Source: a virus (Duplodnaviria > Caudoviricetes). From it: a stretch of DNA of 64,000 bases. This document shows positions 1 to 64,000 of the stretch, piece after piece (within the stretch, counting starts at the first letter, position 1; every line of letters starts with the position of its first letter). The stretch is taken from the IMG/VR virus record IMGVR_UViG_3300033076_001341, positions 1-64,000 of that record, one strand, 5' to 3'. The position numbers and the translations under genes are program-made. The notes below the pieces were generated by a model that did no database searches, was not told the origin of the DNA, and saw only the letters and a program-made list of their open reading frames with translations.

Positions 1-218
1 TCTACTTGTTGAAGTTGAAGTGGGATAACGAATTGAAGTGGTTCTACCAAAACGGTACCATGGACTACATGGGTCGTTCACAAGGTTTCAACAGCTCTGG
101 AAACTTCAACGGTTACAGAGTGTACATGACTCAAACAATGCCTGCGATCTGGGTTAAAGATCCTACGAAGGTGTTGAAGATCGTTATGAGAAACCCCATC
201 ACTGGAACTTCTTTGTAA
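1..218 (+). CDS. Major capsid protein, C-terminal fragment (truncated by window start)
   Basis: Frame open from position 3 to TAA at 216-218. The ending (...SSGNFNGYRVYMTQTMPAIWVKDPTKVLKI) resembles crAss-like capsid C-termini. Codon bias is strong and the gene sits at the head of the conserved structural block. Confidence 0.7.
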   Translation, partial: YLLKLKWDNELKWFYQNGTMDYMGRSQGFNSSGNFNGYRVYMTQTMPAIWVKDPTKVLKIVMRNPITGTSL

Positions 219-225
219 CCTTCTA

Positions 226-264
226 AGGACTCGCCGGGTGGTTCGCTACCCGGCTTGTAGTCCT
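226..264 (+). other. Stable RNA hairpin downstream of capsid stop
   Basis: GCCGGGTGG(233-241)-TTCG-CTACCCGGC(246-254) with UUCG loop, extended by AGGACT(226-231)/AGTCCT(259-264). No U-tract follows, so it is more likely a 3' stabiliser or processing hairpin than a terminator. Confidence 0.7.
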
Positions 265-311
265 GAACTGGACAGTCGGTGTCTCACAGCGTTCAAGTCG
301 CTGCAGTTCGC
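264..311 (+). ncRNA. tRNA-like element lacking the anticodon arm
   Basis: 7-bp acceptor TGAACTG(264-270)/CAGTTCG(304-310); D-arm GAC-AGTCGGT-GTC(271-283); 3-nt linker TCA; T-arm CAGCG-TTCAAGT-CGCTG(287-303) matching the GTTCRANYC consensus. No encoded CCA. Confidence 0.7.
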
Positions 312-350
312 AAACCGGTAAATCCGGACAACCAACCAACAACCAACCAA

Positions 351-1367
351 ATGAGCGTTACAATCGTAGAAAGCAACGTCACCGCGAAGCGGGGATCTGC
401 TATTGCCATCCGACCCTATGTTGAATCAGGTTCAACAAACATGGGTCTTGAAAAGTACCAACTTGCCCTGTTTGACGGGATCTTCCACGAAGAGCAGTTA
501 GCATGTCTGGAGCGAAACGGAATCAAGCAGTATGTCACCGGACTCAATGAGTTCGCTCCCGACGTACAGATGTTACCCGAAGAAGAGAAAGCCGCTAAGA
601 TCAAAGAGATCCGCACGCTGGTAAGTACCCTGGAAAAATCACTTGCTTCCAATGTCATTGAAATCAATGACGAGCAGTTCTGGAACAAGGTAAAAGTATT
701 GCGTCCGGACAACGGCGACTTCTGGGACAAAATTGTCCTGAGAATCAGCAACGATCCGATTTTCATTGACCCGGTGAAAGATCCCTATGATCTGATCAAG
801 TTGCGGGCAATTGAAGCAGGAGGATTCTCGCTGGTAGCAAAAAGCATGGAAAGCGCTAGAACCATGCCTAAACCACCCAAGTTTTACCTGGATAAGTCAG
901 AAGAGACTGCCGGTACAAAGACTGAGTGGAAGAAAGTACGTAACAAAGCATTGGCTGAGTTGCAGAAGCTCTTTGATAAGAACGTGAACAAACTCCTGTA
1001 CGTATGTAAGGTGATTGATCCAAACAGTGCACAGTACCGCAAGAGTACGCCCAATGACATCATGTATGATATCATGGACCGCTACATCAACGGGGAGTCT
1101 ATTGAGACCAACAAGCGTCGTGCAGCACAGACATTCCTGGATGTTGCCGCTCTTGACATGGAAACACTCAAGCTTCGTGCAATTGTAAAGGATGCGACCT
1201 ACTACAAAATGATTGCCTTCCGTGGCGATGGATACATCTACCACATGAAGTCAAGCACTGTACTGGGTAAGAATCCAAGTGATGTGACTGAATACCTGAA
1301 GAACCCTTTGAATGAAGACGTTCTGATGGACTTGAGCAAGAACCTGGAGAAATTCTGGAATAACTAA
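351..1367 (+). CDS. Conserved crAss-like structural-module protein (gene 75-like), 338 aa
   Basis: Long ORF directly after the capsid gene. ATG 351 is preferred over GTG 279 because 264-327 is structured RNA and 328-350 is an A/C-rich leader. Assignment is by synteny. Confidence 0.6.
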   Translation: MSVTIVESNVTAKRGSAIAIRPYVESGSTNMGLEKYQLALFDGIFHEEQLACLERNGIKQYVTGLNEFAPDVQMLPEEEKAAKIKEIRTLVSTLEKSLASNVIEINDEQFWNKVKVLRPDNGDFWDKIVLRISNDPIFIDPVKDPYDLIKLRAIEAGGFSLVAKSMESARTMPKPPKFYLDKSEETAGTKTEWKKVRNKALAELQKLFDKNVNKLLYVCKVIDPNSAQYRKSTPNDIMYDIMDRYINGESIETNKRRAAQTFLDVAALDMETLKLRAIVKDATYYKMIAFRGDGYIYHMKSSTVLGKNPSDVTEYLKNPLNEDVLMDLSKNLEKFWNN

Positions 1368-1371
1368 TCGT

Positions 1372-1414
1372 ACCTCGGGTGCTTACCGTAAGATCAGCAC
1401 CCAGGTCTTTTTTT
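1372..1414 (+). terminator. Intrinsic terminator
   Basis: ACCTCGGGTGCT...AGCACCCAGGT stem followed by CTTTTTTT. Confidence 0.7.
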
Positions 1415-1419
1415 AAGAT

Positions 1420-2121
1420 ATGAACAACGCAACATTGCAACTCAAAATCAAGCTGCGCTTAAACAAGCTGGCGTCCCTGGACTACGACAACTTCGAGTGT
1501 TGGCAGATCCTGGAGGCGTTCAATAAAGCGCAGGTAGAATGGGTGCGTCGCCAGGTGCACGGAAATAACCTGCATAAAGAAGGCGATGAATCCTCTAAAG
1601 TATTGATTGATGATTTGCAGCGTTTACTCACCGAGCAGGTGATGACGTTCACACAAAAAGATCTGTTCTTTGAAACGCAGGAACTACCTGCAGACTATTT
1701 GTTCTTCAAACGACTGGACTTAATGGTAGGCAAGGAGTGCTGTCCCCCGCACCGTGTCAACACCTACATTGCTGAACAGGCAGATGTAGCAGATTTGCTG
1801 GCGGACAACTATCGCAATCCCTCCTGGGAATGGGGAGAAACATTCTCGGTCTTTGGGAACAACCGCATCCGGGTGTATCGCGAAGAAGACTGGAGCATGG
1901 AGAGCATTAACCTGATGTACTACCGCACGCCCCGCAAGGTGCAATTCAACGGATGTACCAACCTGGTGACCGGAACGCTCAGCACCGCAGATGTCGAAGC
2001 GGAATTCAAAGACGACGTCATGGAACTACTCATCGAAGAAGCATGCCTCATCCTTGCAGGTGACATCGAGAGTATCACTCAACTTCAAAAAGGACAACAA
2101 ACCACTGAACGAAATAACTAA
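1420..2121 (+). CDS. Head-tail ring/adaptor protein (crAss gene 74-like)
   Basis: N-terminal helical motif LNKLASLDY...ILEAFNKAQ, internal LPADYLF and YYRTP, and a C-terminal helix, as in crAss-type ring proteins; synteny. Confidence 0.65.
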   Translation: MNNATLQLKIKLRLNKLASLDYDNFECWQILEAFNKAQVEWVRRQVHGNNLHKEGDESSKVLIDDLQRLLTEQVMTFTQKDLFFETQELPADYLFFKRLDLMVGKECCPPHRVNTYIAEQADVADLLADNYRNPSWEWGETFSVFGNNRIRVYREEDWSMESINLMYYRTPRKVQFNGCTNLVTGTLSTADVEAEFKDDVMELLIEEACLILAGDIESITQLQKGQQTTERNN

Positions 2122-2546
2122 TGCTTCCCAGTTCACTTAAACGCCCCAGTGCAGCAAGCACGTCTGTTGACACATTAACTGCAACGATGGTTGCTGAGTT
2201 TTTAAATGCGTCCAGCAAATTGCACAAGACTCATTTGAAGATTACTGGACCCGGCAGTTTTGCTGCGCATCTTGCACTCAATGATTTCTATGATGCTATC
2301 AAAGGACACGCCGATGACCTGGCAGAACAATACCAGGGTGCGGAAGAAAAAATTCTTGACATTCCACTCATAAATGAAACGAGTGCTTGTCAAAGTGTTG
2401 CAGATGCATTATCTTATTTAAGAGAGCTGAAAGGTTTAATAAACAATCTTCAGTCTGTCATGCCTCACTCAGAGATCGTCAACTCCCTGGACGAAGCGAA
2501 GAGTACCATCAACACCGCCAAGTACAAACTCCTTTTCTTACAATAA
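2121..2546 (+). CDS. Dps/ferritin-like four-helix protein
   Basis: Dps-type signature HKTHLKITGPGSFAAHLALNDFYD...DDLAEQ; TAATG coupling with the upstream gene. Confidence 0.75.
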   Translation: MLPSSLKRPSAASTSVDTLTATMVAEFLNASSKLHKTHLKITGPGSFAAHLALNDFYDAIKGHADDLAEQYQGAEEKILDIPLINETSACQSVADALSYLRELKGLINNLQSVMPHSEIVNSLDEAKSTINTAKYKLLFLQ

Positions 2547-2571
2547 CAACAACCCTTAATTTTTATATATC

Positions 2572-3912
2572 ATGTCTTATTTCCCACACGCATTCCAGAA
2601 AACCTTGATAGGTACTGCTGGATTCTACGATGGTACAGCTGGTGTAGCAACAAGCACTTTGACCGCTGGTCAGATTGGTATTGTTGACGCTAAAGCTCAG
2701 ACCGTGTACAAAGTAGGAACTGTTCCTTCTGCGTACATCCCACAAGTTTACCTTGCACAAGGTAGCTTCCACACAGTTGACAAAATCGGACCTTTCCATG
2801 GTGGTTACAAAGAAACCATCAAAACAAAAGGAATCAGTCCTCGTTTTGTTAGCCGTTTCTACAAAGTAGACACTCAGTCTGCTGTTAACCAAATTGTAAA
2901 AGTTGGTTGCGATGCTGCTTATAGCTTGACTTGCAACAAAACCTACCGTTTGCGTTTGGACGTTAAAGGATCTCCTGCTTTGCGTTTCTTGACACACAAC
3001 TTGTACAAGACCTTGGATGGTTTCACCGGATGTTGCGCTACTGCAACTGACATCGTTGATCCTACCGTTGTCTTCTTGGCGTGGAAAGACCAAATCAAAC
3101 TTGATCCCATCTTGAGCCAGTTTGTAAACCCAAAGGTTTACGCCAAAGCTGCAGCTACCACTGCAACCTGGTCTAACGCTGGTACCACTATGACTGTAGC
3201 TTCTGCTACCGGCATCGTGATCGGTCAAAAAGTAACTGGTGCCGGTATTCCTAACAACACGTTTGTAACAAACGTTTCTGGAACTACCATCACTTTCGGT
3301 AAAGCTGCTACTGCTGCTGGTTCAACCACTGCAGTTGTCTTCTGGACTGAAGCGATCACTGGCACTTACGTTCCTGTAACCATTCAAGGTAACATCCCGA
3401 ACGTACAAGCTCACATGGACTTGATTGCTGCTTACCAAGACACAACCTTCGGTAACTGCTCTTTCGATCCTAAAGACTTCGTTGAGAATGCACCTGTACA
3501 AATCTATCCTTCAGTGGTGGACGAGTCTGGTAACCCTTGCAGCGCATTGGCTTTCTGTATCACAGAAACTCAAGCTCCTGTTATTGCTGACGGTTTGGGT
3601 GAGACAGTTCTTCGTGAATTGATCTTGCAGAAGCGTTACTTGCAAGAGCCTTGGCAGCAAGACCCACGTATGCGTGAAGTGTTGGATGACACCTCATTGA
3701 CAGACGTGAGCCGCAGCACTCAATACAAGTCGTACTACATTCTGCACAACGTGCCTCGCAACAGTAACCCTAGCGGTACTCTGGACAGCGATCAGTACTT
3801 GATCAGAGTTGTAGTGACTGCGTTCAGTTCCGCTTTCGAAGCTTGGTTCTCTAAGTTCACTGAACTTGGTGGAAACAAGATCGATGTGACTGACGCGTCA
3901 TCTACCCACTAA
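2572..3912 (+). CDS. Abundant virion protein, probable auxiliary capsid/decoration protein
   Basis: 446 aa with codon bias like the capsid gene and its own terminator. Contains a Thr/Gly-rich beta insert (aa ~195-258). Position matches the crAss auxiliary capsid gene. Confidence 0.55.
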   Translation: MSYFPHAFQKTLIGTAGFYDGTAGVATSTLTAGQIGIVDAKAQTVYKVGTVPSAYIPQVYLAQGSFHTVDKIGPFHGGYKETIKTKGISPRFVSRFYKVDTQSAVNQIVKVGCDAAYSLTCNKTYRLRLDVKGSPALRFLTHNLYKTLDGFTGCCATATDIVDPTVVFLAWKDQIKLDPILSQFVNPKVYAKAAATTATWSNAGTTMTVASATGIVIGQKVTGAGIPNNTFVTNVSGTTITFGKAATAAGSTTAVVFWTEAITGTYVPVTIQGNIPNVQAHMDLIAAYQDTTFGNCSFDPKDFVENAPVQIYPSVVDESGNPCSALAFCITETQAPVIADGLGETVLRELILQKRYLQEPWQQDPRMREVLDDTSLTDVSRSTQYKSYYILHNVPRNSNPSGTLDSDQYLIRVVVTAFSSAFEAWFSKFTELGGNKIDVTDASSTH

Positions 3913-3933
3913 ACCTCGGTTGGTTTTCATATG

Positions 3934-3970
3934 CAGAAGGGGGTCACATTTTGTGATCCCTTTTTGTTTT
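3934..3970 (+). terminator. Intrinsic terminator
   Basis: CAGAAGGGGGTCACA-TTT-TGTGATCCCTTTTTG stem-loop running into a U-rich tail. Confidence 0.8.
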
Positions 3971-3989
3971 GTTGTTTAATACAGAAAAA

Positions 3990-4009
3990 TTCGTTAAATT
4001 CTATTAGTA
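3990..4009 (+). promoter_or_regulatory. Putative phage late promoter (TAAATT-N6-GTA)
   Basis: TTCGTTAAATTCTATTAGTA. The 15-mer TAAATTCTATTAGTA is identical to 21798-21812 and lies directly after a terminator. Confidence 0.6.
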
Positions 4010-4027
4010 GAGTTCCTCACTTACGTC

Positions 4028-4582
4028 ATGGCAAAACACAATCTCGCACTCGACATTCCAGAAACCGCAAATCCTTACGTTCTCCGCGTAGTTGACGTAA
4101 GTACCTATGCTGCCGGTCTCAGCGTAGATTGTGGTCGATTAGACATCACTATGCCTGGATTTGCATCCCCGGTTTTCATTGAGAATGTCGAGAACGGCAG
4201 CTCGATCAACCTGGCTGCAGAACAACTGGGTCTCGTCCAATTGGGCGACACAGAACCCGTTGCTCTCCAGGATGGAGTGTACACCATCAAATACAGTGTA
4301 TCTCCCAATGACAAAGTATTTGTTGAATACTACCACCTGCGCAATACCAATCAGGTCAATCAATACCTGAGCATTCTTTGCAAGCTTCGCCTTGAACCTT
4401 GTGAACCTTCTGCTGAACTGGAAGCTAATCTACACAAGCTTCGTTTGATTAAACTCTACATCGATGCTGCCAAAGCACAAGTAGAGTCTTGTCATGCAGT
4501 CAAGCAGGGAATGGAAATGTATGAGTACGCCTCCAGGCTGCTCAGCAAGTTCTATGACACCTGCTGCTCGCACTGTCACTAA
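4028..4582 (+). CDS. Virion structural protein (beta-sandwich plus helical C-terminus, Cys-rich end)
   Basis: 184 aa; LQDGVYTIKYSV motif; ends CCSHCH; in structural operon. Confidence 0.55.
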   Translation: MAKHNLALDIPETANPYVLRVVDVSTYAAGLSVDCGRLDITMPGFASPVFIENVENGSSINLAAEQLGLVQLGDTEPVALQDGVYTIKYSVSPNDKVFVEYYHLRNTNQVNQYLSILCKLRLEPCEPSAELEANLHKLRLIKLYIDAAKAQVESCHAVKQGMEMYEYASRLLSKFYDTCCSHCH

Positions 4583-4597
4583 CCGATTAAAACCAAT

Positions 4598-4771
4598 ATG
4601 AACTGTTCTAATTGCAACACGCAGATCAACTGCAGCTGCCAACTCCGAACTGCCACCGATGGCAAGCAAGTATGCTCTCATTGCATCAGTGCTTACGAAG
4701 ACCAAATCAAGGCAACCAAAGTCAAACTCGCCGATTTAAACAACATCAAGCTTAAGAATTTCACCACCTGA
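4598..4771 (+). CDS. Small Cys-rich (Zn-finger-like) protein, 57 aa, absent from the ORF track
   Basis: MNCSNCNTQINCSCQLRTATDGKQVCSHCISAYEDQIKATKVKLADLNNIKLKNFTT; fills the gap exactly; TGATG overlap with the next gene; A-rich leader. Confidence 0.75.
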   Translation: MNCSNCNTQINCSCQLRTATDGKQVCSHCISAYEDQIKATKVKLADLNNIKLKNFTT

Positions 4772-4995
4772 TGGACGCTTTACAAGATAAACTCGACAGT
4801 GCTTTTGCCGCCAGTGCAAACAAGAAGCTGCAATCTCAACGATTTGGGTTGAGAGAGTGTGCGATTCGTTATGACCTGGACTACCTGGCAGACCTGCGTG
4901 AGTTGTATCAGCGTAACAAAGAACTAGATCCTCTTTGTATGTCCACCGGGAGCTGCACATTAAGCGTGATGAAAGAACTGATCCAAACCCTTTAA
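4771..4995 (+). CDS. Small hypothetical protein, 74 aa
   Basis: Translationally coupled ORF that tiles the operon. Confidence 0.6.
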   Translation: MDALQDKLDSAFAASANKKLQSQRFGLRECAIRYDLDYLADLRELYQRNKELDPLCMSTGSCTLSVMKELIQTL

Positions 4996-5002
4996 CCTAC
5001 TC

Positions 5003-6466
5003 ATGAAACCTGTTGATCGTAATAAAAAAGAAAGTTGTACAAAGACTTCTTCCCGCTGTGTTATCTGGAACGGTCCGGATATTCCGTGCCTGAATCTCTG
5101 TCAGGGAGATTCTATTGAAGATGTAACGTACAAGCTGGCGATTGCTCACTGCAATTTAGCAGAGGAATTAAACCTCTCCACGCTGGACCTAAGCTGTCTG
5201 GTTGAGTCCTGTATCAGTTGCCCCGCACCTCAGAAGACGTTGCGCATTGTACTTCAGTTACTGATCAACAAAGTGTGTAACCTTGAAGATCTCATCAACG
5301 ATGGCACTGGAAATGACTCTAACGGCAGCACACAAACGCTTCCCGTGGTAAACCTTCCAGCATGTCTTCAGTACACCACTGGATCAACTACAATTGTGAG
5401 TCTTCCAGTAGATGAGTACGTCTACCTGGTTGCCAGCAAAGTATGTCTGATTAACAGCACTGTAAATGCATTGGATGGACGTGTTGACTCCCTGGAGCAG
5501 GACGTAGCCGATTTGCAGGCAGCTATCACTGGTGCTGGCGGCATCACGCAGGTGAATCTGGGCTGCGTAGGTAGTGGACTGACTGACATTGACGCAGCAG
5601 TTGAAGCACTTGAGCAGGCGTTCTGCACGCTTCGTACCGCTACTGGTACAGCAGGACAAATCTCCAGCGCTGTTGCCAAGCAATGCGCTAACCTTGGTAC
5701 GCTCAACAAATTGACTGGTACAGGAATTATGAGCAGCATTTCCGGATGGAGCGCTACTCCAGTCAATGGTGCCGATGCGATGAGCAATCTGTGGTTGACC
5801 GTGTGCGACATGCGCAGTGCGGTATCAACCCTGCAGGTGACTTCACAGAACAGTGCGTGCGATAACTTCAAACCTGATTTCAACTTCTCTTACAGCGCTG
5901 ACAGAACCCAGGCAGTCATCAAGACGTATGGATACATGAGCATCCCCAGTGGATGGAGCAATGGTACCACAAACCGTTTCACCATCAGCGATGGCACCAA
6001 CTCTTACCAGGTGACCGTTGATTTGGTAGCATTAACAGCAAACTCTGCCGGCACCACGGTGAACCTGGCATCTAACGGTATCGATATTACCAAAGATCTC
6101 ACTGTAACCCTGGAAGCAAGCATCATCAATGGTACAGCAACCTGCGCTAAAGTGTCTACCAAAACCATTAACCTTCCTTGCATCAAAAATCCGGTGACCA
6201 GTTTGATCACCACTCCTGGAGCAGGTAGCATTTCAATATCCTACACAGCACCTACCGGCGTAGGTGTACCAGTAAGTTTCTACACCATCAACGTCTATAA
6301 AGATGTGGCAGGTGTATACACGCTGGTAAGTGCTAATAACATTACCGCCGTATCCAGCTCCGTAACAGGACTTTCCAGCGGTTCCTATAAGGTGGAAGTA
6401 ATTGCCAACTATAGCGGAACCTGTGGTGCTGCTCCTGCTGCAATCAAAGTTGTTACTGTATCCTAA
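5003..6466 (+). CDS. Cys-rich virion accessory/fibre protein with coiled coil and C-terminal FN3-like domain
   Basis: N-terminal CVIWNGPDIPC domain; heptads VNALDGRVDSLEQDVADLQ; C-terminal ISYTAP...Y...VTGLSSGSYKVEVIA FN3 pattern. Confidence 0.65.
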   Translation: MKPVDRNKKESCTKTSSRCVIWNGPDIPCLNLCQGDSIEDVTYKLAIAHCNLAEELNLSTLDLSCLVESCISCPAPQKTLRIVLQLLINKVCNLEDLINDGTGNDSNGSTQTLPVVNLPACLQYTTGSTTIVSLPVDEYVYLVASKVCLINSTVNALDGRVDSLEQDVADLQAAITGAGGITQVNLGCVGSGLTDIDAAVEALEQAFCTLRTATGTAGQISSAVAKQCANLGTLNKLTGTGIMSSISGWSATPVNGADAMSNLWLTVCDMRSAVSTLQVTSQNSACDNFKPDFNFSYSADRTQAVIKTYGYMSIPSGWSNGTTNRFTISDGTNSYQVTVDLVALTANSAGTTVNLASNGIDITKDLTVTLEASIINGTATCAKVSTKTINLPCIKNPVTSLITTPGAGSISISYTAPTGVGVPVSFYTINVYKDVAGVYTLVSANNITAVSSSVTGLSSGSYKVEVIANYSGTCGAAPAAIKVVTVS

Positions 6467-6482
6467 TCTAATAAGCTAAGCA

Positions 6483-7148
6483 ATGTCCATCTATCCGAAT
6501 GATTACTGCCACGAGTGTCAGCAGACACCAGCCGTAGAGCAACCTGCACCTCCAGTATGCGAGGGAGAAAAATGCGTGGAGATCTACGACAGCGCCTGTG
6601 TGGAATACACGGGGGCAGCTATACCCTGCAAACAAATTGAATCCGGGGAGCGCATGACCTCTGTGATCAACAAACTGGCAACCTGCTACGATGAGGAGTT
6701 TGTTCGCGGACTGCTTCGCATGATCCGGGACGACTCTACTCTCAAAGCATTGTTCTCTCAGATTGTCTGCAGCGTGGATTGTGAGACTGTAACGGTGTGC
6801 GATATCCCAAGTGGTATTGTTCTGGGTACTGCCAACACAACCGGCTTTACGGTAAGTTGGGCAAAGATCACGGGTGTATCTGGTTACTTGCTCCAAGTGA
6901 AAAAGACCAGCGATGTGTCTTGGACACAAGTGGGAGGACTCTTACCAAACAGTTCATTTACTACCGCTACTGCATCGGTGAACGTAACAGGTCTTGAGAG
7001 TGCCAGTGAATACGAGGTGCGCATTAAAACAATCTGCACTGACGGTTCTGAAAGCTCTTGGTCTGATCCTGTCAGCATCACGACCACTACACCAGTGGCT
7101 CCTCCGGTATGTGTGGTTCCTTCAACTCCAACTTTAACTTTTAACTAA
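6483..7148 (+). CDS. Cys-rich N-domain plus fibronectin type III domain virion protein
   Basis: CVEYTGAAIPC domain paralogous to the upstream gene; FN3 pattern VSW...GY...VTGLESASEYEVRIKT...SSWS. Confidence 0.7.
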   Translation: MSIYPNDYCHECQQTPAVEQPAPPVCEGEKCVEIYDSACVEYTGAAIPCKQIESGERMTSVINKLATCYDEEFVRGLLRMIRDDSTLKALFSQIVCSVDCETVTVCDIPSGIVLGTANTTGFTVSWAKITGVSGYLLQVKKTSDVSWTQVGGLLPNSSFTTATASVNVTGLESASEYEVRIKTICTDGSESSWSDPVSITTTTPVAPPVCVVPSTPTLTFN

Positions 7149-7150
7149 TC

Positions 7151-7708
7151 ATGGCAAGCGCAACCATTAACTGGACACCCGCCGGTGGAATATCTACCGG
7201 TCAGCGTGTAGAATACCGAATCAAGTCTGTGGGTGGTTCCTGGACCGTGTTCACGACCTTGAGTTCTACGGTCAATACAGCGACTGTTACCGGACTAGCC
7301 GATAACACCGTGTATGAATTCAGGATTGTAAACATCTGCAGCGGCAATGACGTTCCTTCTCCCACCATTGAAGGGATCAAACAAACCTGTGTGGTACCTT
7401 CTTATTCAGTAACCGGTACCACGGCAACCATTTCGTTTCCGCACCTGGGTGGTGAACTTTCCAAGTACACCATCAAGATCAAGACTGCTTCGAGCGTACT
7501 GATCACCAGCGTAGACAAGACAGGTCCTTTTACCGTTGGATCAACCATCTCTCACACCTTCACCGGTCTTACAGCGGGCGTTTCTTACATCATCACAGTA
7601 ACACCTTTTGTTGGTATTTATAACCTCAACGAATGTTTCCAGGTAGATGTACTGACTGTTGCTCCGACTTGTAGTGCTCCCACTTCCGTAACCGCCACCA
7701 TTTCCTAA
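7151..7708 (+). CDS. Tandem FN3-domain virion protein
   Basis: Two FN3 patterns (TGLADNTVYEFRI; TGLTAGVSYIITV). Confidence 0.7.
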   Translation: MASATINWTPAGGISTGQRVEYRIKSVGGSWTVFTTLSSTVNTATVTGLADNTVYEFRIVNICSGNDVPSPTIEGIKQTCVVPSYSVTGTTATISFPHLGGELSKYTIKIKTASSVLITSVDKTGPFTVGSTISHTFTGLTAGVSYIITVTPFVGIYNLNECFQVDVLTVAPTCSAPTSVTATIS

Positions 7709-7719
7709 AGCGCAACACC

Positions 7720-8340
7720 ATGGCAAAATTAACCATTGCTTTTACCCCGCCCAGTCCTGCTCCGGCAAACGGATACCGGGTCAGGTACCGCAAAGTGGGT
7801 ACAACTTCGTATAACACTATTTCTCCTTATCCAACGACTTCACCGGTGGTGATTACCGGACTGGAGAACGGTGTAAACTACGAGGGTACTATTGAAGCGG
7901 CTTGTGACGGTGGACTTTTTTCAAGCGTCGTAGCGTTCTCGGCTACAACACCACACAGTTTTGTACAGTGCGGTGCATCGCTGAGCAACACCTACACCGG
8001 CAACAATGCTTACAGCTACCCCGCAGTATACATTGACACGTTCAACCCTGCCATCACGCAACTCAATATCAGCTATGATGCGGTAGATCGTCCCAATCGC
8101 TTTAGTGTCTATGACGATTCCAACAACCTGGTGGCTACATCGGGTTGGAAAGGTACAGCAACGTATTCAGGTCCCTGGGGGTCTTCACTCTCCGGTGCTG
8201 CCAATGGTGTACTGAACATCACACGCTCCCCTGGCGTAACCTACTATAAACTTGTTATTGAAGCAGGTCCTGCCAACCTGAGTAACCCCATCAACGATGG
8301 ATACTCGGTAGGTATCAGCTGCGTATCCTCTGGCAGTTAA
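7720..8340 (+). CDS. FN3 domain plus beta-sandwich virion protein
   Basis: GYRVRYRK...ITGLENGVNYEGTI FN3 pattern followed by a beta-rich C-domain. Confidence 0.65.
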   Translation: MAKLTIAFTPPSPAPANGYRVRYRKVGTTSYNTISPYPTTSPVVITGLENGVNYEGTIEAACDGGLFSSVVAFSATTPHSFVQCGASLSNTYTGNNAYSYPAVYIDTFNPAITQLNISYDAVDRPNRFSVYDDSNNLVATSGWKGTATYSGPWGSSLSGAANGVLNITRSPGVTYYKLVIEAGPANLSNPINDGYSVGISCVSSGS

Positions 8341-8400
8341 TTAATGTCGTGAAGGCAGCTGTTGGTTTGTTGGTTTTCCAATGGTGAACCCTTCTGTACG

Positions 8401-8432
8401 ACCCCGGTAGAAATATCGGGGTTTGTATTTTT
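8401..8432 (+). terminator. Intrinsic terminator
   Basis: ACCCCGGTA-GAAA-TATCGGGGT followed by TTGTATTTTT. Confidence 0.7.
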
Positions 8433-8497
8433 CAACAAGTACTCCACAATGAAAACCAATTAGGTCCCTACCCAATGAAATTTGTATAAGACTGAGC

Positions 8498-9742
8498 ATG
8501 CACATAAACATAAAAGTCTATAAAATCATAAAGCGTAAACTCTCTAACGAAGTCAGCGCAAAGATTTTAGGAATTCCCGTTCCCGAGTACCGGAAGAAAA
8601 AACATGAGGTTCTCAAACACATGAAAAAGTTTGAGAAAGCTATCTACTCATTTCTTTCCAGTGACTTTGTAGACACTCCGAAAAATGTCGTTGAGGTTTT
8701 TAATAACCTTGAAGACGGTACATCCAGGATCACTGGCGTTTCTGCAACAGAACCCAGGAGTCCTGAAGAGATCATTGAGCTACTGCAGATCGACACCACG
8801 CGCTGGAAGCTCTCGCAGTACTGGAATAAGGAGAAGAAAGGATACTGGCAGATCAGTGCACTGGTATCGAGGGTTTCTGTCCAGGAGAGTGAAGAAAGTA
8901 ATTTCCTTCAGCTGCTTGCCACACACCGTGTTCCCAAATTCAAACCCACCACCATTCGGTCCTATGTCAATCCTTCCAAAGAGTCTATCTGTGGAGTGAT
9001 GTCGCTGCAGGATTTACACTTTGGTAAACCAGGCAATGATGACATGGAGACGCTGCTGCAAAAATGTGTGCACGATCTGTTGCACAAAGCAACCCTGCAT
9101 TATCATCTCAAGGAGCTTATCTTTGTGGTAGGCGGTGATCTGCTCAACATGGATACCTTTCTTGGAACAACCACCAAAGGTACACCGGTTGAAAATGCAG
9201 CTCCCGCACAAGACGTGTATATCGCAGCATTTGATGCCATGCATCGATGCCTGCAGCAAATCAAGCAATACACTTCGTTGGTCAAGGTTCTCTACATCCC
9301 CGGCAACCATGACCGTCTTTCCAGCTTCCACCTGGTGCACGCACTCAGTAAATCCTTTGAGGGCGTAGAAGGGTACGAGTTTGATGCTCGATACGCTGAG
9401 CGCAAAGTGCACATCTACGGTTCCAACATGTTCTGTTTTGAACACGGAGACATTGCAAAGAAAGACACCCCACTAGTGTACGCTACCGAGTTCCCGCTGC
9501 AATGGGGACAGAGCGCTCACCGCACCTTATTTACCGGACACTACCACAAAAAGAAAACAACTGAATACGTTACTGAAAATGAAGAACACGGTTTTTCGAT
9601 TAAGATACTCCCTTCGCTCAGTCAAACCGACTACTGGCATTACCATAATAAGTTTACCGGATGCAAACGCGCCGGTGTTCTCGAATTACATCATGACGCC
9701 GCTGGCAAGATGGCAGAGTTTCAGCACATCATTCGAGATTAG
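8498..9742 (+). CDS. Calcineurin-like metallophosphoesterase
   Basis: All five motifs present in order: DLHFG, GGDLL, GNHD, EHGD, GHYH. Basic, HTH-like N-terminal extension. Confidence 0.85.
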   Translation: MHINIKVYKIIKRKLSNEVSAKILGIPVPEYRKKKHEVLKHMKKFEKAIYSFLSSDFVDTPKNVVEVFNNLEDGTSRITGVSATEPRSPEEIIELLQIDTTRWKLSQYWNKEKKGYWQISALVSRVSVQESEESNFLQLLATHRVPKFKPTTIRSYVNPSKESICGVMSLQDLHFGKPGNDDMETLLQKCVHDLLHKATLHYHLKELIFVVGGDLLNMDTFLGTTTKGTPVENAAPAQDVYIAAFDAMHRCLQQIKQYTSLVKVLYIPGNHDRLSSFHLVHALSKSFEGVEGYEFDARYAERKVHIYGSNMFCFEHGDIAKKDTPLVYATEFPLQWGQSAHRTLFTGHYHKKKTTEYVTENEEHGFSIKILPSLSQTDYWHYHNKFTGCKRAGVLELHHDAAGKMAEFQHIIRD

Positions 9743-9773
9743 TGAATTTTAAACATGATAATGTCCCTTTTTT

Positions 9774-9792
9774 TTCGTAAATTTTTAATGTA
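9774..9792 (+). promoter_or_regulatory. Putative phage late promoter (TAAATT-N6-GTA)
   Basis: TTCGTAAATTTTTAATGTA in an AT-rich intergenic gap. Confidence 0.55.
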
Positions 9793-9800
9793 GGATATTT

Positions 9801-10382
9801 GTGAAAGCCGCAAAAAAACCAGACCTCACAGCTCCTCGATTCCGCCTGGGCGTTTATAACACATTCAATAAAGACTGTTATGAACATATCCGCAAAGATG
9901 TCTCCAGTACGGAGCATCTGAGCGACAAGCAACTCAAGGCATTTCTCTCTGACTGCAATGGTCTGATCTGGGAAAGCGTCATTGAACTGCGTGACGGAGT
10001 CGAACTACCCGAGCAACTCGGCAGTGTCTTTATCGGAACCTGTCAACCCAAGGTGAGGAAAAATGTTGACTACAAAAAGACACTGGACTATTTGCAAGTC
10101 ATTCAGCACCGCAACTGGGAATCCGACCAGTACATCGCGAAGATCTTCTACACCAACTACTCCAGTAAGTACCGGTTCAAGCATCATGAACTCTGGGGAT
10201 TTACACCCATCCGTCAATTCAAGCGGGCAGTTGCAAAAACGTTTCCGGAGAATTGGAAACGCTACATGATGATCGACCACACCCTTAAGATCAGTGCGCT
10301 GTATCGCAAACAGAAAGCACGCAACTACATGATCAAAAAGACCAAGGAAGACCTGCAGACTTACAACGACCTCGAGATTTAA
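9801..10382 (+). CDS. HU/IHF-like DNA-binding protein (crAss gene 53-like)
   Basis: Basic protein with helix-helix then DGVELPEQLGSVFI (HU-type V.L..FG.F) and FTPIRQFKRAV; synteny upstream of tail genes. Confidence 0.6.
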   Translation: MKAAKKPDLTAPRFRLGVYNTFNKDCYEHIRKDVSSTEHLSDKQLKAFLSDCNGLIWESVIELRDGVELPEQLGSVFIGTCQPKVRKNVDYKKTLDYLQVIQHRNWESDQYIAKIFYTNYSSKYRFKHHELWGFTPIRQFKRAVAKTFPENWKRYMMIDHTLKISALYRKQKARNYMIKKTKEDLQTYNDLEI

Positions 10383-10390
10383 TCCCTACC

Positions 10391-11065
10391 ATGAACACCA
10401 TAGGTGAAATAACAAACCGCTTGCGCAACCAGCTTAAGTCGACTTCTCAGGATGCATTCCTGACAGATCGGTTTTTATACGGTATGGCGATGAAGCATGC
10501 AAAGTGGTTATTGCGCCGTGAAGACGGTGGCAATAAGATCCTCCGTTTGCACCACTCTTTCCAGGCACTGGATGTCGTTGACTTAATTGATGTAAGTGCT
10601 GCTGAAGCGCAGTGTCGTTGCATTTCCAGTGATTGTACGTTCAAGCGTACCAAAGAGAAACTTCCCCGCATTATTGAAGGATACTATGGTCCCCTGATTC
10701 GCAGCATTTCTTCGCTGGATAATTCCCAGGAAGTGTTGCTCACTTCTTCCAGGAACTGGGAGCAGATGGCACGCACCAAACTTTTCAAATACAATAAGCA
10801 CAAGTACTGCTGGCACCTGGACGGATACCTGTATCTGCCCAACGTCGAGTGGGATGCGATCCGCATTGAAGCACTCTTCGAAGATGATATCAGCAAGTTT
10901 AATTGTAACGACGAGGATGACTGTCTGTACCGTCAGGATCAGAACATGGTGATTCCCGAATACCTCTTTGCAGAGATCGAGAGCAACGTGCTCAAAGAAC
11001 TGGGTGCTACGCTGTCAATTCCCGGCGATACTCAAGAAGATAAGAAACACATTATCCGTCCCTAA
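10391..11065 (+). CDS. Tail ring protein
   Basis: 224 aa; N-terminal helix, DGYLYLPN...IRIEALFED motif; synteny with the crAss tail module. Confidence 0.6.
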   Translation: MNTIGEITNRLRNQLKSTSQDAFLTDRFLYGMAMKHAKWLLRREDGGNKILRLHHSFQALDVVDLIDVSAAEAQCRCISSDCTFKRTKEKLPRIIEGYYGPLIRSISSLDNSQEVLLTSSRNWEQMARTKLFKYNKHKYCWHLDGYLYLPNVEWDAIRIEALFEDDISKFNCNDEDDCLYRQDQNMVIPEYLFAEIESNVLKELGATLSIPGDTQEDKKHIIRP

Positions 11066-11068
11066 CCC

Positions 11069-12163
11069 ATGAAGACTGAAGTTAAATACAGAACCTTTGA
11101 TGACCTGCTGGACAGCGTACGTCTGGACCTTCGTGTTCAGGATGCTGAAGGCATGATTGAACCGCAAGCTCTCATCAAGGTTGCCCGTAACATCAACTAC
11201 GAATTGGGTCTGCGGGTAAACCCCAACCGGGAGAAACTCCTGGAAGTACACAAGGGTAAAGCAAAACTACCGCTTGATTTTTATGTCCTCAATTTTGGCG
11301 TACTCTGCGAAGGCAAGAAGACCTGGGATACTCCCGGAGCAACCTTTGCTGTGGTGCGTGAAAACCTCCTGAAGTATAAGATCCATGAGCTGGAGCAGAT
11401 GGTGGAACAACACCGCTTGCCGACGTATCTAAAGACAGTGAGTATTGCTGCAGGAACCAACGAGATCCTTCATAACCTGGGCACCATGGACGTCATTGTG
11501 CAATTGCATAAGGACGGTGAACCCAACCTGGCGTTTGAATACACCGCTGTTGATTTGAACCGCGTGCAGATTCATGCCGACGTCGCCATCACCAATGTGC
11601 GCATGGTGATCATCGGTGTAGGTACCGAAGCATATAATGTCGGAGAGACTGCCTGCAATACACATCTGGACTGGACACCGGAAGGTCCCAAGATCACCGA
11701 GCGTAAACTGCACAGTGTCACCACCTACGACCGCCCTGTACGTCTTCAGATTGAAAAGAGCAAGAGTGTACAGCCGGAGTGCATGAACCATGCAGTAGCG
11801 TCTCCCTATAGGGCTGCACTGAAGAACGGATTCCTGGACATGAATATCGATGAGGGTACCGTGTATTTGAACTATCAGTCGCTGATGGAAGACGATGACG
11901 GCAACTTGCTGGTCATGGACCAGGAGCGTGTCAACGAATATTACGAATACGCCTTGAAGCAGCGCATCCTGGAAAACATGATGTATGCTGGTGAAAATAC
12001 CTCTGCTTTACTGCAGCTTACTGAAATGCGTCTTCGTGCTGCCCGCAACAACGCCTTGTCTTATGTAAACACACCAGACTTCGAAGAGATGCGCCACATG
12101 TGGGAACTCAATCGCCGTGCAATGTCGAACAAATACATCGACATGTTTAAGTCCAGAATATGA
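11069..12163 (+). CDS. Tail tubular/ring protein (P22 gp4-like position) with inserted small beta domain
   Basis: GKAKLPLDF, GTVYLNYQSL...DDGNLLV and YYEYALK motifs; immediately upstream of the muzzle gene. Confidence 0.65.
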   Translation: MKTEVKYRTFDDLLDSVRLDLRVQDAEGMIEPQALIKVARNINYELGLRVNPNREKLLEVHKGKAKLPLDFYVLNFGVLCEGKKTWDTPGATFAVVRENLLKYKIHELEQMVEQHRLPTYLKTVSIAAGTNEILHNLGTMDVIVQLHKDGEPNLAFEYTAVDLNRVQIHADVAITNVRMVIIGVGTEAYNVGETACNTHLDWTPEGPKITERKLHSVTTYDRPVRLQIEKSKSVQPECMNHAVASPYRAALKNGFLDMNIDEGTVYLNYQSLMEDDDGNLLVMDQERVNEYYEYALKQRILENMMYAGENTSALLQLTEMRLRAARNNALSYVNTPDFEEMRHMWELNRRAMSNKYIDMFKSRI

Positions 12164-12519
12164 TCCATCAGTATAAGGTCCGAGTAGACGTATACTCCTG
12201 TAATGTGCATGTGGTCGTTACTGACGACATGAATGCCTATATCCGTGAGTTGGAAAAACAGTATGGTACGGTCGAAGGAGTAGATGGCAGCGAAGGGTTC
12301 ATGTACACCCCGGATATGAAAACGTACTACGTGGTCTTTGACGATGTATTTCTCACACACAACACCATTGCGCACGAAGTATTTCACCTGACGTGTTCAA
12401 TCTGCAATGACCGGGACGTGATCGAGGAAGAACCCAAAGCATGGTTAAGTGGTTTTCTAACCGAAAACATTTACAAGTTTATTGACAAGAAGAATTTAGT
12501 TCTAAAGAAAGATGCCTGA
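12160..12519 (+). CDS. Small zincin-like (HExxH) protein
   Basis: TIAHEVFH plus downstream EEEPKAW third-ligand region; ATGA overlap with the upstream gene. Confidence 0.7.
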   Translation: MIHQYKVRVDVYSCNVHVVVTDDMNAYIRELEKQYGTVEGVDGSEGFMYTPDMKTYYVVFDDVFLTHNTIAHEVFHLTCSICNDRDVIEEEPKAWLSGFLTENIYKFIDKKNLVLKKDA

Positions 12520-15500
12520 ACAATCCAACCCTTTAAATTCCGTCAACGCCTTTAACAAGGGTATGATCAAAGACCTCAACGATTCATTCGTAGGGGAAGG
12601 TCTGTGGACGCACGCACGTAACGCGGTGAACAACTCTCACCTGGGTGAGATGGGTGTGCTGGGCAATGAGCAGAGTAACCTCTTTTGTGTGGCAGCTCCC
12701 TATGACATCATCGGTGTGCTGGACATTACTCCGGGAGAATGGTTGATCTTCTCCACCAACGACGTTGACAGTGAGATTGGAATCCTGCAGGAAACCGCGT
12801 GCAAATACACCAAGCTGGCAAACAACCGCTGTCTTGGTTTTAAGAAAAGCAATTTGATTACCGGTGCGGTCAAGTCTAACTACGACTGCACGCATTCTGC
12901 CTACTGGGCAGACGCTCTGAATCCTGACCGGTTCATGAACATAAATCATGTTCCCTATAAGTACACCGTTCAGGAAGATCCTTCCAATCCAGGATGTCAG
13001 ACCAAAGTATATACCGATGAGCTGGATTGCGATAAGCTCCTGCTACATCCCCATCTGAAGACACCGTGTCTGGATCTTCAGAAAGGTAAAGGTGCCGGTC
13101 AGCTCCCTAACGGAACTTACCAGGCAGCTGTTGCTTACTCCGTGAACGGCATACGCGTGACCGATTACTTTACGCCGTCCAATGCGCAAAGCATCTTCAC
13201 GCACGAGAATGTTGCCGGATCGCTTGAGCTGATCATTGATAACCTGGACGATCAGTTCGATGAATACGAACTGGTGATGGTAGGTTTTGTAAACCAGAAC
13301 ACCACTGCCCGTAAGATCGGCAACTACAGCACTTCTCAAAAAGTAGTGATGCTCGATAACTATTCAGCGTCCCTGGAAGTGATTCCTTACCGGTTGATTC
13401 CACTGCTTAACAGCATCTACGAGAAAAGCTCCAAGATGTTTACCCTTAACGGGTATTTGCTGCGCAGCGGGGTAACCACCAAAGCAGACTTTAACTACCA
13501 ACCCCTGGCAAACAAGATCCGCTCCAAGTGGGTCAGCGTGGAATATCCCAGTGATTACTACGTCAAGGGGGGACACCTCACCGGCTACATGCGCGATGAG
13601 CAATATGCGTTCTTCATTCGCTGGGTCTATAAGACCGGGCACAAGAGTGCATCCTATCACATTCCCGGCAGACCACCCATTGACAGCATCGACCGCAAGG
13701 CGGTAAGTTCGACAGACGGAGACGTATTGGACAGTGGTGTTGAAAAACAGGAGTGGCAGGTTCGTAACACCGCTACGGTGACTTCGATTGCTCCCGGCAT
13801 TACGGCTGCAGACAGCGGCTACGTAGTTGCTGAAGGAGACATGGGGTACTGGGAATCTACTGAGCAATATCCTGCGGACAAACCGCAGATCTGGGGAGAT
13901 TTGTGTGGCAAGAAACTCCGTCACCATAAATTCCCTGATACCTTTACCGACGGATCAGATGTTACCAACATCCACTCTCAGGGTGGAGAAAGCATTCGTA
14001 TCCTGGGTGTGCGCTTTGAGAACATTGAGCATCCTCTGGACATCAATGGTAATCCGATCACTGACATCGTGGGGTACGAAATTCTGCGCGGTACCCGCGA
14101 GGGAAACAGAACCATTGTTGGAAAGGGACTGATCAACAACATGCGTGAGTACTCCATTCCTGGAAGAACCACCAAAGGTCTTTACCAAAACTTCCCCTTC
14201 AACGATCTGGGTGCTGACCGCTACCACCGCAGCTTTAGTAATTTTGATGATTTCTACCAGAGCGGTAGAGGAGATGATGATACGTCCAACGACGCTTTGA
14301 CCGGCTATCGCAAGGACATGTTTAGTTTCCACAGTCCTGAAACAAACTTCCGCAATCCATACCTGAGCACCTACGAACTCAAAGTACACAACCTGCAGTA
14401 CGGTACTTCTACCGGTCGCTTCAAGTACGTGTACCAGCATCCGAAGTTCAAGGTCCTCAACGATGGTGCCATGGTGCTTGCAAGCTTTTTGGCGGGACTG
14501 GTGATTGCGAATGCCATCACTTCCCGTACACCGATCACCATAGGCGGTACAACGGATGTTCCGATGACTACACCGCTGACTGCCGGTACCGATTCACTGA
14601 CTGTAGGTACGACTACCAATGCTGCCGGAGTGGCGGCACAGGTAGCTGTTGCCGTCCTGTTTGTAGGTACTGCTTTTGACATGGTCAATGAGAACATTTT
14701 GCAGTCTATCGCGCTGATGTCAAAATACCGCGATTACGCCCTTCAAGTCGATCAGGTGGGGGAATACTCCAACGCAGCAGAGAACGTGGCAGGAAACAAG
14801 CGCAGACGCGTAAAACGGAGCAACTACGTTGATCCTACCCTGATGCAGTTTGGTGGATCATACCGGATCAACAATATGCTGCGCAATCGCTTCGTCGGTG
14901 TAGAGCTGGAAAACGAGTTGAGTGACCCTGCGGTGATTGATGATTCACGCCGCTTGATTACGGACGTGAGTGCCAATGTTGGCGAAGACTTTACTTCTAC
15001 AGTGAGTTCGTACTATGCGTCGCTGAAAGTCGATTATCAAAACCAGTACGGACAGATCGCTAATATCTCGCAGGTACCAATCACATCGTGTGTATATCTG
15101 ACCGAAGCGGTGAAGCGCAAACAATTCAGCACCCCGGTACTCTTCGGTGGCGACATCTACGTAAACCGATATACCGAGAAGAACTCGATGTTCTTCTTCA
15201 ATACAAATGCCTGCGGATTTCCCGACGGAACCATTTTTGATTACCGCACCAGCGTAAACATTCCTTTCCCACGGTACTGGATTGACAGCAACAAGTATGA
15301 AGGATTGCTGGGTGGCAACAATGGTGGACTCATCAACTTCCCCAGTGATCAGCGTTCCCTGAACCGAAAGAACTCCAACGGGTTCCGGTTCAGTGTAAAA
15401 AATGCCTACTTCTATCTGTTCAATTCCGGTGTCAGAGAATTCTTCGTGGAAAGCGAAGTAAACCTTGCGCACCGCGATTGGGGCGAGCGCATGAGTGAGC

Positions 15501-17938
15501 GTCACTACGACCGCTATTCATTCACCTCTACCGATGAGTTGTTCCGATCAGACATCATTGCTACGGGTAACTATTACAAGTACGACTACTCGCTAAGTTT
15601 GAGTAAATCCATCCAGCAATACGGAAGCTGGGGATTTGTGCTGCCTTCTTCCTACGATCCGTTTGTATCGCAGAGCTGTTTTGCCAACCGCGAGAAGCGC
15701 GTGCTGTATTCGTTGCAGTCGCAGATGGAAGGAAAGAAAGACAACTGGAGAGTGTACCTGGCAAACAACTACAAGGACTTTAACAGTCGCGTATCAGCGA
15801 TCAAAGCAATCAATAAGACGGGAGCAATCATCCTTTACGAGGATGCAGAACCTACCCAGTTTGTCGGAGTCGATCAGTTGCAGACCGATGCCGGCACCAA
15901 GATTACCATTGGAGACGGCGGACTCTTTAACCAGGCACTGCAGTCACTGGTAAACGCTGATGACACCATGCAGTACGGATCATGCCTGAGCGGTCGATCT
16001 GCGGTGAACACACCTCATGGATTATTCTACGTCTCTGAGCAAACCGGCAAAATCCTCAATTACAACGGCAACGGACTGGAAGAGATCTCCCGCAACGGGC
16101 TGAACTACTGGTTCCAGAAATACCTGCCCAGTAAGTTACTGGAACGCTATCCCGATTACCGGGGTATTGACAACCCGGTTGCTGGTATCGGTGCACAATC
16201 AGTGTACGATCCGCAGTTTGAGCTGGTGTATTTCTCCCGCGTGGATTATGTACCGCTTAGTACAGAGGTTAAGTACGATCCGGCTTACGGATTCTATAAA
16301 GACTACCTGACAACAGTAAAAGTTCCTGGAGAGACTACCCAAAGCTGTCCTGCAGGATATACGCTCAAGACAACTCCAAGCGGGGTAAAATTCTGCGAGA
16401 AGATTGAAACAATTGGAGCTACGTCGACACCGACTACTTACAACGTACAACCCTACACTGATCCTGCATGGGGTTGGAGAGGTACGGTGATCTACTCACC
16501 AGGATGGAACACCAATGGTACAGGTGCAGGTCATGCTGCCGGTGTTACCGATACAGCCGGCTGGACACAGATTTCCAGTTCCAACCCATTCTGGTTTAAG
16601 AACTACAGCACGACGCCCTCAATCTACAACACCAACCCGGTAAACCGCCTGGCGGTCTGGGATGCTGCAGGTGCAAACACTGTAGGAGAACGAGGATTCA
16701 GTTTCAACATCTGTCTTCAGGAATCCAAGACCTATTATGTGGGTCTTACCGGTGATAACTATTTTACATTGAAGATCAACGGCGTGATCATCCTGCAAGC
16801 TGATCCGGCGGAGATGCGACTGAACCACAGCATTCCCGGCACTGACAAGGTGCAGTTTGAAAAGTTGCACATCTACCCGGTGGAATTAGAAGCAGGTAAC
16901 CACATCGTGGAGCTGATAGGCAACAACGAAGGCGGACCTGGAATGATTGGTGCGGAGATTTATGACAACACTCCTGCCGAACTGGTAGCAGCCAGCAGTT
17001 ATAACGATTTGAACGTGGTGTTCACCACCCGGGAGAAAACAGTCTTTACGGCTAACACGTTTAGCTGTCCGGTGGATTACACCCTTGGTTTGTCTAATGA
17101 CTGCAACACTGCCGTGTGTCAGCGTGTATTAACCGCCCCTGTAGTAGAAGTAACCCTTCCTGATACAGAGAAAGTGGTAAATAAACGCCTGCGCGTGAGT
17201 CTGCAGGACCCTGTGTATTTTACCCGCTGTGCCTGGACTGTGTCTTACGATCCCAAGAGCAAGATGTGGATCAGTTTTCATGACTGGCATCCTGACCTGG
17301 TGATTCAACCGCACGAACATTTCATGACCATCAAAGGTCCTGGTATATACAAGCACAACAAACGCTGGGACAGCTATTGCAATTTCTATGGGGTGGATTA
17401 TCCTTTCGAGATTGAGTTCCCGACATCTACATCAAACACGATTACCACGATTCGTAATGGTGAGTACGTGCTGGAGAATTACATCTTCTCTAATGATGGA
17501 TTTAGTGCGCATGAAGTACTGGATCACAACTTTGACCAGGCTGTCGTTTATAACAACGAACAGATCTCCGGTGCGCTGAATTTAGTACTCAAACCCAAGA
17601 ACGATCCGATGGGTATGCTTACCTATCCGAGAATCAATCCGAATAGCATTGACATTCTCTTTAGCAAGGAAGAGAACAAATACCGCTTCAATCAATTCTG
17701 GGACATCACGCGCGAGCGCGGGGAGTTCACAACCACCAGAACACCAATGTGGCTGGCTGATTGCAACGGGTACGTTCGGAAAATCAACTCAGATTACGTA
17801 AATTATAATAAAGCACCTCTTGAACGTAAGAAGTTCCGTCACTACGCAGATCGATTCCTATTGATCCGAAAAATCAGTGGTAATGTCAAAATGCTCATGA
17901 AGCTGTTTACTACCAAGAAGCTCTATAGTCCCCGATGA
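12512..17938 (+). CDS. Tail stabilisation/muzzle protein (P22 gp10-like), 1808 aa, with PA14-like insertion
   Basis: N-terminal FNKGMIKD...ARNAV...LGNE; YMRDEQYAFFI; C-terminal WTVSYD...WISFHDWHPD; position between tail tube and cargo genes. Confidence 0.8.
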   Translation: MPEQSNPLNSVNAFNKGMIKDLNDSFVGEGLWTHARNAVNNSHLGEMGVLGNEQSNLFCVAAPYDIIGVLDITPGEWLIFSTNDVDSEIGILQETACKYTKLANNRCLGFKKSNLITGAVKSNYDCTHSAYWADALNPDRFMNINHVPYKYTVQEDPSNPGCQTKVYTDELDCDKLLLHPHLKTPCLDLQKGKGAGQLPNGTYQAAVAYSVNGIRVTDYFTPSNAQSIFTHENVAGSLELIIDNLDDQFDEYELVMVGFVNQNTTARKIGNYSTSQKVVMLDNYSASLEVIPYRLIPLLNSIYEKSSKMFTLNGYLLRSGVTTKADFNYQPLANKIRSKWVSVEYPSDYYVKGGHLTGYMRDEQYAFFIRWVYKTGHKSASYHIPGRPPIDSIDRKAVSSTDGDVLDSGVEKQEWQVRNTATVTSIAPGITAADSGYVVAEGDMGYWESTEQYPADKPQIWGDLCGKKLRHHKFPDTFTDGSDVTNIHSQGGESIRILGVRFENIEHPLDINGNPITDIVGYEILRGTREGNRTIVGKGLINNMREYSIPGRTTKGLYQNFPFNDLGADRYHRSFSNFDDFYQSGRGDDDTSNDALTGYRKDMFSFHSPETNFRNPYLSTYELKVHNLQYGTSTGRFKYVYQHPKFKVLNDGAMVLASFLAGLVIANAITSRTPITIGGTTDVPMTTPLTAGTDSLTVGTTTNAAGVAAQVAVAVLFVGTAFDMVNENILQSIALMSKYRDYALQVDQVGEYSNAAENVAGNKRRRVKRSNYVDPTLMQFGGSYRINNMLRNRFVGVELENELSDPAVIDDSRRLITDVSANVGEDFTSTVSSYYASLKVDYQNQYGQIANISQVPITSCVYLTEAVKRKQFSTPVLFGGDIYVNRYTEKNSMFFFNTNACGFPDGTIFDYRTSVNIPFPRYWIDSNKYEGLLGGNNGGLINFPSDQRSLNRKNSNGFRFSVKNAYFYLFNSGVREFFVESEVNLAHRDWGERMSERHYDRYSFTSTDELFRSDIIATGNYYKYDYSLSLSKSIQQYGSWGFVLPSSYDPFVSQSCFANREKRVLYSLQSQMEGKKDNWRVYLANNYKDFNSRVSAIKAINKTGAIILYEDAEPTQFVGVDQLQTDAGTKITIGDGGLFNQALQSLVNADDTMQYGSCLSGRSAVNTPHGLFYVSEQTGKILNYNGNGLEEISRNGLNYWFQKYLPSKLLERYPDYRGIDNPVAGIGAQSVYDPQFELVYFSRVDYVPLSTEVKYDPAYGFYKDYLTTVKVPGETTQSCPAGYTLKTTPSGVKFCEKIETIGATSTPTTYNVQPYTDPAWGWRGTVIYSPGWNTNGTGAGHAAGVTDTAGWTQISSSNPFWFKNYSTTPSIYNTNPVNRLAVWDAAGANTVGERGFSFNICLQESKTYYVGLTGDNYFTLKINGVIILQADPAEMRLNHSIPGTDKVQFEKLHIYPVELEAGNHIVELIGNNEGGPGMIGAEIYDNTPAELVAASSYNDLNVVFTTREKTVFTANTFSCPVDYTLGLSNDCNTAVCQRVLTAPVVEVTLPDTEKVVNKRLRVSLQDPVYFTRCAWTVSYDPKSKMWISFHDWHPDLVIQPHEHFMTIKGPGIYKHNKRWDSYCNFYGVDYPFEIEFPTSTSNTITTIRNGEYVLENYIFSNDGFSAHEVLDHNFDQAVVYNNEQISGALNLVLKPKNDPMGMLTYPRINPNSIDILFSKEENKYRFNQFWDITRERGEFTTTRTPMWLADCNGYVRKINSDYVNYNKAPLERKKFRHYADRFLLIRKISGNVKMLMKLFTTKKLYSPR

Positions 17939-19884
17939 AAAAACTAACAAAAGTCCCGGTAACACCTAACGGACAATGGGAATATCCCGGTCAACCGACG
18001 ATGGTTCCTTCCCCTTCAGGAAGGATTACTATGAAGGGCGTCCCATATCCTGTGATGGGTGTTGATGAGACAGGTCATTCGATCATGATGATGCCGGGTG
18101 GAGAGTACCAGTTTCCTGGAGACATGGTCTATGAACAACCCGTAATGAAAAACGGCGGATACACTGTAACGCGTAGCAATGACCGCAAAGGAAAAACGCA
18201 CAAAGTAACCGGACCTGATGGTACGGTAAAATACTTTGGTGACTCAAAGCTTGGTCAGCATCCTAAAGATCCTGAACGCAAAGCAGCGTTCTATGCTCGT
18301 CATAAAAAGAACCTGGAGAAAAATCCGTACTTCCGTGCATTTGCAAGAAAGACCTGGGAAGAAGGTGGACAGACCGATAGTGATGCAGAAATGCTTGAAG
18401 GTGTGGCAGACATGCTGCGCCAAGTCAAAGACGGGAAAAACCGTAAAGAGATTGCCGAGTACATGATGGGAAACTTTCGTGACGAGAATGTCTCTTTTAA
18501 TCCAAATGATTTTTTAGAGGATGCTCAAGTGTTTGCACAAGGTGGTGAAATGATCCGCCGTGCTGATGGGTCGTATTCGAGACGCGGTCTGTGGGATAAC
18601 ATCCGTGCGAATAAAGGCAGCGGAAAAAAACCAACCAAAGAGATGCTGGAACAGGAACGCAAGATCAATGCAAAGATGCAAGATGGTGGTTGGCTGGATG
18701 CATATCAAGAGGGAGGTTCACAAAAAGTCCTTCCAAGCTGGTTGACTGTCAATACCAACACACCTGCGCAAATCAGGTCCATGACTCCTGGTGCGAATGA
18801 TTACAATCTAGATGATTACGCCCAGGGTGATATCTCTCAAGATGTGCGTGATGCACTGAACAATAGCAAATTCAAGCTGGCTGCGACCAAAGATATGGGT
18901 AAGCTTGGTCGATTAAACGTAGACACATCCGTGAGACCTTTTGCGGAAGAGTCCAGAATTGATCTTCCAAACATCACTTACGAGAACTCCATTGGTAATG
19001 ACAACCGCAACCTCGATGTCCGCTTCGGACCAGAGGGGCAGTCATTTAGTGCAACCAGTAACAAGTTTATCCAGGGTAGTGCTGACTTAAATCGAACCCG
19101 CACTCCGGAGGGTTTTGATACCCAGGCAAGCATGAACGTACGCTTCCCTAACAACCGAGGAAGTGTGACGCGCAGTGTGGCGTACAAAGACGGTGAAAAC
19201 CCTTACATGCGGGAGCTGCAGGCAGCTTACCGGATGGGAAAGACAAACCTCAACGCGTTTACTAGAACCGAAGATGGGCAGAATAGCTACGGTGCCGGAC
19301 TAAATACCAGTATGGGTCCGCTTGACGTAAATGGAAACGTTGGTTTCAACAATCAGGGTGTTCAGAATTACATGGTCTCTGGAAAACTCAACCTGGTAGA
19401 ACCTTCACGACGCAATCCAAATAGCGGCACTCTGGATCTTACAGGACGCTACGGTGCTAGTCGTAACCAACAAGGATCAATGAATCCAAACTACAACATT
19501 GGACTGAGTTATTCGAACGAATTTGAACAAGGTGGTCCAACGGGTTGGTTAGACAAGTATCAGGAAGGTGGTGACCAAGAGTCCAGCCTTGAAAACTTTG
19601 CGGAGTTTTTTGATCCCACAGGAATGTTGTCATGGGGTGACGCACAAAGAGCGTACAACCAATGGCAAAAATCCAACTCTACATTACCATCAATGGGTCA
19701 GGCACTAGACATGTTTGGTGCGGTTCCGGGTCTTGGGAAACTTGGTAAGCTAAAGTACTTAGATCCAGAAGCAATGAAAGTTGCTTATAAGAGCATTCCC
19801 TGGCAGCAAATCGTTAACGGAATTGACTATGCTACAGATGAAGCATCTAAACAAAAATTACCTGTAAAAGCAAAAACCCGATGA
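17935..19884 (+). CDS. Modular putative cargo/ejection protein with [MFYW]xxGG linkers
   Basis: 649 aa with seven such motifs separating compositionally distinct modules. Confidence 0.6.
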   Translation: MKKLTKVPVTPNGQWEYPGQPTMVPSPSGRITMKGVPYPVMGVDETGHSIMMMPGGEYQFPGDMVYEQPVMKNGGYTVTRSNDRKGKTHKVTGPDGTVKYFGDSKLGQHPKDPERKAAFYARHKKNLEKNPYFRAFARKTWEEGGQTDSDAEMLEGVADMLRQVKDGKNRKEIAEYMMGNFRDENVSFNPNDFLEDAQVFAQGGEMIRRADGSYSRRGLWDNIRANKGSGKKPTKEMLEQERKINAKMQDGGWLDAYQEGGSQKVLPSWLTVNTNTPAQIRSMTPGANDYNLDDYAQGDISQDVRDALNNSKFKLAATKDMGKLGRLNVDTSVRPFAEESRIDLPNITYENSIGNDNRNLDVRFGPEGQSFSATSNKFIQGSADLNRTRTPEGFDTQASMNVRFPNNRGSVTRSVAYKDGENPYMRELQAAYRMGKTNLNAFTRTEDGQNSYGAGLNTSMGPLDVNGNVGFNNQGVQNYMVSGKLNLVEPSRRNPNSGTLDLTGRYGASRNQQGSMNPNYNIGLSYSNEFEQGGPTGWLDKYQEGGDQESSLENFAEFFDPTGMLSWGDAQRAYNQWQKSNSTLPSMGQALDMFGAVPGLGKLGKLKYLDPEAMKVAYKSIPWQQIVNGIDYATDEASKQKLPVKAKTR

Positions 19885-19910
19885 TCACCGGTTAGACAAA
19901 TAAAACAAGA

Positions 19911-21773
19911 ATGAAAAACAACTTTTTACAAATAGCGGGTGTTGCCACCGAGAAAGAATTTTACAAGAAGTATCCTACTGAGGATGCTTTTTTTGCTGCT
20001 CACCCCGAAGCCGCACAAATGAAACACGGTGGTGCCGTTGATCTGAATGCGTTTTACAACCAACCAAGATTTGTGCAGACTAACATTTTTGCAGAAGGTG
20101 GAAACTTTAGCGCTGCACCAGTCAATACGTTCATGTCTCCAGGCATTGACAACGACCCCCGGTTCGAACAATACTATAATCAACAGATTCAGAAGTTCAA
20201 TCAGTCTGGAGTAAAAGATATTCCTTCTCGCAATGACATTTACTCCTACTATCAATCTTCTAATCCGACAGCAGTAGCTGATCAAAGCGGACGAATGATG
20301 TTTAGCAATCCTGCCGGAACTATTTCCGCAGGCAGCATCTTTACCCAGGCAGTTGATCCTGTAACCGGTAAGGTGATCAATCAAGGTACCAACTTGGCAA
20401 AGTCAGCTTTTGATAATCAAGCAAGACGTTTTGATTTTGGTGGTGACATGTTGCCTGAGTTTCAATATGCGGGTCCGTATATGGATATGAATCCATGGAT
20501 GAAAACGATCAAGACAGTTGACAACGAATCAAACACTGGATTGTTCAGCGGCAATGCTCCTGTATCAGGAATGCCGTTTATACCTGGATTCAGGATACCA
20601 GACAACGAAGCGGGTGTAACTAATTTTACCGGTAATCCCCCGGTATCAGGTACTCCATTCATTCCTGGAATTTCCGTACTTCCTGGACAGGAAGGACCGA
20701 CTAATTTTACAGGTGCGGCACCCGTATCGGGACAACCTGTTGATCTTTCTAATACTCCTGCAGCAAAAAAAGCAGCAACAGCCTGGCAACAAACTCCCGC
20801 GCAAGGTACTGCTGCAGCAACTGCTGCAAAAGCTGCTGGAAACGCAACAGCTAAACCTGCTACCTCTACCGGTGACCCAGTGTATCAGGAATATAATACA
20901 GGTGCAAATGGTTCTCGTACGTTCTACATGCAACCCATTGCAAAGACGCAGATGCTCGGTGATAAAGCGTATCGTTCACTCAGTGGCAACGCCATGCTTC
21001 CGATTTACAATCCTGCCATTGGTATGATGAGTGATAACGGTCTGAGTGGTATGCTCAAGATGGGACTGGGTGCCATCAGCGGACTAAGCGGTATGGCAAC
21101 CGGACTAGACAACATCGTTCGCGGATTCAAGGGTCGTAAAGAACCCGGTAAACCACGTATGGACTGGAACGATCCCAACAATGCAAAAGCTCTTTACCAG
21201 GAACCTGTTCAGCAGGAGATGTTGCGAAAGCAAAACAACCAGCTGACACCGCCTCCTGTTAACCCTGCGAAACCTGTGATCCCGATTCCTAACATGCAGC
21301 AGATGGATGAATTCAACCGCACAGCTGCTTATGGTGGAATGATCAAAGCAGAAAACGGTGTTGACTTTACCAAGAATCCAGCGATTGATCCTTCACAGAT
21401 CAAGATTGGTGCAAACCAGTACGGCGTTGATGTTCATGGTGGTATTACCCGCACCATGGGTGCAAACGCAGGTGTGAGCATGTTTAACAACGCACTGGGT
21501 TACCAGCAGGCAATGAAACAGGTTCGTGAGAACAATGTCAAAGCAGGCATGACTGATTTTGCGTATCAACCTGATGACACCAACTGGATGCCGATGGGTT
21601 ATGACACACTCAATACCGGTCCTGGTCAAACGCAAGCACCGAATCTCTATACTCCGGTGCAATACGCCGGCATGCAGATGCAGAGTCAGTTTGAAGAAGG
21701 TGGCGAGTATGATTTAACTGAAGAAGAAATCCGTCAGATCCTGGCAGCAGGTGGCGAAATCGAGTTCATGTAA
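19911..21773 (+). CDS. Low-complexity putative cargo protein
   Basis: 620 aa, rich in N/Q/P/G/M; xxGG motifs; 27-aa repeats; amphipathic helix GMLKMGLGAISGLSGMATGL. Confidence 0.55.
   Translation: MKNNFLQIAGVATEKEFYKKYPTEDAFFAAHPEAAQMKHGGAVDLNAFYNQPRFVQTNIFAEGGNFSAAPVNTFMSPGIDNDPRFEQYYNQQIQKFNQSGVKDIPSRNDIYSYYQSSNPTAVADQSGRMMFSNPAGTISAGSIFTQAVDPVTGKVINQGTNLAKSAFDNQARRFDFGGDMLPEFQYAGPYMDMNPWMKTIKTVDNESNTGLFSGNAPVSGMPFIPGFRIPDNEAGVTNFTGNPPVSGTPFIPGISVLPGQEGPTNFTGAAPVSGQPVDLSNTPAAKKAATAWQQTPAQGTAAATAAKAAGNATAKPATSTGDPVYQEYNTGANGSRTFYMQPIAKTQMLGDKAYRSLSGNAMLPIYNPAIGMMSDNGLSGMLKMGLGAISGLSGMATGLDNIVRGFKGRKEPGKPRMDWNDPNNAKALYQEPVQQEMLRKQNNQLTPPPVNPAKPVIPIPNMQQMDEFNRTAAYGGMIKAENGVDFTKNPAIDPSQIKIGANQYGVDVHGGITRTMGANAGVSMFNNALGYQQAMKQVRENNVKAGMTDFAYQPDDTNWMPMGYDTLNTGPGQTQAPNLYTPVQYAGMQMQSQFEEGGEYDLTEEEIRQILAAGGEIEFM
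20544..20740 (+). repeat. Three in-frame 81-nt (27-aa) degenerate tandem repeats
   Basis: F(S/T)GxxPVSGxP(FIPG) units begin at 20544, 20625 and 20706. Confidence 0.85.
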
Positions 21774-21793
21774 TTAGGAATCGTCACTTATAA

Positions 21794-21812
21794 TTAGTAA
21801 ATTCTATTAGTA
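21794..21812 (+). promoter_or_regulatory. Putative phage late promoter (TAAATT-N6-GTA)
   Basis: TTAGTAAATTCTATTAGTA; 15-nt identity with 3995-4009. Confidence 0.6.
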
Positions 21813-21824
21813 CCCCTGCCTAAC

Positions 21825-21836
21825 AAGTTTAAACTT
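21825..21836. promoter_or_regulatory. Palindromic operator-like site AAGTTTAAACTT
   Basis: Perfect 12-bp palindrome, repeated at 24967-24978; both copies lie next to promoter-like motifs. Confidence 0.45.
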
Positions 21837-21848
21837 CTGAAGTTTATT

Positions 21849-24800
21849 ATGAAAGTCCGTATCAAGAAAACTCCCCGCACCGGTGATCAACGCGATTACT
21901 CGCTTACCACACACCGTCCATGGTCTCCAACCAATACTGAAGATCCAAACGCTGTACAAAATACCATCAGTGGTGTACCTCGTCAAATGGCAAACATTGA
22001 AGCGGAAGGTGGAGAAACCGTTTTGGGAGATATCAATAACGATGGCAACATCGAGCACATGACGATTACCGGGAAGAGACACACCGAGGGCGGCGTTCCA
22101 TTGAACGTCCCTCCTGGAAGTTTTATCTTCTCAGACACCCGTAAACTGAAGATCAAAGATCGTGCGGTACTGGATCACTTTGGTATGGGTGGCAGAAAAG
22201 ACGGGTACACGCCTGCAGAAATTGCAAAGCGCTATCAGTTAAATGATTTCATGCAGAAGGTCAACGATCCCAATACCGATCCGATGACCCGACGCACCGC
22301 TGAGCGCATGTTGACCAACAACATGAATAAGCTGGCACAGCTGGCTGCTTACCAGGAAGGAATGAAAGGAAACACTCCTCCTGCAGTATCGCAACAGATG
22401 TTACCGGACCAGGGACAGACCATGGCAGAAGATGCTTTTGCATATAGTGCTGCACAGATGGACCCCGCAGAAATGATGATGCGCTATGGTGGAGGCATTC
22501 CAAAGATGCAAACTGCCGGCAGCGTACCACCCAAAATCGGAACTACATATTACGTCAATGGTCAGCCCATCAAGCTTGACCGCTACGAAGACGATAGCAT
22601 CAGCGATTACTTCACTCCCAACTTTATGGCAGATCCGGGTGGAGTATATTTCAAAGACAAAAACAACGAAGAATTCTATTTACCCTACGATCAGTTCAAG
22701 AACTTGCGTAGTAAGGGTAAAGTACAAACTGAAGGTAGCGGCAAATCATCCTGGTGGACCAGTGATGGGCTGCGACAGTATGAGTTTTCGACTACTCCTG
22801 GTGGTAGTAAACCAGCGTTAAAAGTCAACAACAACACCACGTTCCATGTGGGAGATGTGATTACTACCAAAGACGGAACTTTCAAAGTGAGCAATCCCCA
22901 GGCAGCTCCTCACCCAACTGCAAAGTATTCAGCGATTGAAGTGACTGGTCCTGGAGGAAAGAAGCAACTGATCAGCGTCAAAGGAATCCTCGATGATGTA
23001 AACAAAGGCATGGCGGAGATCAGGTATGCAGGTACTCCTGCAGCCACTGCAGCAAGTGCAAATAATACAGAAGCGACCACGATAGTCTACGATGCTGCCG
23101 GTAACGCAAGAGAAATCAGCATAGCCGATAAGATCCCAGCTGGTTACACCAAGAAAAAACCGACTGCTGCGCCAGTCGTAACTACTCCTGCAAACACTAA
23201 CAGGCAGGTGACAGGTACTCCTAAGACATTACCTAAAACTCAACCCAAGTCAAACGTAAAAGTGTACGAGAGCTTTGAAGAAGCAGTCGACGAGAAATGG
23301 AATGAGTTGCAGGACCGCGCAAACGGTGGACAGCTTTATCAAGAAGGTGGTCAAAGTACACCTCCCAAATACAAATACGATGCTGCCAGTCGCAGGATGG
23401 TTCCTGTAATGCAGACTGCCGGTACAACCCCGACGGGCGAACGCGAGTTTGTCGAAACCATCCAACTAAAGGACGGACGTAAAGGCAAGCGTGTGACCAA
23501 GGGTAACTTTGTGACGACCTATGATGATCAGGGCAAACAAGTTGCTCAAAAGCAAATTGAACAGGATTACGGTACCTATAGTGTCCAGGACATTGACAAA
23601 TGGAAACAGGACGGCATCGATGTTACTTTACCTAGTTCCCTGCAGAAAACGTACGACAAGGACAAAGTAGAAGGCAGACAAGGTATTCGTGCTACAGGAA
23701 CCTATGGAACCCAGGATTACTACAATCCGGAAAACGCTGCGGACTTCAAAACTCGTCAGAAACGTTTTGTAGACGCTAACCCAAACTTTGATCCCAAGAA
23801 AGATGCTGGTGTTTTTCAGGACTGGTACAACAAAGATATTTATGACCAGGCACTCGCTGCCGGTTACTCACCCGAAGAAGCAACTGGGTATGTAAACAAG
23901 TTTGGATTTGTCGCCGGATCAGTTGACCCCAATGACAAGGACGGAAAATTTGGTCGCTACACCTGGTCACGTCCAGCTATTAAGATCAACCCAAAAGCAA
24001 AAGCACCGCAGACAGTGTATCGCTGTCCCGATTGTATCGGTGTGCAGGTACCTGCTGACTATGCAATTACTGCGTCAGACTTTACCAGTCAGGCAGCATG
24101 TCAAACTGCTTGTGCACAGAAAAGCACTCCACCACCTCCTGCTGCAGAAAGAGATAATGATTTCTGGATTCAGGATAAGATTGCTATTGCAAATGCCGGT
24201 ACCATGGATCGTTTCTACGGTGAACCTGCTATGTTCCAGATGAACCCATCACTTTATGATCCTCAGCTGGAAGAATACAGTGCAAAGAATGCGGCACTGC
24301 AAAGTGATGCGTCTTTGGCAATGAGTAACATCAATGCCTCTGCAGATCCGACGACTGCGCGAGCAAACATTGCAGCAATCAGCGGACAGCTTGGACAGGC
24401 AGGTATCAATGAGATTGCCAACATTCAGAACCGCAACGTCAACACCACCAACCAGGTAGCAGCAGATCGTGCCCGTTTGAAAAACGATGCAAATGTTCGT
24501 AACCTGGGTATGCGTAAGCAGTTCTATGATGAGACGCAAGCGTACGGTCAGAACCTGGTGAATTCATCCAACATGCAACGGACTAATCTTGCCAACGCAA
24601 TGAATCATGGATTCCAGGGATTGCAGGCGCGTAACATGATGCGTGCGATCTACCCGATGTATGACATTGATCCTTCTACCGGTGCCAAGATGTTTATTGA
24701 TGGTGAAGACTTTACCGACAACACCACCTACACAACATCTCCTGCTGCCAACAGCGGCGCATCGCTTCCAGCATTGATTGAGCATTATAAGAAACAACTT

Positions 24801-24968
24801 AGCAGTGTACTTGGTCCGGAAGAAGCAGCTAAACAAGCGGTTGTCCTTGCCCGTGATGACATGAAAGAAATGAGTCAGTCCCGCAACATTTCTCAGCGAG
24901 CATTACTGCAAAACAACCCGATGGCAGCAATGTCTGGCATGACCGGTGGTAACCCTTTCGGTAAATAA
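21849..24968 (+). CDS. Cargo protein 1-like (ejection protein), 1039 aa
   Basis: N-terminal EAEGGETV...GKRHTEGGV...IFSD motif typical of crAss-like cargo protein 1; Q/N/A-rich helical C-terminus; synteny. Confidence 0.65.
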   Translation: MKVRIKKTPRTGDQRDYSLTTHRPWSPTNTEDPNAVQNTISGVPRQMANIEAEGGETVLGDINNDGNIEHMTITGKRHTEGGVPLNVPPGSFIFSDTRKLKIKDRAVLDHFGMGGRKDGYTPAEIAKRYQLNDFMQKVNDPNTDPMTRRTAERMLTNNMNKLAQLAAYQEGMKGNTPPAVSQQMLPDQGQTMAEDAFAYSAAQMDPAEMMMRYGGGIPKMQTAGSVPPKIGTTYYVNGQPIKLDRYEDDSISDYFTPNFMADPGGVYFKDKNNEEFYLPYDQFKNLRSKGKVQTEGSGKSSWWTSDGLRQYEFSTTPGGSKPALKVNNNTTFHVGDVITTKDGTFKVSNPQAAPHPTAKYSAIEVTGPGGKKQLISVKGILDDVNKGMAEIRYAGTPAATAASANNTEATTIVYDAAGNAREISIADKIPAGYTKKKPTAAPVVTTPANTNRQVTGTPKTLPKTQPKSNVKVYESFEEAVDEKWNELQDRANGGQLYQEGGQSTPPKYKYDAASRRMVPVMQTAGTTPTGEREFVETIQLKDGRKGKRVTKGNFVTTYDDQGKQVAQKQIEQDYGTYSVQDIDKWKQDGIDVTLPSSLQKTYDKDKVEGRQGIRATGTYGTQDYYNPENAADFKTRQKRFVDANPNFDPKKDAGVFQDWYNKDIYDQALAAGYSPEEATGYVNKFGFVAGSVDPNDKDGKFGRYTWSRPAIKINPKAKAPQTVYRCPDCIGVQVPADYAITASDFTSQAACQTACAQKSTPPPPAAERDNDFWIQDKIAIANAGTMDRFYGEPAMFQMNPSLYDPQLEEYSAKNAALQSDASLAMSNINASADPTTARANIAAISGQLGQAGINEIANIQNRNVNTTNQVAADRARLKNDANVRNLGMRKQFYDETQAYGQNLVNSSNMQRTNLANAMNHGFQGLQARNMMRAIYPMYDIDPSTGAKMFIDGEDFTDNTTYTTSPAANSGASLPALIEHYKKQLSSVLGPEEAAKQAVVLARDDMKEMSQSRNISQRALLQNNPMAAMSGMTGGNPFGK

Positions 24969-24978
24969 GTTTAAACTT
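24967..24978. promoter_or_regulatory. Palindromic operator-like site AAGTTTAAACTT (second copy)
   Basis: Identical to 21825-21836. Confidence 0.45.
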
Positions 24979-25006
24979 TTAAGAGTTATAAATCTTTGAA
25001 GTTTTT

Positions 25007-25025
25007 TTCGTAAATTATTAGTGTA
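25007..25025 (+). promoter_or_regulatory. Putative phage late promoter (TAAATT-N6-GTA)
   Basis: TTCGTAAATTATTAGTGTA, ending 3 nt before ATG 25029. Confidence 0.55.
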
Positions 25026-25028
25026 CCC

Positions 25029-27746
25029 ATGGCAACCTACTTACAGAACTCCACGGATGTCTTCCCTCAGATAGACTACGCGACACCCGACTATCAGCTG
25101 ATGTCTACAGCACTGGGCGCACTGACTCAGCGGTATAATGCTGGTTTCAATAAACTTCGCAGCATGTACAGCTCTTTGCTGAACTCCCCGGTATCCAATC
25201 CGGAGACAGAAAAGATGCGTCAGATGTGGTTTCAGAAAAACAATGAGCAGCTCAAACAATATGCGCACGTCGATTTATCGGTGAGCAGTAATGTCTCCAG
25301 CGCTATGTCAAGCTTTGATCCGCTGGTAGAGAACCGCTCCTTTGTTGCTGACATGAATTACACCCGTCAGTATCAACAGCAGGCTGCCCAGATCAATCAA
25401 TACAAAACCAGCACGGATGAGAAAGTGCGCAAACTCTACAATCCTCTGATGGAGGAATATGTACAGCGAGGCGTACAACAACTCAAGACATCCAAGTTTG
25501 ATGACATTCCATCGCACAGTGTACGCGATTACCTGGCAGTAGAAGATCCGATGAGCTACCTCAATGCGCAGGCAAAGGAGCAGGGACTGAAAATTGTTCG
25601 AGAACAAAGCAGCGGGATGTACATCCTGAAGAACACCAATGGAGATGCTGCCAAGCAGGACTTCAGCGAGTGGGCAGAACAACTACTTGGTTCTGGAATG
25701 TATGGAGAATATTACAACCGTGCCGCTTCCGTAACTGTTGACCGCATGGTGGATATGAAGCTTCGCGAATTACCTGGAGCAACCCGCGAGCAGGCACTTG
25801 AACAGATCGGTAAGGAGTCTTTGCCGGAGATTTACAAATCACACGAGAGTTATACCAACAGTATCCGCTATAACATTGCGCAGATTGACAGCATGAAAAA
25901 CAGTGCTATCAATAAGTATGGCAGCAAAGTTCCTCCGCAAGTGGCTCAGCAGTTACAACAGGTCGCTCAAAAGCGCAAAGAGTTACAAGCAAAACTCGAT
26001 GATGCTGAGTCACGCCCGGAGGCTTACGCTCAGGCAGTCAATGAAGTCGTACAGAACTTCACCCGCAACCCCCAAGGTTACCAGGCAACGCTGCTGCGTA
26101 CCCGCGATTCCAGGACATGGGCAAGCAATTATGCGGATGTACATGCTGAAAGCGAAATGCGTCCTGACCAGGTCAAACTGGAAATGTACCAGCAACAACA
26201 ACAAAACTATCGTCAGAGTCGTCAGTTTGAGCACGACATGAATAAGGCAAGGTTGGAACACACCTTCCGACTTAGAGAAAAAGAATACGAAAAGACGCTG
26301 GAAGCGCAAGGGGTAATGACCCAGGGTGTCAATGAAGTGGCAACTGAAAACCAAACACCCATGGAAGCATTCGAAAAAGAAATCACCACCAAGGTAGCAG
26401 AATCTTCTATTGCCATGACCAGTGGTGATGTGCTTGCCGTAACGCTGAACCTGCCGACTTCAAATGGTAAAGTGAGCGGTAAGATTCCCGGTGGATCTTT
26501 GGGTGCCTTGCAAACCGCTGTGCGTAACAGTGAGGTGAGTTTCTTCAGAGGTGTTCCCTTGTCAAAAGAAGACCAGGCGATCCTGAACGCCTTCACGATG
26601 CAGACGACTGGGCAGAAGTTTACCAACTTTAACCAGGTACAGCGCATCATCAACGACAATGTCGAGAAAAACGATTCACATCCGCTTTATCGCAATGCTA
26701 CTGCCAGTCTCAGTAAAGGTATGAGAGGTATGGCTGAAGTCACGATGCTTTCCCGCAAGGAACAACAAACCCTTGCTTCGCATGCGGCTGCACATCCTGA
26801 TCATTTTACCCAGGATGCAAACGGTCGCTGGATTCGGGTGGGTAACCACGCCGCTGATCCGGTGCTTAGCAGGATTGTTCCAGACGCAAAAAAATATGAA
26901 GGTGCTACCGGAACAACGCTTCCGACGCTTACCTATAATGTCAATCCGGACAAGAGTGATATGAGTCACGTGACCCGGGTGGCACAGCAGTCAGCCAAGG
27001 TTGGATACTATGATTCTACCGGGAAGTTTAACGAGTTCTCCAGTGAAGACGCTCAAGCTGTCAAGAACATTATGGGTCGATTGGGAACTGCAAACCTGCG
27101 TACCAGCGTGGATGCAAACATCTCCATTACTCCCGGAGATCGCTACAACGGTAAGGACATGGTTCGTGTAACCATTCCTTTGGTTCGTTCCGGAGAGAAA
27201 GGCAACCTGGCGCTTGCAGCATTTGGTTTACCAGAAGACGTTGTTGAAAAAGCAGGATCTGCCAACTCCATTACGTTTATGGTTCCTGCTGAAAAAGCAA
27301 ACCAGCTTGGATTTAATACCAAGCTGATCCGTACTTCCAACGGTAGTATTATCTCTCAGCCGGATCTGAGCAGCTACATGATTGGTGCGGCGCAATCTTC
27401 TGCGGAAGAAACACCTTTTACCAGCGACTTGCTAAAACTTAACCAGGGAGCAAGGTCTGTACCATTCCCAAGCTACATGCGAATTCACGGACAAGACGGT
27501 GTATTCTCTATGCGCGATGGTCAGGTCTACATTGGATTCTACGATAAGAACGGTGACGTTATTTCAGAGGAGGCAACCGGTGTAAGTAAAGTTACTCCTC
27601 AGACTGCCCGTCAACTCGAGGATGCTGCACAGGCATACATTGAGCAGCAGGCAAATGCAAAGCATACAGCAACTATGAACACCATACAGCAAAACCGTAG
27701 CAGAGCGGGTGCTGATTGGGTAGACGTAAACAAGATATTCCAGTAA
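25029..27746 (+). CDS. Cargo/ejection protein, 905 aa
   Basis: Helical, coiled-coil N-half; lies in the cargo block before the RNAP. Confidence 0.6.
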   Translation: MATYLQNSTDVFPQIDYATPDYQLMSTALGALTQRYNAGFNKLRSMYSSLLNSPVSNPETEKMRQMWFQKNNEQLKQYAHVDLSVSSNVSSAMSSFDPLVENRSFVADMNYTRQYQQQAAQINQYKTSTDEKVRKLYNPLMEEYVQRGVQQLKTSKFDDIPSHSVRDYLAVEDPMSYLNAQAKEQGLKIVREQSSGMYILKNTNGDAAKQDFSEWAEQLLGSGMYGEYYNRAASVTVDRMVDMKLRELPGATREQALEQIGKESLPEIYKSHESYTNSIRYNIAQIDSMKNSAINKYGSKVPPQVAQQLQQVAQKRKELQAKLDDAESRPEAYAQAVNEVVQNFTRNPQGYQATLLRTRDSRTWASNYADVHAESEMRPDQVKLEMYQQQQQNYRQSRQFEHDMNKARLEHTFRLREKEYEKTLEAQGVMTQGVNEVATENQTPMEAFEKEITTKVAESSIAMTSGDVLAVTLNLPTSNGKVSGKIPGGSLGALQTAVRNSEVSFFRGVPLSKEDQAILNAFTMQTTGQKFTNFNQVQRIINDNVEKNDSHPLYRNATASLSKGMRGMAEVTMLSRKEQQTLASHAAAHPDHFTQDANGRWIRVGNHAADPVLSRIVPDAKKYEGATGTTLPTLTYNVNPDKSDMSHVTRVAQQSAKVGYYDSTGKFNEFSSEDAQAVKNIMGRLGTANLRTSVDANISITPGDRYNGKDMVRVTIPLVRSGEKGNLALAAFGLPEDVVEKAGSANSITFMVPAEKANQLGFNTKLIRTSNGSIISQPDLSSYMIGAAQSSAEETPFTSDLLKLNQGARSVPFPSYMRIHGQDGVFSMRDGQVYIGFYDKNGDVISEEATGVSKVTPQTARQLEDAAQAYIEQQANAKHTATMNTIQQNRSRAGADWVDVNKIFQ

Positions 27747-30700
27747 TGGCGGACGAATTCGACAACAACCCTTTGGGAAACCCAGGTGCTGGTTCCACTC
27801 CAGGACCACAACCTTCCTTTGCGCAGTTTTTTCAGCAGTATCAACAACAGAACCCGGTTAAGTCCGATCCGTTTGAGAACCAGAACTTCAGTGCGCAGCA
27901 GGTCGACCGCTACAAGAAGAGCGATATCTATTCTCCTTGGATAGATCCTTTTGCTGATAATGAAACCATGGCAGCACAAGCGCAGTCCGGATGGGACGCG
28001 TTGTGGAACGGAACCAAAGGTTCCTGGGATGGTATCAAGGACGGCTTTGTGTCCAGTGCGCTGGTATTACCCCGCCTGGTAGGATCAATCTTCTCCAGTG
28101 GTGTAGACGGCATGATGGACGATGAGTACGGCATGCGTCTGAGCGAGATTGAGCAACAGCAGAATCAGAACGAGAATCCGATCTACATGACCGAGGCAGA
28201 GCGGGATGACATCTTCAGTCTGAAAGCTGCGGGTGAAATGATGCAGAATGCAGGTTACACGATTGGAACGTTTGCGGAACTAGCGGTTGAAACCGTTGCC
28301 GTGGAATTCCTTGCAGGTGCATTTACTGCCGCAACCGGTGGCAGTGGTGCCGGTGCACTTGCTGCTACTACAGCCGTAGAAGCAGGTCGCTGGGGACGTT
28401 TCATGAATAACCTGCGTAAAGCAGGTACTGCAACCGGTGAAGCACTTCGCTATGGTACCAAGACGGCAGAGATTGCCGCTCAAGATGCTCTGCGTGCGCG
28501 TACGGTAGCAAGACAAGCAGAAATTATCAGCGAGATGGGTAAGCTGCGGGACGTACAGTTCGGCAGTAAACTCTCGGAAGGATTATATACAGCTGCTACC
28601 AAGATCCCCGTGGCGGGACAGCTGGTAGAAGCTGGAAACCTTGTAGCAACCGGTGCAAAGACCGGACTGCTCACTGCCGGGGAATTGACCAGCATTGGTG
28701 TGGGTGGACTGCGCCGTGCCTACGGAGAGTTCCAGGCTGCTTCCGGTGAGGCAGCGATTGAAGCAGGCAGTTCATTTACGGAAGTGTACAATCATCTCTA
28801 TGATGATTTCATGAAGGAAAAGGGGTATGAACCCAACGCCGATGAAGAAACCCGGATGCGTGAGCTGGCAAAAAGTGCAGCGGTGGATTCCTACGGTTTG
28901 AACATGGCGACCCTGCTGGTGATGAACAAGCTGGAGTTTGGTAATATCATGCGTAACATGATCCCGGACAACGCAATTGCCCGCGCGTTCAAGAACGAAG
29001 CACTGGATTCTTTCACAGTAGCGGGACGTATCAACGGAGAACAATCAGCACGATCTTTTACCCGTGGTACCATGGGACGATTTGGTATTATGCCGGACGT
29101 CATCAGTACGTTTGACAATGGTTACCGGGTAGCGGCAGCGCAGTTCGGTAAAGGACTGGTCAGCGGCTTTAAGCAGTTCAGTGTGTGGGAAGGTCTTCAG
29201 GAAAACATCCAGGAGGGAATCGTACACGGTCTGAAAAAGCACTACGGCGATTTATACAACAACGATCCGGCAACCTGGGGAGAATCTTTCCAGGAAGCTG
29301 TAGACTCCCAGATGAACAAGCAAGGTCTTAAAACCTTCATGATGGGTGCAATGACGGGTGTGGTGACAGGACCCTTGATCACCCGTGCTTCTAAAGCTAT
29401 CGGATACTTTGGTGACCGCGAAGGACATCGTACCCAAAAAGAAGAAACCGCTAAAACGGTGGCAGCATTCAACACGTTTATGGAGACCCATAAGAACGTC
29501 TTGAGTGAGCACATCCGTAAAACAAAAGAATACAACGCCTATGGCGAGGAAATGCAGCGTGCTGCAGCAGCGGACGATACGTTCAACTACCTCAACAGCC
29601 GCGAGAGTAACCTGATGCAGGCAGTGCATTCCGCCAAGCGTCTGGGTAATTTGCCCTTGTTGCTTGATACCATCCGTGCTTACGGAGAAGGATTTGACAA
29701 CGTAGCATTCAAAGAAGCATTTGGTTTTTCTCCTGAAGACGCCGGACACAGTTCTGCCCAGGAGTTCACCAACCGTATTGCGCAGGATGTCGAGCGCTAC
29801 AGTGAGACGTACGATCACTTCATGAAGAAGTACAGCAACTTCATGGATCTGGGTAAGCACATTAAAGACCCCAACCGCAAACTTGCCAGTGACATTGCGC
29901 GTGCATCATTGATTGACGCCATTGAAACGGTGTCATTCCATGAGAGTAAGGCGCAGGATGCAGTGAAGCGTCGTGCTGGTATCCAGTCTAAGATAGGTAG
30001 TTACCAAACTATTGGTGATGCGCTGCAGAGTGGATTTGATCAGCTGACGAATTTGAGTGAGCTGGAGAACGAGAGTCGCATTTTGCAAAACGAAGTGCAG
30101 TCGCTCGAAGCTCTTGAAGTCAAGAACGAAGACACGCAGCGCTTGATCAAAGTAAAGAAAGAACAATTGGCTGCTCTCCAGGATTGGACAGAGGCAATTG
30201 GATACACCACTGATGATGCAGGCAATATCACCTATGACAACGTAGAGATGCGTCGTAAGGGGTCTCAGACACGCTACAAGGCATCCGATGCGTTCAAACG
30301 ATATCTGGGTGCACGTAACGCCGGACTGAAGCGTAGCCAGGTTGTGAAGCAGGAAGAAGTGGATACTGCGATGCAGGACGTCGTAGACTTTATGGAACTG
30401 GGTGAGGAGAACCGCAAGATGGTAGATGCACTCAACATGCTCAATGATCCTGCCGGCTTTAGTAAAACCTTCCAGGCAGCGCAGGACGCCCGCCTGGGTG
30501 CACACGCACGCAACGTAGCAAACACGGTTCGTGTACTGGCAACCGTAGATCCTGCTTTTGCAAGACTGCTGGAAGAGAACGAAACCCTTGTCCGCGAGCT
30601 GGAACAATTTGCTGAAGCACCCTACGCCAACAGTTTGAACTATGAGTACCTGCGTAAACTGCAGGACAAATTGAAAGTAGCACTGAAGGGTAAGGAGCAA

Positions 30701-32605
30701 AAGGAGAACAATCCGGAGGATCAGAAACCTAAGACTCCCGCACAGAAGACTGATGCAGCTAATCTTAACACCGATGCAGCAGGAAACACCACGGTGTCGC
30801 CGGCAGCACTGGAACCAGAGAATTTGCAAATGATGCTTGACCTGGGTAAAGATGCACAGGCAATGGAGTTTGTAAACCGTCATTACATTTTCAAACAACT
30901 TGCCGGCAACCGCTATTCGTTTAAACGGGTGGTAGATAGTCGTGTTGACAAACCTATTGTGACACACGAAGGCGAGTTTGATATCAGCACCAAAGACAGC
31001 TTTGGATTTGCCGTGGATTACGAGACCGCACTCTTTAACAAGAAAGCAAACGGTAACCCGGTGGATGCAACGCTTGCCAAGGAGCAACGTAAATTAAAGA
31101 ACGTACTGGGCAGAACCTTCAAGCACGGCGATAATGAAGCGGTGCTGGAAGAAGATGACCAGGGATACTATTTCCGTATCTATGATCCGGAGACTGGTGA
31201 GAGCATTGAAGAAGTAGATGCGGGTGACGATGGTAATCTTACCTACACGTCGCTGAAAGCAAACGGGATCAAGTTTGAACTGATTCCCAACGAAAGTGAT
31301 CCACAGGTTAATGCCGGTGTAGCAACTACCGCTATTCCCAGCAACGAATCGGGTGCGTCTTTCCCTACTGCGATCCAGGAATTGGAAGACCAGAAAGAAG
31401 AAGCTATCCGGGACGAGAAGCAGAAGCTGCAGTGGCACAAGGGTGACCGCGTGATGTACGAGGGTGAACCGGGTGTGATTGTAGAGAATACAGACGATGC
31501 AACACAATACTCTATACAACTAGAGAACGGATCTGTGATTGTTTTGGGTTCGGCAGACAGTTTGATTGACGAGTATGTTGGTTTGAGTCTGGCACCACAA
31601 GGAATTGTCACTACTGCAGAGACCGTACCTGTAGAAGACAGGGTGTTCAAAGTAGAGTTTACCAGTGATGACAGAAGCACAGTGACAATCGACGGAAAAG
31701 AATTCTCGATTGTCCGTAACGAAAACACCGGCGAGATCTCAGGTCTGGGTTATACTGACAAGAAAGGTCCCAAGGTTGGTCGCAATGGTATCTACCGTCA
31801 ATACATCAACGCGATCAATACCACGGTTGCTGAGATGAGTGATGCGCTGGCTGCAGAAGATCCCGATCAGTTGACTAAAGACATTCTGGACATTGAAGGA
31901 AACAGTAAGGAGATGCAGACTGTTGCGCAGATTACTGAGACAGTAGATGCCGAATCCTACAACAAGTTCATGGCTAATGAACCCTTGACTCCTGAAGAGG
32001 TTGAGAGCGTTCGCAATTCAATTGTAAATGCATTAACTTTGAAGCGTGAGTCTGAAGTAGATGGAGCGTTGATGGATGAGCTTGAATACGCTCTTGAATA
32101 TGACCTCAATAATTTAAATACTAAGTACCCACCTGATGAAAGACCCAAGAATGAACCCGCTGCTAAAAATACAAAACCCCGAAAGGCAAAGCGAAGAGCA
32201 AAAGAAGCAAGTGAAGAATCTGCTGTTGATGCGAGTGCTGCCCCTAAAAAGCAAACTAAGAATTCTCGCAAAAGCAAAAGTAAACCAGATTCTCTCCAGG
32301 AGAGCATTGAACAATTAGAGATTCAATTCGAGGAAGCAAAAGCTGACGTTCGTGTACAAACGGAGAACGCAAACATTACTCCTGTCGTTCCCGTAGAGCA
32401 ATACGAAACCACGCTGGATTCACTAGTTACAGATTTACTGCAGAACCCGGAGGAGCTTGTCCGCCTGGTTGAATTTGTAGAAAGTTCACCTAGAACTACA
32501 AAAAAGTCTACAAAAAATCGTAAATTTGAAGTAGGAAGCACTTATACTCAGGACGATAATAATCCCTTCGATTCCCTGGGTGAAGGCATCTTCTGCAAAC
32601 TGTAG
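27746..32605 (+). CDS. Large cargo/ejection protein with hydrophobic Gly/Ala-rich segments, 1619 aa
   Basis: ATG 27746 chosen for its TAATG coupling. Membrane-like segments (AVEFLAGAFTAATGGSGAGALAA; FMMGAMTGVVTGPLI), EGLQENIQE motif, acidic C-half. Confidence 0.65.
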   Translation: MADEFDNNPLGNPGAGSTPGPQPSFAQFFQQYQQQNPVKSDPFENQNFSAQQVDRYKKSDIYSPWIDPFADNETMAAQAQSGWDALWNGTKGSWDGIKDGFVSSALVLPRLVGSIFSSGVDGMMDDEYGMRLSEIEQQQNQNENPIYMTEAERDDIFSLKAAGEMMQNAGYTIGTFAELAVETVAVEFLAGAFTAATGGSGAGALAATTAVEAGRWGRFMNNLRKAGTATGEALRYGTKTAEIAAQDALRARTVARQAEIISEMGKLRDVQFGSKLSEGLYTAATKIPVAGQLVEAGNLVATGAKTGLLTAGELTSIGVGGLRRAYGEFQAASGEAAIEAGSSFTEVYNHLYDDFMKEKGYEPNADEETRMRELAKSAAVDSYGLNMATLLVMNKLEFGNIMRNMIPDNAIARAFKNEALDSFTVAGRINGEQSARSFTRGTMGRFGIMPDVISTFDNGYRVAAAQFGKGLVSGFKQFSVWEGLQENIQEGIVHGLKKHYGDLYNNDPATWGESFQEAVDSQMNKQGLKTFMMGAMTGVVTGPLITRASKAIGYFGDREGHRTQKEETAKTVAAFNTFMETHKNVLSEHIRKTKEYNAYGEEMQRAAAADDTFNYLNSRESNLMQAVHSAKRLGNLPLLLDTIRAYGEGFDNVAFKEAFGFSPEDAGHSSAQEFTNRIAQDVERYSETYDHFMKKYSNFMDLGKHIKDPNRKLASDIARASLIDAIETVSFHESKAQDAVKRRAGIQSKIGSYQTIGDALQSGFDQLTNLSELENESRILQNEVQSLEALEVKNEDTQRLIKVKKEQLAALQDWTEAIGYTTDDAGNITYDNVEMRRKGSQTRYKASDAFKRYLGARNAGLKRSQVVKQEEVDTAMQDVVDFMELGEENRKMVDALNMLNDPAGFSKTFQAAQDARLGAHARNVANTVRVLATVDPAFARLLEENETLVRELEQFAEAPYANSLNYEYLRKLQDKLKVALKGKEQKENNPEDQKPKTPAQKTDAANLNTDAAGNTTVSPAALEPENLQMMLDLGKDAQAMEFVNRHYIFKQLAGNRYSFKRVVDSRVDKPIVTHEGEFDISTKDSFGFAVDYETALFNKKANGNPVDATLAKEQRKLKNVLGRTFKHGDNEAVLEEDDQGYYFRIYDPETGESIEEVDAGDDGNLTYTSLKANGIKFELIPNESDPQVNAGVATTAIPSNESGASFPTAIQELEDQKEEAIRDEKQKLQWHKGDRVMYEGEPGVIVENTDDATQYSIQLENGSVIVLGSADSLIDEYVGLSLAPQGIVTTAETVPVEDRVFKVEFTSDDRSTVTIDGKEFSIVRNENTGEISGLGYTDKKGPKVGRNGIYRQYINAINTTVAEMSDALAAEDPDQLTKDILDIEGNSKEMQTVAQITETVDAESYNKFMANEPLTPEEVESVRNSIVNALTLKRESEVDGALMDELEYALEYDLNNLNTKYPPDERPKNEPAAKNTKPRKAKRRAKEASEESAVDASAAPKKQTKNSRKSKSKPDSLQESIEQLEIQFEEAKADVRVQTENANITPVVPVEQYETTLDSLVTDLLQNPEELVRLVEFVESSPRTTKKSTKNRKFEVGSTYTQDDNNPFDSLGEGIFCKL

Positions 32606-32624
32606 TATCCCATCCCCTTGAATA

Positions 32625-35600
32625 ATGTCTTGCACTATAGATTCCAAGGTGCTGCGCACCGCGCTTGAAAAAGCTCTACGTACCAATCCTGAAAAATATC
32701 GCAACCTTGAAAACTCGGTTCGCGACGTTATGCGATTGTCAAACCTGACTGATGAAGTCAAGGTAAAGGTTATAGCTGCATACAGCGAACTGTACAAACA
32801 CCTATCTAGAAAGTCTACAGCTTTTGAATTAAACAACCTCGATACATTCCTGGACGCCCGCGTGGTTCCCATGATTGATGATACTTCTCTGAGCGCCTCG
32901 CGTTTCACTGAAGCATTGTCTATGATCCAGGAGCAACTCGGAGTGACTCCCGCCACCGGTACTACGCAGAACATCCGCGCTAAAGAACTGGCGGTTGCGT
33001 TATCGGAAGCTATCGAGAGTCCACTGGTTGGACGTTACGCCCGCATCAAAGCAGTAGCGGACACCGTGGTTCAAGAGCGCAGTCTGCTGGACGCCGGGAT
33101 GAACGACTCCCAGGAACTCAACAGTGTAAAATTGCTGGAGAACGCCATTGACAAATTGCAGAACAGCGGTATGGACAAAAACACTGTCCGCAACCTGATG
33201 AAAGCATTGTCTCCCGCACTGGCGCAACTGCGTACTCCAAACAGCGAAAACGGATACATTGACCTTCGCTTAATCCCGGAACTTTCCTCCAATCGTTTTG
33301 AAGCGTACCTCTCTGACGGATCTATTGTCGATCTGCTTAAAGAAGGTGAGAGCTACATGATTCTCGATGAGAACCTGCAGAGCACCGGTGAAGTCTATGA
33401 CCTTAGTGCAAACCCTGCACCTAAAGCGGTCTTCCCTGTACCCAGCTCCTGGATTGCCAACGACGGCGCTACACTCCTGATCAACGGTGATGAGATCAAC
33501 ACCGGTCTGGTAATGATTGGTGCAGACCTGGAGGCATTCAGTAACGAAGTAATGAGTTCGACCAACAATCCGGTCAACACCGTTACCGTAGTTGCTAATA
33601 ACAGCAACGCTGCCCGCAATGCTGCCCGCTTTAATATCATTCGTCAGGCAGTAGCTCAATACCCTGCACTTGCTAACCGTACCATTGAAACCCGCGAAAG
33701 TGCTGCGCAGGTACGTGCCCTGCAGAGTGGTAAACCCGTGCTGACCCGTGCTCGCCTGAGCGATGGATTTTCCCTTCAATTGGTTTCTCCTTCCGGAAAG
33801 ATGGTCACTGTCCTGAACTACAACGATTACGTCGTGGTATTCCCAGACAACACTACCCGCAGACTGGATCTTGAAAACGAAGAGGATCTGAATCTCTTTG
33901 CGCAGCTGACCAATATCCGCTACACCAAGGGAGCAGCTAAGAACACCGTGCGTCCAACGACGATGGATGACTTGTACATGTTGCGTGATGGTGCCCGCCG
34001 CTATAAAGCGTTCGAAGCAGAAGTCAACGCATTGCTTGACAAAGGAGAGACAACCATTCCAACATCTGTATTCAGCAAGTACTTCGAGTTGCAAAACCAG
34101 GTGTACTACAATGACTTTACTAATTCATACGACACCATGGAGAAAGTCTATGGAGAGCGTTTTGATCAGTTCGTCAATAAGCACAACGGCGGATTCTCCG
34201 TAGACGTTGTAAACATCAACGATAAAACCAATCCTACCAAGCGTCAGTTGCCGGCAATCTTTGCACCGGTATACACGACCCGCAATGCTCGTCGCGGTGA
34301 TGCGTGGAGACCCATCGAACTATTGGGTCCCGATGAATACGTACTGCACGAGGGTAAGATTTACAAGTGGAAAGAATACGTAGAAAAAGTATTGATGAGC
34401 ACCATGGGTGACTCGATCTCTAAACTGAGTTTGCTTTCCGGTCACCGCTACGCCAGTTTGTTTCCTGTCAGCGGAACCAAGCATGCTGTGATTCCACTCA
34501 TCCGTAACAAGCAACCCAAAGTAACCGCCCAGTACGCTGATGTACTGCTGAACCTCGGACGCTTCGTTGCAAACTTTACCTCGACCACTCCTACTAAAAC
34601 ATACACCAACAACTTCAACAATGAAGTATTTGGTTTTGAAATTGTCAGCGGTGTACGTGCCGACTTCTTTACCAACATTGGTAAGAACGGTAAGCCGTAT
34701 CTGGCGGTGCAGTTCAATGCAAAAGACACGCATGCAGATGCTGCCTTCTTTAACGAGAATGCCAGCTTGCTGAACTTTGCCGTGAGCAGTGATCCACTGG
34801 ATAAGATCATGGAAACCGTTAAGGCGTTCTATGAATCCCAGGGTCTTGATTTTGTTTACGAGTCTGCAGCAGATGCCAAGCGTATCGCTGAAGAACTCAA
34901 TGGTCTGTTCACCAATGCTGCCGGCAAAGAAGCGGTGCAGAAACTGCAGGAAGAGATTGATAACATCTATCAAAAGTTTACCAAGGACGTACACACGAAG
35001 TTTGGTAAGAAGCTGGATAGTTTGCTCAACCATCCTGAAGCAGAAACCCGTGAGATGGCGCAGCAGATGATCGGCACCAAGGAGAAGTTCATGTTCCAGC
35101 TCTTTGAACAGGTTGAAAATAAACCCGTGCTCAAAGTTCAGAACAAGGAAACCACCTACCGTGACCTGAGTAGCTACTACACGTATAAGTCCAACATGTT
35201 TAGCCGCCTGTCACTTCGTTACAACATGGTTAGTCCATTTGAGCGCAGTGAGTTCAGCGATGCACTCGATGAGATGGAGACTCTTGTTGTACCACCGATT
35301 GACTTGTTTACTACTGAGCAAGACGTTGAAAATAATTTCACCATGTTCCCCGGTGCTACTCCAGAGAGTGGCAGCAGCAGACTGGATGACTTTGATATGT
35401 TTGATCCCTTTGAAGGAGGTGCAGCTTCGCTGGGTGATGCCTTGCAGCTTGCCGCTTTTGAACAGGGTGAATTCCAACGCCAGGTTGATTACATCCGCGA
35501 GCGTCTTCCCAAAGACATTGCTATTGATGATCTGGATAAGATTGTCCGTAACCTGGACGCTGAAGGTAACGTGCTTGGATACATCAAAGACAAGGTGATT

Positions 35601-38600
35601 TACCTAAATGAGAATCTTTCTCGTCCTGGAACTGCCTATCACGAAGCATTCCACGCCGTGTTCCGGTATTTGTTATCTCCTGAAGAGCGTGCAAACCTGT
35701 TGAGTCGCGAGTACGAGAGCATGGGTATTATTTCTGAGTCAGCAATTGCTGAATTCAGAAAGCAACGCCGTGGTCTTGCACACATGAGCAACACCGAAGT
35801 GATCGAGCTGATGGCGGAAGAACGTATGGCGGACAAGTTTCAGTCCTACGCGATTAAGAAAACGAAACCACAGACATGGTATGCCAAGTTGTTTAATCTC
35901 ATTCAACGTCTGATTGAGTTTTTCACGAAACACAAAAATGAAATCGAACAGACCTTTGACAGAATCCACAGCGGGTTCTACTCCAGTGCGTCTGCCAAAG
36001 AATACAGCGGTGTAGAAGGTGCTTACCAACTGATCAAGACCGTTCCGACCATGGGTCTGCTGGATGGTAAGATCAAAGGATTTACCGAAAGCATGAACGC
36101 TGCAGACATGATGGAGCTGCGTAACATGATGGTCTATGAAATGCTGCGCACCAAGAATGCTGCTGGCATGACAGCTGATCAGCGTTACGACGAAGTTGCC
36201 AACATGCTGCGCTCTTATTACAACATTGACAATTTCATCCGTCAGCGTCCCGATGCGGAGTCTTTCATCCGCAGTAAGTATGAAACTAAGTTGCGTGACT
36301 TCCGTTACGTTTTGGGTGGACTACAGAACGGTGAGAAGTATGCGGTTCTGAACCTCACAGGTGATCCTCGTTATGACAACAAGTTTATCGATGGTACCAA
36401 CGAAGGAGTGATTGCCCAGAATGCACAAGAGAGCTACCGTCAGATGAAGCAGATGGTCCTGGAGATTGTTGAGAATCTGAACACCACCGACACCATTGAA
36501 AACGCCTTGGCAACAGGTGCGATCAACGAGACGGACAGCGGTGATGTGGTGATGCAGGCAAAAGCTGACGTGGAAGAGACGGGCGCAAAAGATCCGGATA
36601 TCTCTCTTCTGGAAACAGGAACCTCTGATGGTGATCGTGAATTCAGAAAGATATTCCAGTTCCTGGTCTATGAGCAGGAAGACTTCGGAGTGGGAATCAC
36701 CATTCGCAGACCTGTTGACGCAGATAAGTTATTTGACTCCGTAAAGAAGATTACGGTAAATACTCCCAAGGCAGAGATTCTGCCTCAGATCCGTCAGCGC
36801 ATTGAAACGCTGGAGCAGGATCTGGAGCACATCAACCGACTCCTCGGTCGGATCAGCGGCTATCCTGCTGAACGGGATAACACTTACGAACTGGCGCAGA
36901 GTTTAAAGGCGATGATGAACATGCTCACTACCACCTGTGGTATTGAGAACAACATCCCGACCCGCAACGAAGCAATGTTCAACCAGTTCCACAGTGTCTT
37001 CTATGTCGCCTCTGGAGAGATCTCCCGGGTAGACATCAAGACCAAACGGGAGTTTGATGCTGCCGGTGTAGCGATTTCCAGTGAGATGCGCGTCGTAGAC
37101 GTAGCACAAACCCAGGATAATTTTGCTGCGCTTAATAAAGTTATTGACGGATACAACAACACCTACCGTTTACTACCGGAGACCAGCGACGGAGGATACT
37201 TCCGCGCCAGCAAGAAGCAGATTCAAGCGGATCTGAAAGAGACCATGGACATTATCCTGGAACGTGGATCAAAAGAGATCAGCACGTTCTACCTGGAAAA
37301 CGGAGAGTTCTCCGATGCCATGGTAAACAAACTTGCCGATGACCTGTATGTCATCTCCAGTTCTGCCGGTCTGGGTCTTCCCCGACATTTCTTCCATTTC
37401 TCCCTGGTTGCTATGATCCAGGCGAGCGGTTATCGTATTCCTGAAGGAAGCGAAGCGCGCTCGATCCTGATGGCAAATACTGACATCTACAAGGAGAAAG
37501 GATACATGACGCCCAGCATGCTGACAGCAATGCGCTACATGTTCAGCTACTCCGACAAAGTGCCGTTGTTTGAAAACACCGCTAACAAAACCCGCAAGTC
37601 AGTCGTTGCCAGCTTCCTGCCGGCAATGATGTACGTGACCCGCTATGATCAGTCAATTGGTCAGCCGGTAGTGATGAACACCACCGGTAATAAGATCTAC
37701 CGCTTTACGCTCTACTCGCCCAACATGCAGGTGGTGCAGGATCTTCAGCAGCTGGGTCTCAACGAGTTTGTCAAGGACGTCTATGGTCAGGACTTCGTAA
37801 GTTGGTTTAATGACAACCCTTACTTACAGGAAGGTGTACTCAGCGATTTGTTACAGGAGTACCTGAAGGTCGGATACCTCAATGGACTTTCTCAGCAGAT
37901 TGACGAAGGAGATAACATTAACACCGACGTCAGCAAAATTGACAAAAAAGGATACCATCTTTCTAACCTGGCGTTGTTTGCAGACCGCAAGTCTTACAGT
38001 CGTGCGGGACAGAAGCTGACAACGTTCAAGCGGATTACGTCTCAGAACGATGCGACCGGCACCGTGTTCCATGTAACGGGTCGTTACGAGGAATACATGA
38101 CCACCGTTGGAAACGCAAAGACAGAGTTCAACGGAAAGAAAGTCAGCATGATCAGTGCGCGTCTTGCCGGCTTGATTCAGCAGGAATACAACCGTATCCA
38201 AAAAGAATACCAGGAGCGGGACGTCAACAAGACCCGCTACAATGATTACAACGGTAAGTTACTTGCCGATGGAACCGTAGATACGACCAGTGCAAAGTTG
38301 CGTGCGTATAACTTCCATCACCTGGACAGTTTCTTCTTAAATGAGATTGGTGCAACAGACTCCAGCATTGTGGATGAGAATGTAGCTGCCAGGGTGTACA
38401 TGCGCGAGCAGTTGATTGCTGCAGCTAAAGAAGGAAAGTCTTTTGCAGATACGTTGAGTAGTCCTGCACTGGCACCGCTGTTTGAACAACTGGACTTGTA
38501 CGCACAAGATGAATTTGAGTTCTTCCTGGAGAACCTGGAGAATGAAAAGATCATTGAAAAAGTTGGAGCTGATTACAGCACTGCTTTCTTTGACACTTCC

Positions 38601-41600
38601 TACAAACTTAATGGGGAGAACAAAACGGGTGCGCTGGGTAATTCACTGAAGACGCACCTGAACGATTACTTTTTCAATGACTGGGTGAACCGATTGCTTG
38701 TTAACCAACTCTTTGATGGTGACAAGGCAGTAGGTATCAAGAGCGCCGTGGATTACTACAAGCGTTTGAAGTCTCAGGCTGCTGCCGGCAAAAACGCCGA
38801 GAGCGCCAGCCGGATCATCAAGCACGGTACCAGCACCTATCGCCATGTGGTGATTACCACTCCTGGAAATAAAGAAATTCCTGTGTACTTCGATCCCAGT
38901 GACCTGACTAAACCTCAGCAGCACTCCAGCGAAGGCATGGAAAACTATAAAGCATTTGAGATCATGGATGGTCACGTCTACCAGACACTGAACCACCGCA
39001 TGAAGTTCCTCAGTGCTGAAGGCAAGCTTGATGCCCGCAGTGAAGAGATCATTCGCTCTTTGCGATACAAGCGTGCAAGCTTTGAGGAGATTGAATACCT
39101 GGAGAGTCGTGGTATCCAGCTGAACCCGCAAAAGACGGTAACAGCGCACCCGATTCACTACCTCAAGATGAGTGAGCACTACATCAACCGTCTGACCGTG
39201 AGCTACTACCGCGCCGCTGACAAGCGTGCTGCCAGGGACCGTGTCGCTGAAATGTACAAGCTGCTCGATCTGTACGAAGGTCAATTGGATTTAGGCATCG
39301 AGGTGAACGAAAACGGTGAGTCTATCGAAAGACTTTACCGCGATACAGTGACCAAGATCCACCAGGAGTTTGCACCGATCAACGGCAGACAGATGCTGCA
39401 CAGCATGCTCAACAACATGGAGTATCATCGCCTGGGACAACTGAGTGATAACAGTGCTTCCAAGCGGGGAACTATTATTCCTGCCAGCGTCACCATAGAG
39501 CAATTAGAATCAGGTGATACTTACTGGGATCTCGATAATCACGTAGCGACCATTCCGATGCGATATGCGTACAACCAGGTAGCAACTGAAATGCATCACC
39601 ATGATGTAACGGATTCTATTCAGCCAAAGTTGCTTATTGATACGGACATTGACCTGAAGGACCCCAATGTTCCGGAAGACCTTAAGAAGCTGGTGCGTAC
39701 GTACCGTACCCTGCTGAACAACATGTCAGTGAACTCCCGCAAGAAGTTCGAGCGCGTAGTTAAAAAAGGCGGAAAGATTGACACAGCAAACTTCTACAAG
39801 ATGATCCAGGAGTCCCTGCAGAAACAGGGTGCTCCCCAGCACATGCTCAAGATGTGGGACGTTGTAGACGGAGAACCGGTGCACAGTGCAAACTTGCCAG
39901 GTATTACCGAGGCGTTGAAATACTATGTATTCAGCAGCGCCAATGCAAGCTTGTTCCAACCAAAAGCACCTGGTTACAAGTTCTACCACGGTTCCTCTTT
40001 CGGATACAAGATCATCGTTGATGAAAACGATGTGCCGGTACCGGACGAAGAGATCCGCAAGAACCCTGAGAAATATAATAATTACGAAACCCGGTATCCA
40101 TCGTTCCGCAAGACTATCAATGCCGAAGGTGTTGAAGAGTATTACGTAGAGGTATTGATTCCAAGACCAACCAGCACCAACCCCAAGAAGTTGCGTGTGC
40201 TGGAGAAGTCCCTGGAGGAGTTCTTTGGTACCCGTATCCCTACGGAGGATAAACGCTCCATGGTGCGGGTGAAAGTGGCTGGTTATATTGACGCTACCTA
40301 TATCAATACGATTGTCGTTCCAGAACAGATTCACTATTTGTCCGGATCAGATAAAGATATCGATGCGTTGTACGTACGTATGCTCGGCACCTATGACAAC
40401 GTCCTGGGTGAATTGAACATCTACGGGGATTACTCCGAGTACGAGGATCGCTACGGCATGGATGCAAAGACTGCACGCTTTGTGGAGTACCTGCATTACA
40501 TGATGAACGATCCATTCTTCGGACCGCTGGTGAGCAAGGAACTCCGTCGTATGAAAGAAGACGCCGGATACAAAGTAGAGAACCTCAAAGAAAGCGCTGC
40601 CATGTTTGGTCCTAAAGTGCAGGAGTTCTTTACCCGCTCTATGGACGACATCATGAGCGCTATGCAGAGTCGTTTCAGGGACCTCAAAGAATCTAAACAG
40701 ATCCAGACAACCGGCAAGAAGTTTACTTCTTTTGAAGACCTGCGTGACATCGTGGATGCACAAGGCGACGAGAGCAGTGTAGAGCTTCAGCGTCAGCTTC
40801 GTCTCCTGGAAAAGATGGCGGCAGTTGTCAACGTATTGCAAGGTACGGACATGCCGGTGACTGCAGAGGAGCTGATGAAGTATGAGAAAGCAAACGGCTC
40901 TCCTGTGATTCCGATTATCCAGAACGAGATTACCTCGGTGATGAACAAGATCCTGGGTCACAATTATGTCTTTGATAATCTGTACAGCAAGGAATTCTCC
41001 AACGCAGATATTTATAAAAACGCCGTAGACAAACTGGGTCGCGATGAAAAGGACACCATTGGTCAGAGCAATTTTGCAACGATCACGTCGGTATCGAACG
41101 TGCGTGACTCCAACAAGAGCGCCAAGCGTGGTATCGAGATCTTTGCAGCGTTCAACAAAGGATTGAGTATTGCCGTAAAGCACGGTCTGAAGCTGCAGGA
41201 ACCAATCTGGAACATCAACGGTAAAACGTACAAGAGCTTCAGTATCGAGGATGGTGATGACCCAAGCAGACAGCGTGCACATGCATTGATCGGAAACTCC
41301 CTGGGTATGAGCGCCGATGCGGCGAAGAACCCTTATCCTGCCGTACTGAGTCTGAATCAGTACAACATGGCGGTGACTGCTACGATGCTGAGTCTGGGTA
41401 TTGATCCTTATCTGAGCATCTACATCAACCTGATGCCTTCAGTCAAAAATGCCGTGAGTGTGTACGAAGCAGAAGCAGAAGGATCTGTGCGACGCAGTTA
41501 TAAAAACGGTACAAGCTTATCGACGCACCTCTTCAATACGCTGACCTATAAGTTAAATGAACTCTCTGTTGGCGATGCTGCACAGCAAGCGTTTGCCAAG

Positions 41601-44408
41601 GACTTTACCCTGAGCGACTACACGTTCAATTTTGATGTGGAGAATGTTGATCCAAACATCGTGAACAGCGATAACCCAACGGTTGATTCCATGGGTGTGG
41701 AAGTGGTGAACACGAAGGGTCTGGAGTTGACGGCAGAGATGAAAGACGTGGTGATGCTGGCAATGTTTATCGAACAGCAAAAGCAGGCAGAAGCGATTCG
41801 CTACGAACTGGGTCCGTTGACAGATGCACAGAAATCACTGTCACCGGATTTCAACACGATTGATCGTTTGAAGAACGTATACAGCAAAGACCGCGACGAA
41901 AGTGTGTTTGAAGGATACAAAAACATCTTTAGTGAGAGTCCTGTATACAACGACCTGGGTAAGAGTATTGAACTCTTTGATGAGATGACCTCGGAAGTGT
42001 TCCTGGAAAGAACACCTCTGGTAAAAGAATTGACCAAACAAATCAATGCGGCAATCTATGCAGCAAACCCGCAGCAGATCTCTTCGCATATAAAAAGCTA
42101 CCTGGCGCTGAACGTACTGAAAAATACGATCACCACCGCCATGCAAGATCCGGAGCTGGAGAAAAACTCTCCGGTAGTACATGCCCGCTACAGCAGCTTC
42201 CTGAGCATGCTCAACGCGGACTACTGGTATAACAACAACATGCCCAACACAATCAACCGTTTGAAGCGTGAGTTCCGTGGCAATGCATTTCTGGATGCTA
42301 TTGATGTGTTTAATGGAAAGAACGGACTAAAGCTTGTGCGCAGTGTAAGCAAAGCAAAGGTGAGTCCTGAACGGGAGATCATGATCATGAACGGACTGGA
42401 TCAGTTGTTGACCAACTCCGATGCAACGGTTCGTGAAGCAGCTTACCAGATCTTTTATTATTCTATCGTCAAAGACGGAATGTCGGCAGCTCCTTACAGC
42501 TTGCGCCGATTCCTGAACCCGGATAACTTCCGCGAGGTAAGTAACCAGCTTAAGAAAGTAGAGAAAGCATTTGACACACTTAACCAGGCGTACCAAGAAA
42601 ATGCTGGTATGGATTTCCGCAAAGCATTCGAGTCAGAATTCAAATCCTTGTTGGGTGAGAATTCTAGTCTGGACTTTGTGATTGAAGACGTGATGGAGAA
42701 GATCATCAGTATTTATGATCCGACGGCTGATGAGAGTAAAGTTAAGGTGCTGAACTATACCAATGAGCGTGGTAAGTTTACCGGCTATGGTGTCAAAGCA
42801 ATGCAAGAAGCAATTGAAAGCATGCGTCCTTCCATGGGTGCAGAGATCTTTGCAGAAGCGGAAGCAAATGCACACGAGAGCCGCAACCTCAAGCGTAAGT
42901 TCAAACTAAACAAGAAGCGTGCAGAAGATACAGGTAAACCTGTTTCCAACAACGACCTCTTCCTTCCGGATAGCAACGACGAAGTAGTCCTGAACATGGC
43001 AAACGCTTCCAAGTTAAACAACGAAATGTTTGACAAGATTGCGATGCACAACAGCATCTATCCTCGTCGCGTCAACGCCGAAACCCTGACCAAAGAGTAC
43101 AGCTTCCCGCTGTATGTAACCAATACGTACGGAGACCTGATGGTCCTAAACGAAGTGGACGGTCAGAAGCTGGGTAGCAAACTCTTTGATAAGATTGAAG
43201 AGCAGATGAGTAACGATGCATCGCAGATAAATGGTAATCCGTTTGTGGGAACCAAAGCGGTGTACAAGATCGTGAAACGCCAGGGTGATGCAAACATCAA
43301 CCCCATTGCATTCTCTACCAAGGAGGCAGTGAAGTTAAACGACTATGCAACCGGTGCGTTAACACCTTCTATCACCACCATTGATGAGACAGGCGGAACC
43401 TACAAAGGCATTACGGTACTGAGTGCAAAAGATATGGTGCGCCAGGGCACTGGTGAACCCGGAGCAGCAAAGTTCCGTCGTGCTGACAACACTATTGTGA
43501 TTGACCGCGATACGCTTTATGACAAGTACTACGAGAAAGCGTGGACGAGTCCCTTGAAGCAGCGTGATGGAAGTTTTGCTACGGCATTCCCGGAGAACAC
43601 GTTCAACAACTACAACGACTGGGAAACTTTCGTTCTGGAGCACGAGCGTCAGCACATGGTGCTTGGTCCAAAGCAATTGAATGAAGAGTACGGTGCGTAT
43701 GAGGATCGGGTGAATCGTGCAGCACTTGCTGCATTATTTCCCGGAATGGATCTGACATTTCTGGATGCAGCAACACAAGCTCCTGCAGACCAGAGTGTAA
43801 ATGAACCCATCCTGGTTTCTACTCCAGAGCAACCCCTTGAGATCTATGTCGATGGATCGCACATCAAAGGAACCGGTATGCTGGGATACGGCGCTGCTGT
43901 AAAACACAACGGCAGAACGCTCAGCATGAGCGGAACAGAGGAGAGCAAAGCGTTCAAGTCGTTCCAGGCTAAGTTCCCGTCTGCGAAGTTCTCTAATCCA
44001 ACAATGGAGATGCTTGGACTGGTGATGACGCTCAACACGTTTAAGGACACTGCCGAGCACCTGGTGATCAAGCAGGATTACAAGGGTGTTGTAAACTACG
44101 GTGCACTTTGGAATCGCTCAGAAGGATCGTTGCAGCGTGAACCTAAACCATGGAACGCGAAGGAAACCTACATCCAATACCTGGTCGACAAAGCGGTGGA
44201 GATGATCGAGCGCATCGAGAGCAACGGTGGTACCGTTAAACTTCAATGGGTGAAGGGTCACAGCAAAGACGTGATGAACGACGCTGCAGACGCTGCTGCC
44301 AAAGACAGAAGTGTATTTAACCAGTTCGGATTGTTATTCGAACAGAATTCAGTAGAGAAGGTCATTCAGTCAAAGACTGAGGAGTCCAAAGAATGTAACA
44401 ACAACTAA
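32625..44408 (+). CDS. Virion-packaged DNA-dependent RNA polymerase polyprotein (crAss/phi14:2 gp66-type) with two HExxH domains and C-terminal RNase H, 3927 aa
   Basis: FFGTRIPTEDKRSM followed by catalytic loop GSDKDIDAL (40350-40364; compare DFDID in phi14:2 gp66); HEAFH at 35640-35654; HERQH at 43641-43655; RNase HI motifs at 43836-44310. Confidence 0.85.
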   Translation: MSCTIDSKVLRTALEKALRTNPEKYRNLENSVRDVMRLSNLTDEVKVKVIAAYSELYKHLSRKSTAFELNNLDTFLDARVVPMIDDTSLSASRFTEALSMIQEQLGVTPATGTTQNIRAKELAVALSEAIESPLVGRYARIKAVADTVVQERSLLDAGMNDSQELNSVKLLENAIDKLQNSGMDKNTVRNLMKALSPALAQLRTPNSENGYIDLRLIPELSSNRFEAYLSDGSIVDLLKEGESYMILDENLQSTGEVYDLSANPAPKAVFPVPSSWIANDGATLLINGDEINTGLVMIGADLEAFSNEVMSSTNNPVNTVTVVANNSNAARNAARFNIIRQAVAQYPALANRTIETRESAAQVRALQSGKPVLTRARLSDGFSLQLVSPSGKMVTVLNYNDYVVVFPDNTTRRLDLENEEDLNLFAQLTNIRYTKGAAKNTVRPTTMDDLYMLRDGARRYKAFEAEVNALLDKGETTIPTSVFSKYFELQNQVYYNDFTNSYDTMEKVYGERFDQFVNKHNGGFSVDVVNINDKTNPTKRQLPAIFAPVYTTRNARRGDAWRPIELLGPDEYVLHEGKIYKWKEYVEKVLMSTMGDSISKLSLLSGHRYASLFPVSGTKHAVIPLIRNKQPKVTAQYADVLLNLGRFVANFTSTTPTKTYTNNFNNEVFGFEIVSGVRADFFTNIGKNGKPYLAVQFNAKDTHADAAFFNENASLLNFAVSSDPLDKIMETVKAFYESQGLDFVYESAADAKRIAEELNGLFTNAAGKEAVQKLQEEIDNIYQKFTKDVHTKFGKKLDSLLNHPEAETREMAQQMIGTKEKFMFQLFEQVENKPVLKVQNKETTYRDLSSYYTYKSNMFSRLSLRYNMVSPFERSEFSDALDEMETLVVPPIDLFTTEQDVENNFTMFPGATPESGSSRLDDFDMFDPFEGGAASLGDALQLAAFEQGEFQRQVDYIRERLPKDIAIDDLDKIVRNLDAEGNVLGYIKDKVIYLNENLSRPGTAYHEAFHAVFRYLLSPEERANLLSREYESMGIISESAIAEFRKQRRGLAHMSNTEVIELMAEERMADKFQSYAIKKTKPQTWYAKLFNLIQRLIEFFTKHKNEIEQTFDRIHSGFYSSASAKEYSGVEGAYQLIKTVPTMGLLDGKIKGFTESMNAADMMELRNMMVYEMLRTKNAAGMTADQRYDEVANMLRSYYNIDNFIRQRPDAESFIRSKYETKLRDFRYVLGGLQNGEKYAVLNLTGDPRYDNKFIDGTNEGVIAQNAQESYRQMKQMVLEIVENLNTTDTIENALATGAINETDSGDVVMQAKADVEETGAKDPDISLLETGTSDGDREFRKIFQFLVYEQEDFGVGITIRRPVDADKLFDSVKKITVNTPKAEILPQIRQRIETLEQDLEHINRLLGRISGYPAERDNTYELAQSLKAMMNMLTTTCGIENNIPTRNEAMFNQFHSVFYVASGEISRVDIKTKREFDAAGVAISSEMRVVDVAQTQDNFAALNKVIDGYNNTYRLLPETSDGGYFRASKKQIQADLKETMDIILERGSKEISTFYLENGEFSDAMVNKLADDLYVISSSAGLGLPRHFFHFSLVAMIQASGYRIPEGSEARSILMANTDIYKEKGYMTPSMLTAMRYMFSYSDKVPLFENTANKTRKSVVASFLPAMMYVTRYDQSIGQPVVMNTTGNKIYRFTLYSPNMQVVQDLQQLGLNEFVKDVYGQDFVSWFNDNPYLQEGVLSDLLQEYLKVGYLNGLSQQIDEGDNINTDVSKIDKKGYHLSNLALFADRKSYSRAGQKLTTFKRITSQNDATGTVFHVTGRYEEYMTTVGNAKTEFNGKKVSMISARLAGLIQQEYNRIQKEYQERDVNKTRYNDYNGKLLADGTVDTTSAKLRAYNFHHLDSFFLNEIGATDSSIVDENVAARVYMREQLIAAAKEGKSFADTLSSPALAPLFEQLDLYAQDEFEFFLENLENEKIIEKVGADYSTAFFDTSYKLNGENKTGALGNSLKTHLNDYFFNDWVNRLLVNQLFDGDKAVGIKSAVDYYKRLKSQAAAGKNAESASRIIKHGTSTYRHVVITTPGNKEIPVYFDPSDLTKPQQHSSEGMENYKAFEIMDGHVYQTLNHRMKFLSAEGKLDARSEEIIRSLRYKRASFEEIEYLESRGIQLNPQKTVTAHPIHYLKMSEHYINRLTVSYYRAADKRAARDRVAEMYKLLDLYEGQLDLGIEVNENGESIERLYRDTVTKIHQEFAPINGRQMLHSMLNNMEYHRLGQLSDNSASKRGTIIPASVTIEQLESGDTYWDLDNHVATIPMRYAYNQVATEMHHHDVTDSIQPKLLIDTDIDLKDPNVPEDLKKLVRTYRTLLNNMSVNSRKKFERVVKKGGKIDTANFYKMIQESLQKQGAPQHMLKMWDVVDGEPVHSANLPGITEALKYYVFSSANASLFQPKAPGYKFYHGSSFGYKIIVDENDVPVPDEEIRKNPEKYNNYETRYPSFRKTINAEGVEEYYVEVLIPRPTSTNPKKLRVLEKSLEEFFGTRIPTEDKRSMVRVKVAGYIDATYINTIVVPEQIHYLSGSDKDIDALYVRMLGTYDNVLGELNIYGDYSEYEDRYGMDAKTARFVEYLHYMMNDPFFGPLVSKELRRMKEDAGYKVENLKESAAMFGPKVQEFFTRSMDDIMSAMQSRFRDLKESKQIQTTGKKFTSFEDLRDIVDAQGDESSVELQRQLRLLEKMAAVVNVLQGTDMPVTAEELMKYEKANGSPVIPIIQNEITSVMNKILGHNYVFDNLYSKEFSNADIYKNAVDKLGRDEKDTIGQSNFATITSVSNVRDSNKSAKRGIEIFAAFNKGLSIAVKHGLKLQEPIWNINGKTYKSFSIEDGDDPSRQRAHALIGNSLGMSADAAKNPYPAVLSLNQYNMAVTATMLSLGIDPYLSIYINLMPSVKNAVSVYEAEAEGSVRRSYKNGTSLSTHLFNTLTYKLNELSVGDAAQQAFAKDFTLSDYTFNFDVENVDPNIVNSDNPTVDSMGVEVVNTKGLELTAEMKDVVMLAMFIEQQKQAEAIRYELGPLTDAQKSLSPDFNTIDRLKNVYSKDRDESVFEGYKNIFSESPVYNDLGKSIELFDEMTSEVFLERTPLVKELTKQINAAIYAANPQQISSHIKSYLALNVLKNTITTAMQDPELEKNSPVVHARYSSFLSMLNADYWYNNNMPNTINRLKREFRGNAFLDAIDVFNGKNGLKLVRSVSKAKVSPEREIMIMNGLDQLLTNSDATVREAAYQIFYYSIVKDGMSAAPYSLRRFLNPDNFREVSNQLKKVEKAFDTLNQAYQENAGMDFRKAFESEFKSLLGENSSLDFVIEDVMEKIISIYDPTADESKVKVLNYTNERGKFTGYGVKAMQEAIESMRPSMGAEIFAEAEANAHESRNLKRKFKLNKKRAEDTGKPVSNNDLFLPDSNDEVVLNMANASKLNNEMFDKIAMHNSIYPRRVNAETLTKEYSFPLYVTNTYGDLMVLNEVDGQKLGSKLFDKIEEQMSNDASQINGNPFVGTKAVYKIVKRQGDANINPIAFSTKEAVKLNDYATGALTPSITTIDETGGTYKGITVLSAKDMVRQGTGEPGAAKFRRADNTIVIDRDTLYDKYYEKAWTSPLKQRDGSFATAFPENTFNNYNDWETFVLEHERQHMVLGPKQLNEEYGAYEDRVNRAALAALFPGMDLTFLDAATQAPADQSVNEPILVSTPEQPLEIYVDGSHIKGTGMLGYGAAVKHNGRTLSMSGTEESKAFKSFQAKFPSAKFSNPTMEMLGLVMTLNTFKDTAEHLVIKQDYKGVVNYGALWNRSEGSLQREPKPWNAKETYIQYLVDKAVEMIERIESNGGTVKLQWVKGHSKDVMNDAADAAAKDRSVFNQFGLLFEQNSVEKVIQSKTEESKECNNN

Positions 44409-44409
44409 G

Positions 44410-47400
44410 ATGGCTTGCAGTATTATACGTAACAAATCAGGAGAAATTAAAACAGTCCTTGCATCAAACGGTAAGGACTCTATCCTGTACAAAGAGATTC
44501 TTCAACTTCCCACTATTGCGGGAGACAAGGAAACAGCACTGAGGATGTGGGCGATTGCTTACACCCCGGAGTTCAAGACCCGTCATGGAGATTGGGAACA
44601 AGCTAAAAGTACCATCAACCTGGACGCCAACGGTGAACCGGTGGTTGGATACGTGGGTGCTTTTGCTAACCTGGCAGCTGTCAACTACAGCCTGAATGCA
44701 GAGACTGTGACCTATGACAAGGAAAAGCAGCGACTGGAGCAGCAGTTCAAGCTGCGCTTTGGGGCGTCTAACACGGACAGCCAGCGCAAAGCAATGGACA
44801 TGGTTCGCCAGATCAACGCCGTCGCACTGACCGGTGAGGCGTCGCTGTACACGTTTACGGATACCCAAGGCAAACCGATGTACATGATTCACTTCACCGA
44901 GGTGAGTTATGACCAGATGAAAGACATCAACGGGTTTGACACCAGTGATTCGTCATATCGTGCTGAAAAAGAGCAGGTGCAGCAAGTGCTGGACCGGTTG
45001 ATGAAGTCTGTTCCTGGAGTAAAGGCACAATGGATACACCCCACGGAATTGCAGGCAGCCGATCACCCCAATAAGAATCTACGTTCTATCAACGCTTATG
45101 TAAAGGGAGACACCGTGTACCTGGTGGAAGGACGGGTGACTCCGGACATTGCCATGGAAGAAGTGTTGCACTTTGTAGTGGAGATGCTCAAAGTAGATCG
45201 TCCTGCACTGGCAATGCGTTTGTTCAACCAGGCAAAAGCAGCAGTGCCTGCCCTGTGGAACGAGATTGAAACAACCTACACCGATGAGCGTGGGTTTACT
45301 GCAGCCAACCGCAAGAGTGAGCTGATCACCCGGATGTTGCAGAAAGAATACCGCAACGAGATTGAGACCAACCCTGCCCGTGAGTTTGCAGAGATGCGCA
45401 CGGTACTGGGAAACATATTTAAGTGGTTGACAGATTTACTTAACAAAGTATTTGTCGACAAAGCATACGGCGACACAGCTGTGGTGGATTTGCGCGAGCT
45501 GCCACTAAACACTACGTTCAACGAGCTGGCAGTGATTCTGAACACCCGCAACGTCGTGATTGAAGCATTCAGCATTGATGATGTACTCTACAACCTGGAA
45601 GAAGCAGAGAATGAAGATCTGGAAAAAGAACTTCCTGTCCCCGGTGAAGAAGAGAAGCGTGGAGACGCTGTCTGGAAAAAGAAAATCCTGGAGCGACAAC
45701 TGGAGCGTGTGGACAAGCAGCTGGACTACTTAGCACTGGCAGAAAAGAACTACCGTCCCAACCCCGCACAGAAACTTACGCTGGGTAAACTGCGCACGCA
45801 GCTGGAGGAGTACAAGCAGATCCTGATCAATACCCCCAATAAGACACGTCGCGTGTCCCGGGTGATTGGGCAGACGGATGTAACCGGCGCAGAAAACTAC
45901 GCAAACTTTGGAACTTTCGTGCACAACATGCTGGAGGAACTGCAGGTACGGTCTCTGGAGACCAAGCAGGCACCTATCGTATTGTTCGAGCGGGAGGATT
46001 TTGATATTCGTTACCGGGAAACCATGGATAATCCCAAGACTGCGTTTGAATTCAAGGGGATGACGCAGGAGGATGTCTATAAGATGACCAAGGAGATTAT
46101 CGGTTTCCTGGGTGACGTGTACGCTCAGGGACAGATCCTGATCCCGGAGATGACCATGATCAGCAAGGACCCGCTTCGTGGTGCCATTGTGGGTCGTATT
46201 GACTTTATGGCGGTAGACAAGAAAGGTCGTGTCACCGTGTACGATTTAAAGACTGCTCGGATTAATGCCGGGGACCTGCCGCACAACAAACTGAACAAGG
46301 AGTTCAAGAAGGAGACGTTTCTTCCAGGAGTAACTCCTGAATTCGGGATGCTCAAGATGCGCAGTAAGTTCATGGATTACGATGCACAGCTCAGCGTGTA
46401 CGAGCGCATGATGAAGCAAGCAGGTATTGAAGTCAACGAACGCATTATCCTGAGTTTGATTTACGCAAACAAGAACAAGAGCGTTGTTGCCAGCGGAAAG
46501 GAATTTGAATTCGCCAGCGCACGCGTGCACCGCTACAGTGAGTTTGACTATGCGTACCGCACCGAGTATGAGTATGACCAGGAAGGCAACGTAACAGGCG
46601 AATTCAGAGTGCTTCGCCGTGAATTCATGCGTATCCGGGAGGCAGCTAAAGATGCTGTTCCCATTGAAGGAGAAACGTTCGAGGAATACAACCAGGACCA
46701 GATGCGCGAAGGCGTAAACTACTTTGGGGTGTTTAACGATCAGACCCTCGATGAGTTTGTGGACATGATGGTAGAAGGTATTGACGATCAGCTGGCGCAG
46801 CTTCGCAACGAACTCAAGAAGAGTGATGCGTACTTCAGCGATCCGAAAGTAAAAGAATATTACCAGGACCGCAGCAAGCAACTCTACCAGATCAAAGAGG
46901 AGATGCTTAAAGCAAACGACGAAGAGAAACTAGCACTTGCTAAAGGGATCAAGTTGTCGGCTGCTGTAGCGAGTCTGAATTTGAGTGCTAAACAGATCGA
47001 AGAAGAAGCAGCGCGTCTGGAAGGATTGAATCTGTCGTTGGAAGAACGCCTCAAGCGTCTTAGTCAGATCAAAAACGAAGCAGAACACCTCGATGAAGTG
47101 CTCGGTGTAATTCAGGAAGTGGGTGAGCGCACCAAGCTTGCCAGTACCGATCCGTTGATGCAGGTACTGAGCAGTTCAAGATCTGCGCTCAAGAGTGCTA
47201 TTAGCAAGTACCGCAAACAGGGTGAGGAGATTATGATCGAGGTAATCAAAGAATCGGTCCCTGAAGAACTCATCAGTGAAATCTATAAAGACCGGGGTGA
47301 ATACCTGCAAGGGGTTGTCCGTGGACTGGAGCGAGAGATTGCTGAACTGGAGAACCCAGAATGGCGTCCGCCGGTATGGCAGCTGCACAAGCGTTTTGCA

Positions 47401-50400
47401 TACAAACCAGAAGACATCAACCAGATCCGCCAGGAGAAACTTGCAGAGAAAAAGAAGGAACTCGCTACAGCAATTGCCGATCAAAGCAAAAAGACGCTGA
47501 GCGAAAAGGATATTCAGGACTATGTCCATGCACTGACCAACAACAAGGACGCAGCGCTTTACATTGGTAGCAACACCAGCACTACCCGTATTGGTTTTGG
47601 TTTGGGTGACTTGATCAGTAACTCGACCAACCCGGAGTTGATTGTGTTTGCTGTGTTTAACAAACTCAGAAACCTGACCAACGATGCACAGAACAATGCA
47701 ATGAACAACTTCTATGAGATGGATTTTGACGGTAAAGTCAAGTCGTTCGTCTCCAGGAAGGGAGGAGAATCTGCTGCCAACGCTGTACTGCGTGAACGTA
47801 GAACGGTGACGTACTTCAACGAAGACGGTACTACTTACACCAAGGATCACTATTCGTTTAAGAATCCGGTGACCCAGGAGTACTTTGACTACATCGACCA
47901 GCAACGTCGACTCATTAGTGACAAGCGTAAGTTACTGCGTGATCTGCGCAAGCAGCGTAATGCTGATCCTTCCAACACGGAAATCAAAGACCAGGTGGAA
48001 GCGCTTGATGCAGAACTAAACAATGACGTCGCTACTTACAACCAATGGTTGAAGGAAAACACCGAGCGTGAATTCGTGGACGATTACTATGAGTTGAGTG
48101 TGAGTCTGCCGGCAAACGTGCAGAACGAACTCAACGAGATCGACGATGAGATCAGCCGTGTTCGCTCCACCAAGGTCGGTGCAGAGGAATTGCTCACTGA
48201 GCTGGAACTCGAAAAGATCGATGAGTTGGAACTGAAGAAGAACAAACTCTTCCAGGATGCAATTAAGGCAGATCCGGAGTATCAGGAAAAGATGCAGCGC
48301 TACCGCGAGCTGAAGACCTACGATGAGAACTGGGGACTGTATAACAAGTTCCGTGCAGAGAAGATGGCTGCCTACGGTGCAAACTCTGAGGAGTTCAAGC
48401 GTTGGGAGAAACTTAACAAATTCAGACGTCCTTCTGAGAAATACTACAAAGAGATCGAGCGTATCTATAGCCGGATCAACAAGATCATGGGTGAGCAGGA
48501 CGAGGAACTTAACATGCTCATGGGAGAGCGTGCAAAGATCCGACGCAAGTACAAGCTGAACGGAACGTTCTTCTCCGGTAACATGGACGCCGCTGACATC
48601 GAGGCGTACGATAAACTCGAAGCAAAGATTGAAGCGATCCGTGAGAAAGCTGCCATGGAACAGGAAGAGTTTGGTGAAGAAGGTGGATTGTCCCTGGAGG
48701 TACGCAAGCAACTGGCACCTCTTTATGATCGCCTGAGCAAGCTGCGCAGTAAGAAGAACACGGAGAGCTATACCAATGAGCTGAACAAGCGTGTGAACGA
48801 ACTGGAGGTTGCTGGTAACATCCTGCGTTCTTATGAGTCCATGATGGATCAGGACGGTACCTCTTCGTTCAAGAATGAAAAAGACCTGGAAGAGAAATAC
48901 CATGCTGCCGAGCAGAACTACAATACGATTGAAGATCAGTTTGAGCAGTGGTACAACAAGAACCACGCAAACACCTACACGGTGGGTACATTCCGTAACG
49001 GAGAAGCGCTTGATCCAAAACCCAAGACGTTCCACTACGAGTTTGTTCCCCGGGAAGATCTGGCTGATGAGTACTTCGAAGAAGTATTGCACCGCCGCTA
49101 TCGTTTGTCCCGTCCGACAGAAGCTGCCAAGAACGACAAGTTCCAGCTGACTCCGGAAGGATACCCTGTACCCAAAGGACTGCAGTTAAAAGACAACCGC
49201 TGGGAGATCAGTGGATCGAACCCATACATCAGCAATGACTTTATTGAGCTGACACAGAATCAGCAGGATTACGATTTCTACAACTGGTTGGTAATGGATA
49301 ACTACATTGCCCGCCAGGACGGTACTGCCGGCAGAAAACTTGGATTCCTCTTTCCAGGAGTGCAGATGAATAAGATCGACAACGTCAAGCAGTTTGGCAT
49401 GATGCAGGGAATTCGTCGGGAAATAGAAGAGACCACAGCAGAAGTTACGTTGGGTAAAAACAAAAGTGACATTGATCTAGCGTCTAACGAGTACAATACG
49501 ACCGGGCGGATGCGTGTGCGTTTCAAGTACAACTTCCCGATGGAAGCGGACATTACCACGACCAATGGTATCACTGCCGTGGGTATGTGGATGGTGGAGC
49601 GTGAGATCAACCACGAGATGGGTAAGGCGGATGTTGCCTTCAGTGCAATCATTGATGCAATGGAAGCCATGCGTGACCACGTGCATGACACCAACAAACT
49701 CAACCAGCTTAACAAAGCAATTGAATTAGTCACCTTCGAGCGTGACAAGTTTATCTACGGTAAACGCATGAAAGGTGATGACGGAGATGTCAACAAGATG
49801 AAGGCATTGCGGATGTTCATGAAGGCAGTGAGTTTTGGTCGATTGGGTTTTGACTTTGCAGCGCAGACCGGTAACATGCTTTCCGGTAACGTGCAGACGT
49901 TCCTCAATGCGCAGGACGGTGATTACACGTTGTCGAACCTGGCTACAGCTAAGAAGCAGACCTATAACATCCTGATGAACATGGTGCGTGACTATGGTAA
50001 AGTGAGCGACGTGTCGTTCGAAACCAAGTTTGTGCGTTTCATGAACCCTTCACAAAAGGAACTTTCTGAACTCATTGACCTGAACACCAAGACACAGCTG
50101 GATCGTTTCCTGACAAAGAGTATGGACCTGGGTAATCTGAGTTACATGCTCCAGGATAAAGGGGAAATGGAAATTGCGATTACCACCATGACCGCCGTAC
50201 TGGATCACCACAAGTTCAAAGTGTTTGACCTGGACAGCAGCGGCAACAAACAGTACGATGCCAACGGAGAAGTGCTGTACAAGATGAAAGATGGTGAAGT
50301 GGAACTGGCTACTGGTTGGACAGCGTTTACTGAAGACGCCAGTGGGCGGATCGTTTCTCGTCCGGATGTAGACATCACTGAGCAACAGGTCAAGATGCTG

Positions 50401-51165
50401 CGCAACAAAGTCTACTCACAGATCCTTAAGTCCCAAGGTAACTATGCAGACTGGACCTCTACGCACATCAGCTCTACGCAGTTCGGGGTTATGATGGAGT
50501 ACTTTAAGAAGTACTTCGTGCACATGGCGCTTCGTCGCTTTGGTAAACACCAGGAAGACTTTGAAGGCATGAAGTATGCCGCTGGCTGGTACCGCATTCT
50601 CTTTGACATGTTCCGTCGCTACGGATTTAAGGAAGGTGTTAAAGCAATGATTCCAGGAGCAAACAAAAGTGAGGTCAACGAATACTACCGCACCGGTTCT
50701 ATGCAGGCAGCTCGTGAGATGCTTACCGGTATGGTAATGATGATGCTCTACGGATATCTCCGAGGACTTGCCTACAGCGATGACGATGATGATAAAGAAC
50801 TCAACTGGATGCAGATGCAGATCATGCGTACGTTCGCCAAGGTGATTTCAGAATCCCGTTCGATGATCCCTGTTCCATACATTGGTAACGTGGATACATA
50901 CATTGACTCGTTCTCTAACTTTACGTCGGTGTTCCGGGAGGCAAAGACTGCCTGGAAGCTTATTGAGAACAGCATGTCGCTGCTTGGATATGAGATCTTT
51001 GGTGATGCCTTCGAGGAAGCAGCCTTTTACCAGAAAGCATACGGTATGTATGAAGCAGGTGATGCAAAGGCACTGAAAAACTTCCATGACCTGGTTGGTT
51101 ACGACAACATCGTTGGAATCTTTGATCCGCAGTACAAGTTGAAAGAACAGTACCGGAACAAATAA
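44410..51165 (+). CDS. Large polyvalent cargo protein with PD-(D/E)xK nuclease and degenerate zincin domain, 2251 aa
   Basis: GTFVHNMLE...IPEM...GRIDFM...VYDLKT...YDAQLSVY (RecB/Cas4-like nuclease motifs); EEVLH; long coiled-coil region; hydrophobic C-terminal segment. Confidence 0.75.
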   Translation: MACSIIRNKSGEIKTVLASNGKDSILYKEILQLPTIAGDKETALRMWAIAYTPEFKTRHGDWEQAKSTINLDANGEPVVGYVGAFANLAAVNYSLNAETVTYDKEKQRLEQQFKLRFGASNTDSQRKAMDMVRQINAVALTGEASLYTFTDTQGKPMYMIHFTEVSYDQMKDINGFDTSDSSYRAEKEQVQQVLDRLMKSVPGVKAQWIHPTELQAADHPNKNLRSINAYVKGDTVYLVEGRVTPDIAMEEVLHFVVEMLKVDRPALAMRLFNQAKAAVPALWNEIETTYTDERGFTAANRKSELITRMLQKEYRNEIETNPAREFAEMRTVLGNIFKWLTDLLNKVFVDKAYGDTAVVDLRELPLNTTFNELAVILNTRNVVIEAFSIDDVLYNLEEAENEDLEKELPVPGEEEKRGDAVWKKKILERQLERVDKQLDYLALAEKNYRPNPAQKLTLGKLRTQLEEYKQILINTPNKTRRVSRVIGQTDVTGAENYANFGTFVHNMLEELQVRSLETKQAPIVLFEREDFDIRYRETMDNPKTAFEFKGMTQEDVYKMTKEIIGFLGDVYAQGQILIPEMTMISKDPLRGAIVGRIDFMAVDKKGRVTVYDLKTARINAGDLPHNKLNKEFKKETFLPGVTPEFGMLKMRSKFMDYDAQLSVYERMMKQAGIEVNERIILSLIYANKNKSVVASGKEFEFASARVHRYSEFDYAYRTEYEYDQEGNVTGEFRVLRREFMRIREAAKDAVPIEGETFEEYNQDQMREGVNYFGVFNDQTLDEFVDMMVEGIDDQLAQLRNELKKSDAYFSDPKVKEYYQDRSKQLYQIKEEMLKANDEEKLALAKGIKLSAAVASLNLSAKQIEEEAARLEGLNLSLEERLKRLSQIKNEAEHLDEVLGVIQEVGERTKLASTDPLMQVLSSSRSALKSAISKYRKQGEEIMIEVIKESVPEELISEIYKDRGEYLQGVVRGLEREIAELENPEWRPPVWQLHKRFAYKPEDINQIRQEKLAEKKKELATAIADQSKKTLSEKDIQDYVHALTNNKDAALYIGSNTSTTRIGFGLGDLISNSTNPELIVFAVFNKLRNLTNDAQNNAMNNFYEMDFDGKVKSFVSRKGGESAANAVLRERRTVTYFNEDGTTYTKDHYSFKNPVTQEYFDYIDQQRRLISDKRKLLRDLRKQRNADPSNTEIKDQVEALDAELNNDVATYNQWLKENTEREFVDDYYELSVSLPANVQNELNEIDDEISRVRSTKVGAEELLTELELEKIDELELKKNKLFQDAIKADPEYQEKMQRYRELKTYDENWGLYNKFRAEKMAAYGANSEEFKRWEKLNKFRRPSEKYYKEIERIYSRINKIMGEQDEELNMLMGERAKIRRKYKLNGTFFSGNMDAADIEAYDKLEAKIEAIREKAAMEQEEFGEEGGLSLEVRKQLAPLYDRLSKLRSKKNTESYTNELNKRVNELEVAGNILRSYESMMDQDGTSSFKNEKDLEEKYHAAEQNYNTIEDQFEQWYNKNHANTYTVGTFRNGEALDPKPKTFHYEFVPREDLADEYFEEVLHRRYRLSRPTEAAKNDKFQLTPEGYPVPKGLQLKDNRWEISGSNPYISNDFIELTQNQQDYDFYNWLVMDNYIARQDGTAGRKLGFLFPGVQMNKIDNVKQFGMMQGIRREIEETTAEVTLGKNKSDIDLASNEYNTTGRMRVRFKYNFPMEADITTTNGITAVGMWMVEREINHEMGKADVAFSAIIDAMEAMRDHVHDTNKLNQLNKAIELVTFERDKFIYGKRMKGDDGDVNKMKALRMFMKAVSFGRLGFDFAAQTGNMLSGNVQTFLNAQDGDYTLSNLATAKKQTYNILMNMVRDYGKVSDVSFETKFVRFMNPSQKELSELIDLNTKTQLDRFLTKSMDLGNLSYMLQDKGEMEIAITTMTAVLDHHKFKVFDLDSSGNKQYDANGEVLYKMKDGEVELATGWTAFTEDASGRIVSRPDVDITEQQVKMLRNKVYSQILKSQGNYADWTSTHISSTQFGVMMEYFKKYFVHMALRRFGKHQEDFEGMKYAAGWYRILFDMFRRYGFKEGVKAMIPGANKSEVNEYYRTGSMQAAREMLTGMVMMMLYGYLRGLAYSDDDDDKELNWMQMQIMRTFAKVISESRSMIPVPYIGNVDTYIDSFSNFTSVFREAKTAWKLIENSMSLLGYEIFGDAFEEAAFYQKAYGMYEAGDAKALKNFHDLVGYDNIVGIFDPQYKLKEQYRNK

Positions 51166-51194
51166 GGATTTCTGAATTCTTTATGTTATATTAT

Positions 51195-51227
51195 ATATAG
51201 GGGTGTTCTCTACAGTCACCCCTATAT
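51195..51227 (+). other. 11-bp hairpin in the leader of the tail fibre operon
   Basis: ATATAGGGGTG(51195-51205)/CACCCCTATAT(51217-51227) with an 11-nt loop and no U-tract; AT-rich promoter-like sequence just upstream. Confidence 0.55.
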
Positions 51228-51239
51228 CCGTAGTCTACC

Positions 51240-54200
51240 ATGTCTGGCAAATTCATAGTTCCAATTCAGCTACCGCTTTTATTTGTAAAGCCGGATACCA
51301 ATCCTGCGGAAGGATACTTTAAAGTCTATTTCCGAAACGGTAAGCTCAAGAAACTTGACCACCTTGGCGTGGAAGAAGACATTGAGATGGACCTGGTAGA
51401 ATCCGATCCTATATTCTCTGCCTCCCCTGCAGCATCTATTACAACGACCAACATTGCGCAATGGAATGCAGCGTTCAACTGGGGCGATCATGCTGATGTC
51501 GGGTATGTTACTCTTGACACGGTGCAGGAGATATCTGCATCGAAAACATTTCTGCAAGGACTCACGGTCCGCAACACCTTTACGGTTGCACCAAGTGTCT
51601 TAGAAAACAACTTTGTTGAAGCAGGCAACGACCGCTGGTTTAGAATTCACCATGCGACGACAGACTGGGTAAATTCCCATCTGTTTCGTGCAGTAGAAGG
51701 ATTTAACCGGGTGGATCATTACGGCGCATTTAACGGTACGTACAACACCGGTCACCAATATAATTTTTATGACTCCGGGGATCTTTCTACAACTGCAGGT
51801 CTTTGGAACATTAGTTTCTTCAAAGGAAACACCGGGATCACCAACCGTCCGCTGATCACTATTAATAACGGACAGGGTGCCGGCGTTTTCAATACTCCGT
51901 TGCTGAAGATGTTTGCCAACGGCAACTTGACCCTTGGAATCTCTACAGATGTCGGCTACAAGTTTGCTGTCAACGGAAGCATCCGGGCGACGTCTTATGT
52001 CGTTACTGGCGGCACCTCGTCTCAGTTCTTAAAGGCGGACGGTACACTGGACTCAAATACTTACCTGACAACAGGTAGCGCCAGTGGAGCGTATGTATCA
52101 CTGAGCGGTTCGTATGCTAATCCTTCCTGGATTACTGCACTTGCCTGGACAAAGATTACAGGAGCACCTGCATTTTTAACGGCAGAAACTGATACGCTAA
52201 GCTCAGTAACTGCTCGGGGTGCAACCACGGCTACCACGATTGTTTATACAGGTACTGCTGAAGCAATCCGACCCAATACAGATTCTATCGGTGTACTCGG
52301 TGCGTCTAACTTTAGATGGGCAACTGTTTACACAAGGGGACTTAGTGCTGGTGCAAACACTTTAGATCTTGCAGGTCCGGCTATCAACCTGAATGATGCT
52401 TCTGGAAACATAAAACTCAAACTCTTCGGTTCTACGGGTAACGTAGTTATTCAGAATGGTGGCACGTTTACTGATGGTGGATTCAGACTAGATGTAAATG
52501 GTACAACTCGCATACAAGGAGATATCACATTAAACGTAATCTCTGCATTGTTAAAAACAAGTGCAGCTGGTTTAGTGTCCGCAGCTGTTGCAGGTACAGA
52601 TTATGTTGTACCTGGAACCCTTAGCTCTTATGTACCAACAACTCGTACATTGACAATCAACGGTACAACCTTTGATTTAAGTGCAAACAGAAGCTGGACA
52701 ATTGCTACTTCGACCTTAGACGCGGTTACTGCCGCAGGAAACACTACTACTAATGCGATTACTGTAGGTGGAGTAAGTTCAACTGCTGACTATGCTTTAA
52801 GAGCAGATAATGCACTGGCAAACGTAAGACTAGGTAGATTCAAGTTTATTCGTTCTTCGTATGATCCAACAGGTGTAGCAGCGTCTATTGATTTCTGGAG
52901 AGGACCAGGCGCCAATGAAGGTGTTCTTGCCTTCTCCACCAACCCAGGAACAGCAGGAGATAACGCAGCAGAAAGAATGCGTATTACCACAGGAGGTAAT
53001 ATACTCATTGGTACAACTACGGATTCGGGTTACAAATTAGATGTAGCAGGAAACACAAGAGTTTTCGGAGGTAATACAAGTGCAGATGTTCCATTCATCA
53101 TTAACAGCCGTTTTCAGTTTAGAGGTGATGGTGTACTTAGTTATGGAAATAGTGCCAATCACGGCAGATTGACTTGGGGTGCAAGTGGTGTATACTTCCA
53201 CGCATTATCTGGATATGGTGTTGGTATTGGAGCAAACGGAACCTTAGATCATCTGTTTATAAATACAGCTGGAAGAGTAGGTATAGGTACTACTACTGCA
53301 TCTGATTTGTTAGATGTACAGGGTGTTATACGATTCAGTTCTTCGGCAAACCCATCAGTAAACGGTTATGCTAGAATATATACTAGTTATAATTATGCAA
53401 AAGGAGAAGTTTACATTGAACCAGAAGGTAGTACTAACCCGACAAGGTTCTGTCCTAATGGTGGTGTAGTTATAGGTACTACTACCCAGCAACCTCCAAC
53501 AAACGGATTAATTGTATCAGGAAACGTAGGCATCGGTACTATAAGTCCAACATCTAGACTTCATGTTTCTGGTGGGAGAATTGAGATAGATAACGGGTTC
53601 AATCTGGAGTCTAGAACAACTACAGGAACTGCTTTAACAAATCTCATTGGTATGTCCACTAACGCCATAAATGTTGGCGTTTGGGAAGGAAACTACATGG
53701 CTGACCTGTTTCTGAAGGGAGGTAATGGATCTGTTTTTGCTGATTTCTCTCAAGGTAACAGTAAGTTTTTTGCTGTTCGGGGAGTCGCTTCAGCTACACC
53801 GACTGAGTACATGCGTGTCAATCACCTGGGGAATGTTCTTATAGGAACAACTACCGATTCCGGTTTTAAGTTTGATGTCAATGGTACGGGACGTTTCTCA
53901 GGAGCATTGACAGCTGCAAGCACCTTGGCGGTAACAGGAGGTGTGACATTTTCAAGTTCCAGCTTCCGGGTATCACCGAATGAATTCAGAGGCGTTGTGT
54001 CCATTCCAAATACACTGGACGCTACCAACAATACAGCATACATTAACATTGGAACGTTTAGCGACAGCTTTACGCACATTGTCGTGGAAGTCGAAATTGT
54101 TCCATGGTTACTTAATACCAGTAACATCGGAAGTTATTCTAAGACTTATGTGATTAGAATGACAAGCGCTGCCCCTGGAGTAGCGGATGTTTATGACAGC

Positions 54201-56330
54201 CGCGTTACAAAAGACATTGGACCAACCGGTGCAAAGTATCAATTGGGTACTGCTATTGCCAATGCAAGTGTACTGCAGATCCCGGTTCATTATATTGGTA
54301 CAGGTACTGGAAACCAGCTGACGGTAATAGTTCGGGTTACAGGAAACGTTACCGGAAATATAGACAAGGTGTCTCTTTCTACTACAGCTCCTGCAGCGGT
54401 CATTGCCGGTACACAAGAGTATGTAGGATTCAGAAACAGAATTGGTGTAAACAACACTGCTCCTACTGAAGCATTGCATGTTACAGGAAGAGGACGATTT
54501 GAAACGATTGACAACGGTGTTGGTGATTTTATAACCAGGACTGCTGCAGGGGTGCTTACCCGTAGAACCGCTGCAGAGACATTATCTGATATCGGTGCGG
54601 CACCATCTTCAGGAAGTGCTAACTATATCCAGAACCAAACTGCCGCTGCTCAGACTGCCAGCTACAGAATATCAGGTACTGCTACAGCGCTTAGTTTCCA
54701 GATTGGAAACTACAACTCAACTACTAGTTTTGGTTCAGCGCTTGACAGTACCGGTTCATTAGTTTTCTCATTACCTACTACGTTTACTGGTGGGTTTGCC
54801 AGAGGTCTGTTTTTTAATACGGCGGTTTCCGCTGTTCAACAGGCATCTATTGGAATTCATGGTACCAATACCACTGCTGAGCGTCTTTACTTTGGATTTG
54901 GAACAGCTCCCTGGACGGGTACTACAAGTCTGGTCATTCTTCCTTCTGGAAATGTCGGCATTGGAACCACAAGTCCTGGAGCAAAACTTCATGTTTTTGG
55001 AACGGATGAACTTTTAAAGTTCGGTGATGGTACTTCAGGGAATAATGCTTTTATGTCGTTTAACGACAGAGGGTACATAGGATTTAATGGATCTGCGGGT
55101 TTGAATTTTATTGCAAACTCTACACGACCAATTGTGTTTGGAACTGGAGGCACGTTTTCAACCTACACTGAGTGGGCAAGATTTGCAACAACTACGGGCA
55201 ACTTCCTTGTAGGCACAAATACTGATGCAGGATACAAGTTAGATGTTAATGGGACTCTTCGCACTACAAATGTCGCTACCCTGGGTGGAATTGTTGCTTC
55301 AAAATCTTCGTTGGCAGACGATGTCATTCGCATCACTCAGAATACAATGGGTGCAGCGGCTTATCTCTACAGTACAGGTAATGGAGCACTCGGATGGATC
55401 GGAGAAAACGCTTCAGCTGAAAAACGATTTAGGATTTACTCTGATGGCACAGATATCGGTGGGAAGAATCTTTACTTCCAAATCTATGACAACACTGGTA
55501 CAAATCCTGTAACAGTATTGTCACTTAGGCGTGACAGAGTAAGCATAACCGGAGAGTTGTTTCATTACGCAGCACTTAGTGCATCGGGTGGAATTAGTCA
55601 GGGTGCACGTTTTTATTCAAATCATACTGCAACTGCAAACAATGATTTGTTGGTGGGTGTTGATATTTACCCATCGTTTAACAACGCTGGATTTAGTTCA
55701 GTAACCGCGCTGCCTATGCGTGTTCGCGGACTAATGACTGAACTGGCACGCTTTGAAAGTTACATGGCGTACGCACCAGCTAGGATTGGAGTAACTACAC
55801 AGATTGGAGCTAACTACACAGTCGTAGAATCTTCTCCCGACAGAGGATCAGCATTCGGAAGCATCACTGAAACCATCGTCTCTTTTATTGTCAACGATCA
55901 GACACGCATGCGGATCTTCCAAAGCGGTAATGTGCGTATTCAAAACGGGGGAACTTTCACTGATAACGGATATCCGTTTTCTGTGGAGGGAAATTCTTTC
56001 TTTAATGGAACTGTAGAAGTCACTGGTACGATTTACGCTGATTCTATTTATTTGGCAGCGGCTGTTAATACTTCTGTAGTCAATGCGTCCAATATCTATA
56101 CTTCTGCGATTTCTACATCGTCAATCTATGTTGCCAACGTTGTTGAGACCAACAGTGTGACGGCAAACGTTGTAAACACCGATGTGGTGAATAGCAATGT
56201 TACAAACGCAAACAGTGTTGTGATTAACGGCGGAACTTCTAATCAGTTCATGAAAGCTGACGGAACACTGGATAACACCTCATACGCGACAAGCAATCTA
56301 AGCATCGCTTACGCTATAGCACTCGGATAA
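51240..56330 (+). CDS. Long tail fibre protein, 1696 aa
   Basis: About nine G(N/R)xxIG/GNxxIQN repeats, many followed by TDxGYKLDVxG; GGTSxQFxKADG linkers; T/G/S/N-rich. Confidence 0.8.
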   Translation: MSGKFIVPIQLPLLFVKPDTNPAEGYFKVYFRNGKLKKLDHLGVEEDIEMDLVESDPIFSASPAASITTTNIAQWNAAFNWGDHADVGYVTLDTVQEISASKTFLQGLTVRNTFTVAPSVLENNFVEAGNDRWFRIHHATTDWVNSHLFRAVEGFNRVDHYGAFNGTYNTGHQYNFYDSGDLSTTAGLWNISFFKGNTGITNRPLITINNGQGAGVFNTPLLKMFANGNLTLGISTDVGYKFAVNGSIRATSYVVTGGTSSQFLKADGTLDSNTYLTTGSASGAYVSLSGSYANPSWITALAWTKITGAPAFLTAETDTLSSVTARGATTATTIVYTGTAEAIRPNTDSIGVLGASNFRWATVYTRGLSAGANTLDLAGPAINLNDASGNIKLKLFGSTGNVVIQNGGTFTDGGFRLDVNGTTRIQGDITLNVISALLKTSAAGLVSAAVAGTDYVVPGTLSSYVPTTRTLTINGTTFDLSANRSWTIATSTLDAVTAAGNTTTNAITVGGVSSTADYALRADNALANVRLGRFKFIRSSYDPTGVAASIDFWRGPGANEGVLAFSTNPGTAGDNAAERMRITTGGNILIGTTTDSGYKLDVAGNTRVFGGNTSADVPFIINSRFQFRGDGVLSYGNSANHGRLTWGASGVYFHALSGYGVGIGANGTLDHLFINTAGRVGIGTTTASDLLDVQGVIRFSSSANPSVNGYARIYTSYNYAKGEVYIEPEGSTNPTRFCPNGGVVIGTTTQQPPTNGLIVSGNVGIGTISPTSRLHVSGGRIEIDNGFNLESRTTTGTALTNLIGMSTNAINVGVWEGNYMADLFLKGGNGSVFADFSQGNSKFFAVRGVASATPTEYMRVNHLGNVLIGTTTDSGFKFDVNGTGRFSGALTAASTLAVTGGVTFSSSSFRVSPNEFRGVVSIPNTLDATNNTAYINIGTFSDSFTHIVVEVEIVPWLLNTSNIGSYSKTYVIRMTSAAPGVADVYDSRVTKDIGPTGAKYQLGTAIANASVLQIPVHYIGTGTGNQLTVIVRVTGNVTGNIDKVSLSTTAPAAVIAGTQEYVGFRNRIGVNNTAPTEALHVTGRGRFETIDNGVGDFITRTAAGVLTRRTAAETLSDIGAAPSSGSANYIQNQTAAAQTASYRISGTATALSFQIGNYNSTTSFGSALDSTGSLVFSLPTTFTGGFARGLFFNTAVSAVQQASIGIHGTNTTAERLYFGFGTAPWTGTTSLVILPSGNVGIGTTSPGAKLHVFGTDELLKFGDGTSGNNAFMSFNDRGYIGFNGSAGLNFIANSTRPIVFGTGGTFSTYTEWARFATTTGNFLVGTNTDAGYKLDVNGTLRTTNVATLGGIVASKSSLADDVIRITQNTMGAAAYLYSTGNGALGWIGENASAEKRFRIYSDGTDIGGKNLYFQIYDNTGTNPVTVLSLRRDRVSITGELFHYAALSASGGISQGARFYSNHTATANNDLLVGVDIYPSFNNAGFSSVTALPMRVRGLMTELARFESYMAYAPARIGVTTQIGANYTVVESSPDRGSAFGSITETIVSFIVNDQTRMRIFQSGNVRIQNGGTFTDNGYPFSVEGNSFFNGTVEVTGTIYADSIYLAAAVNTSVVNASNIYTSAISTSSIYVANVVETNSVTANVVNTDVVNSNVTNANSVVINGGTSNQFMKADGTLDNTSYATSNLSIAYAIALG

Positions 56331-56331
56331 T

Positions 56332-56832
56332 ATGAAAATTCAAATAAGAAATTACGGGTTCGACCCAATCGCAAAAACAGTTACGTTTAAAGACTACACT
56401 AGTGTGTCTTTAGACTCTGTACTGTTGGTAGTCAATGTCACTACCAACACAATCATCTACAACTTTGCCAACCCTGCAACAGGAGGAACCATCAGTGGAA
56501 ACGTGCTCACACTGCCGGCAATAGATGAACTCACCATGGCAAGCACTGACAAGCTGTTGATCTACTACGATGTAGACAGTACACCTGCTAGTGATGAGTC
56601 GGTCCTGCTTCTTCGACGACTGGTACAGATCCTTGCACCTATTGCAACACAGGATATCAACCAACGTCAAAGGGTGACCGTAGATGGTATGACAGCCGGT
56701 ATGACTTTAACGACTGTTACTACTGTTGGTAACATCGGCGGATTGGGTGGTGTTGATCCAAGATATCAACTCATGGATGCGGCAAGAAACATGTACGCAA
56801 ACGGAATCAGACAAAATTTAATATTCTCATAA
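56332..56832 (+). CDS. Tail-associated structural protein, 166 aa
   Basis: LLVVNVTTNTIIYNFA beta motif; tightly packed in the fibre operon. Confidence 0.55.
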   Translation: MKIQIRNYGFDPIAKTVTFKDYTSVSLDSVLLVVNVTTNTIIYNFANPATGGTISGNVLTLPAIDELTMASTDKLLIYYDVDSTPASDESVLLLRRLVQILAPIATQDINQRQRVTVDGMTAGMTLTTVTTVGNIGGLGGVDPRYQLMDAARNMYANGIRQNLIFS

Positions 56833-56833
56833 G

Positions 56834-59650
56834 ATGCCTTTACAAAACAACATAAAACCAATCGTAGATCAACCTGTTTGGGAATGGGGAAGATTTGCTC
56901 CTTTAGCCAGTACTGCAACAAGCGCCTGGACAACCTCTGAAGATGGACTGGACGAGTACATTTATTACATGAACGGTGCTTCGTTCTTTAGGTATTCTGT
57001 AAAAACAGATACCTGGATTCAGTTGCAAAGTTACCTGTACACACCCGCTACTACCATAACGTTGAGATACTCTAAGTTTGGAGGTCAGCGCGGTCGAATC
57101 ATCAGTGCAGTGAACGCCTCTACTTACAAGATTCCATTCTTTAAGCAGGGAACTGCCATGGTAGGTAAGACCTTCCGTGTAACCGCTGGTCCAGGAGCAG
57201 GACAAGAGAGAACGATTACCGCAGTGGGCGATGAATTGATCGAAGACTTCGGTGTAGCAACTGCGGGTACTACTGTACAAATCAGTGACAGTAACAAGAA
57301 GTGGAAGATTAACCAATGGGTGGGATATACAGTTCGTGTCTCTTTTGGTACAAACGTAACGCAGCAGCGTACCGTTATTTATAATAACGATACAACTCTC
57401 TATTTCCAGGACTCCAACTTACAGCTTCATGAACCCTTCGATAACCAAGGTTTTCTGGCAGCTCCAACACTGGCAGGTGCTGCAGCAGCTACTCACTATG
57501 TAATCGTTTCTCAAACCATCACGCTTAATTCACCATTGAGTCCTGCTTTGACTGACAAGTCCCGTTTCATGATCATGACGGGTGGTGTGTGGGCATTGAC
57601 TGGTCAGGCAGCTGCACCCTTTGCAGCACTTGCCTGGTATGATCTCTTAACAGATACCTGGATACCCAAGACAGTTCCCAATGGTTTGTTTACAGCTGCT
57701 TTAGGTACAGACTTCACGCTGGAACGTACAGGAGAAATTGCAGGTAGTTATGCTTCTGGAACAGTTAGTAGCGCTACACCCAGAACGATCATTGATACAA
57801 CCAAGTCTTTTACAGTAGACCGGTATAGAAATTACCAGATTCGTATTGTATCAGGTACAGGTGCCGGACAACGCCGACGCATCCAGGCAAACCAGGGTAC
57901 GCGAATTGAGATTAACCGTAAATGGGATATTACCCCTGATGCCACTTCTCAGTATCAAATATTTGCAAACACAGACAACATCTGGTTTGCTGGTAACGGT
58001 TTGAGTGCCATGTTCAAGTACCATGTTGAAATGGATAACTGGTTAACCGGGAACATGTTTGACTATGGTATCATGGCAAACATTACAGCAACGGTAGACG
58101 GATCACAACCCTTTGGTGTCAACTCAGGTGTTCGTAACACCGGTGGTGTGACAGCTGTGGCTGCAACACCTGTTGCTGCAGGATCAGGTTACAGAATTGG
58201 TGATGTAATTACATTAACTACTACGGGTTCGAACGGTAGAGTGACCGTTGAAAACGTTTCTTCAACTGGTCAGGTTTTATCTGTGTCTCTTCGTCGCTGT
58301 GGTTCTGGATATGCTACAGGTACTTCTGCTACAACAGGTGGTACGGGAACAGGTTGTACTATCAATATTACAACTGTGGGTGTTGTTGGATTTGTAACGA
58401 CCGCTGTTGCCAACTTCTTAAAGATTGGTGATACTGTGACTATTGCCGGCTGTACAGAAGCAGCATGGAACGGAAACTTTACGATTCTGGGTCTGGATCA
58501 ATCAACAAACACCACGTTTGATATTGCGATCACCGCTACTGCCAACATGGTGAACACATTGACCCTGTCTACGACACTCATAACTGATCCGACTGCTACC
58601 TGGGACGTCAACGAGCACGTTGGTCGATTGGTTGGAACATTTGCGGCTGGTCCTACAGGTGCTGTATCCTGGATGCGTATTGCCTCCAACACGGCTACTG
58701 CACTGACACTCGTTACAGCAACCGGTAACGTGGCTGTCGGTAACCGTTATGTCATTCAGGACTGTGCAGCGTTTGGTCGTGATTCACAATACCGCCAGAC
58801 CAACATGCAGCCTTTCGGATACTCCACTTCAGGTACTACCACGACACTGACCGATTCTACCAAAGCGTGGATACCTGGTGTGTGGGTCAACAACAAGGTG
58901 CGTATTGTTGCAGGTACCGGTCTTGGAAACGAAATGACCATCACTGCCAACGATGCAACGACACTTACCTATTCTGCTCCTGGATTTACCCCCGATACAA
59001 CTACCCGCTATGAGATCATGGATACGTTTGGTGTTGCAACCGGTGGTTCTACTACCACACTGGTTGACTCTACCAAGAACTGGATTGTAAACCAATGGTC
59101 AGGAAAGCGTTTCCGTTACCTGAGTTCAACTGGTCAGATGATTGAACAAACGGTGTTATCCAATACCGCCAACACGTTGACCTTCTCAGCTGGTACCGCT
59201 CCGGCAACTACCACTAACTACGTGATCTATTCAGTGCCGGTGCGAGGTGCTAGTATCGAACTGATCTGGACATTTGGAAACGGATACGACAAGTACCTGG
59301 TTAGTCCAAGAGGGTCGGGAGGTAACACGTTTGATATCTATGACATCACGACAGAGAAGTTTGACTTCGGTTTGATGTTGTCTCCGCAGTTTGAAACCTT
59401 TACCACAGGTACCATGTACGCCTACGATGGTGGAAAATACATCTACATCAACAAGGAATCTGTCAACAGGATTTATCGACTGAACCTGGACACCCGTGAA
59501 ATTGAAGCGTCCGGTACCATTCCTTATGGACACTCCACAGCATTTATTGGTAATCGTATGGAGATTATTAGTACTACAGACGGTCTGGAATATTTGTACC
59601 TGATGAGACACAACGCTCAGGAAGTATTTAGAACACTTATTTTCTGGTAA
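56834..59650 (+). CDS. Tail spike/receptor-binding-like protein with propeller-like blades and internal beta repeats, 938 aa
   Basis: Kelch-like YIY...FFRYSVKTDTW blades at both ends; at least four repeats of D(S/T)xKxWxxNQWxGxxVRIxxGTGxGQ. Confidence 0.6.
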   Translation: MPLQNNIKPIVDQPVWEWGRFAPLASTATSAWTTSEDGLDEYIYYMNGASFFRYSVKTDTWIQLQSYLYTPATTITLRYSKFGGQRGRIISAVNASTYKIPFFKQGTAMVGKTFRVTAGPGAGQERTITAVGDELIEDFGVATAGTTVQISDSNKKWKINQWVGYTVRVSFGTNVTQQRTVIYNNDTTLYFQDSNLQLHEPFDNQGFLAAPTLAGAAAATHYVIVSQTITLNSPLSPALTDKSRFMIMTGGVWALTGQAAAPFAALAWYDLLTDTWIPKTVPNGLFTAALGTDFTLERTGEIAGSYASGTVSSATPRTIIDTTKSFTVDRYRNYQIRIVSGTGAGQRRRIQANQGTRIEINRKWDITPDATSQYQIFANTDNIWFAGNGLSAMFKYHVEMDNWLTGNMFDYGIMANITATVDGSQPFGVNSGVRNTGGVTAVAATPVAAGSGYRIGDVITLTTTGSNGRVTVENVSSTGQVLSVSLRRCGSGYATGTSATTGGTGTGCTINITTVGVVGFVTTAVANFLKIGDTVTIAGCTEAAWNGNFTILGLDQSTNTTFDIAITATANMVNTLTLSTTLITDPTATWDVNEHVGRLVGTFAAGPTGAVSWMRIASNTATALTLVTATGNVAVGNRYVIQDCAAFGRDSQYRQTNMQPFGYSTSGTTTTLTDSTKAWIPGVWVNNKVRIVAGTGLGNEMTITANDATTLTYSAPGFTPDTTTRYEIMDTFGVATGGSTTTLVDSTKNWIVNQWSGKRFRYLSSTGQMIEQTVLSNTANTLTFSAGTAPATTTNYVIYSVPVRGASIELIWTFGNGYDKYLVSPRGSGGNTFDIYDITTEKFDFGLMLSPQFETFTTGTMYAYDGGKYIYINKESVNRIYRLNLDTREIEASGTIPYGHSTAFIGNRMEIISTTDGLEYLYLMRHNAQEVFRTLIFW

Positions 59651-59671
59651 TAGAAGGGAACCTCTCCGGGT

Positions 59672-60019
59672 ATGAATCCAACATTTCTGTTAAATGTTCA
59701 AGGTGTAGTTTATAAAGACGGGTTGCTCTACCGAATCCCAACAAACGGTGGAGCACCTGTTGAATTGACTATTGCCGGAGGAGGAAGTTCTTACAAGACT
59801 GACTATACCTATAACGTACTGGGTGTAAAGAACAATGTCAACATGGTGTTTAACACCACCAGCAACTTTACAGCCGGAACGACAAAAGTGTACCTCAATG
59901 GTGTTCGGCTTACTCCAGGAGTCGGATACGATTACCAGGAAACAGGTGTAAACCAGATCACGTTTGCATTTGCTCCACATCCCACCGACCAAATTACCAT
60001 TGACTATCAACTACCTTAA
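59672..60019 (+). CDS. Small tail fibre-associated protein
   Basis: VYLNGVRLTPG..DY...ITFAFAP...ITIDY domain, also present at the C-terminus of 60032..61729. Confidence 0.65.
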   Translation: MNPTFLLNVQGVVYKDGLLYRIPTNGGAPVELTIAGGGSSYKTDYTYNVLGVKNNVNMVFNTTSNFTAGTTKVYLNGVRLTPGVGYDYQETGVNQITFAFAPHPTDQITIDYQLP

Positions 60020-60031
60020 CCACTAACTATA

Positions 60032-61729
60032 ATGGCACTAACTAAAATTAAAAAATCCCAACTCGACTCGCTGAATATCACCAACAGTGATATTGATGCC
60101 GCAGCAGCGATTGCGAGTTCCAAGCTTGCGGATGGCGCAAATTTTCTAAAGAAAGACGGATCGGTTGTCATGACCGCCGACTTACAAATGGGCAGCAACA
60201 AGATCACTGGTCTTGCGACTCCCACTGCTAATACCGATGCAGCAACTAAAGCATACGTAGACGGTGTTGTACAAGGTCTCGACGTAAAGAACTCTGTTCG
60301 TGCCGCTACTACCGCCAACATTACGCTGTCCGGTACCCAAACCATTGACGGTGTTGCCTTGTCTGTCGGCGACCGCGTATTGGTAAAAGATCAGACTACC
60401 GGTTCTCAGAACGGTCTTTATAACGTTGCTTCTGGTGCATGGACCCGCACTATCGATGCAGAAGTAGATGCTGAAGTAACTGCCGGGTTGTTTGTCTTTG
60501 TTGAAGAAGGTACTGCAAACGCAGACTCCGGATGGGTATTGACAACCAATGCTCCGATCACCCTGGGTACAACTGCTCTGACGTTCTCCCAGTTCTCCGG
60601 AGCTGGATCTGTCATTGCCGGTGACGGTATGACTAAGACGGGTAACACGCTCAACGTAGTTACTGCCTCTGCTTCCAGGATTGTTGTAAACGCTGATAGC
60701 ATTGATTTGGCAACTGTCGGAACTGCTGGATCTTACAGTCGTGTCACTGTCGATGCGTATGGTCGCGTCACTGCCGGCACAAACGACAACACCGACAACG
60801 TAACAGAAGGTACGACCAACCTGTACTTTACCAACGCGCGTGCGCAGGCTGCGATCACAGGTGGTGCAAGTTCTATTGTTACTTCAAACTTAACCATCAA
60901 CCGTGCATTGCTTTCTGATGCTTCCGGTAAAGTGGCTGTGTCTGCAGTAACCTCTACTGAACTTGGATATCTCTCTGGTGTGACCAGTGCAATCCAAACG
61001 CAGTTGGGTGGTAAGCAGAACTTGGATGCTACATTGACTGCACTGGCTGGTTTGACTACCGCTGCCGATCAGTTGATCTACTCTACCGGTGTGGACGCAT
61101 TTGCCATGGCAAGTTTGACTGCGTTTGGTCGCAGTCTGATTGACGACGCGGATGCCTCTGCTGCAAGAACTACTTTGGGTCTTGCTATTGGCACCAACGT
61201 ACAAGCGTGGGATGGTGACTTGGATGCAATTGCAGCATTGGCTGGCACTTCAGGGTTACTCAGAAAAACCGCCGCTAACACCTGGTCATTGGATACCAGT
61301 ACCTACCTGACCAGTAACCAAACAATCACGTTGTCTGGTGATGCCTCTGGTTCTGGAACTACTGCAATCACTGTCACCTTGGCAAGTGTTGGTACAGCCG
61401 GTACATATACCAAAGTAACTACAGACGCTAAAGGTCGTGTAACTGCAGGTACAACCCTCAGTGCTTCAGATCTTCCGAGTGGAACTTTGACCAGCTCTAA
61501 GTTGGTAACGCGTGAAACCCTTTCACCTGCTCCTAACGGGGTTGTTACTACGTTTACTGCTACACAGAACGCAGTTGCTGGTAGTGAGAACGTGTACTTC
61601 AACGGTGTATTGATGGAACCAGGTGCTGGTAACGATTACACAGTAGGAACCAACACACCTTTGACAATCACTTTCCTGTTCACTCCTACACCTACTGATA
61701 AAATCAGAGTCTCTTACCTCGTACCATAA
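60032..61729 (+). CDS. Tail fibre protein, 565 aa
   Basis: DAATKAYVD; LSGTQTIDGV...GDRVLVKDQ...NGLY...WTR; AGxYxxVTxDAxGRVTAG repeats. Confidence 0.8.
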   Translation: MALTKIKKSQLDSLNITNSDIDAAAAIASSKLADGANFLKKDGSVVMTADLQMGSNKITGLATPTANTDAATKAYVDGVVQGLDVKNSVRAATTANITLSGTQTIDGVALSVGDRVLVKDQTTGSQNGLYNVASGAWTRTIDAEVDAEVTAGLFVFVEEGTANADSGWVLTTNAPITLGTTALTFSQFSGAGSVIAGDGMTKTGNTLNVVTASASRIVVNADSIDLATVGTAGSYSRVTVDAYGRVTAGTNDNTDNVTEGTTNLYFTNARAQAAITGGASSIVTSNLTINRALLSDASGKVAVSAVTSTELGYLSGVTSAIQTQLGGKQNLDATLTALAGLTTAADQLIYSTGVDAFAMASLTAFGRSLIDDADASAARTTLGLAIGTNVQAWDGDLDAIAALAGTSGLLRKTAANTWSLDTSTYLTSNQTITLSGDASGSGTTAITVTLASVGTAGTYTKVTTDAKGRVTAGTTLSASDLPSGTLTSSKLVTRETLSPAPNGVVTTFTATQNAVAGSENVYFNGVLMEPGAGNDYTVGTNTPLTITFLFTPTPTDKIRVSYLVP

Positions 61730-61732
61730 ACA

Positions 61733-64000
61733 ATGGCTAGAACCCAGCTACCCACCACGCTTATTGCTGATGAAACTATCGTCCGTGCTGACTTGAACGT
61801 TAGCACGGCAGGTAGTGCTGTAATCCGTAAACTGATCCAAGGAACAGGCATAACCATTTCTTCAACCGGAGCTGATTCCGGAACGGGAGACGTAACGGTT
61901 AGCATTAACAGTTCTTCTGTTGTAACGAGTTTTAATACCCGTACCGGAGCAGTGACACTGAACAGTTCAGATGTGACCACTGCACTCGGGTTTACTCCCA
62001 TCAGTTCATATACTGAAACGGACACTTTAGCTACAGTTACAGGTAGAGGAGCTATTACGACTAATGCTATTACAGTAGGTAACCTAACTGCTACTTCTTT
62101 TATAAAAAGCGGAGGAACCTCTTCCCAGTTCTTAAAGGCTGATGGATCTGTAGATAGTAATACTTATTTGACTTCGGTAACTGATATTAGTGGATATTCA
62201 GGAAGACTTCTAGGAGAAGATAATAGAACTATAAGTCCAAGTGAAGGTGTAGCAGGACAATTAAAATTTGGATTTACTTCTTGGAATAACAACAACAATT
62301 CTCCTTATGCTGACTTTTTACATTTACGTTCTTATACAGATGCATCAGGAGGGTTAGATAATTTAGTTCTTTTCCGTAAGGATGTAATTGGTATGCGCAT
62401 TTACCAACAAAGTTGGGGTTCTGCGTCTGCTTATGCTACTTATAAAGATGTTGCATTTACAGATAGCAGTATTACTGGTAACGCTGCAACCGCAACTACT
62501 TTACAAACAGCAAGAAACATTAATGGTACTTCTTTTAATGGTTCTGGAAACATTACTACTGCTGTTTGGGGTAACGCTAGAAACTTAACAATTGGTAACA
62601 CAGCAAAAGCTGTAGATGGTTCTGGAAACGTTTCCTGGACACTCGCAGAAATACAGGCTGAGTACCAAGTTCCCAATAATACCCTAAGGAATAACTTAGG
62701 TGATCCTACCGTGCGAGAAGCTGCCATGTTTCATGGGCAGTTCAATAATAAGTTTAGGTTTATTTCTCCGACTCTTCAAGAAGAAAGTACGGATGGAGTT
62801 ACTTGGACAACTTCTACAAGAGCTTCGGCAGCCACTTTGGGTGATATGATGCGTGGAGAAGGAGAAGGAACTAGTTTTGCTGCAATACCTACTGGAACAA
62901 TAGGAACATATGGTGGCTATCGTCTTACTTGGAATGTAGTAGGAACTGTAGGTTACGTGTTCTTAAATGCTCTTTACGTTTACAATTCTACCAATGGTAA
63001 TAACGTAACGATTAAAATTGAGGCTTACCATAATACTAATGGTTGGGTAACTATTACAGGACCGCTTGCAACGAATAACTGGCCTGGTCATGCTTATATT
63101 CCACACTCACCTATTTATTACAGTAACAATGCTACTCAATACAGTCAAGTAAGAATTACTTTTGAAACCACTCATAATGCTTTTACAAATGCTTTTTCTA
63201 TATACTCTATTGAGTGGGTAGGAGGATATCCGGCAGGTAAGAGAAATGTTGAGTCTTACGATAGAGATAAAAACGTTACTTTTCCTGCGATAATCTATGC
63301 GACTGGAGGAAGTTCGAGTAACTGGAATACTGCCTACACAAACAGAATCTCGTCTCTAACCACTACTGGTTCAAGTGGTGCCGCTACTCTGTCTTCTAAC
63401 GTACTTAACATCCCTAACTATACACTAGCAGGATTAGGAGGACAAGCTCAACTCAATGGTACTGGGTTTGTAAAGATTAGTGGAACAACTATCAGTTATG
63501 ATAACGCTACTTACTACTTAGCTTCTAACCCTAGTGGTTACACAAACAACACAGGTACAGTTACGTCTATCATAGCAGGTACTGGATTGAGTGGAGGAAC
63601 TATCACTACAAGTGGAACTATAGCTTTGGCTAATACATCTGTAACTGCTGGTTCCTATACAAATGCTAACATAACAGTAGATGCTCAGGGAAGAATCACT
63701 GCTGCTTCTAATGGTAGTGGAGGAAGTACCCCTACATTAGCAGCAGTTACAACTGCAGGTAATACTACAACCAACGCGATAACTGTAGGAGGACTAACAG
63801 TCGATACAGACACTTTGTATGTAGATACTACCAATAACAGAGTAGGTATCGGCACTACGTCTCCCACTGATAAGTTGCACATCATTGACTCAAACAACGC
63901 CAACATCTTCGGAAGAATTACTGCTACAGGTACAAATGCTTCTGCTGCTTGGGTTGCTATGAACAACCTGAATGATAACGTGGTTTATCGTGTATTTGGA
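61733..64000 (+). CDS. Tail fibre protein, truncated at window end (at least 756 aa; absent from the ORF track)
   Basis: ATG 61733 opens a frame (MARTQLPTTLIADETIVRADLN...) with no stop before 64000; VTSFNTRTGAVTL, GNAATATTLQTARNING, VDAQGRITAA and RVGIGTT fibre motifs. Confidence 0.85.
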   Translation, partial: MARTQLPTTLIADETIVRADLNVSTAGSAVIRKLIQGTGITISSTGADSGTGDVTVSINSSSVVTSFNTRTGAVTLNSSDVTTALGFTPISSYTETDTLATVTGRGAITTNAITVGNLTATSFIKSGGTSSQFLKADGSVDSNTYLTSVTDISGYSGRLLGEDNRTISPSEGVAGQLKFGFTSWNNNNNSPYADFLHLRSYTDASGGLDNLVLFRKDVIGMRIYQQSWGSASAYATYKDVAFTDSSITGNAATATTLQTARNINGTSFNGSGNITTAVWGNARNLTIGNTAKAVDGSGNVSWTLAEIQAEYQVPNNTLRNNLGDPTVREAAMFHGQFNNKFRFISPTLQEESTDGVTWTTSTRASAATLGDMMRGEGEGTSFAAIPTGTIGTYGGYRLTWNVVGTVGYVFLNALYVYNSTNGNNVTIKIEAYHNTNGWVTITGPLATNNWPGHAYIPHSPIYYSNNATQYSQVRITFETTHNAFTNAFSIYSIEWVGGYPAGKRNVESYDRDKNVTFPAIIYATGGSSSNWNTAYTNRISSLTTTGSSGAATLSSNVLNIPNYTLAGLGGQAQLNGTGFVKISGTTISYDNATYYLASNPSGYTNNTGTVTSIIAGTGLSGGTITTSGTIALANTSVTAGSYTNANITVDAQGRITAASNGSGGSTPTLAAVTTAGNTTTNAITVGGLTVDTDTLYVDTTNNRVGIGTTSPTDKLHIIDSNNANIFGRITATGTNASAAWVAMNNLNDNVVYRVFG

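Follow-up and report, generated by a model that had tools for sequence, protein, structure and literature searches.

How do processing enzymes recognise a tRNA? The features read by RNase P, RNase Z and the CCA enzyme are the acceptor/T arm and the elbow, and the acceptor/T-arm stack with its G19-C56 elbow is also read by T-loop modifying enzymes, the ribosome and T-boxes (PMC4810234). The elbow itself is built by consensus residues of the D loop and the T loop (PMC4810234). In plant mitochondria, t-elements have a conserved T arm and a tRNA-like but non-canonical fold, and lie within mRNA precursors, by coding regions (Forner et al. 2007, PMC1920247). They are cut by RNase P, which forms the upstream 3' end, and by RNase Z, which forms the downstream 5' end, and the released t-element gains C, CA or CCA (PMC1920247). 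The substrates of RNase P include M3 RNA, C4 RNA, T4 gene 32 mRNA and polycistronic mRNAs (PMC11143913). The crAss-like phages are uncultured or hard to study and their RNA biology is almost unexplored; no description of a tRNA-like element in these phages was found in the literature searched.

The DNA analysed here, called the window, is the initial 64 kb of a 127,939-bp IMG/VR record. The record has a crAss-like layout, with every gene on the plus strand and giant ORFs at 32-56 kb. An earlier note on this DNA placed a tRNA-like element between the capsid gene and the next structural gene (Table 1). The capsid half of this description is borne out: a diverged full copy of the capsid gene at the end of the record matches the Pfam family PF23898 (Crass_capsid, E 1.8e-35), and relatives carry a 538-aa PF23898 gene in the equivalent position. 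The word structural is not, since the downstream product is a conserved hypothetical protein of 338 aa. Its start, MSVTIVE, is conserved, and an N-terminal extension of the ORF to GTG279 was rejected because in-frame stops lie upstream in two relatives (L003 and L114). Nothing significant was found for the protein in PHROG, Pfam, a PDB sequence search, the ESM Atlas, or by AlphaFold and Foldseek; the AlphaFold model has a pLDDT of 65.6, and the sole hint is a stretch of ~60 residues that matches RecA chains with E about 0.5. GenBank phages gave neither a DNA match to the locus nor a protein match to the 338-aa product. The closest GenBank phage capsid, at 29.5%, is that of Leptolyngbya phage Lbo-JY46, and the spacer of this phage has no tRNA-like element.

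Table 1. Positions of the features at the capsid/338-aa locus (window coordinates) and of the pseudoknot in related loci.
Feature	Position	Strand	Basis and remarks
Major capsid protein gene, 3' end (71 codons)	1..218	+	ORF list; stop TAA 216-218
Hairpin 1	226..264	+	MFE; inner stem CGCCGGGTG/CTACCCGGC, outer stem GGACT/AGTCC; abuts the element
Anticodon-less tRNA-like element	264..311	+	Direct reading, MFE, covariation, covariance model
Hairpin 3, CCGG-TAAAT-CCGG	315..327	+	MFE; relatives have CCGG-GATA-CCGG or ATCGCG-ATA-CGCGAT
A/C-rich unstructured leader	328..350	+	Direct reading, alignment; no Shine-Dalgarno
338-aa conserved hypothetical protein gene	351..1367	+	ATG at 351; structured-RNA slot always 5' of this gene
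Strong hairpin, then T7	1372..1414	+	Fold of spacer 1368-1419
Pseudoknot of the sister clade	L005:2898-2965 and 26 other distinct loci, e.g. L007:2906-2980, L011:2895-2969		

The final 2.6 kb of the record (125324-127939) repeat the region of window 1-1416 in diverged form, including the 3' part of the capsid gene, the spacer and the 338-aa gene. The two copies share 78% DNA identity over the spacer stretch compared and 89% protein identity, and the tRNA-like element is present in the terminal copy as well. The repeat probably stems from a second strain, joined where the circularly permuted assembly has its ends, in which case the record is longer than one genome unit.

The spacer between the capsid gene and the 338-aa gene is 132 nt long (219-350), and its structure was seen by direct reading and by MFE folding. 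In the acceptor stem of the element, 265-270 pair with 304-309, with an optional U264-G310 wobble and an unpaired C311. The D arm has a 3-bp stem (271-273 GAC, 281-283 GTC) and the loop AGTCGGT (274-280), a linker of only 3 nt (TCA, 284-286) separates the D and T arms, and the T arm (287-291 CAGCG, loop 292-298 TTCAAGT, 299-303 CGCTG) runs straight into the 3' acceptor strand. The D loop fits the tRNA consensus A14-R15-Y16-Y17-G18-G19, and the T loop fits T54-T55-C56-R57-A58 with the closing pair G53-C61. The earlier note had described the 5-bp T stem and its loop, the D loop with its GG and the TCA linker, all of which are reproduced by reading and folding, and the small downstream hairpin, which MFE folding also recovers. 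It had further expected that tRNA finders would miss the element, and ARAGORN indeed reports no tRNA in the window at default settings. At a lowered threshold, a 'tRNA-Ser' was called at 235-311; this was ignored as one of 88 mostly spurious calls, only three of which coincide with tRNAs found at default settings.

Could such a fold arise by chance? The whole spacer folds better than its shuffles (z -3.4), and the 48 nt of the element alone fold only modestly better (z -1.5). A descriptor comprising a 6-bp acceptor, a D arm with GG and a 5-bp T arm with a TTSRA loop is expected to find 0.057 matches per random 128-kb genome; in the actual genome it matches only the element and its diverged duplicate. 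The case against chance is made by conservation together with covariation.

With the 338-aa protein as query, 42 loci were found in IMG/VR and 42 in metagenomes, as well as several Logan/ENA contigs. The contigs come from lakes, and samples with such DNA include IMG 3300046779 and 3300036945 and the runs SRR19603271, SRR31802166, ERR4682888 and SRR23967299. In all, the element is seen in eight distinct versions (the window, L002, L003, L004, L114, L115, L117 and L125), and in a tree of the 338-aa protein their carriers form one clade with support of 100/97. The D stem, the D-loop pattern A-G-Y-N-G-G-T, the T-loop pattern T-T-C-R-A-N-T and the G53-C61 pair are invariant in all eight. The linker varies freely (TCA, ACT, ACA, CTT, CA, ATTT) and thus holds no anticodon-like information. 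The fourth pair of the T stem is seen as AU, CG, GC and UA, and L004 has a rewritten acceptor (GGTATTG/CAATATC) and T stem (TAGGG/CCTTA) with all pairing kept. The acceptor had been described as 7 bp long: six pairs are conserved, and the seventh is U-G in the window and mismatched in five relatives, with L004 alone having a true pair.

In a pair count over the eight versions, 99.1% of the cells are paired and three pairs show two-sided changes; a set of eight sequences holds few independent events. The observed covariation score was reached by no shuffle, and slid registers fall to 27-57% paired. RNAalifold recovered the same structure from a plain MAFFT alignment of whole spacers. Identity among the eight versions is 66-98% in the element, compared with 42-71% at four-fold degenerate sites of the adjacent gene. 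The element is non-coding, as in-frame stops lie 12 nt 5' of the ATG in L003 and L114 and the spacing to the ATG varies from 31 to 39 nt.

A covariance model (R1) built from the eight versions scores 75.2 bits on the window element. It finds one copy per genome, both in the record and in the complete genomes of relatives, and no match in distant loci. Weak matches at window 59138, window 43949 and G001:79282 were rejected as chance or coding sequence. A relaxed scan of the genome for an acceptor plus T arm gave 10 matches where 9.4 are expected; a dispersed family of this simple type is absent. Among 27 matches in a scan of IMG/VR with an exact 15-mer of the D arm, only one was a real element, on the L004 contig, and the rest were chance; a scan of metagenome contigs returned only distant relatives, all of which lack the element.

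In none of 48 related loci is there a full tRNA at or near the site. Together with the conserved, covarying structure, this argues against the decaying pseudogene that the earlier note had named as an alternative, and the conservation in relatives on which it had made its proposal depend is found, with the fold kept in eight versions. The element is confirmed as a real mimic of the top half of a tRNA, with a structure under selection and an intact elbow signature.

The element does not stand alone in the spacer. Hairpin 1 had been described as a UUCG hairpin, and the hairpin itself holds up; the UUCG loop is not conserved, as relatives have TTCTT, GAAA, CTTT or ATTTT in its place. In the RNAalifold consensus of the eight sequences, the GC-rich inner stem is invariant while the loop varies, so that UUCG is incidental. 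Hairpin 1 would be a poor terminator since no T-run follows it. Each of the eight versions has a stable hairpin whose end lies 0-5 nt 5' of the acceptor. Hairpin 1 takes this place in the window, L003 and L004, whereas the other five have an additional hairpin there, hairpin 2; the stem of hairpin 2 covaries (CCATGGA/TCCATGG versus CCAGGAG/CTCCTGG). On the 3' side, an A-rich linker of 4-9 nt leads to hairpin 3, where both sides of the stem are CGCG instead of CCGG in L003 and L004. The sequence CAACCAACCAA that precedes ATG 351 is nearly invariant.

How is the locus transcribed? A scan of 1-1500 for sigma-70 promoters and terminators found nothing, the terminator scan having overlooked the hairpin at 1372-1414 owing to its loop-length rule. 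This hairpin is a probable intrinsic terminator, judging from its predicted fold, and would close a transcription unit comprising the capsid and 338-aa genes. A recurring spacer motif, TTCGT(A)AAATT..TATTAGTR, lies just 5' of genes in the window at 3980-4010, 9775-9795, 21795-21812 and 25008-25025 and is a candidate phage promoter; the motif TTCGTAAATT..TATTAGT, present in four other spacers of the window, is absent from the capsid/338-aa spacer. The simplest reading is that the capsid and 338-aa genes are co-transcribed, with the element within the transcript, given that the spacer lacks the promoter motif and a strong terminator follows the 338-aa gene. The terminator region (1368-1419) ends 5 nt before the next start codon, which leaves no room for a promoter. 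The later head genes would thus need read-through or an internal promoter.

Several other structured RNAs are encoded in the record, outside the window. A Pistol self-cleaving ribozyme lies at 107674-107734 on the minus strand (Rfam RF02679, 57.7 bits, cut-off 34.5), and a tmRNA at 114661-115036 on the plus strand (RF00023, 93 bits), with a tag peptide that ends in EYEMAA according to ARAGORN; a tRNA-Thr and a tRNA-Met are located directly downstream of it. Abnormal matches to the tRNA model, neither of which is called by ARAGORN at default settings, were found at 102339-102420 and 106700-106805, both on the minus strand. One of these bodies contains a large insert and measures 106 nt; in the other, the D and anticodon arms are odd and CCA is encoded. 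Pfam returned nothing for the small ORFs at 102-108 kb. Finally, the 3' portion of a tRNA-Met(CAT)-like sequence is found at 85142-85205 on the plus strand, with the anticodon loop CTCATAA and the T arm CCAGG TTCGATC CCTGG, followed by CTTCGCA.

Is the tRNA shape the only structure found at this position? Across clades, a structured RNA occupies a slot 31-45 nt before the start codon of the 338-aa gene, and the tRNA shape is one among several occupants. A sister clade of 27 rows (support 100/99) has another conserved RNA 35-45 nt before this start codon, an H-type pseudoknot in which the 3' strand of S2 falls downstream of S1. Within the 7-bp S1 (CTCCTRA/TYAGGAG) lie the 5' strand of S2 and a hairpin of 3 bp and a 7-nt loop, which directly adjoins the 3' strand of S1. 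The pairs of the pseudoknot are kept at 96.7%, two-sided changes are seen in 7 of 16 pairs and five of the six S2 pairs covary; conservation extends to the loop AACCTTGACGTGGTT and the tract CTTTAAACTA. No Rfam family matches this structure, which makes it a candidate new RNA motif, and a suspected resemblance to the pistol ribozyme was not borne out by Rfam. Some members of the clade have a small ORF of ~40 codons, rich in lysine (e.g. MAGKNKAAMSNKIV...), inserted between the capsid gene and the pseudoknot (L011, L015-L021 and L025-L032, at about 2700-2860 of each). The pseudoknot stays beside the 338-aa gene even where this small ORF, and not the capsid gene, is upstream. It follows the 338-aa gene and not the capsid gene; thus, the slot goes with the 5' flank of the 338-aa gene.

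Other branches differ again. In L119:945-995 (= L120), a branch sister to the tRNA-like clade, the slot holds a compact three-way junction (fold z -4.0) with a 10-bp closing stem, a GCAA-loop hairpin and, stacked on the closing stem, a T-arm-like hairpin (GGGAG TTCGTAA CTCCC). This junction may be a diverged homologue of the tRNA-like element. Another multi-stem fold is present in L092, L094 and L095, and only a terminator is found in L121-L124 and the most distant clade.

What might the element do? The reading favoured here, which is tentative and given slightly less than an even chance, is that it would serve as a t-element-like signal cut by RNase P, and perhaps by RNase Z, separating the capsid mRNA from the downstream message. 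The element would act in cis within a late bicistronic (or longer) capsid and 338-aa transcript. Its coaxial acceptor/T-arm helix and its D-loop/T-loop elbow would recruit host RNase P, and a cut at the 5' edge of the acceptor, at about 263/264/265, would leave a capsid mRNA that ends flush with hairpin 1 and is expected to resist 3' exonucleases. A second cut at ~310/311, past the unpaired 3' nucleotide, would be made by RNase Z or another 3' enzyme and may free a mini-tRNA of 47-48 nt. The downstream mRNA would start a few bases before hairpin 3, with an A/C-rich leader of 35-40 nt. The result would be to uncouple the stability and dosage of the abundant capsid protein from the next gene. 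We infer co-transcription, every cleavage and the effect on stability.

Processing is favoured since RNase P cuts phage and operon RNAs, t-elements provide a precedent and the enzymes concerned read the elbow. The layout also fits, with a hairpin 0-5 nt upstream in all eight versions, a small hairpin downstream and a spacer that lacks the promoter motif. The other RNA-processing signals in the genome, namely the Pistol ribozyme, the odd tRNA-shaped genes and the tmRNA, count in its favour. A minimal substrate of bacterial RNase P consists of a coaxial acceptor and T stem of ~12 bp, a T loop and a single-stranded 5' leader, which the enzyme normally contacts; a 3' RCCA is helpful for type A enzymes. 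Set against this model, most versions of the element have a stack of 11 bp (6+5), and 12 bp are reached in the window, where U-G is included, and in L004; the leader before the hairpin is 0-5 nt and the 3' tail is N-CAAA. Several points count against processing: the conserved acceptor has 6 bp and the stack 11 rather than 12, nucleotides 8-9 are missing, CCA is not encoded, and the window and L003 have no single-stranded leader, their upstream hairpin being directly next to the acceptor. Moreover, sister clades fill the slot with a pseudoknot or with only a terminator, so that the slot, if it has one function, need not be strictly tRNA-shaped. That the pseudoknot stays with the 338-aa gene behind the small ORF speaks as much for a role in the 5' UTR as for one in forming the 3' end of the capsid mRNA.

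This last point bears on the possibility that the slot serves the 338-aa gene as a structured module of its 5' UTR, independent of tRNA-processing enzymes. The module could be a translational operator for a phage or host protein, or a block to 5' or 3' exonucleases that sets the stability of the flanking messages, and the tRNA shape would be merely one usable compact three-way junction among several folds. The slot is always 31-45 nt ahead of the same start codon, its folds differ by clade (tRNA-like, L119-type junction, covarying pseudoknot with a conserved loop) and the pseudoknot tracks the downstream gene. There is also precedent in the classic translational operators with pseudoknot or tRNA-like leaders, those of T4 gene 32, thrS and the S15 and S4 operons. 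However, an arbitrary junction needs neither the invariant GG of the D loop nor the TTCRA of the T loop, which are the signature of the tRNA elbow, and no candidate binding protein is at hand, and no RNA-binding fold is recognisable in the 338-aa protein. On balance, this explanation is considered unlikely, though well short of negligible. A broader proposal would make the slot a fixed 'punctuation slot' of freshwater crAss-like phages, with interchangeable RNAs, be it a tRNA top half, a related three-way junction or the pseudoknot, that would all present an acceptor/T-arm-like helix to RNase P or RNase Z. This is doubtful; if true, it would bring mitochondrion-style tRNA punctuation to the late mRNAs of bacterial viruses, and the excised, CCA-tailed mini-tRNA would possibly also be active in trans.

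Could the released RNA be the purpose of the structure? An excised mini-tRNA, perhaps CCA-tailed, might act in trans as a decoy or sponge for a defence nuclease that reads the acceptor/T arm, for a tRNA-modifying enzyme or for SmpB. The parts kept are the elbow and acceptor, the anticodon arm being dispensable, and the phage has a tmRNA, three tRNAs and odd tRNA-shaped genes elsewhere. The earlier note had proposed an abundant decoy, but there is a single copy per genome, in cis in a late structural operon, whereas counter-defence is usually needed early, and the slot RNAs of sister clades are not tRNA-like. Anticodon nucleases cannot be decoyed without an anticodon loop, and the freedom of the acceptor sequence in L004 means that no specific tRNA identity is mimicked. 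A decoy is thus improbable. Still less can be said for a put-like antiterminator, very unlikely here, by which the element would modify RNA polymerase for read-through of the terminator after the 338-aa gene into the head genes: the element is upstream of that terminator, and read-through is needed with the next gene only 5 nt beyond it, but Rfam shows no similarity to put or EAR, and to our knowledge there is no tRNA-shaped antiterminator RNA. Finally, the element is clearly tRNA-derived in form, and the genome has real tRNAs as well as the separate 3' tRNA-Met fragment at 85.1 kb, as might be expected of a functionless, decaying pseudogene or an attP-type tRNA fragment. Against this stand the compensatory changes, the strong conservation where synonymous sites are near saturation and the lack of a full-length tRNA in all 48 relatives, and this origin is extremely improbable. 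An attP copy of the 3' half of a host tRNA, which would hold only the 3' part with its sequence fixed by identity to the host gene, does not fit, as both acceptor strands are present, covarying and, in L004, rewritten; such a copy would need no 5' strand that covaries with the 3' strand.

For the dosing of capsid versus accessory proteins from the long late transcripts of crAss-like phages, a conserved tRNA top half offers a testable handle. Under the t-element-like reading, host RNase P and RNase Z should cut at defined nucleotides, the capsid mRNA should be capped by a hairpin and a small by-product with a CCA tail should arise. If this reading is true, tRNA punctuation, as found in mitochondria and for a few lncRNAs of eukaryotes, would reach bacterial viruses as well, and a class of elements overlooked by tRNA finders and Rfam would be accounted for. 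The element could also serve as a compact processing cassette in Bacteroidota-type expression systems.

How does the element compare with known RNAs? A canonical tRNA (RF00005) is a cloverleaf with an anticodon arm and a variable region, whereas the element has 3 nt between its D and T arms, and RF00005 was not found in window 1-1000 (Rfam, E<=10). The canonical elbow features (T54-T55-C56-R57-A58, G53-C61 and G18-G19) are all present and invariant in the eight versions; direct reading finds no G3-U70 alanine identity pair. The tRNA-like domain of tmRNA and the module of Y RNA (YrlA) share with the element an acceptor and T arm, a reduced D region and the absence of an anticodon arm. In contrast to the element, these are larger RNAs with extra domains, an mRNA-like ORF and pseudoknots in tmRNA and a Ro-binding stem in YrlA, and Rfam gave neither a tmRNA nor a Y RNA match to the element. 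The sole Rfam match is to mascRNA-menRNA (RF01684), at 23.4 bits for the window and 24.9 bits for L004, below the cut-off of 42.5. Like mascRNA and MEN-beta, the element has an acceptor, a short D arm with GG and a T arm with a TTCAAGT-type loop, and mascRNA is an RNase P/Z processing signal located where a long transcript ends. However, mascRNA comes from a nuclear lncRNA of eukaryotes and has retained a short anticodon stem (13 model positions are absent in the element); it is a structural analogue, not a homologue.

Phage and bacterial non-tRNA substrates of RNase P are, so far as is known, loose acceptor-stem mimics or transient structures and, unlike the element, are not known to be complete acceptor, D and T top halves with an elbow. 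In P1/P7 C4 RNA, phi80 M3 RNA, T4 gene 32 mRNA and operon spacers, cutting by RNase P shapes expression (PMC11143913). With t-elements, the phage element shares a non-canonical tRNA-like fold, a conserved T arm and, on the co-transcription reading, a place inside an mRNA precursor beside coding regions; it lies between two genes on the same strand. The t-element motif GGTTCRANYCC is matched in full only by L004 (GGGTTCGAATCC), the window having CGTTCAAGTCG. The t-elements differ in being organellar and mostly of fuller cloverleaf form, and their cleavage is experimental, whereas for the phage element it is proposed. By this comparison, the element belongs to neither the tRNA nor the mascRNA family and would be most like a t-element in its working.

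What the first reader, a model, noticed from the sequence alone, without database searches (positions are those of the whole stretch)
18688..19572. Outer-membrane beta-barrel-like cassette in a cargo protein, flanked by GWLDxYQEGG repeats
Seen: aa ~312-530 consist of short alternating amphipathic strands with tight turns (SYGAGLNTSM, LDVNGNVGFN, NYMVSGKLNL, TLDLTGRYGA) and end YNIGLSYSNEF, similar to an OMP beta-signal. No signal peptide is evident. The unit is bounded by GWLDAYQEGG (18688-18717) and GWLDKYQEGG (19543-19572). Inference: a porin-like module delivered from the virion (ejection channel, receptor blocking or BAM interference), exchangeable by recombination between the flanking repeats.
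Basis: inference. Interest (0 to 1): 0.7.

Follow-up and report, generated by a model that had tools for sequence, protein, structure and literature searches.

The report
Membrane-barrel-like cassette in phage cargo protein
A crAss-like phage carries, inside a patchwork protein that it probably packs in its particle and ejects into the host, a rare swappable 270-residue module predicted to fold like a bacterial outer-membrane barrel; this suggests, but does not prove, that the phage plants its own beta-sheet pore or anchor in the host's outer membrane.

Summary
ORF 17935-19884 (649 aa) holds GWLDAYQEGG and GWLDKYQEGG at exactly the stated coordinates. They bracket an all-beta segment, and the protein has no signal peptide and no hydrophobic helix.

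- **Fold:** two AlphaFold2 runs (pLDDT 66-69) and the ESM Atlas model each give a 15-16-strand antiparallel meander. All top-50 PDB neighbours are outer-membrane barrels (Z 10-12.8). High rmsd to 16-strand porins leaves barrel closure unresolved.
- **Strand pattern:** across seven homologues one strand face is 66% hydrophobic and the other 85% polar.
- **Portability:** the cassette occurs in only seven proteins, with three different sets of flanks. It is absent from positional orthologues in syntenic phages. In the closest phage, homology stops at the first motif.
- **Flanking repeats:** they are not cassette-specific. WLDxYQxGG is a family-wide junction motif (27 copies in 18 of 219 relatives) that also brackets other cassettes. 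The two DNA copies are only 73% identical.
- **Relatives:** they carry cell-wall enzymes and the crassvirus cargo-protein-1 domain, so the protein probably acts in the envelope.

Membrane insertion remains untested. This scan noted analogous, non-homologous modules in other crAss-like phages.

The parts
12512..17938 (+). Upstream 1808-aa virion structural (tail-tip type) gene. Its stop overlaps the start of the cargo gene.
   Evidence: PHROG 37948/15100 'virion structural protein'. 26% identity over 82% of its length to Cellulophaga phage phi17:2 gp043, a virion structural protein. Conserved and syntenic in L006-L013.
17935..19884 (+). Mosaic cargo-type gene, 649 aa (P0001)
   Evidence: ORF and translation. 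More than 3800 metagenomic relatives share shuffled modules.
17935..18144 (+). Module A (aa 1-70)
   Evidence: Found in 123 of 219 fetched relatives, at varying positions.
18145..18369 (+). Module B (aa 71-145), the most widespread module
   Evidence: Found in 194 of 219 relatives. No Pfam family.
18370..18543 (+). Module C (aa 146-203)
   Evidence: Found in 58 of 219 relatives. A C-like module follows the cassette in P0134, P0220 and P0221.
18544..18687 (+). Module D (aa 204-251)
   Evidence: Found in 166 of 219 relatives.
18688..18717 (+). Junction motif 1, GWLDAYQEGG. It marks the homology breakpoint with the closest phage.
   Evidence: Protein homology to P0004 ends here. DNA identity to L006 is 75-85% up to nt 18714 and about 55% after it.
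18718..18870 (+). Cassette N-terminal segment (aa 262-312), conserved but modelled with low confidence
   Evidence: Conserved columns in A4. pLDDT 30-48 in both models.
18871..19524 (+). Cassette beta-meander (aa 313-530): 15 predicted antiparallel strands of 7-14 residues joined by turns of 2-11 residues
   Evidence: AlphaFold2 models. Fold searches. ESM Atlas model. Dyad pattern.
19480..19524 (+). Last strand (aa 516-530), ending in an aromatic residue; resembles a beta-signal but does not fit the consensus exactly
   Evidence: Read from the sequence. Its Y, I, G, L, Y, N and F residues are invariant or near-invariant in the seven homologues.
19525..19572 (+). EQGG linker plus junction motif 2, GWLDKYQEGG (19543-19572)
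   Evidence: The same motif-then-module-E arrangement occurs in P0145, behind a different cassette.
19573..19881 (+). Module E (aa 547-649)
   Evidence: Found in 41 of 219 relatives. 66-71% identical in P0071, P0090, P0092 and P0093.

Best explanation
The gene encodes a patchwork ejected ('cargo') protein of a 128-kb crAss-like phage that probably infects Bacteroidota. It is built of small modules joined by Gly-Gly junctions. Residues 262-533 are one such module, a rare portable cassette that folds as an amphipathic sheet of 15-16 antiparallel strands of the outer-membrane-barrel type. The most likely mechanism is as follows. The protein is stored in the particle and extruded through the tail at infection. 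The cassette then enters the host outer membrane, alone or as several copies that complete a barrel. There it anchors or opens the envelope-spanning conduit, while the other modules stay in the periplasm. Insertion could be direct from the tail tip, or from the periplasm through the host's BAM machinery; which route is open.

The flanking WLDxYQxGG decapeptides are generic inter-module junctions of this protein family, where cassettes have been exchanged. They do not belong to the cassette.

What is shown: the anatomy, the portability, the breakpoint, the predicted fold class and the envelope-directed modules in relatives. What is inferred: packaging in the virion, ejection, membrane insertion and any pore.
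For: - **Fold:** AlphaFold2 with 4 and with 7 sequences gives the same 15-strand meander (mean pLDDT 65.9 and 69.2, pTM 0.50 and 0.52). All 50 best PDB matches by VIA-align are outer-membrane or organelle barrels (Z 10-12.8), and Foldseek agrees. The ESM Atlas model of the same protein matches usher and other outer-membrane barrels at TM 0.61-0.66 over 217-237 residues.
- **Pattern:** in seven homologues one strand face is 66% hydrophobic and 25% polar, with conservative hydrophobic swaps. The other face is 7% hydrophobic and 85% polar.
- **No alternative membrane segment:** there is no alpha-helical membrane segment in this protein or in the next three genes.
- **Context:** the gene directly follows the conserved tail structural gene and lies upstream of the virion RNA polymerase genes. 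Relatives that share its modules carry crAss_CARG1 (6e-22), YkuD, Amidase_2, CHAP, SLT, LysM and PG_binding_1-like modules.
- **Recurrence:** other relatives carry unrelated barrel-like modules that also end just before a GG junction, for example P0208 ending SLGLRYSF, P0097, and the L013 orthologue.
- **Portability:** seven carriers have three kinds of flanks. Orthologues in L006-L013 lack the cassette, and the breakpoint lies at motif 1.
Against: - Model confidence is only moderate and the alignment is shallow.
- Rmsd to 16-strand porins is 14-17 A and TM 0.3-0.39. The best geometric fits are to 24-26-strand barrels: LptD at 5.8 A over 204 residues, PapC at 8.6 A. So the model is an open curved sheet, not a closed barrel.
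- Invariant Arg387, Arg413 and Asn350 sit on the 'hydrophobic' face.
- The last strand does not fit the beta-signal consensus exactly and is internal to the protein.
- No Pfam, NCBIfam or PDB sequence match to any outer-membrane protein family was found.
- The cassette is rare and absent from close relatives, so it cannot be the core channel of this phage group.
- The outer-membrane-pore ejection proteins described in the papers I searched (T7 gp14, DEV gp72/gp73) are reported with predicted alpha-helical membrane segments, and none as a beta-barrel.
- Virion packaging rests on synteny and on relatives only.
Confidence: 0.45

Rival explanations
1. The cassette is a soluble or virion-internal amphipathic beta-sheet domain. 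Its hydrophobic face packs against a second copy or another protein, as a sandwich, an oligomer or a lining of the tail or capsid cargo zone, or it binds a host surface polymer. It never enters a membrane.
For: The models are open sheets, not closed barrels. Conserved Arg and Asn sit on the hydrophobic face. Turns are short on both sides, with none of the long surface loops of porins. No sequence homology to outer-membrane protein families was found. MORN-repeat and fibre proteins appear among the weak viral fold matches.
Against: Every strong structural neighbour is a membrane barrel. One face is 85% polar with only 7% hydrophobic residues, which fits a water-filled lumen better than a solvent face of a sandwich. 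Strand lengths of 8-14 residues and the all-next-neighbour topology are typical of barrels.
Confidence: 0.3
2. The cassette is a decoy for the host barrel-assembly machinery or for a receptor. As an unfolded barrel-like chain ending in a beta-signal-like strand, it would jam BAM or block a surface receptor, for example to exclude a second infection.
For: The last strand has a conserved Gly, aromatic residues and a final Phe just before the linker. The module has no signal peptide, so it could reach the periplasm only by ejection.
Against: Nothing tested here bears on BAM. The match to the beta-signal consensus is imperfect. A 270-residue conserved meander is much more than a decoy strand needs. 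Only a few copies per infecting virion would face many BAM complexes.
Confidence: 0.07
3. The segment is an Asn/Gly/Ser-rich spacer of low complexity with no stable fold, and the meander is a default prediction for such composition.
For: The composition is N 12.7%, G 9.8%, S 8.7%. Mean pLDDT is below 70. Two of the five AlphaFold2 models in each run scored far lower (39-56).
Against: Seven homologues at 41-56% identity align almost without gaps, with 70 or more invariant columns and a conserved dyad pattern. No internal repeats were found. Two different predictors agree on the fold.
Confidence: 0.1
4. On the flanking motifs (this reading can hold together with any of the above): the WLDxYQxGG and other hydrophobic-x-x-Gly-Gly junctions are processing sites at which a protease cuts the patchwork protein into free modules. 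That would release the cassette with its aromatic strand almost at the new C-terminus.
For: The motif sits only at module boundaries, 27 times in 18 relatives. Relatives carry HExxH zincin-like modules (P0004, P0071). Polyvalent proteins are proposed to be released by embedded peptidases (PMC5512222).
Against: No protease was identified in P0001. No cleavage data exist. Three cassette homologues lack the motif. Conserved flexible linkers explain the pattern equally well.
Confidence: 0.2

Closest known systems
Crassvirus cargo proteins C1/C2 (PhiCrAss001 gp45, gp46; Bayfield et al. 2023, PMC10172136)
   Same: The gene sits in a block between the tail-tip structural gene and the virion RNA polymerase genes. 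The proteins are large, poorly conserved and expected to be ejected first and to form the envelope channel. Relatives that share modules with P0001 carry the Pfam crAss_CARG1 domain.
   Different: P0001 itself has no crAss_CARG1 hit. gp45 is proposed to insert by a predicted alpha-helical segment, whereas P0001 has none and carries a beta-meander instead.
Bacterial outer-membrane beta-barrels (16-strand porins such as OmpU and Rhodobacter porin; larger barrels such as LptD and PapC/FimD ushers)
   Same: Predicted all-next-neighbour antiparallel meander, strands of 8-14 residues, one hydrophobic and one polar face, and an aromatic end of the last strand. These barrels are the only strong structural neighbours.
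   Different: There is no signal peptide and the module is internal to a larger protein. There is no sequence homology to these families. Closure is not predicted. Turns are short on both sides. The strand number may be odd (15).
Ejection proteins of short-tailed phages (T7 gp14/gp15/gp16, P22 gp7/gp20/gp16, N4/DEV gp71-73)
   Same: They are virion-stored proteins that rebuild a channel across the envelope. They show mosaic exchange of envelope-active domains such as peptidoglycan hydrolases (PMC8954989).
   Different: In the papers I searched, their outer-membrane components are described with predicted alpha-helical membrane segments. I found no beta-barrel module described for any of them.
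Polyvalent proteins of phages and conjugative elements (Iyer et al. 2017, PMC5512222)
   Same: One polypeptide is made of many shuffled modules. Relatives carry ART-PolyVal and zincin-like HExxH modules.
   Different: The modules found here are mostly directed at the envelope (cell-wall enzymes, barrel-like cassettes) rather than at DNA or defence systems. The GG junction motif is not mentioned in the parts of that paper I searched.
Insect attacins (Pfam Attacin_C; Hermetia attacin, PMC10690985)
   Same: Both are Gly-rich amphipathic antiparallel sheets with no membrane-export route of their own. Attacins reach the Gram-negative outer membrane from outside. The Hermetia attacin is modelled as a porin-like oligomer and was shown to damage the outer membrane. 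The cassette gives a weak Pfam match and language-model resemblance to attacins.
   Different: The match is below the family threshold and occurs in only one of four homologues. Attacins have about 5 strands, against 15 here. The resemblance is probably convergent.

Membership tests
Outer-membrane beta-barrel proteins | All-next-neighbour antiparallel beta-meander of 8 or more membrane-length strands | tested here: met
   15 strands of 7-14 residues in two AlphaFold2 models. This is a prediction only.
Outer-membrane beta-barrel proteins | Closed barrel (first strand pairs with last) | tested here: inconclusive
   Rmsd is 14-17 A to 16-strand porins. The best fits are to 24-26-strand barrels (5.8-9.8 A), which implies an open curved sheet. 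Model coordinates could not be inspected.
Outer-membrane beta-barrel proteins | Lipid-facing hydrophobic belt alternating with a polar lumen face | tested here: inconclusive
   The faces are 66% against 7% hydrophobic across seven homologues, but Arg387, Arg413 and Asn350 on the hydrophobic face are invariant. My crude dyad-density score ranked the cassette first of 60 sequences but missed OmpF, so it is not a valid detector.
Outer-membrane beta-barrel proteins | N-terminal signal peptide for export | tested here: not met
   The module is internal, and the protein has no hydrophobic N-terminal core.
Outer-membrane beta-barrel proteins | C-terminal beta-signal (polar-x-Gly-x-x-aromatic/hydrophobic-x-aromatic, at the chain end) | tested here: inconclusive
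   Gly, Tyr and a final Phe are conserved. However, the spacing is two residues longer than the consensus, position -3 is an invariant Asn, and the strand is followed by a linker and another module.
Outer-membrane beta-barrel proteins | Sequence homology to a curated outer-membrane protein family | tested here: not met
   No Pfam, NCBIfam or PDB-sequence match was found.
Attacin_C (PF03769) | Score at or above the Pfam gathering threshold, reproducible in homologues | tested here: not met
   17.3 bits against a cut-off of 28.8 (E 0.006), and in 1 of 4 homologues only.
Crassvirus cargo protein 1 (PF25725 crAss_CARG1) | Portal-binding CARG1 domain | tested here: not met
   No hit in P0001 at E up to 0.1. 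The domain is present in 2 of 36 module-sharing relatives (6e-22) and weakly in P0206.
Crassvirus cargo protein 1 (PF25725 crAss_CARG1) | Gene between the tail-tip gene and the virion RNA polymerase genes | tested here: met
   ORF order in the window. The same order holds in L006-L013. The downstream genes of the Cellulophaga phage homologue are virion proteins.
Crassvirus cargo protein 1 (PF25725 crAss_CARG1) | Presence in purified virions | not testable with these tools
   The phage is uncultured and no proteome is available.
Polyvalent proteins (Iyer et al. 2017) | Many unrelated modules shuffled within one polypeptide across relatives | tested here: met
   Modules A-E occur in different orders and combinations in 219 relatives. 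Pfam census.
Polyvalent proteins (Iyer et al. 2017) | Embedded peptidase or hallmark effector domains (zincin-like MPTase, ART-PolyVal) | tested here: not met
   None in P0001. They are present only in relatives: ART-PolyVal in P0055 and HExxH motifs in P0004 and P0071.

The most novel reading that the evidence does not exclude
crAss-like phages of Bacteroidota deliver ready-made outer-membrane-type beta-sheets from the virion. These insert without Sec export, either directly or by using the host BAM machinery from the periplasm. Alone or as oligomers they form the outer-membrane gate of the ejection channel. The Gly-Gly junction motifs would be a shared code for swapping, and possibly cleaving, envelope-active cassettes among cargo genes.
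Probability: 0.3. Interest if true: 0.85.

Novelty: new variant of a known kind. Interest (0 to 1): 0.6.

Why it matters
How crAss-like phages cross the Bacteroidota envelope is unknown. The ΦcrAss001 structure paper could only suppose that its cargo proteins build the channel (PMC10172136). In the papers I searched, ejected outer-membrane components are described with predicted helical membrane segments. A virion-borne module of the outer-membrane-barrel type would therefore be a different solution. It would also be a natural case of a beta-barrel-type protein reaching a membrane without a signal peptide. The idea can be tested directly with one refolded 30-kDa fragment. The junction motif also gives a practical rule for cutting these unannotated patchwork proteins into modules. 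If the module proves to be a soluble sheet, the finding reduces to one more unknown cassette in a hypervariable phage gene.

Tried and rejected
- **Phage GenBank records:** tblastn with P0001 and megablast with 20 kb of the window found no match.
- **Wider collections, cassette profile:** scans of viral contigs, metagenome contigs and genome contigs gave pattern hits, but none was confirmed. There is no second copy in the phage's own 127,939-bp genome.
- **Region-limited protein search:** it found only P0123. A two-sequence profile search added P0220-P0222.
- **Internal repeats:** hhalign of cassette parts against each other gave probabilities of 0.2 or less.
- **Sequence matches:** PDB sequence searches gave nothing meaningful. 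NCBIfam gave nothing.
- **BFVD viral fold library:** only weak matches, the best being a phage-encoded OmpC-like porin at E 1.8e-3.
- **My dyad-strand density score:** it ranked the cassette first of 60 sequences but scored OmpF low, so I do not use it as evidence.
- **Beta-signal-plus-GG regex:** it was enriched fivefold over shuffles, but the hits were mostly the linker motif itself, so this does not show beta-signals.
- **Other barrel-like modules in relatives:** Pfam scans (P0208, P0097, P0108, P0146, L013) gave no outer-membrane family.
- **Attacin homology:** rejected as membership because the match is below threshold and not reproducible in homologues.
Full report
**What is there.** The window is the first half of a complete 127,939-bp IMG/VR virus record. 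ORF 17935-19884 encodes 649 aa (P0001), and its ATG overlaps the stop of the upstream 1808-aa gene. In shuffled versions of the protein the best 10-mer pair matched at 7 of 10 at most. As DNA the two copies share 22 of 30 bases with no long exact run. They are therefore a conserved peptide motif, not a pair of recombination-grade DNA repeats. The protein has no signal peptide and no hydrophobic helix: the highest 19-residue hydropathy mean is 0.66, and the next three genes also have none.

**The host protein is a patchwork.** Searches found 1,367 relatives by word index and 3,892 by full phmmer. They share only pieces of the protein. I mapped P0001 onto 219 fetched relatives, which gives six units:
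- module A, aa 1-70, in 123 relatives;
- module B, aa 71-145, in 194;
- module C, aa 146-203, in 58;
- module D, aa 204-251, in 166;
- the cassette, aa 262-533, in 4 at that stage;
- module E, aa 547-649, in 41.

These units occur in many orders and positions. The relatives also carry these Pfam domains: DUF5872, DUF3597, YkuD, Amidase_2, CHAP, LysM, SLT, ART-PolyVal and the crassvirus cargo-protein-1 domain (crAss_CARG1, 6e-22 in 2 of 36 relatives). Sub-threshold PG_binding_1 matches recur in three further relatives. Most of the recognisable modules therefore act on the cell wall, and the family overlaps with known crassvirus cargo proteins.

**Position in the genome.** The gene follows a conserved structural gene. 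That gene matches PHROG 'virion structural protein' families and is 26% identical to Cellulophaga phage phi17:2 gp043. The downstream neighbours of gp043 are all annotated as virion proteins. P0001 lies upstream of the giant virion RNA polymerase genes noted by other agents of this scan. This matches the order muzzle gene, cargo 1, cargo 2, polymerase genes in ΦcrAss001, where the cargo proteins are thought to build the envelope channel (PMC10172136). Packaging of P0001 in the virion is thus inferred, not shown.

**The cassette is portable and rare.** Profile searches found only six other proteins with it, which fall into two further groups. P0005, P0123 and P0222 are 54-56% identical, and P0134, P0220 and P0221 are 41-43% identical. 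The three groups have different flanks. The third group lacks the WLD motif on both sides and is followed by a module-C-like segment. Scans of viral, metagenome and genome collections found nothing more.

Seven syntenic phage loci (L006-L009, L012, L013, L022) have a positional orthologue of P0001, 718-1449 aa long, right after the structural gene. Each shares some of modules A-D (in L013 only part of B and C), and none has the cassette. In the closest phage (L006) the neighbouring genes are 81-91% identical to those of the window. There, protein similarity runs at about 85% to residue 245 and stops at the first motif. DNA identity falls from 75-85% to about 55% at nt 18715. In its place that phage has a different stretch of about 480 residues with a PG_binding_1-like match, closed by a second copy of the motif.

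**The flanking motif is a family-wide junction.** WLDxYQxGG occurs 27 times in 18 of the 219 relatives, always between modules. Pairs of it bracket other cassettes:
- a PG_binding_1-like module in P0145, followed by module E exactly as in P0001;
- an HExxH zincin-like module in P0071;
- an unknown module in P0144.

The motif is a general junction, though, and three of the seven cassette copies do without it. I cannot say whether it serves as a flexible linker, as microhomology for recombination, or as a cleavage site.

**Fold.** AlphaFold2 on alignments of 4 and of 7 sequences gave the same result. The N-terminal 40-50 residues are modelled at low confidence. Then come 15 antiparallel strands of 7-14 residues joined by turns of 2-11 residues (mean pLDDT 65.9 and 69.2, pTM 0.50 and 0.52). 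With VIA-align all 50 best PDB chains are membrane barrels: OmpU, Rhodobacter porin, Occ channels, TonB-dependent receptors, VDAC, Tom40, LptD and ushers, at Z 10-12.8. Foldseek gives the same list at E 2.5e-4 to 1e-2. The ESM Atlas model, made from the single sequence, matches ushers and other barrels at TM 0.61-0.66 over 217-237 residues.

There are limits. Rmsd to 16-strand porins is 14-17 A and Foldseek TM only 0.3-0.39. The best geometric fits are to parts of 24-26-strand barrels (LptD 5.8 A over 204 residues, PapC 8.6 A over 188). The models are therefore open curved sheets, and closure, whether alone or by several copies, is undecided.

**Strand pattern.** Across the seven homologues one face of the predicted strands is 66% hydrophobic and 25% polar, with conservative swaps among Leu, Val, Ile, Phe, Tyr and Ala. 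The other face is 7% hydrophobic and 85% polar, mostly Asn, Ser, Thr, Asp, Gly and Arg. This is what a barrel with a water-filled lumen looks like. However, Arg387, Arg413 and Asn350 are invariant on the hydrophobic face, so the belt is not clean, especially in the first half of the sheet. Turns are short on both sides, unlike porins with long surface loops. The last strand keeps Gly, Tyr and a final Phe in all homologues, but it is two residues off the beta-signal consensus and is internal to the protein. No Pfam, NCBIfam or PDB sequence match to an outer-membrane family exists. The only hit is a sub-threshold match to Attacin_C (E 0.006, one homologue only), echoed by language-model features (0.79, a lead only). 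Attacins are insect proteins modelled as amphipathic sheets that assemble into porin-like oligomers. One of them was shown to damage the Gram-negative outer membrane from outside (PMC10690985). I treat this as an analogy, not as homology.

**Recurrence of the theme.** Other relatives carry unrelated Asn/Gly-rich strand modules that end in an aromatic strand immediately before a GG junction. These include P0208 aa 250-372 (ending SLGLRYSF, a perfect consensus beta-signal), P0097 aa 455-665, the P0008/P0108 type, P0146, and the L013 positional orthologue aa 50-230. None matches a Pfam outer-membrane family, and I could not fold them. Notes of this scan describe similar modules in cargo proteins of other crAss-like phages. 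These notes are unchecked AI leads, and the cassette sequence itself appears in no other window.

**Reading.** The best explanation (about 0.45) is that the cassette is an accessory, swappable, outer-membrane-active module of an ejected envelope-penetration protein. It would insert as a barrel or an oligomeric sheet to anchor or open the channel. It occupies the slot where sister phages carry peptidoglycan-binding or other modules. The main rival (about 0.3) is a soluble or virion-internal sheet whose hydrophobic face packs against protein. A BAM or receptor decoy (0.07) and a foldless spacer (0.1) are less likely. In the papers I searched, the ejected outer-membrane components are described with predicted helical membrane segments, and I found no description of a barrel-type module in a phage cargo protein. 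If the reading is right, this is a new variant of the ejection-protein theme.

Noticed in passing
window 18145-18369 and 18544-18687: Modules B and D are small, very widespread units, found in 194 and 166 of 219 relatives and up to 90% identical across otherwise unrelated proteins. They have no Pfam family, and their function is unknown.
   Followed up: partly
P0004 (= L006:9001-12117) aa ~880-890; P0071 aa ~418-425: HExxH zincin-like motifs lie in cassettes of relatives. They could be processing peptidases of these patchwork proteins.
   Followed up: no
L013:6718-11061 aa 50-230: This positional orthologue in an 81-kb phage contig starts with a very dense barrel-like strand module (11 dyad-amphipathic windows in 150 residues). 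It is unrelated in sequence to the cassette. A weak Ntox17 match (E 0.02) lies near its C-terminus.
   Followed up: partly
219 relatives; window 17935-24968: A more general junction pattern, Gly-Gly, hydrophobic, x, x, Phe/Tyr, x, x, Gly-Gly, is about fivefold enriched over shuffles in the family. It also occurs in the next two genes of the window (for example at nt ~21666 and ~23313).
   Followed up: partly
window 19911-27746 versus L006-L009: The three genes after P0001 are much less conserved between sister phages (47-77% identity) than the genes before it (81-91%). Module E also turns up in a neighbouring gene in L008 and L012. The whole block is therefore a hypervariable region that exchanges modules.
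   Followed up: partly
window 12512-17938, aa 704-722: The 1808-aa structural protein holds the only strongly hydrophobic helix-like segment of this gene block (19-residue hydropathy mean 2.0).
   Followed up: no
P0146 aa 654-828 and 1190-1290: One relative combines PG_binding_1-like, CHAP and a barrel-like strand module in the same polypeptide.
   Followed up: no

Follow-up and report, generated by a model that had tools for sequence, protein, structure and literature searches.

The window analysed here, i.e. a whole stretch of 64,000 nucleotides (positions 1 to 64,000 of the IMG/VR record IMGVR_UViG_3300033076_001341), derives from the 128 kb genome of an uncultured crAss-like phage. On its plus strand a giant open reading frame (ORF), P0001, lies between two other giant ORFs and carries an RNase H domain at its end, in frame and with no interruption of the ORF. 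The features of the locus are the following.

27716-32605, plus strand: upstream giant ORF of 1629 aa, at the position of phi14:2 gp67, with a single Cys third from the end
32625-44408, plus strand: giant ORF P0001 of 3927 aa, with an N-terminal zincin region, a crAss-type RNA polymerase core (assigned by homology) and a variable C-terminal tail
35505-36014, plus strand: N-terminal zincin-like region of P0001 (aa 961-1130), with HEAFH at aa 1006-1010 (nt 35640-35654)
36222-43337, plus strand: conserved RNA-polymerase-like core (about aa 1200-3571), with BLASTP segments collinear with phi14:2 gp66
40350-40364, plus strand: DKDID, predicted catalytic metal-binding motif (aa 2576-2580), aligned to gp66 DFDID 1361-1365
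43338-44405, plus strand: hypervariable C-terminal tail (aa 3572-3927), which varies in length and domain content among relatives
43371-43742, plus strand: small zincin-like HExxH module (aa 3583-3706), upstream of the RNase H domain, with HERQH at nt 43641-43655
43836-44309, plus strand: type-1 RNase H domain (aa 3738-3895), with catalytic residues D3743, E3795, D3818, H3879 and D3889
44310-44405, plus strand: conserved C-terminal peptide ending in KECNNN, with Cys3924 at nt 44394-44396
44410-51165, plus strand: downstream giant ORF of 2251 aa, weakly gp65-like, with a single Cys at residue 3 and a PD-(D/E)XK nuclease domain

The upstream ORF has no family match and is a candidate orthologue of gp67 by its position and terminal cysteine only. 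The downstream ORF matches gp65 at a BLASTP E of 3e-4 and PF12705 over its aa 497-617 (24.4 bits against a cut-off of 22), and the same neighbour is found 3' of the giant gene in relatives.

The giant ORF as a polymerase homologue

Seventy-seven giant homologues of P0001 were found. BLASTP aligns P0001 with phi14:2 gp66 (E 2e-10, plus weaker collinear segments), SGSDKDIDALYV being paired with TGSDFDIDKMYV, which puts the DxDxD of P0001 at the position of the gp66 motif; its three aspartates (D2576, D2578 and D2580) do not vary in the family alignment of 18 sequences. Likewise, a tblastn search with aa 2200-3000 matched 65 records, all of them crAss-like and many annotated as RNA polymerase, the best at E 9e-13 and phi14:2 at 2e-5. 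By homology, the giant ORF is regarded as related to the crAss-type virion RNA polymerase, and the in-frame fusion of an RNase HI to such an enzyme, as claimed in the preliminary description, is borne out at that level. H1006, E1007 and H1010 of the N-terminal zincin-like region are also invariant in the 18-sequence family alignment, and the HEAFH motif is present in all relatives inspected. Cysteines are limited to three positions of the giant chain, namely C3, C1438 and C3924.

The phi14:2 protein gp66 is a virion protein which undergoes translocation into the host; the aspartates of its DFDID are essential, and in vitro its transcription of single-stranded or denatured DNA far exceeds that of double-stranded DNA (10.1101/2020.03.07.982082). 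Judging from homology to gp66 and from a position among giant cargo-type genes, P0001 would be packaged and co-injected too.

An intact type-1 RNase H domain

The stretch from 43836 to 44309 codes for an intact type-1 RNase H domain. Pfam RNase_H (PF00075, curated cut-off 25.8 bits) matches aa 3738-3895 of the giant ORF with 43.0 bits (E 6.6e-11), a six-frame search of the genome gives 43.3 bits for the same tail domain, and PHROG 531 'RNase H' matches it as well (5.4e-16); the search of the C-terminus against RNase H families proposed in the preliminary description thus returned nearly the coordinates claimed there. In a phmmer search against PDB sequences E. coli RNase HI is aligned over the full length of the domain (E 4.6e-5), with YVDGS, NPTMEM, KQDY, KGHS and NDAAD corresponding in canonical order to E. 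coli D10, E48, D70, H124 and D134, of which D3743, E3795, D3818, H3879 and D3889 are the respective counterparts. Among 22 fused and stand-alone relatives none of the four acidic residues varies, H3879 is at least 90% conserved, and all five residues are unchanged across 8 fused proteins. The AlphaFold2 model of aa 3718-3927 has a mean pLDDT of 91.3; 133 of its residues align with 2ehg at Z 14.6 and an rmsd of 2.7 A, its top 50 structural matches are all RNases H, the best ones being all of type 1, and Foldseek pairs it with E. coli RNase HI at E 2.8e-9. The full catalytic set in normal order, as first described, is therefore found intact, and from this set and the modelled fold the domain is predicted to be catalytically competent. 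Moreover, its identity to distant lineages is 56-63%, as against 33-38% for their polymerase catalytic region and 24-28% for the core; RNase H is the best-conserved part of the fused proteins and hence subject to selection as an enzyme.

A swappable cassette in a hypervariable tail

The similarity of P0001 to its relatives stops at aa 3300-3585, beyond which their tails contain RNase H, NADAR, AlkB-like, cpYpsA, DUF7831 or AAA_33/zeta-like kinase modules, or nothing at all. NADAR and RNase H occur together in one tail (P0018), the AlkB-like module accompanies RNase H among relatives, and a distant homologue bears the annotation PF18760, an ART-PolyVal domain. Polyvalent proteins are large multidomain phage proteins whose domain set differs between relatives, a feature that the giant ORF shares.

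In P0001 the RNase H domain is preceded by the small HExxH module, in which a W, an F, the HExxH and a Y-E-x3-N are invariant over 19 sequences. Its model (pLDDT 86.9) finds only zincin-like folds, all weakly (YbeY Z 6.4-6.7, PprI 5.6, minigluzincins 5.0), and aa 3583-3706 match no Pfam family and nothing below E 0.36 among PDB sequences. Neither this module nor the hypervariable context of the tail had been noticed in the preliminary description. The C-terminal peptide, for its part, is kept even in P0004 and P0006, both devoid of either tail module; a Cys lies within the final 8 residues in 75 of 77 homologues, and C3924 is an invariant column of the 18-sequence family alignment.

The survey of the C-termini of relatives that had been suggested at the outset confirmed recurrence and refuted constancy. 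On the one hand, 43 giant cluster representatives contain the fusion, and the polymerase motif is present in at least 27 of them. On the other hand, RNase HI, fused or free, is missing in 25 of 28 long related genomes (completeness 90% or more for 17 of them), and the closest relatives, P0004 and P0006, have no RNase H cassette; the polymerase must therefore work without the cassette, and the domain is accessory. RNase H is one exchangeable cassette between the conserved core and the terminal Cys peptide, not a fixed part of the polymerase. The same subfamily also exists as stand-alone phage genes of 160-200 aa (e.g. L008, 51% identical, located among small genes). In the literature searched, neither the RNase H fusion, apparently uncharacterised as initially supposed, nor the arrangement of cassettes at the polymerase C-terminus was found described.

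Possible roles of the RNase H cassette

The reading favoured here, tentatively and short of calling it probable, is that the RNase H arrives together with the polymerase and clears RNA:DNA hybrids on the incoming genome. Like phi14:2 gp66, its homologue, the giant protein would be packaged in the capsid and enter the cell with the DNA, whereupon the polymerase core would transcribe early genes; the RNase H, either tethered or proteolytically released, would degrade the RNA strand of the hybrids and R-loops that a factor-free polymerase may leave on the incoming genome, thereby keeping the template usable for more transcription and for replication. Being accessory, the module would be of use under some conditions or in some hosts and stand outside the basic mechanism of the polymerase. 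The identity of the domain, its in-frame fusion, its recurrence and its conservation above that of the polymerase core all argue for hybrid removal, and the preference of gp66 for single-stranded or denatured templates suggests a tendency to leave hybrids. Along the same line, in Goslar, a phage that has polymerases of its own, transcription drops when the RNase H Rhc is depleted, and the pattern suggests R-loop resolution (10.64898/2026.10.01.755736). The company of RNase H in the tails also fits a template-care toolkit carried by the polymerase. AlkB-like and NADAR families act on lesions of exposed single-stranded DNA. Against hybrid removal speak the absence of the domain from most related genomes, P0004 and P0006 included, the cost in mRNA of degrading hybrids of nascent early transcripts, and the possibility that either zincin-like module cuts the tail off before packaging; NADAR in other tails, moreover, fits counter-defence equally well.

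According to this last alternative, which deserves weight and is on the whole unlikely, the RNase H is injected with the DNA and destroys, before any phage gene is expressed, the hybrids needed by host immunity, candidate targets being the nucleic acids that defence reverse transcriptases copy or make, retron msDNA, and the guide-target hybrids formed by CRISPR effectors or RNA-guided Argonautes. The cassette is patchy and swappable, with fast gain and loss among close relatives as is typical of counter-defence genes, and the slot that holds it also holds conflict-type modules such as the cpYpsA SLOG, not to mention the PF18760 annotation of the distant homologue, and NADAR, whose stand-alone representative in T4, AdfN, has been shown by experiment to act against DarTG1. 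However, no defence system is known to be overcome by an injected RNase HI; hybrids inside effector complexes are largely shielded, and host cells already have RNase HI. Giant injected multidomain polyvalent proteins are a described counter-defence strategy, yet RNase H is not among the domains of the paper in question (PMC5512222). A further-reaching proposal, decidedly unlikely in my judgement, is that crAss-type virion polymerases have in their tail a plug-in bay that takes up ready-made enzymes of counter-defence, RNase H being a weapon injected against reverse-transcriptase- or guide-RNA-based immunity in the first seconds of infection; if true, it would represent a counter-defence principle so far undescribed.

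Very doubtful is an ordinary replicative RNase H that has its place at the polymerase gene's end by mere chance and acts on primers or replication intermediates inside the cell where the phage is produced, perhaps once a zincin-like module has released it, instead of from the virion. The tail domain is the sole PF00075 domain of the complete source genome (G001 likewise has only one), its subfamily includes stand-alone genes such as L008, two zincin-like modules might cut the chain, and RNase H1 removes primers in some jumbo phages (PMC7824862). Most relatives, however, manage without any RNase HI, and a Toprim primase-like gene is kept in all five complete genomes tested, cassette or no cassette, so that no complementary pattern emerges; in addition, the fusion partner is a virion-type gene within a block of giant cargo genes, and a link with polymerase tails in at least 27 clusters is too frequent for an accident. 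Finally, an artefact or relic is scarcely credible: although the record, assembled from a metagenome, has no terminal repeats, the assembly chimera that the preliminary description had itself considered is contradicted by the same fusion architecture in contigs of distinct assemblies (JGI, ENA and Logan; P0003 is encoded identically by two different ENA assemblies) and by the lack of a GC break at the junction, and an inactive leftover by the conservation of the catalytic residues and of the domain at large.

Few known viruses are as abundant as the crAss-like phages, and the injected polymerase is the first enzyme acting in infection. If it carries exchangeable enzymes for nucleic-acid care or counter-defence, the first minutes of infection would be fought with pre-packed tools, and exchangeable cassettes would account for much of the unexplained size variation of giant proteins. 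The RNase H cassette offers a natural test of the R-loop problem in a factor-free virion polymerase, for which D3743N is a defined catalytic mutant, and the bounds of the cassettes, set by the conserved core on one side and the terminal Cys peptide on the other, provide a simple rule for mining delivered enzymes.

Comparison with known systems

RNase HI and gp66-type polymerases are themselves known; what is new is the context of the RNase H as a swappable cassette in a hypervariable polymerase tail. With bacterial RNase HI (E. coli rnhA) and the phage RNases H of PHROG 531 the tail domain shares the fold (Z 13-14.6), the five catalytic residues and a SNPTME-type substrate-contact segment. It is, however, only about 22% identical to the E. 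coli enzyme, has a 12-residue insert after strand 3 and a helix C/handle region rebuilt around a conserved W..GS.QR..KPW.AKE.YI, lacks cysteine and, unlike bacterial and stand-alone RNases H, is fused to a 3700-aa virion-type protein.

P0001 and phi14:2 gp66 (2180 aa) have in common a homologous core with aligned DxDxD, a Cys near the C-terminus and a location between giant neighbours, one of those of P0001 being weakly gp65-like. In contrast to P0001, gp66 has no RNase H, tail modules or N-terminal zincin region; P0001 has about 1150 aa before the core and 356 aa of cassettes after it, with a best-segment identity of about 26%.

Goslar Rhc (RNase H-clamp, Chimalliviridae) is, like the tail domain, a phage RNase H found alongside the phage's own RNA polymerases (10.64898/2026.10.01.755736), but it is a separate protein, a clamp-like fusion and a DNA polymerase subunit, neither joined to an RNA polymerase nor reported as virion cargo. 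Retroviral reverse transcriptase, like P0001, unites a polymerase and a C-terminal type-1 RNase H in one chain, and HIV RNase H domains match the tail model with Z 13.2-13.7; it is, however, an RNA-dependent DNA polymerase that needs its RNase H, whereas the polymerase of P0001 would make RNA from DNA and most relatives are without the domain.

As for NADAR, the anti-DarT enzymes of phages, T4 AdfN among them (PMC11257639), have their counterpart in the same tail slot of relatives; AdfN is a free protein expressed after infection, and the likeness concerns the slot, not the RNase H. Lastly, the polyvalent proteins that Iyer et al. 2017 (PMC5512222) described for phages and conjugative elements are, as P0001 would be, giant injected multidomain proteins with variable effectors and zincin-type peptidases; RNase H, NADAR, AlkB and crAss are all unmentioned in that paper, and in P0001 the scaffold would be the RNA polymerase itself.

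An intact RNase HI domain at the end of a giant protein

The giant ORF at 32625-44408 on the + strand is uninterrupted and encodes a protein of 3927 aa (P0001), at the 3' end of which lies an RNase H domain. The C-terminal tail (aa 3572-3927) reads as follows.

Parts of the C-terminal tail of P0001
aa 3583-3706, window 43371-43742, + strand: small HExxH module, predicted to be zincin-like
between the HExxH module and RNase H: short linker
aa 3738-3895, nt 43836-44309, + strand: RNase H domain, Pfam RNase_H (PF00075), at the 3' end of the ORF
C-terminus: 32-aa terminal peptide, ending in KECNNN

The preliminary description had recognised an intact RNase HI from the sequence alone, and profile searches of the P0001 C-terminus bear this out at the coordinates it gave, PF00075 scoring 43.0 bits (curated cut-off 25.8) and PHROG 531 ('RNase H') matching at 5.4e-16. 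E. coli RNase HI aligns with the domain end to end (phmmer against PDB sequences), D3743, E3795, D3818, H3879 and D3889 being the equivalents of its catalytic D10, E48, D70, H124 and D134; the motifs given in the preliminary description lie on these five positions. Across 22 relatives with a fused or free RNase H, no substitution occurs at the four acidic catalytic positions or in the SNPT.E segment that surrounds the catalytic Glu, and conservation of H3879 is at least 90%; all five residues are unchanged in 8 of 8 fused proteins. The AlphaFold2 model of aa 3718-3927 has a mean pLDDT of 91.3; the top Foldseek match of the tail model is E. coli RNase HI (E 2.8e-9), and VIA-align superposes 133 residues on an archaeal RNase HI (Z 14.6, rmsd 2.7 Å), its top 50 matches being type-1 RNases H throughout, including human H1 and the RNase H domain of HIV RT.

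Pfam also returned IPI_T4 (aa 3737-3779, window 43833-43961; 26.8 bits, cut-off 25), with a match to PDB 2jub at E 3.9e-4. This identity was rejected as probably a chance match, since it coincides with the initial strands of the well-modelled RNase H fold. IPI_T4 stands for internal protein I of T4, a nuclease inhibitor that is injected; it is delivered with phage DNA, as the RNase H of P0001 would be.

A recurrent fusion

RNase H stands at the C-terminal end of 8 of 77 giant homologues, these eight being drawn from distinct JGI, ENA and Logan assemblies. One of them (P0003, 3950 aa) is identically encoded in two different ENA assemblies and another (P0005) occurs in a third, while in IMG/VR seven loci carry the RNase H domain, six of them within giant ORFs. 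GC content is flat, with no shift across the junction. An assembly chimera, which the preliminary description had regarded as one case that would undo its claim, is contradicted by the same fusion in independent assemblies, and a chimera or a dead relic is all but ruled out.

A 368-aa tail query returned 406 matches among 1.84 billion cluster representatives; the same RNase H subfamily is present in 80 of the best 150 of these matches, 43 of the 80 being in proteins of at least 1500 aa. At least 27 of these 43 giants have the polymerase core or a GSDFD[IV]D-type motif, a lower bound that derives partly from a short-motif pattern, the whole-family profile having missed many divergent giants. 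Among GenBank phages, neither blastn and tblastn searches with the RNase H region nor a tblastn search with the ORF at 279-1364 found a match; with no close relative among deposited or cultured phages, there is therefore no experimental model at hand.

The carrier protein

Pfam and PHROGs give no match in the other 3700 residues of P0001, nor do PHROGs for the neighbouring giant ORFs. By tblastn, aa 2200-3000 match 65 GenBank phage records, all crAss-like and many annotated as RNAP catalytic subunit, among them Carjivirus communis gp44 and phi14:2 g066. In the BLASTP alignment with gp66, the crAss-type virion RNA polymerase of Cellulophaga phage phi14:2 (E 2e-10), SGSDKDIDALYV is aligned to TGSDFDIDKMYV, which therefore places DKDID 2576-2580 on the gp66 motif DFDID 1361-1365, every aspartate of which is needed for RNA synthesis (10.1101/2020.03.07.982082). 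Weaker BLASTP segments run collinear, gp66 residues 860-1640 corresponding to aa 2012-2928. An 18-sequence family alignment has invariant columns at the three motif Asp, in the N-terminal HEAFH (aa 1006-1010) and at the Cys that is fourth from the C-terminus. Judged by these alignments, homology to the gp66-type virion RNA polymerase holds, and it is by homology that the fusion partner named in the preliminary description, a virion RNAP, is upheld. As gp66 belongs to the virion and passes into the host cell (10.1101/2020.03.07.982082), P0001 would by analogy be packaged and ejected.

Of the flanking ORFs, the downstream 2251-aa ORF (44410-51165) is weakly similar to gp65 (E 3e-4), and the upstream 1629-aa ORF has the position of gp67. 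In gp65 a zincin domain has been described, and in some phages the neighbour proteins are fused into polyproteins (10.1101/2020.03.07.982082). The downstream ORF has a PD-(D/E)XK nuclease domain at aa 497-617 (window 45898-46260; PF12705, 24.4 bits, cut-off 22), and its orthologues in relatives give the same weak match; this adds a second nuclease to the proteins presumed to be ejected.

Other features of the window
8498-9742: SbcD-like DNA repair exonuclease (PHROG 704, 2.5e-45), upstream of the cargo block
12512-17938: virion structural protein of 1808 aa (PHROG 37948), upstream of the cargo block
60032-61729: ORF with matches to head-decoration and tail-fiber families

The giant cargo-type proteins bear cysteines near their termini. 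P0001 has only three in 3927 aa (C3, C1438 and C3924), the single Cys of the upstream ORF is third from the end, and that of the downstream ORF is residue 3.

Codons of terminal cysteines
32594-32596: Cys1627 of the upstream ORF
32631-32633, + strand: Cys3 of P0001
44394-44396, + strand: Cys3924 of P0001
44416-44418: Cys3 of the downstream ORF

A Cys lies within the last 8 residues of 75 of 77 homologues, whichever module precedes it, and within the first 5 residues of 44 of 77; the phi14:2 proteins end likewise, gp66 in QECK and gp67 in NTIC. Such terminal cysteines may link or order the ejected proteins.

A C-terminal slot for exchangeable modules

Similarity of P0001 to its relatives ends at aa 3300-3585, beyond which 36 to ~1500 aa of varying content follow. 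Among the relatives compared, the C-termini, a survey of which the preliminary description had proposed, vary in length and modules, RNase H being one content among several. In an alignment of the six closest proteins, P0004 and P0006 (70% and 59% identical to P0001 over aa 2200-3000) are without both tail modules and have the terminal peptide nearly unchanged, and in P0002 and P0005 extra inserts separate the HExxH module from RNase H. Elsewhere among relatives this slot is occupied by NADAR, an AlkB-like 2OG-Fe(II) oxygenase, cpYpsA (SLOG), DUF7831 or an AAA_33/zeta-toxin-like kinase; tails that combine RNase H with a second such domain occur in the homologue P0018 (NADAR) and at the locus L027 (AlkB-like).

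Further modules follow RNase H, before a terminal Cys peptide, at the loci L003/L004 (10529-11143, ~200 aa) and L005 (10619-13315, ~900 aa). In some giants, namely the cluster representatives P0104, P0105, P0107 and P0113, RNase H is found around residue 1500-1950. P0107 has it upstream of the polymerase core (tail-like sequence at 1391-1956, catalytic region at 3875-3930), an order suggestive of a fusion between the polymerase and an upstream cargo protein that already had an RNase H tail; the cassette may also be carried on other cargo proteins.

The HExxH module (~120 aa) matches no Pfam family. Its invariant positions are W, F, HExxH and Y-E-x3-N, and its model (pLDDT 86.9) has zincin-like structural matches only, all weak (YbeY, Z 6.4-6.7; PprI, 5.6; minigluzincins, 5.0). 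The model suggests a zincin-like module, with either a peptidase or a nuclease as its candidate function; it is widespread in giant phage protein tails, and numerous shorter predicted proteins that end in a Cys have it too.

Distribution and conservation

The genome (CheckV 100%) has a single PF00075 domain, the fused one. Among 28 long related IMG/VR records, 25 are without RNase HI, 2 have the fusion and 1 has a free 232-aa gene; RNase H is shown to be dispensable for the polymerase family. The locus L008 has, among small genes, a free RNase H gene of this subfamily (179 aa, 51% identical). That a free RNase H stands in for the fusion elsewhere was rejected, a free gene being present in only 1 of 26 non-fused long records. 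Equally rejected was a polymerase with RNase H that replaces primase: a Toprim_2 primase-like gene is found in 5 of 5 complete genomes, with or without RNase H, and the cassette is therefore no stand-in for an absent primase (PF08275 has no match in any of the five).

Between P0001 and distant lineages identity is 56-63% in RNase H, 33-38% in the polymerase catalytic region and 24-28% in the core. RNase H being more conserved than the polymerase, the cassette has been either exchanged between lineages or more constrained; under either alternative it is, to judge from this conservation, retained as a working enzyme.

Possible role of the fused RNase H

Both roles suggested in the preliminary description, clearing of R-loops and counter-defence, suppose that the giant protein would be delivered together with the DNA and that its RNase H would act on hybrids in the newly infected cell. 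The reading tentatively favoured here is removal of hybrids or R-loops on the phage's own incoming genome, on four grounds. RNase H is tethered to the polymerase in one chain, and the AlkB-like and NADAR families, its companions in the slot, act on lesions of exposed single-stranded DNA. Moreover, in transcription gp66 strongly prefers single-stranded to double-stranded templates (10.1101/2020.03.07.982082), and a polymerase of this type would be prone to leaving hybrids. Lastly, transcription in phage Goslar is aided by a phage RNase H, and the pattern of this effect suggests that R-loops are resolved (10.64898/2026.10.01.755736).

That the cassette serves counter-defence appears rather unlikely, despite a distribution that is patchy and swappable. 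No hybrid-dependent defence is known to be beaten by RNase H in this way, which speaks against it; in its favour, NADAR occupies the same slot, and one stand-alone phage NADAR, AdfN of T4, has been proven to act against DarTG1 (PMC11257639). A plain replicative RNase H, acting after release in the producing cell, is improbable, since most relatives are without any RNase HI.

Comparison with known systems

The polyvalent-protein paper (PMC5512222) mentions none of RNase H, NADAR, AlkB and crAss, and the 2021 crAss survey mentions neither RNase H nor NADAR. The literature searched, including that on phage RNase H and counter-defence, contained no description of an RNase H-polymerase fusion, and neither did term look-ups in key papers, in line with the earlier impression that it is uncharacterised. 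To sum up, neither the polymerase family nor RNase HI nor the concept of injected multidomain 'polyvalent' proteins is new, and the fusion of RNase H to the polymerase is real, widespread and apparently undescribed.
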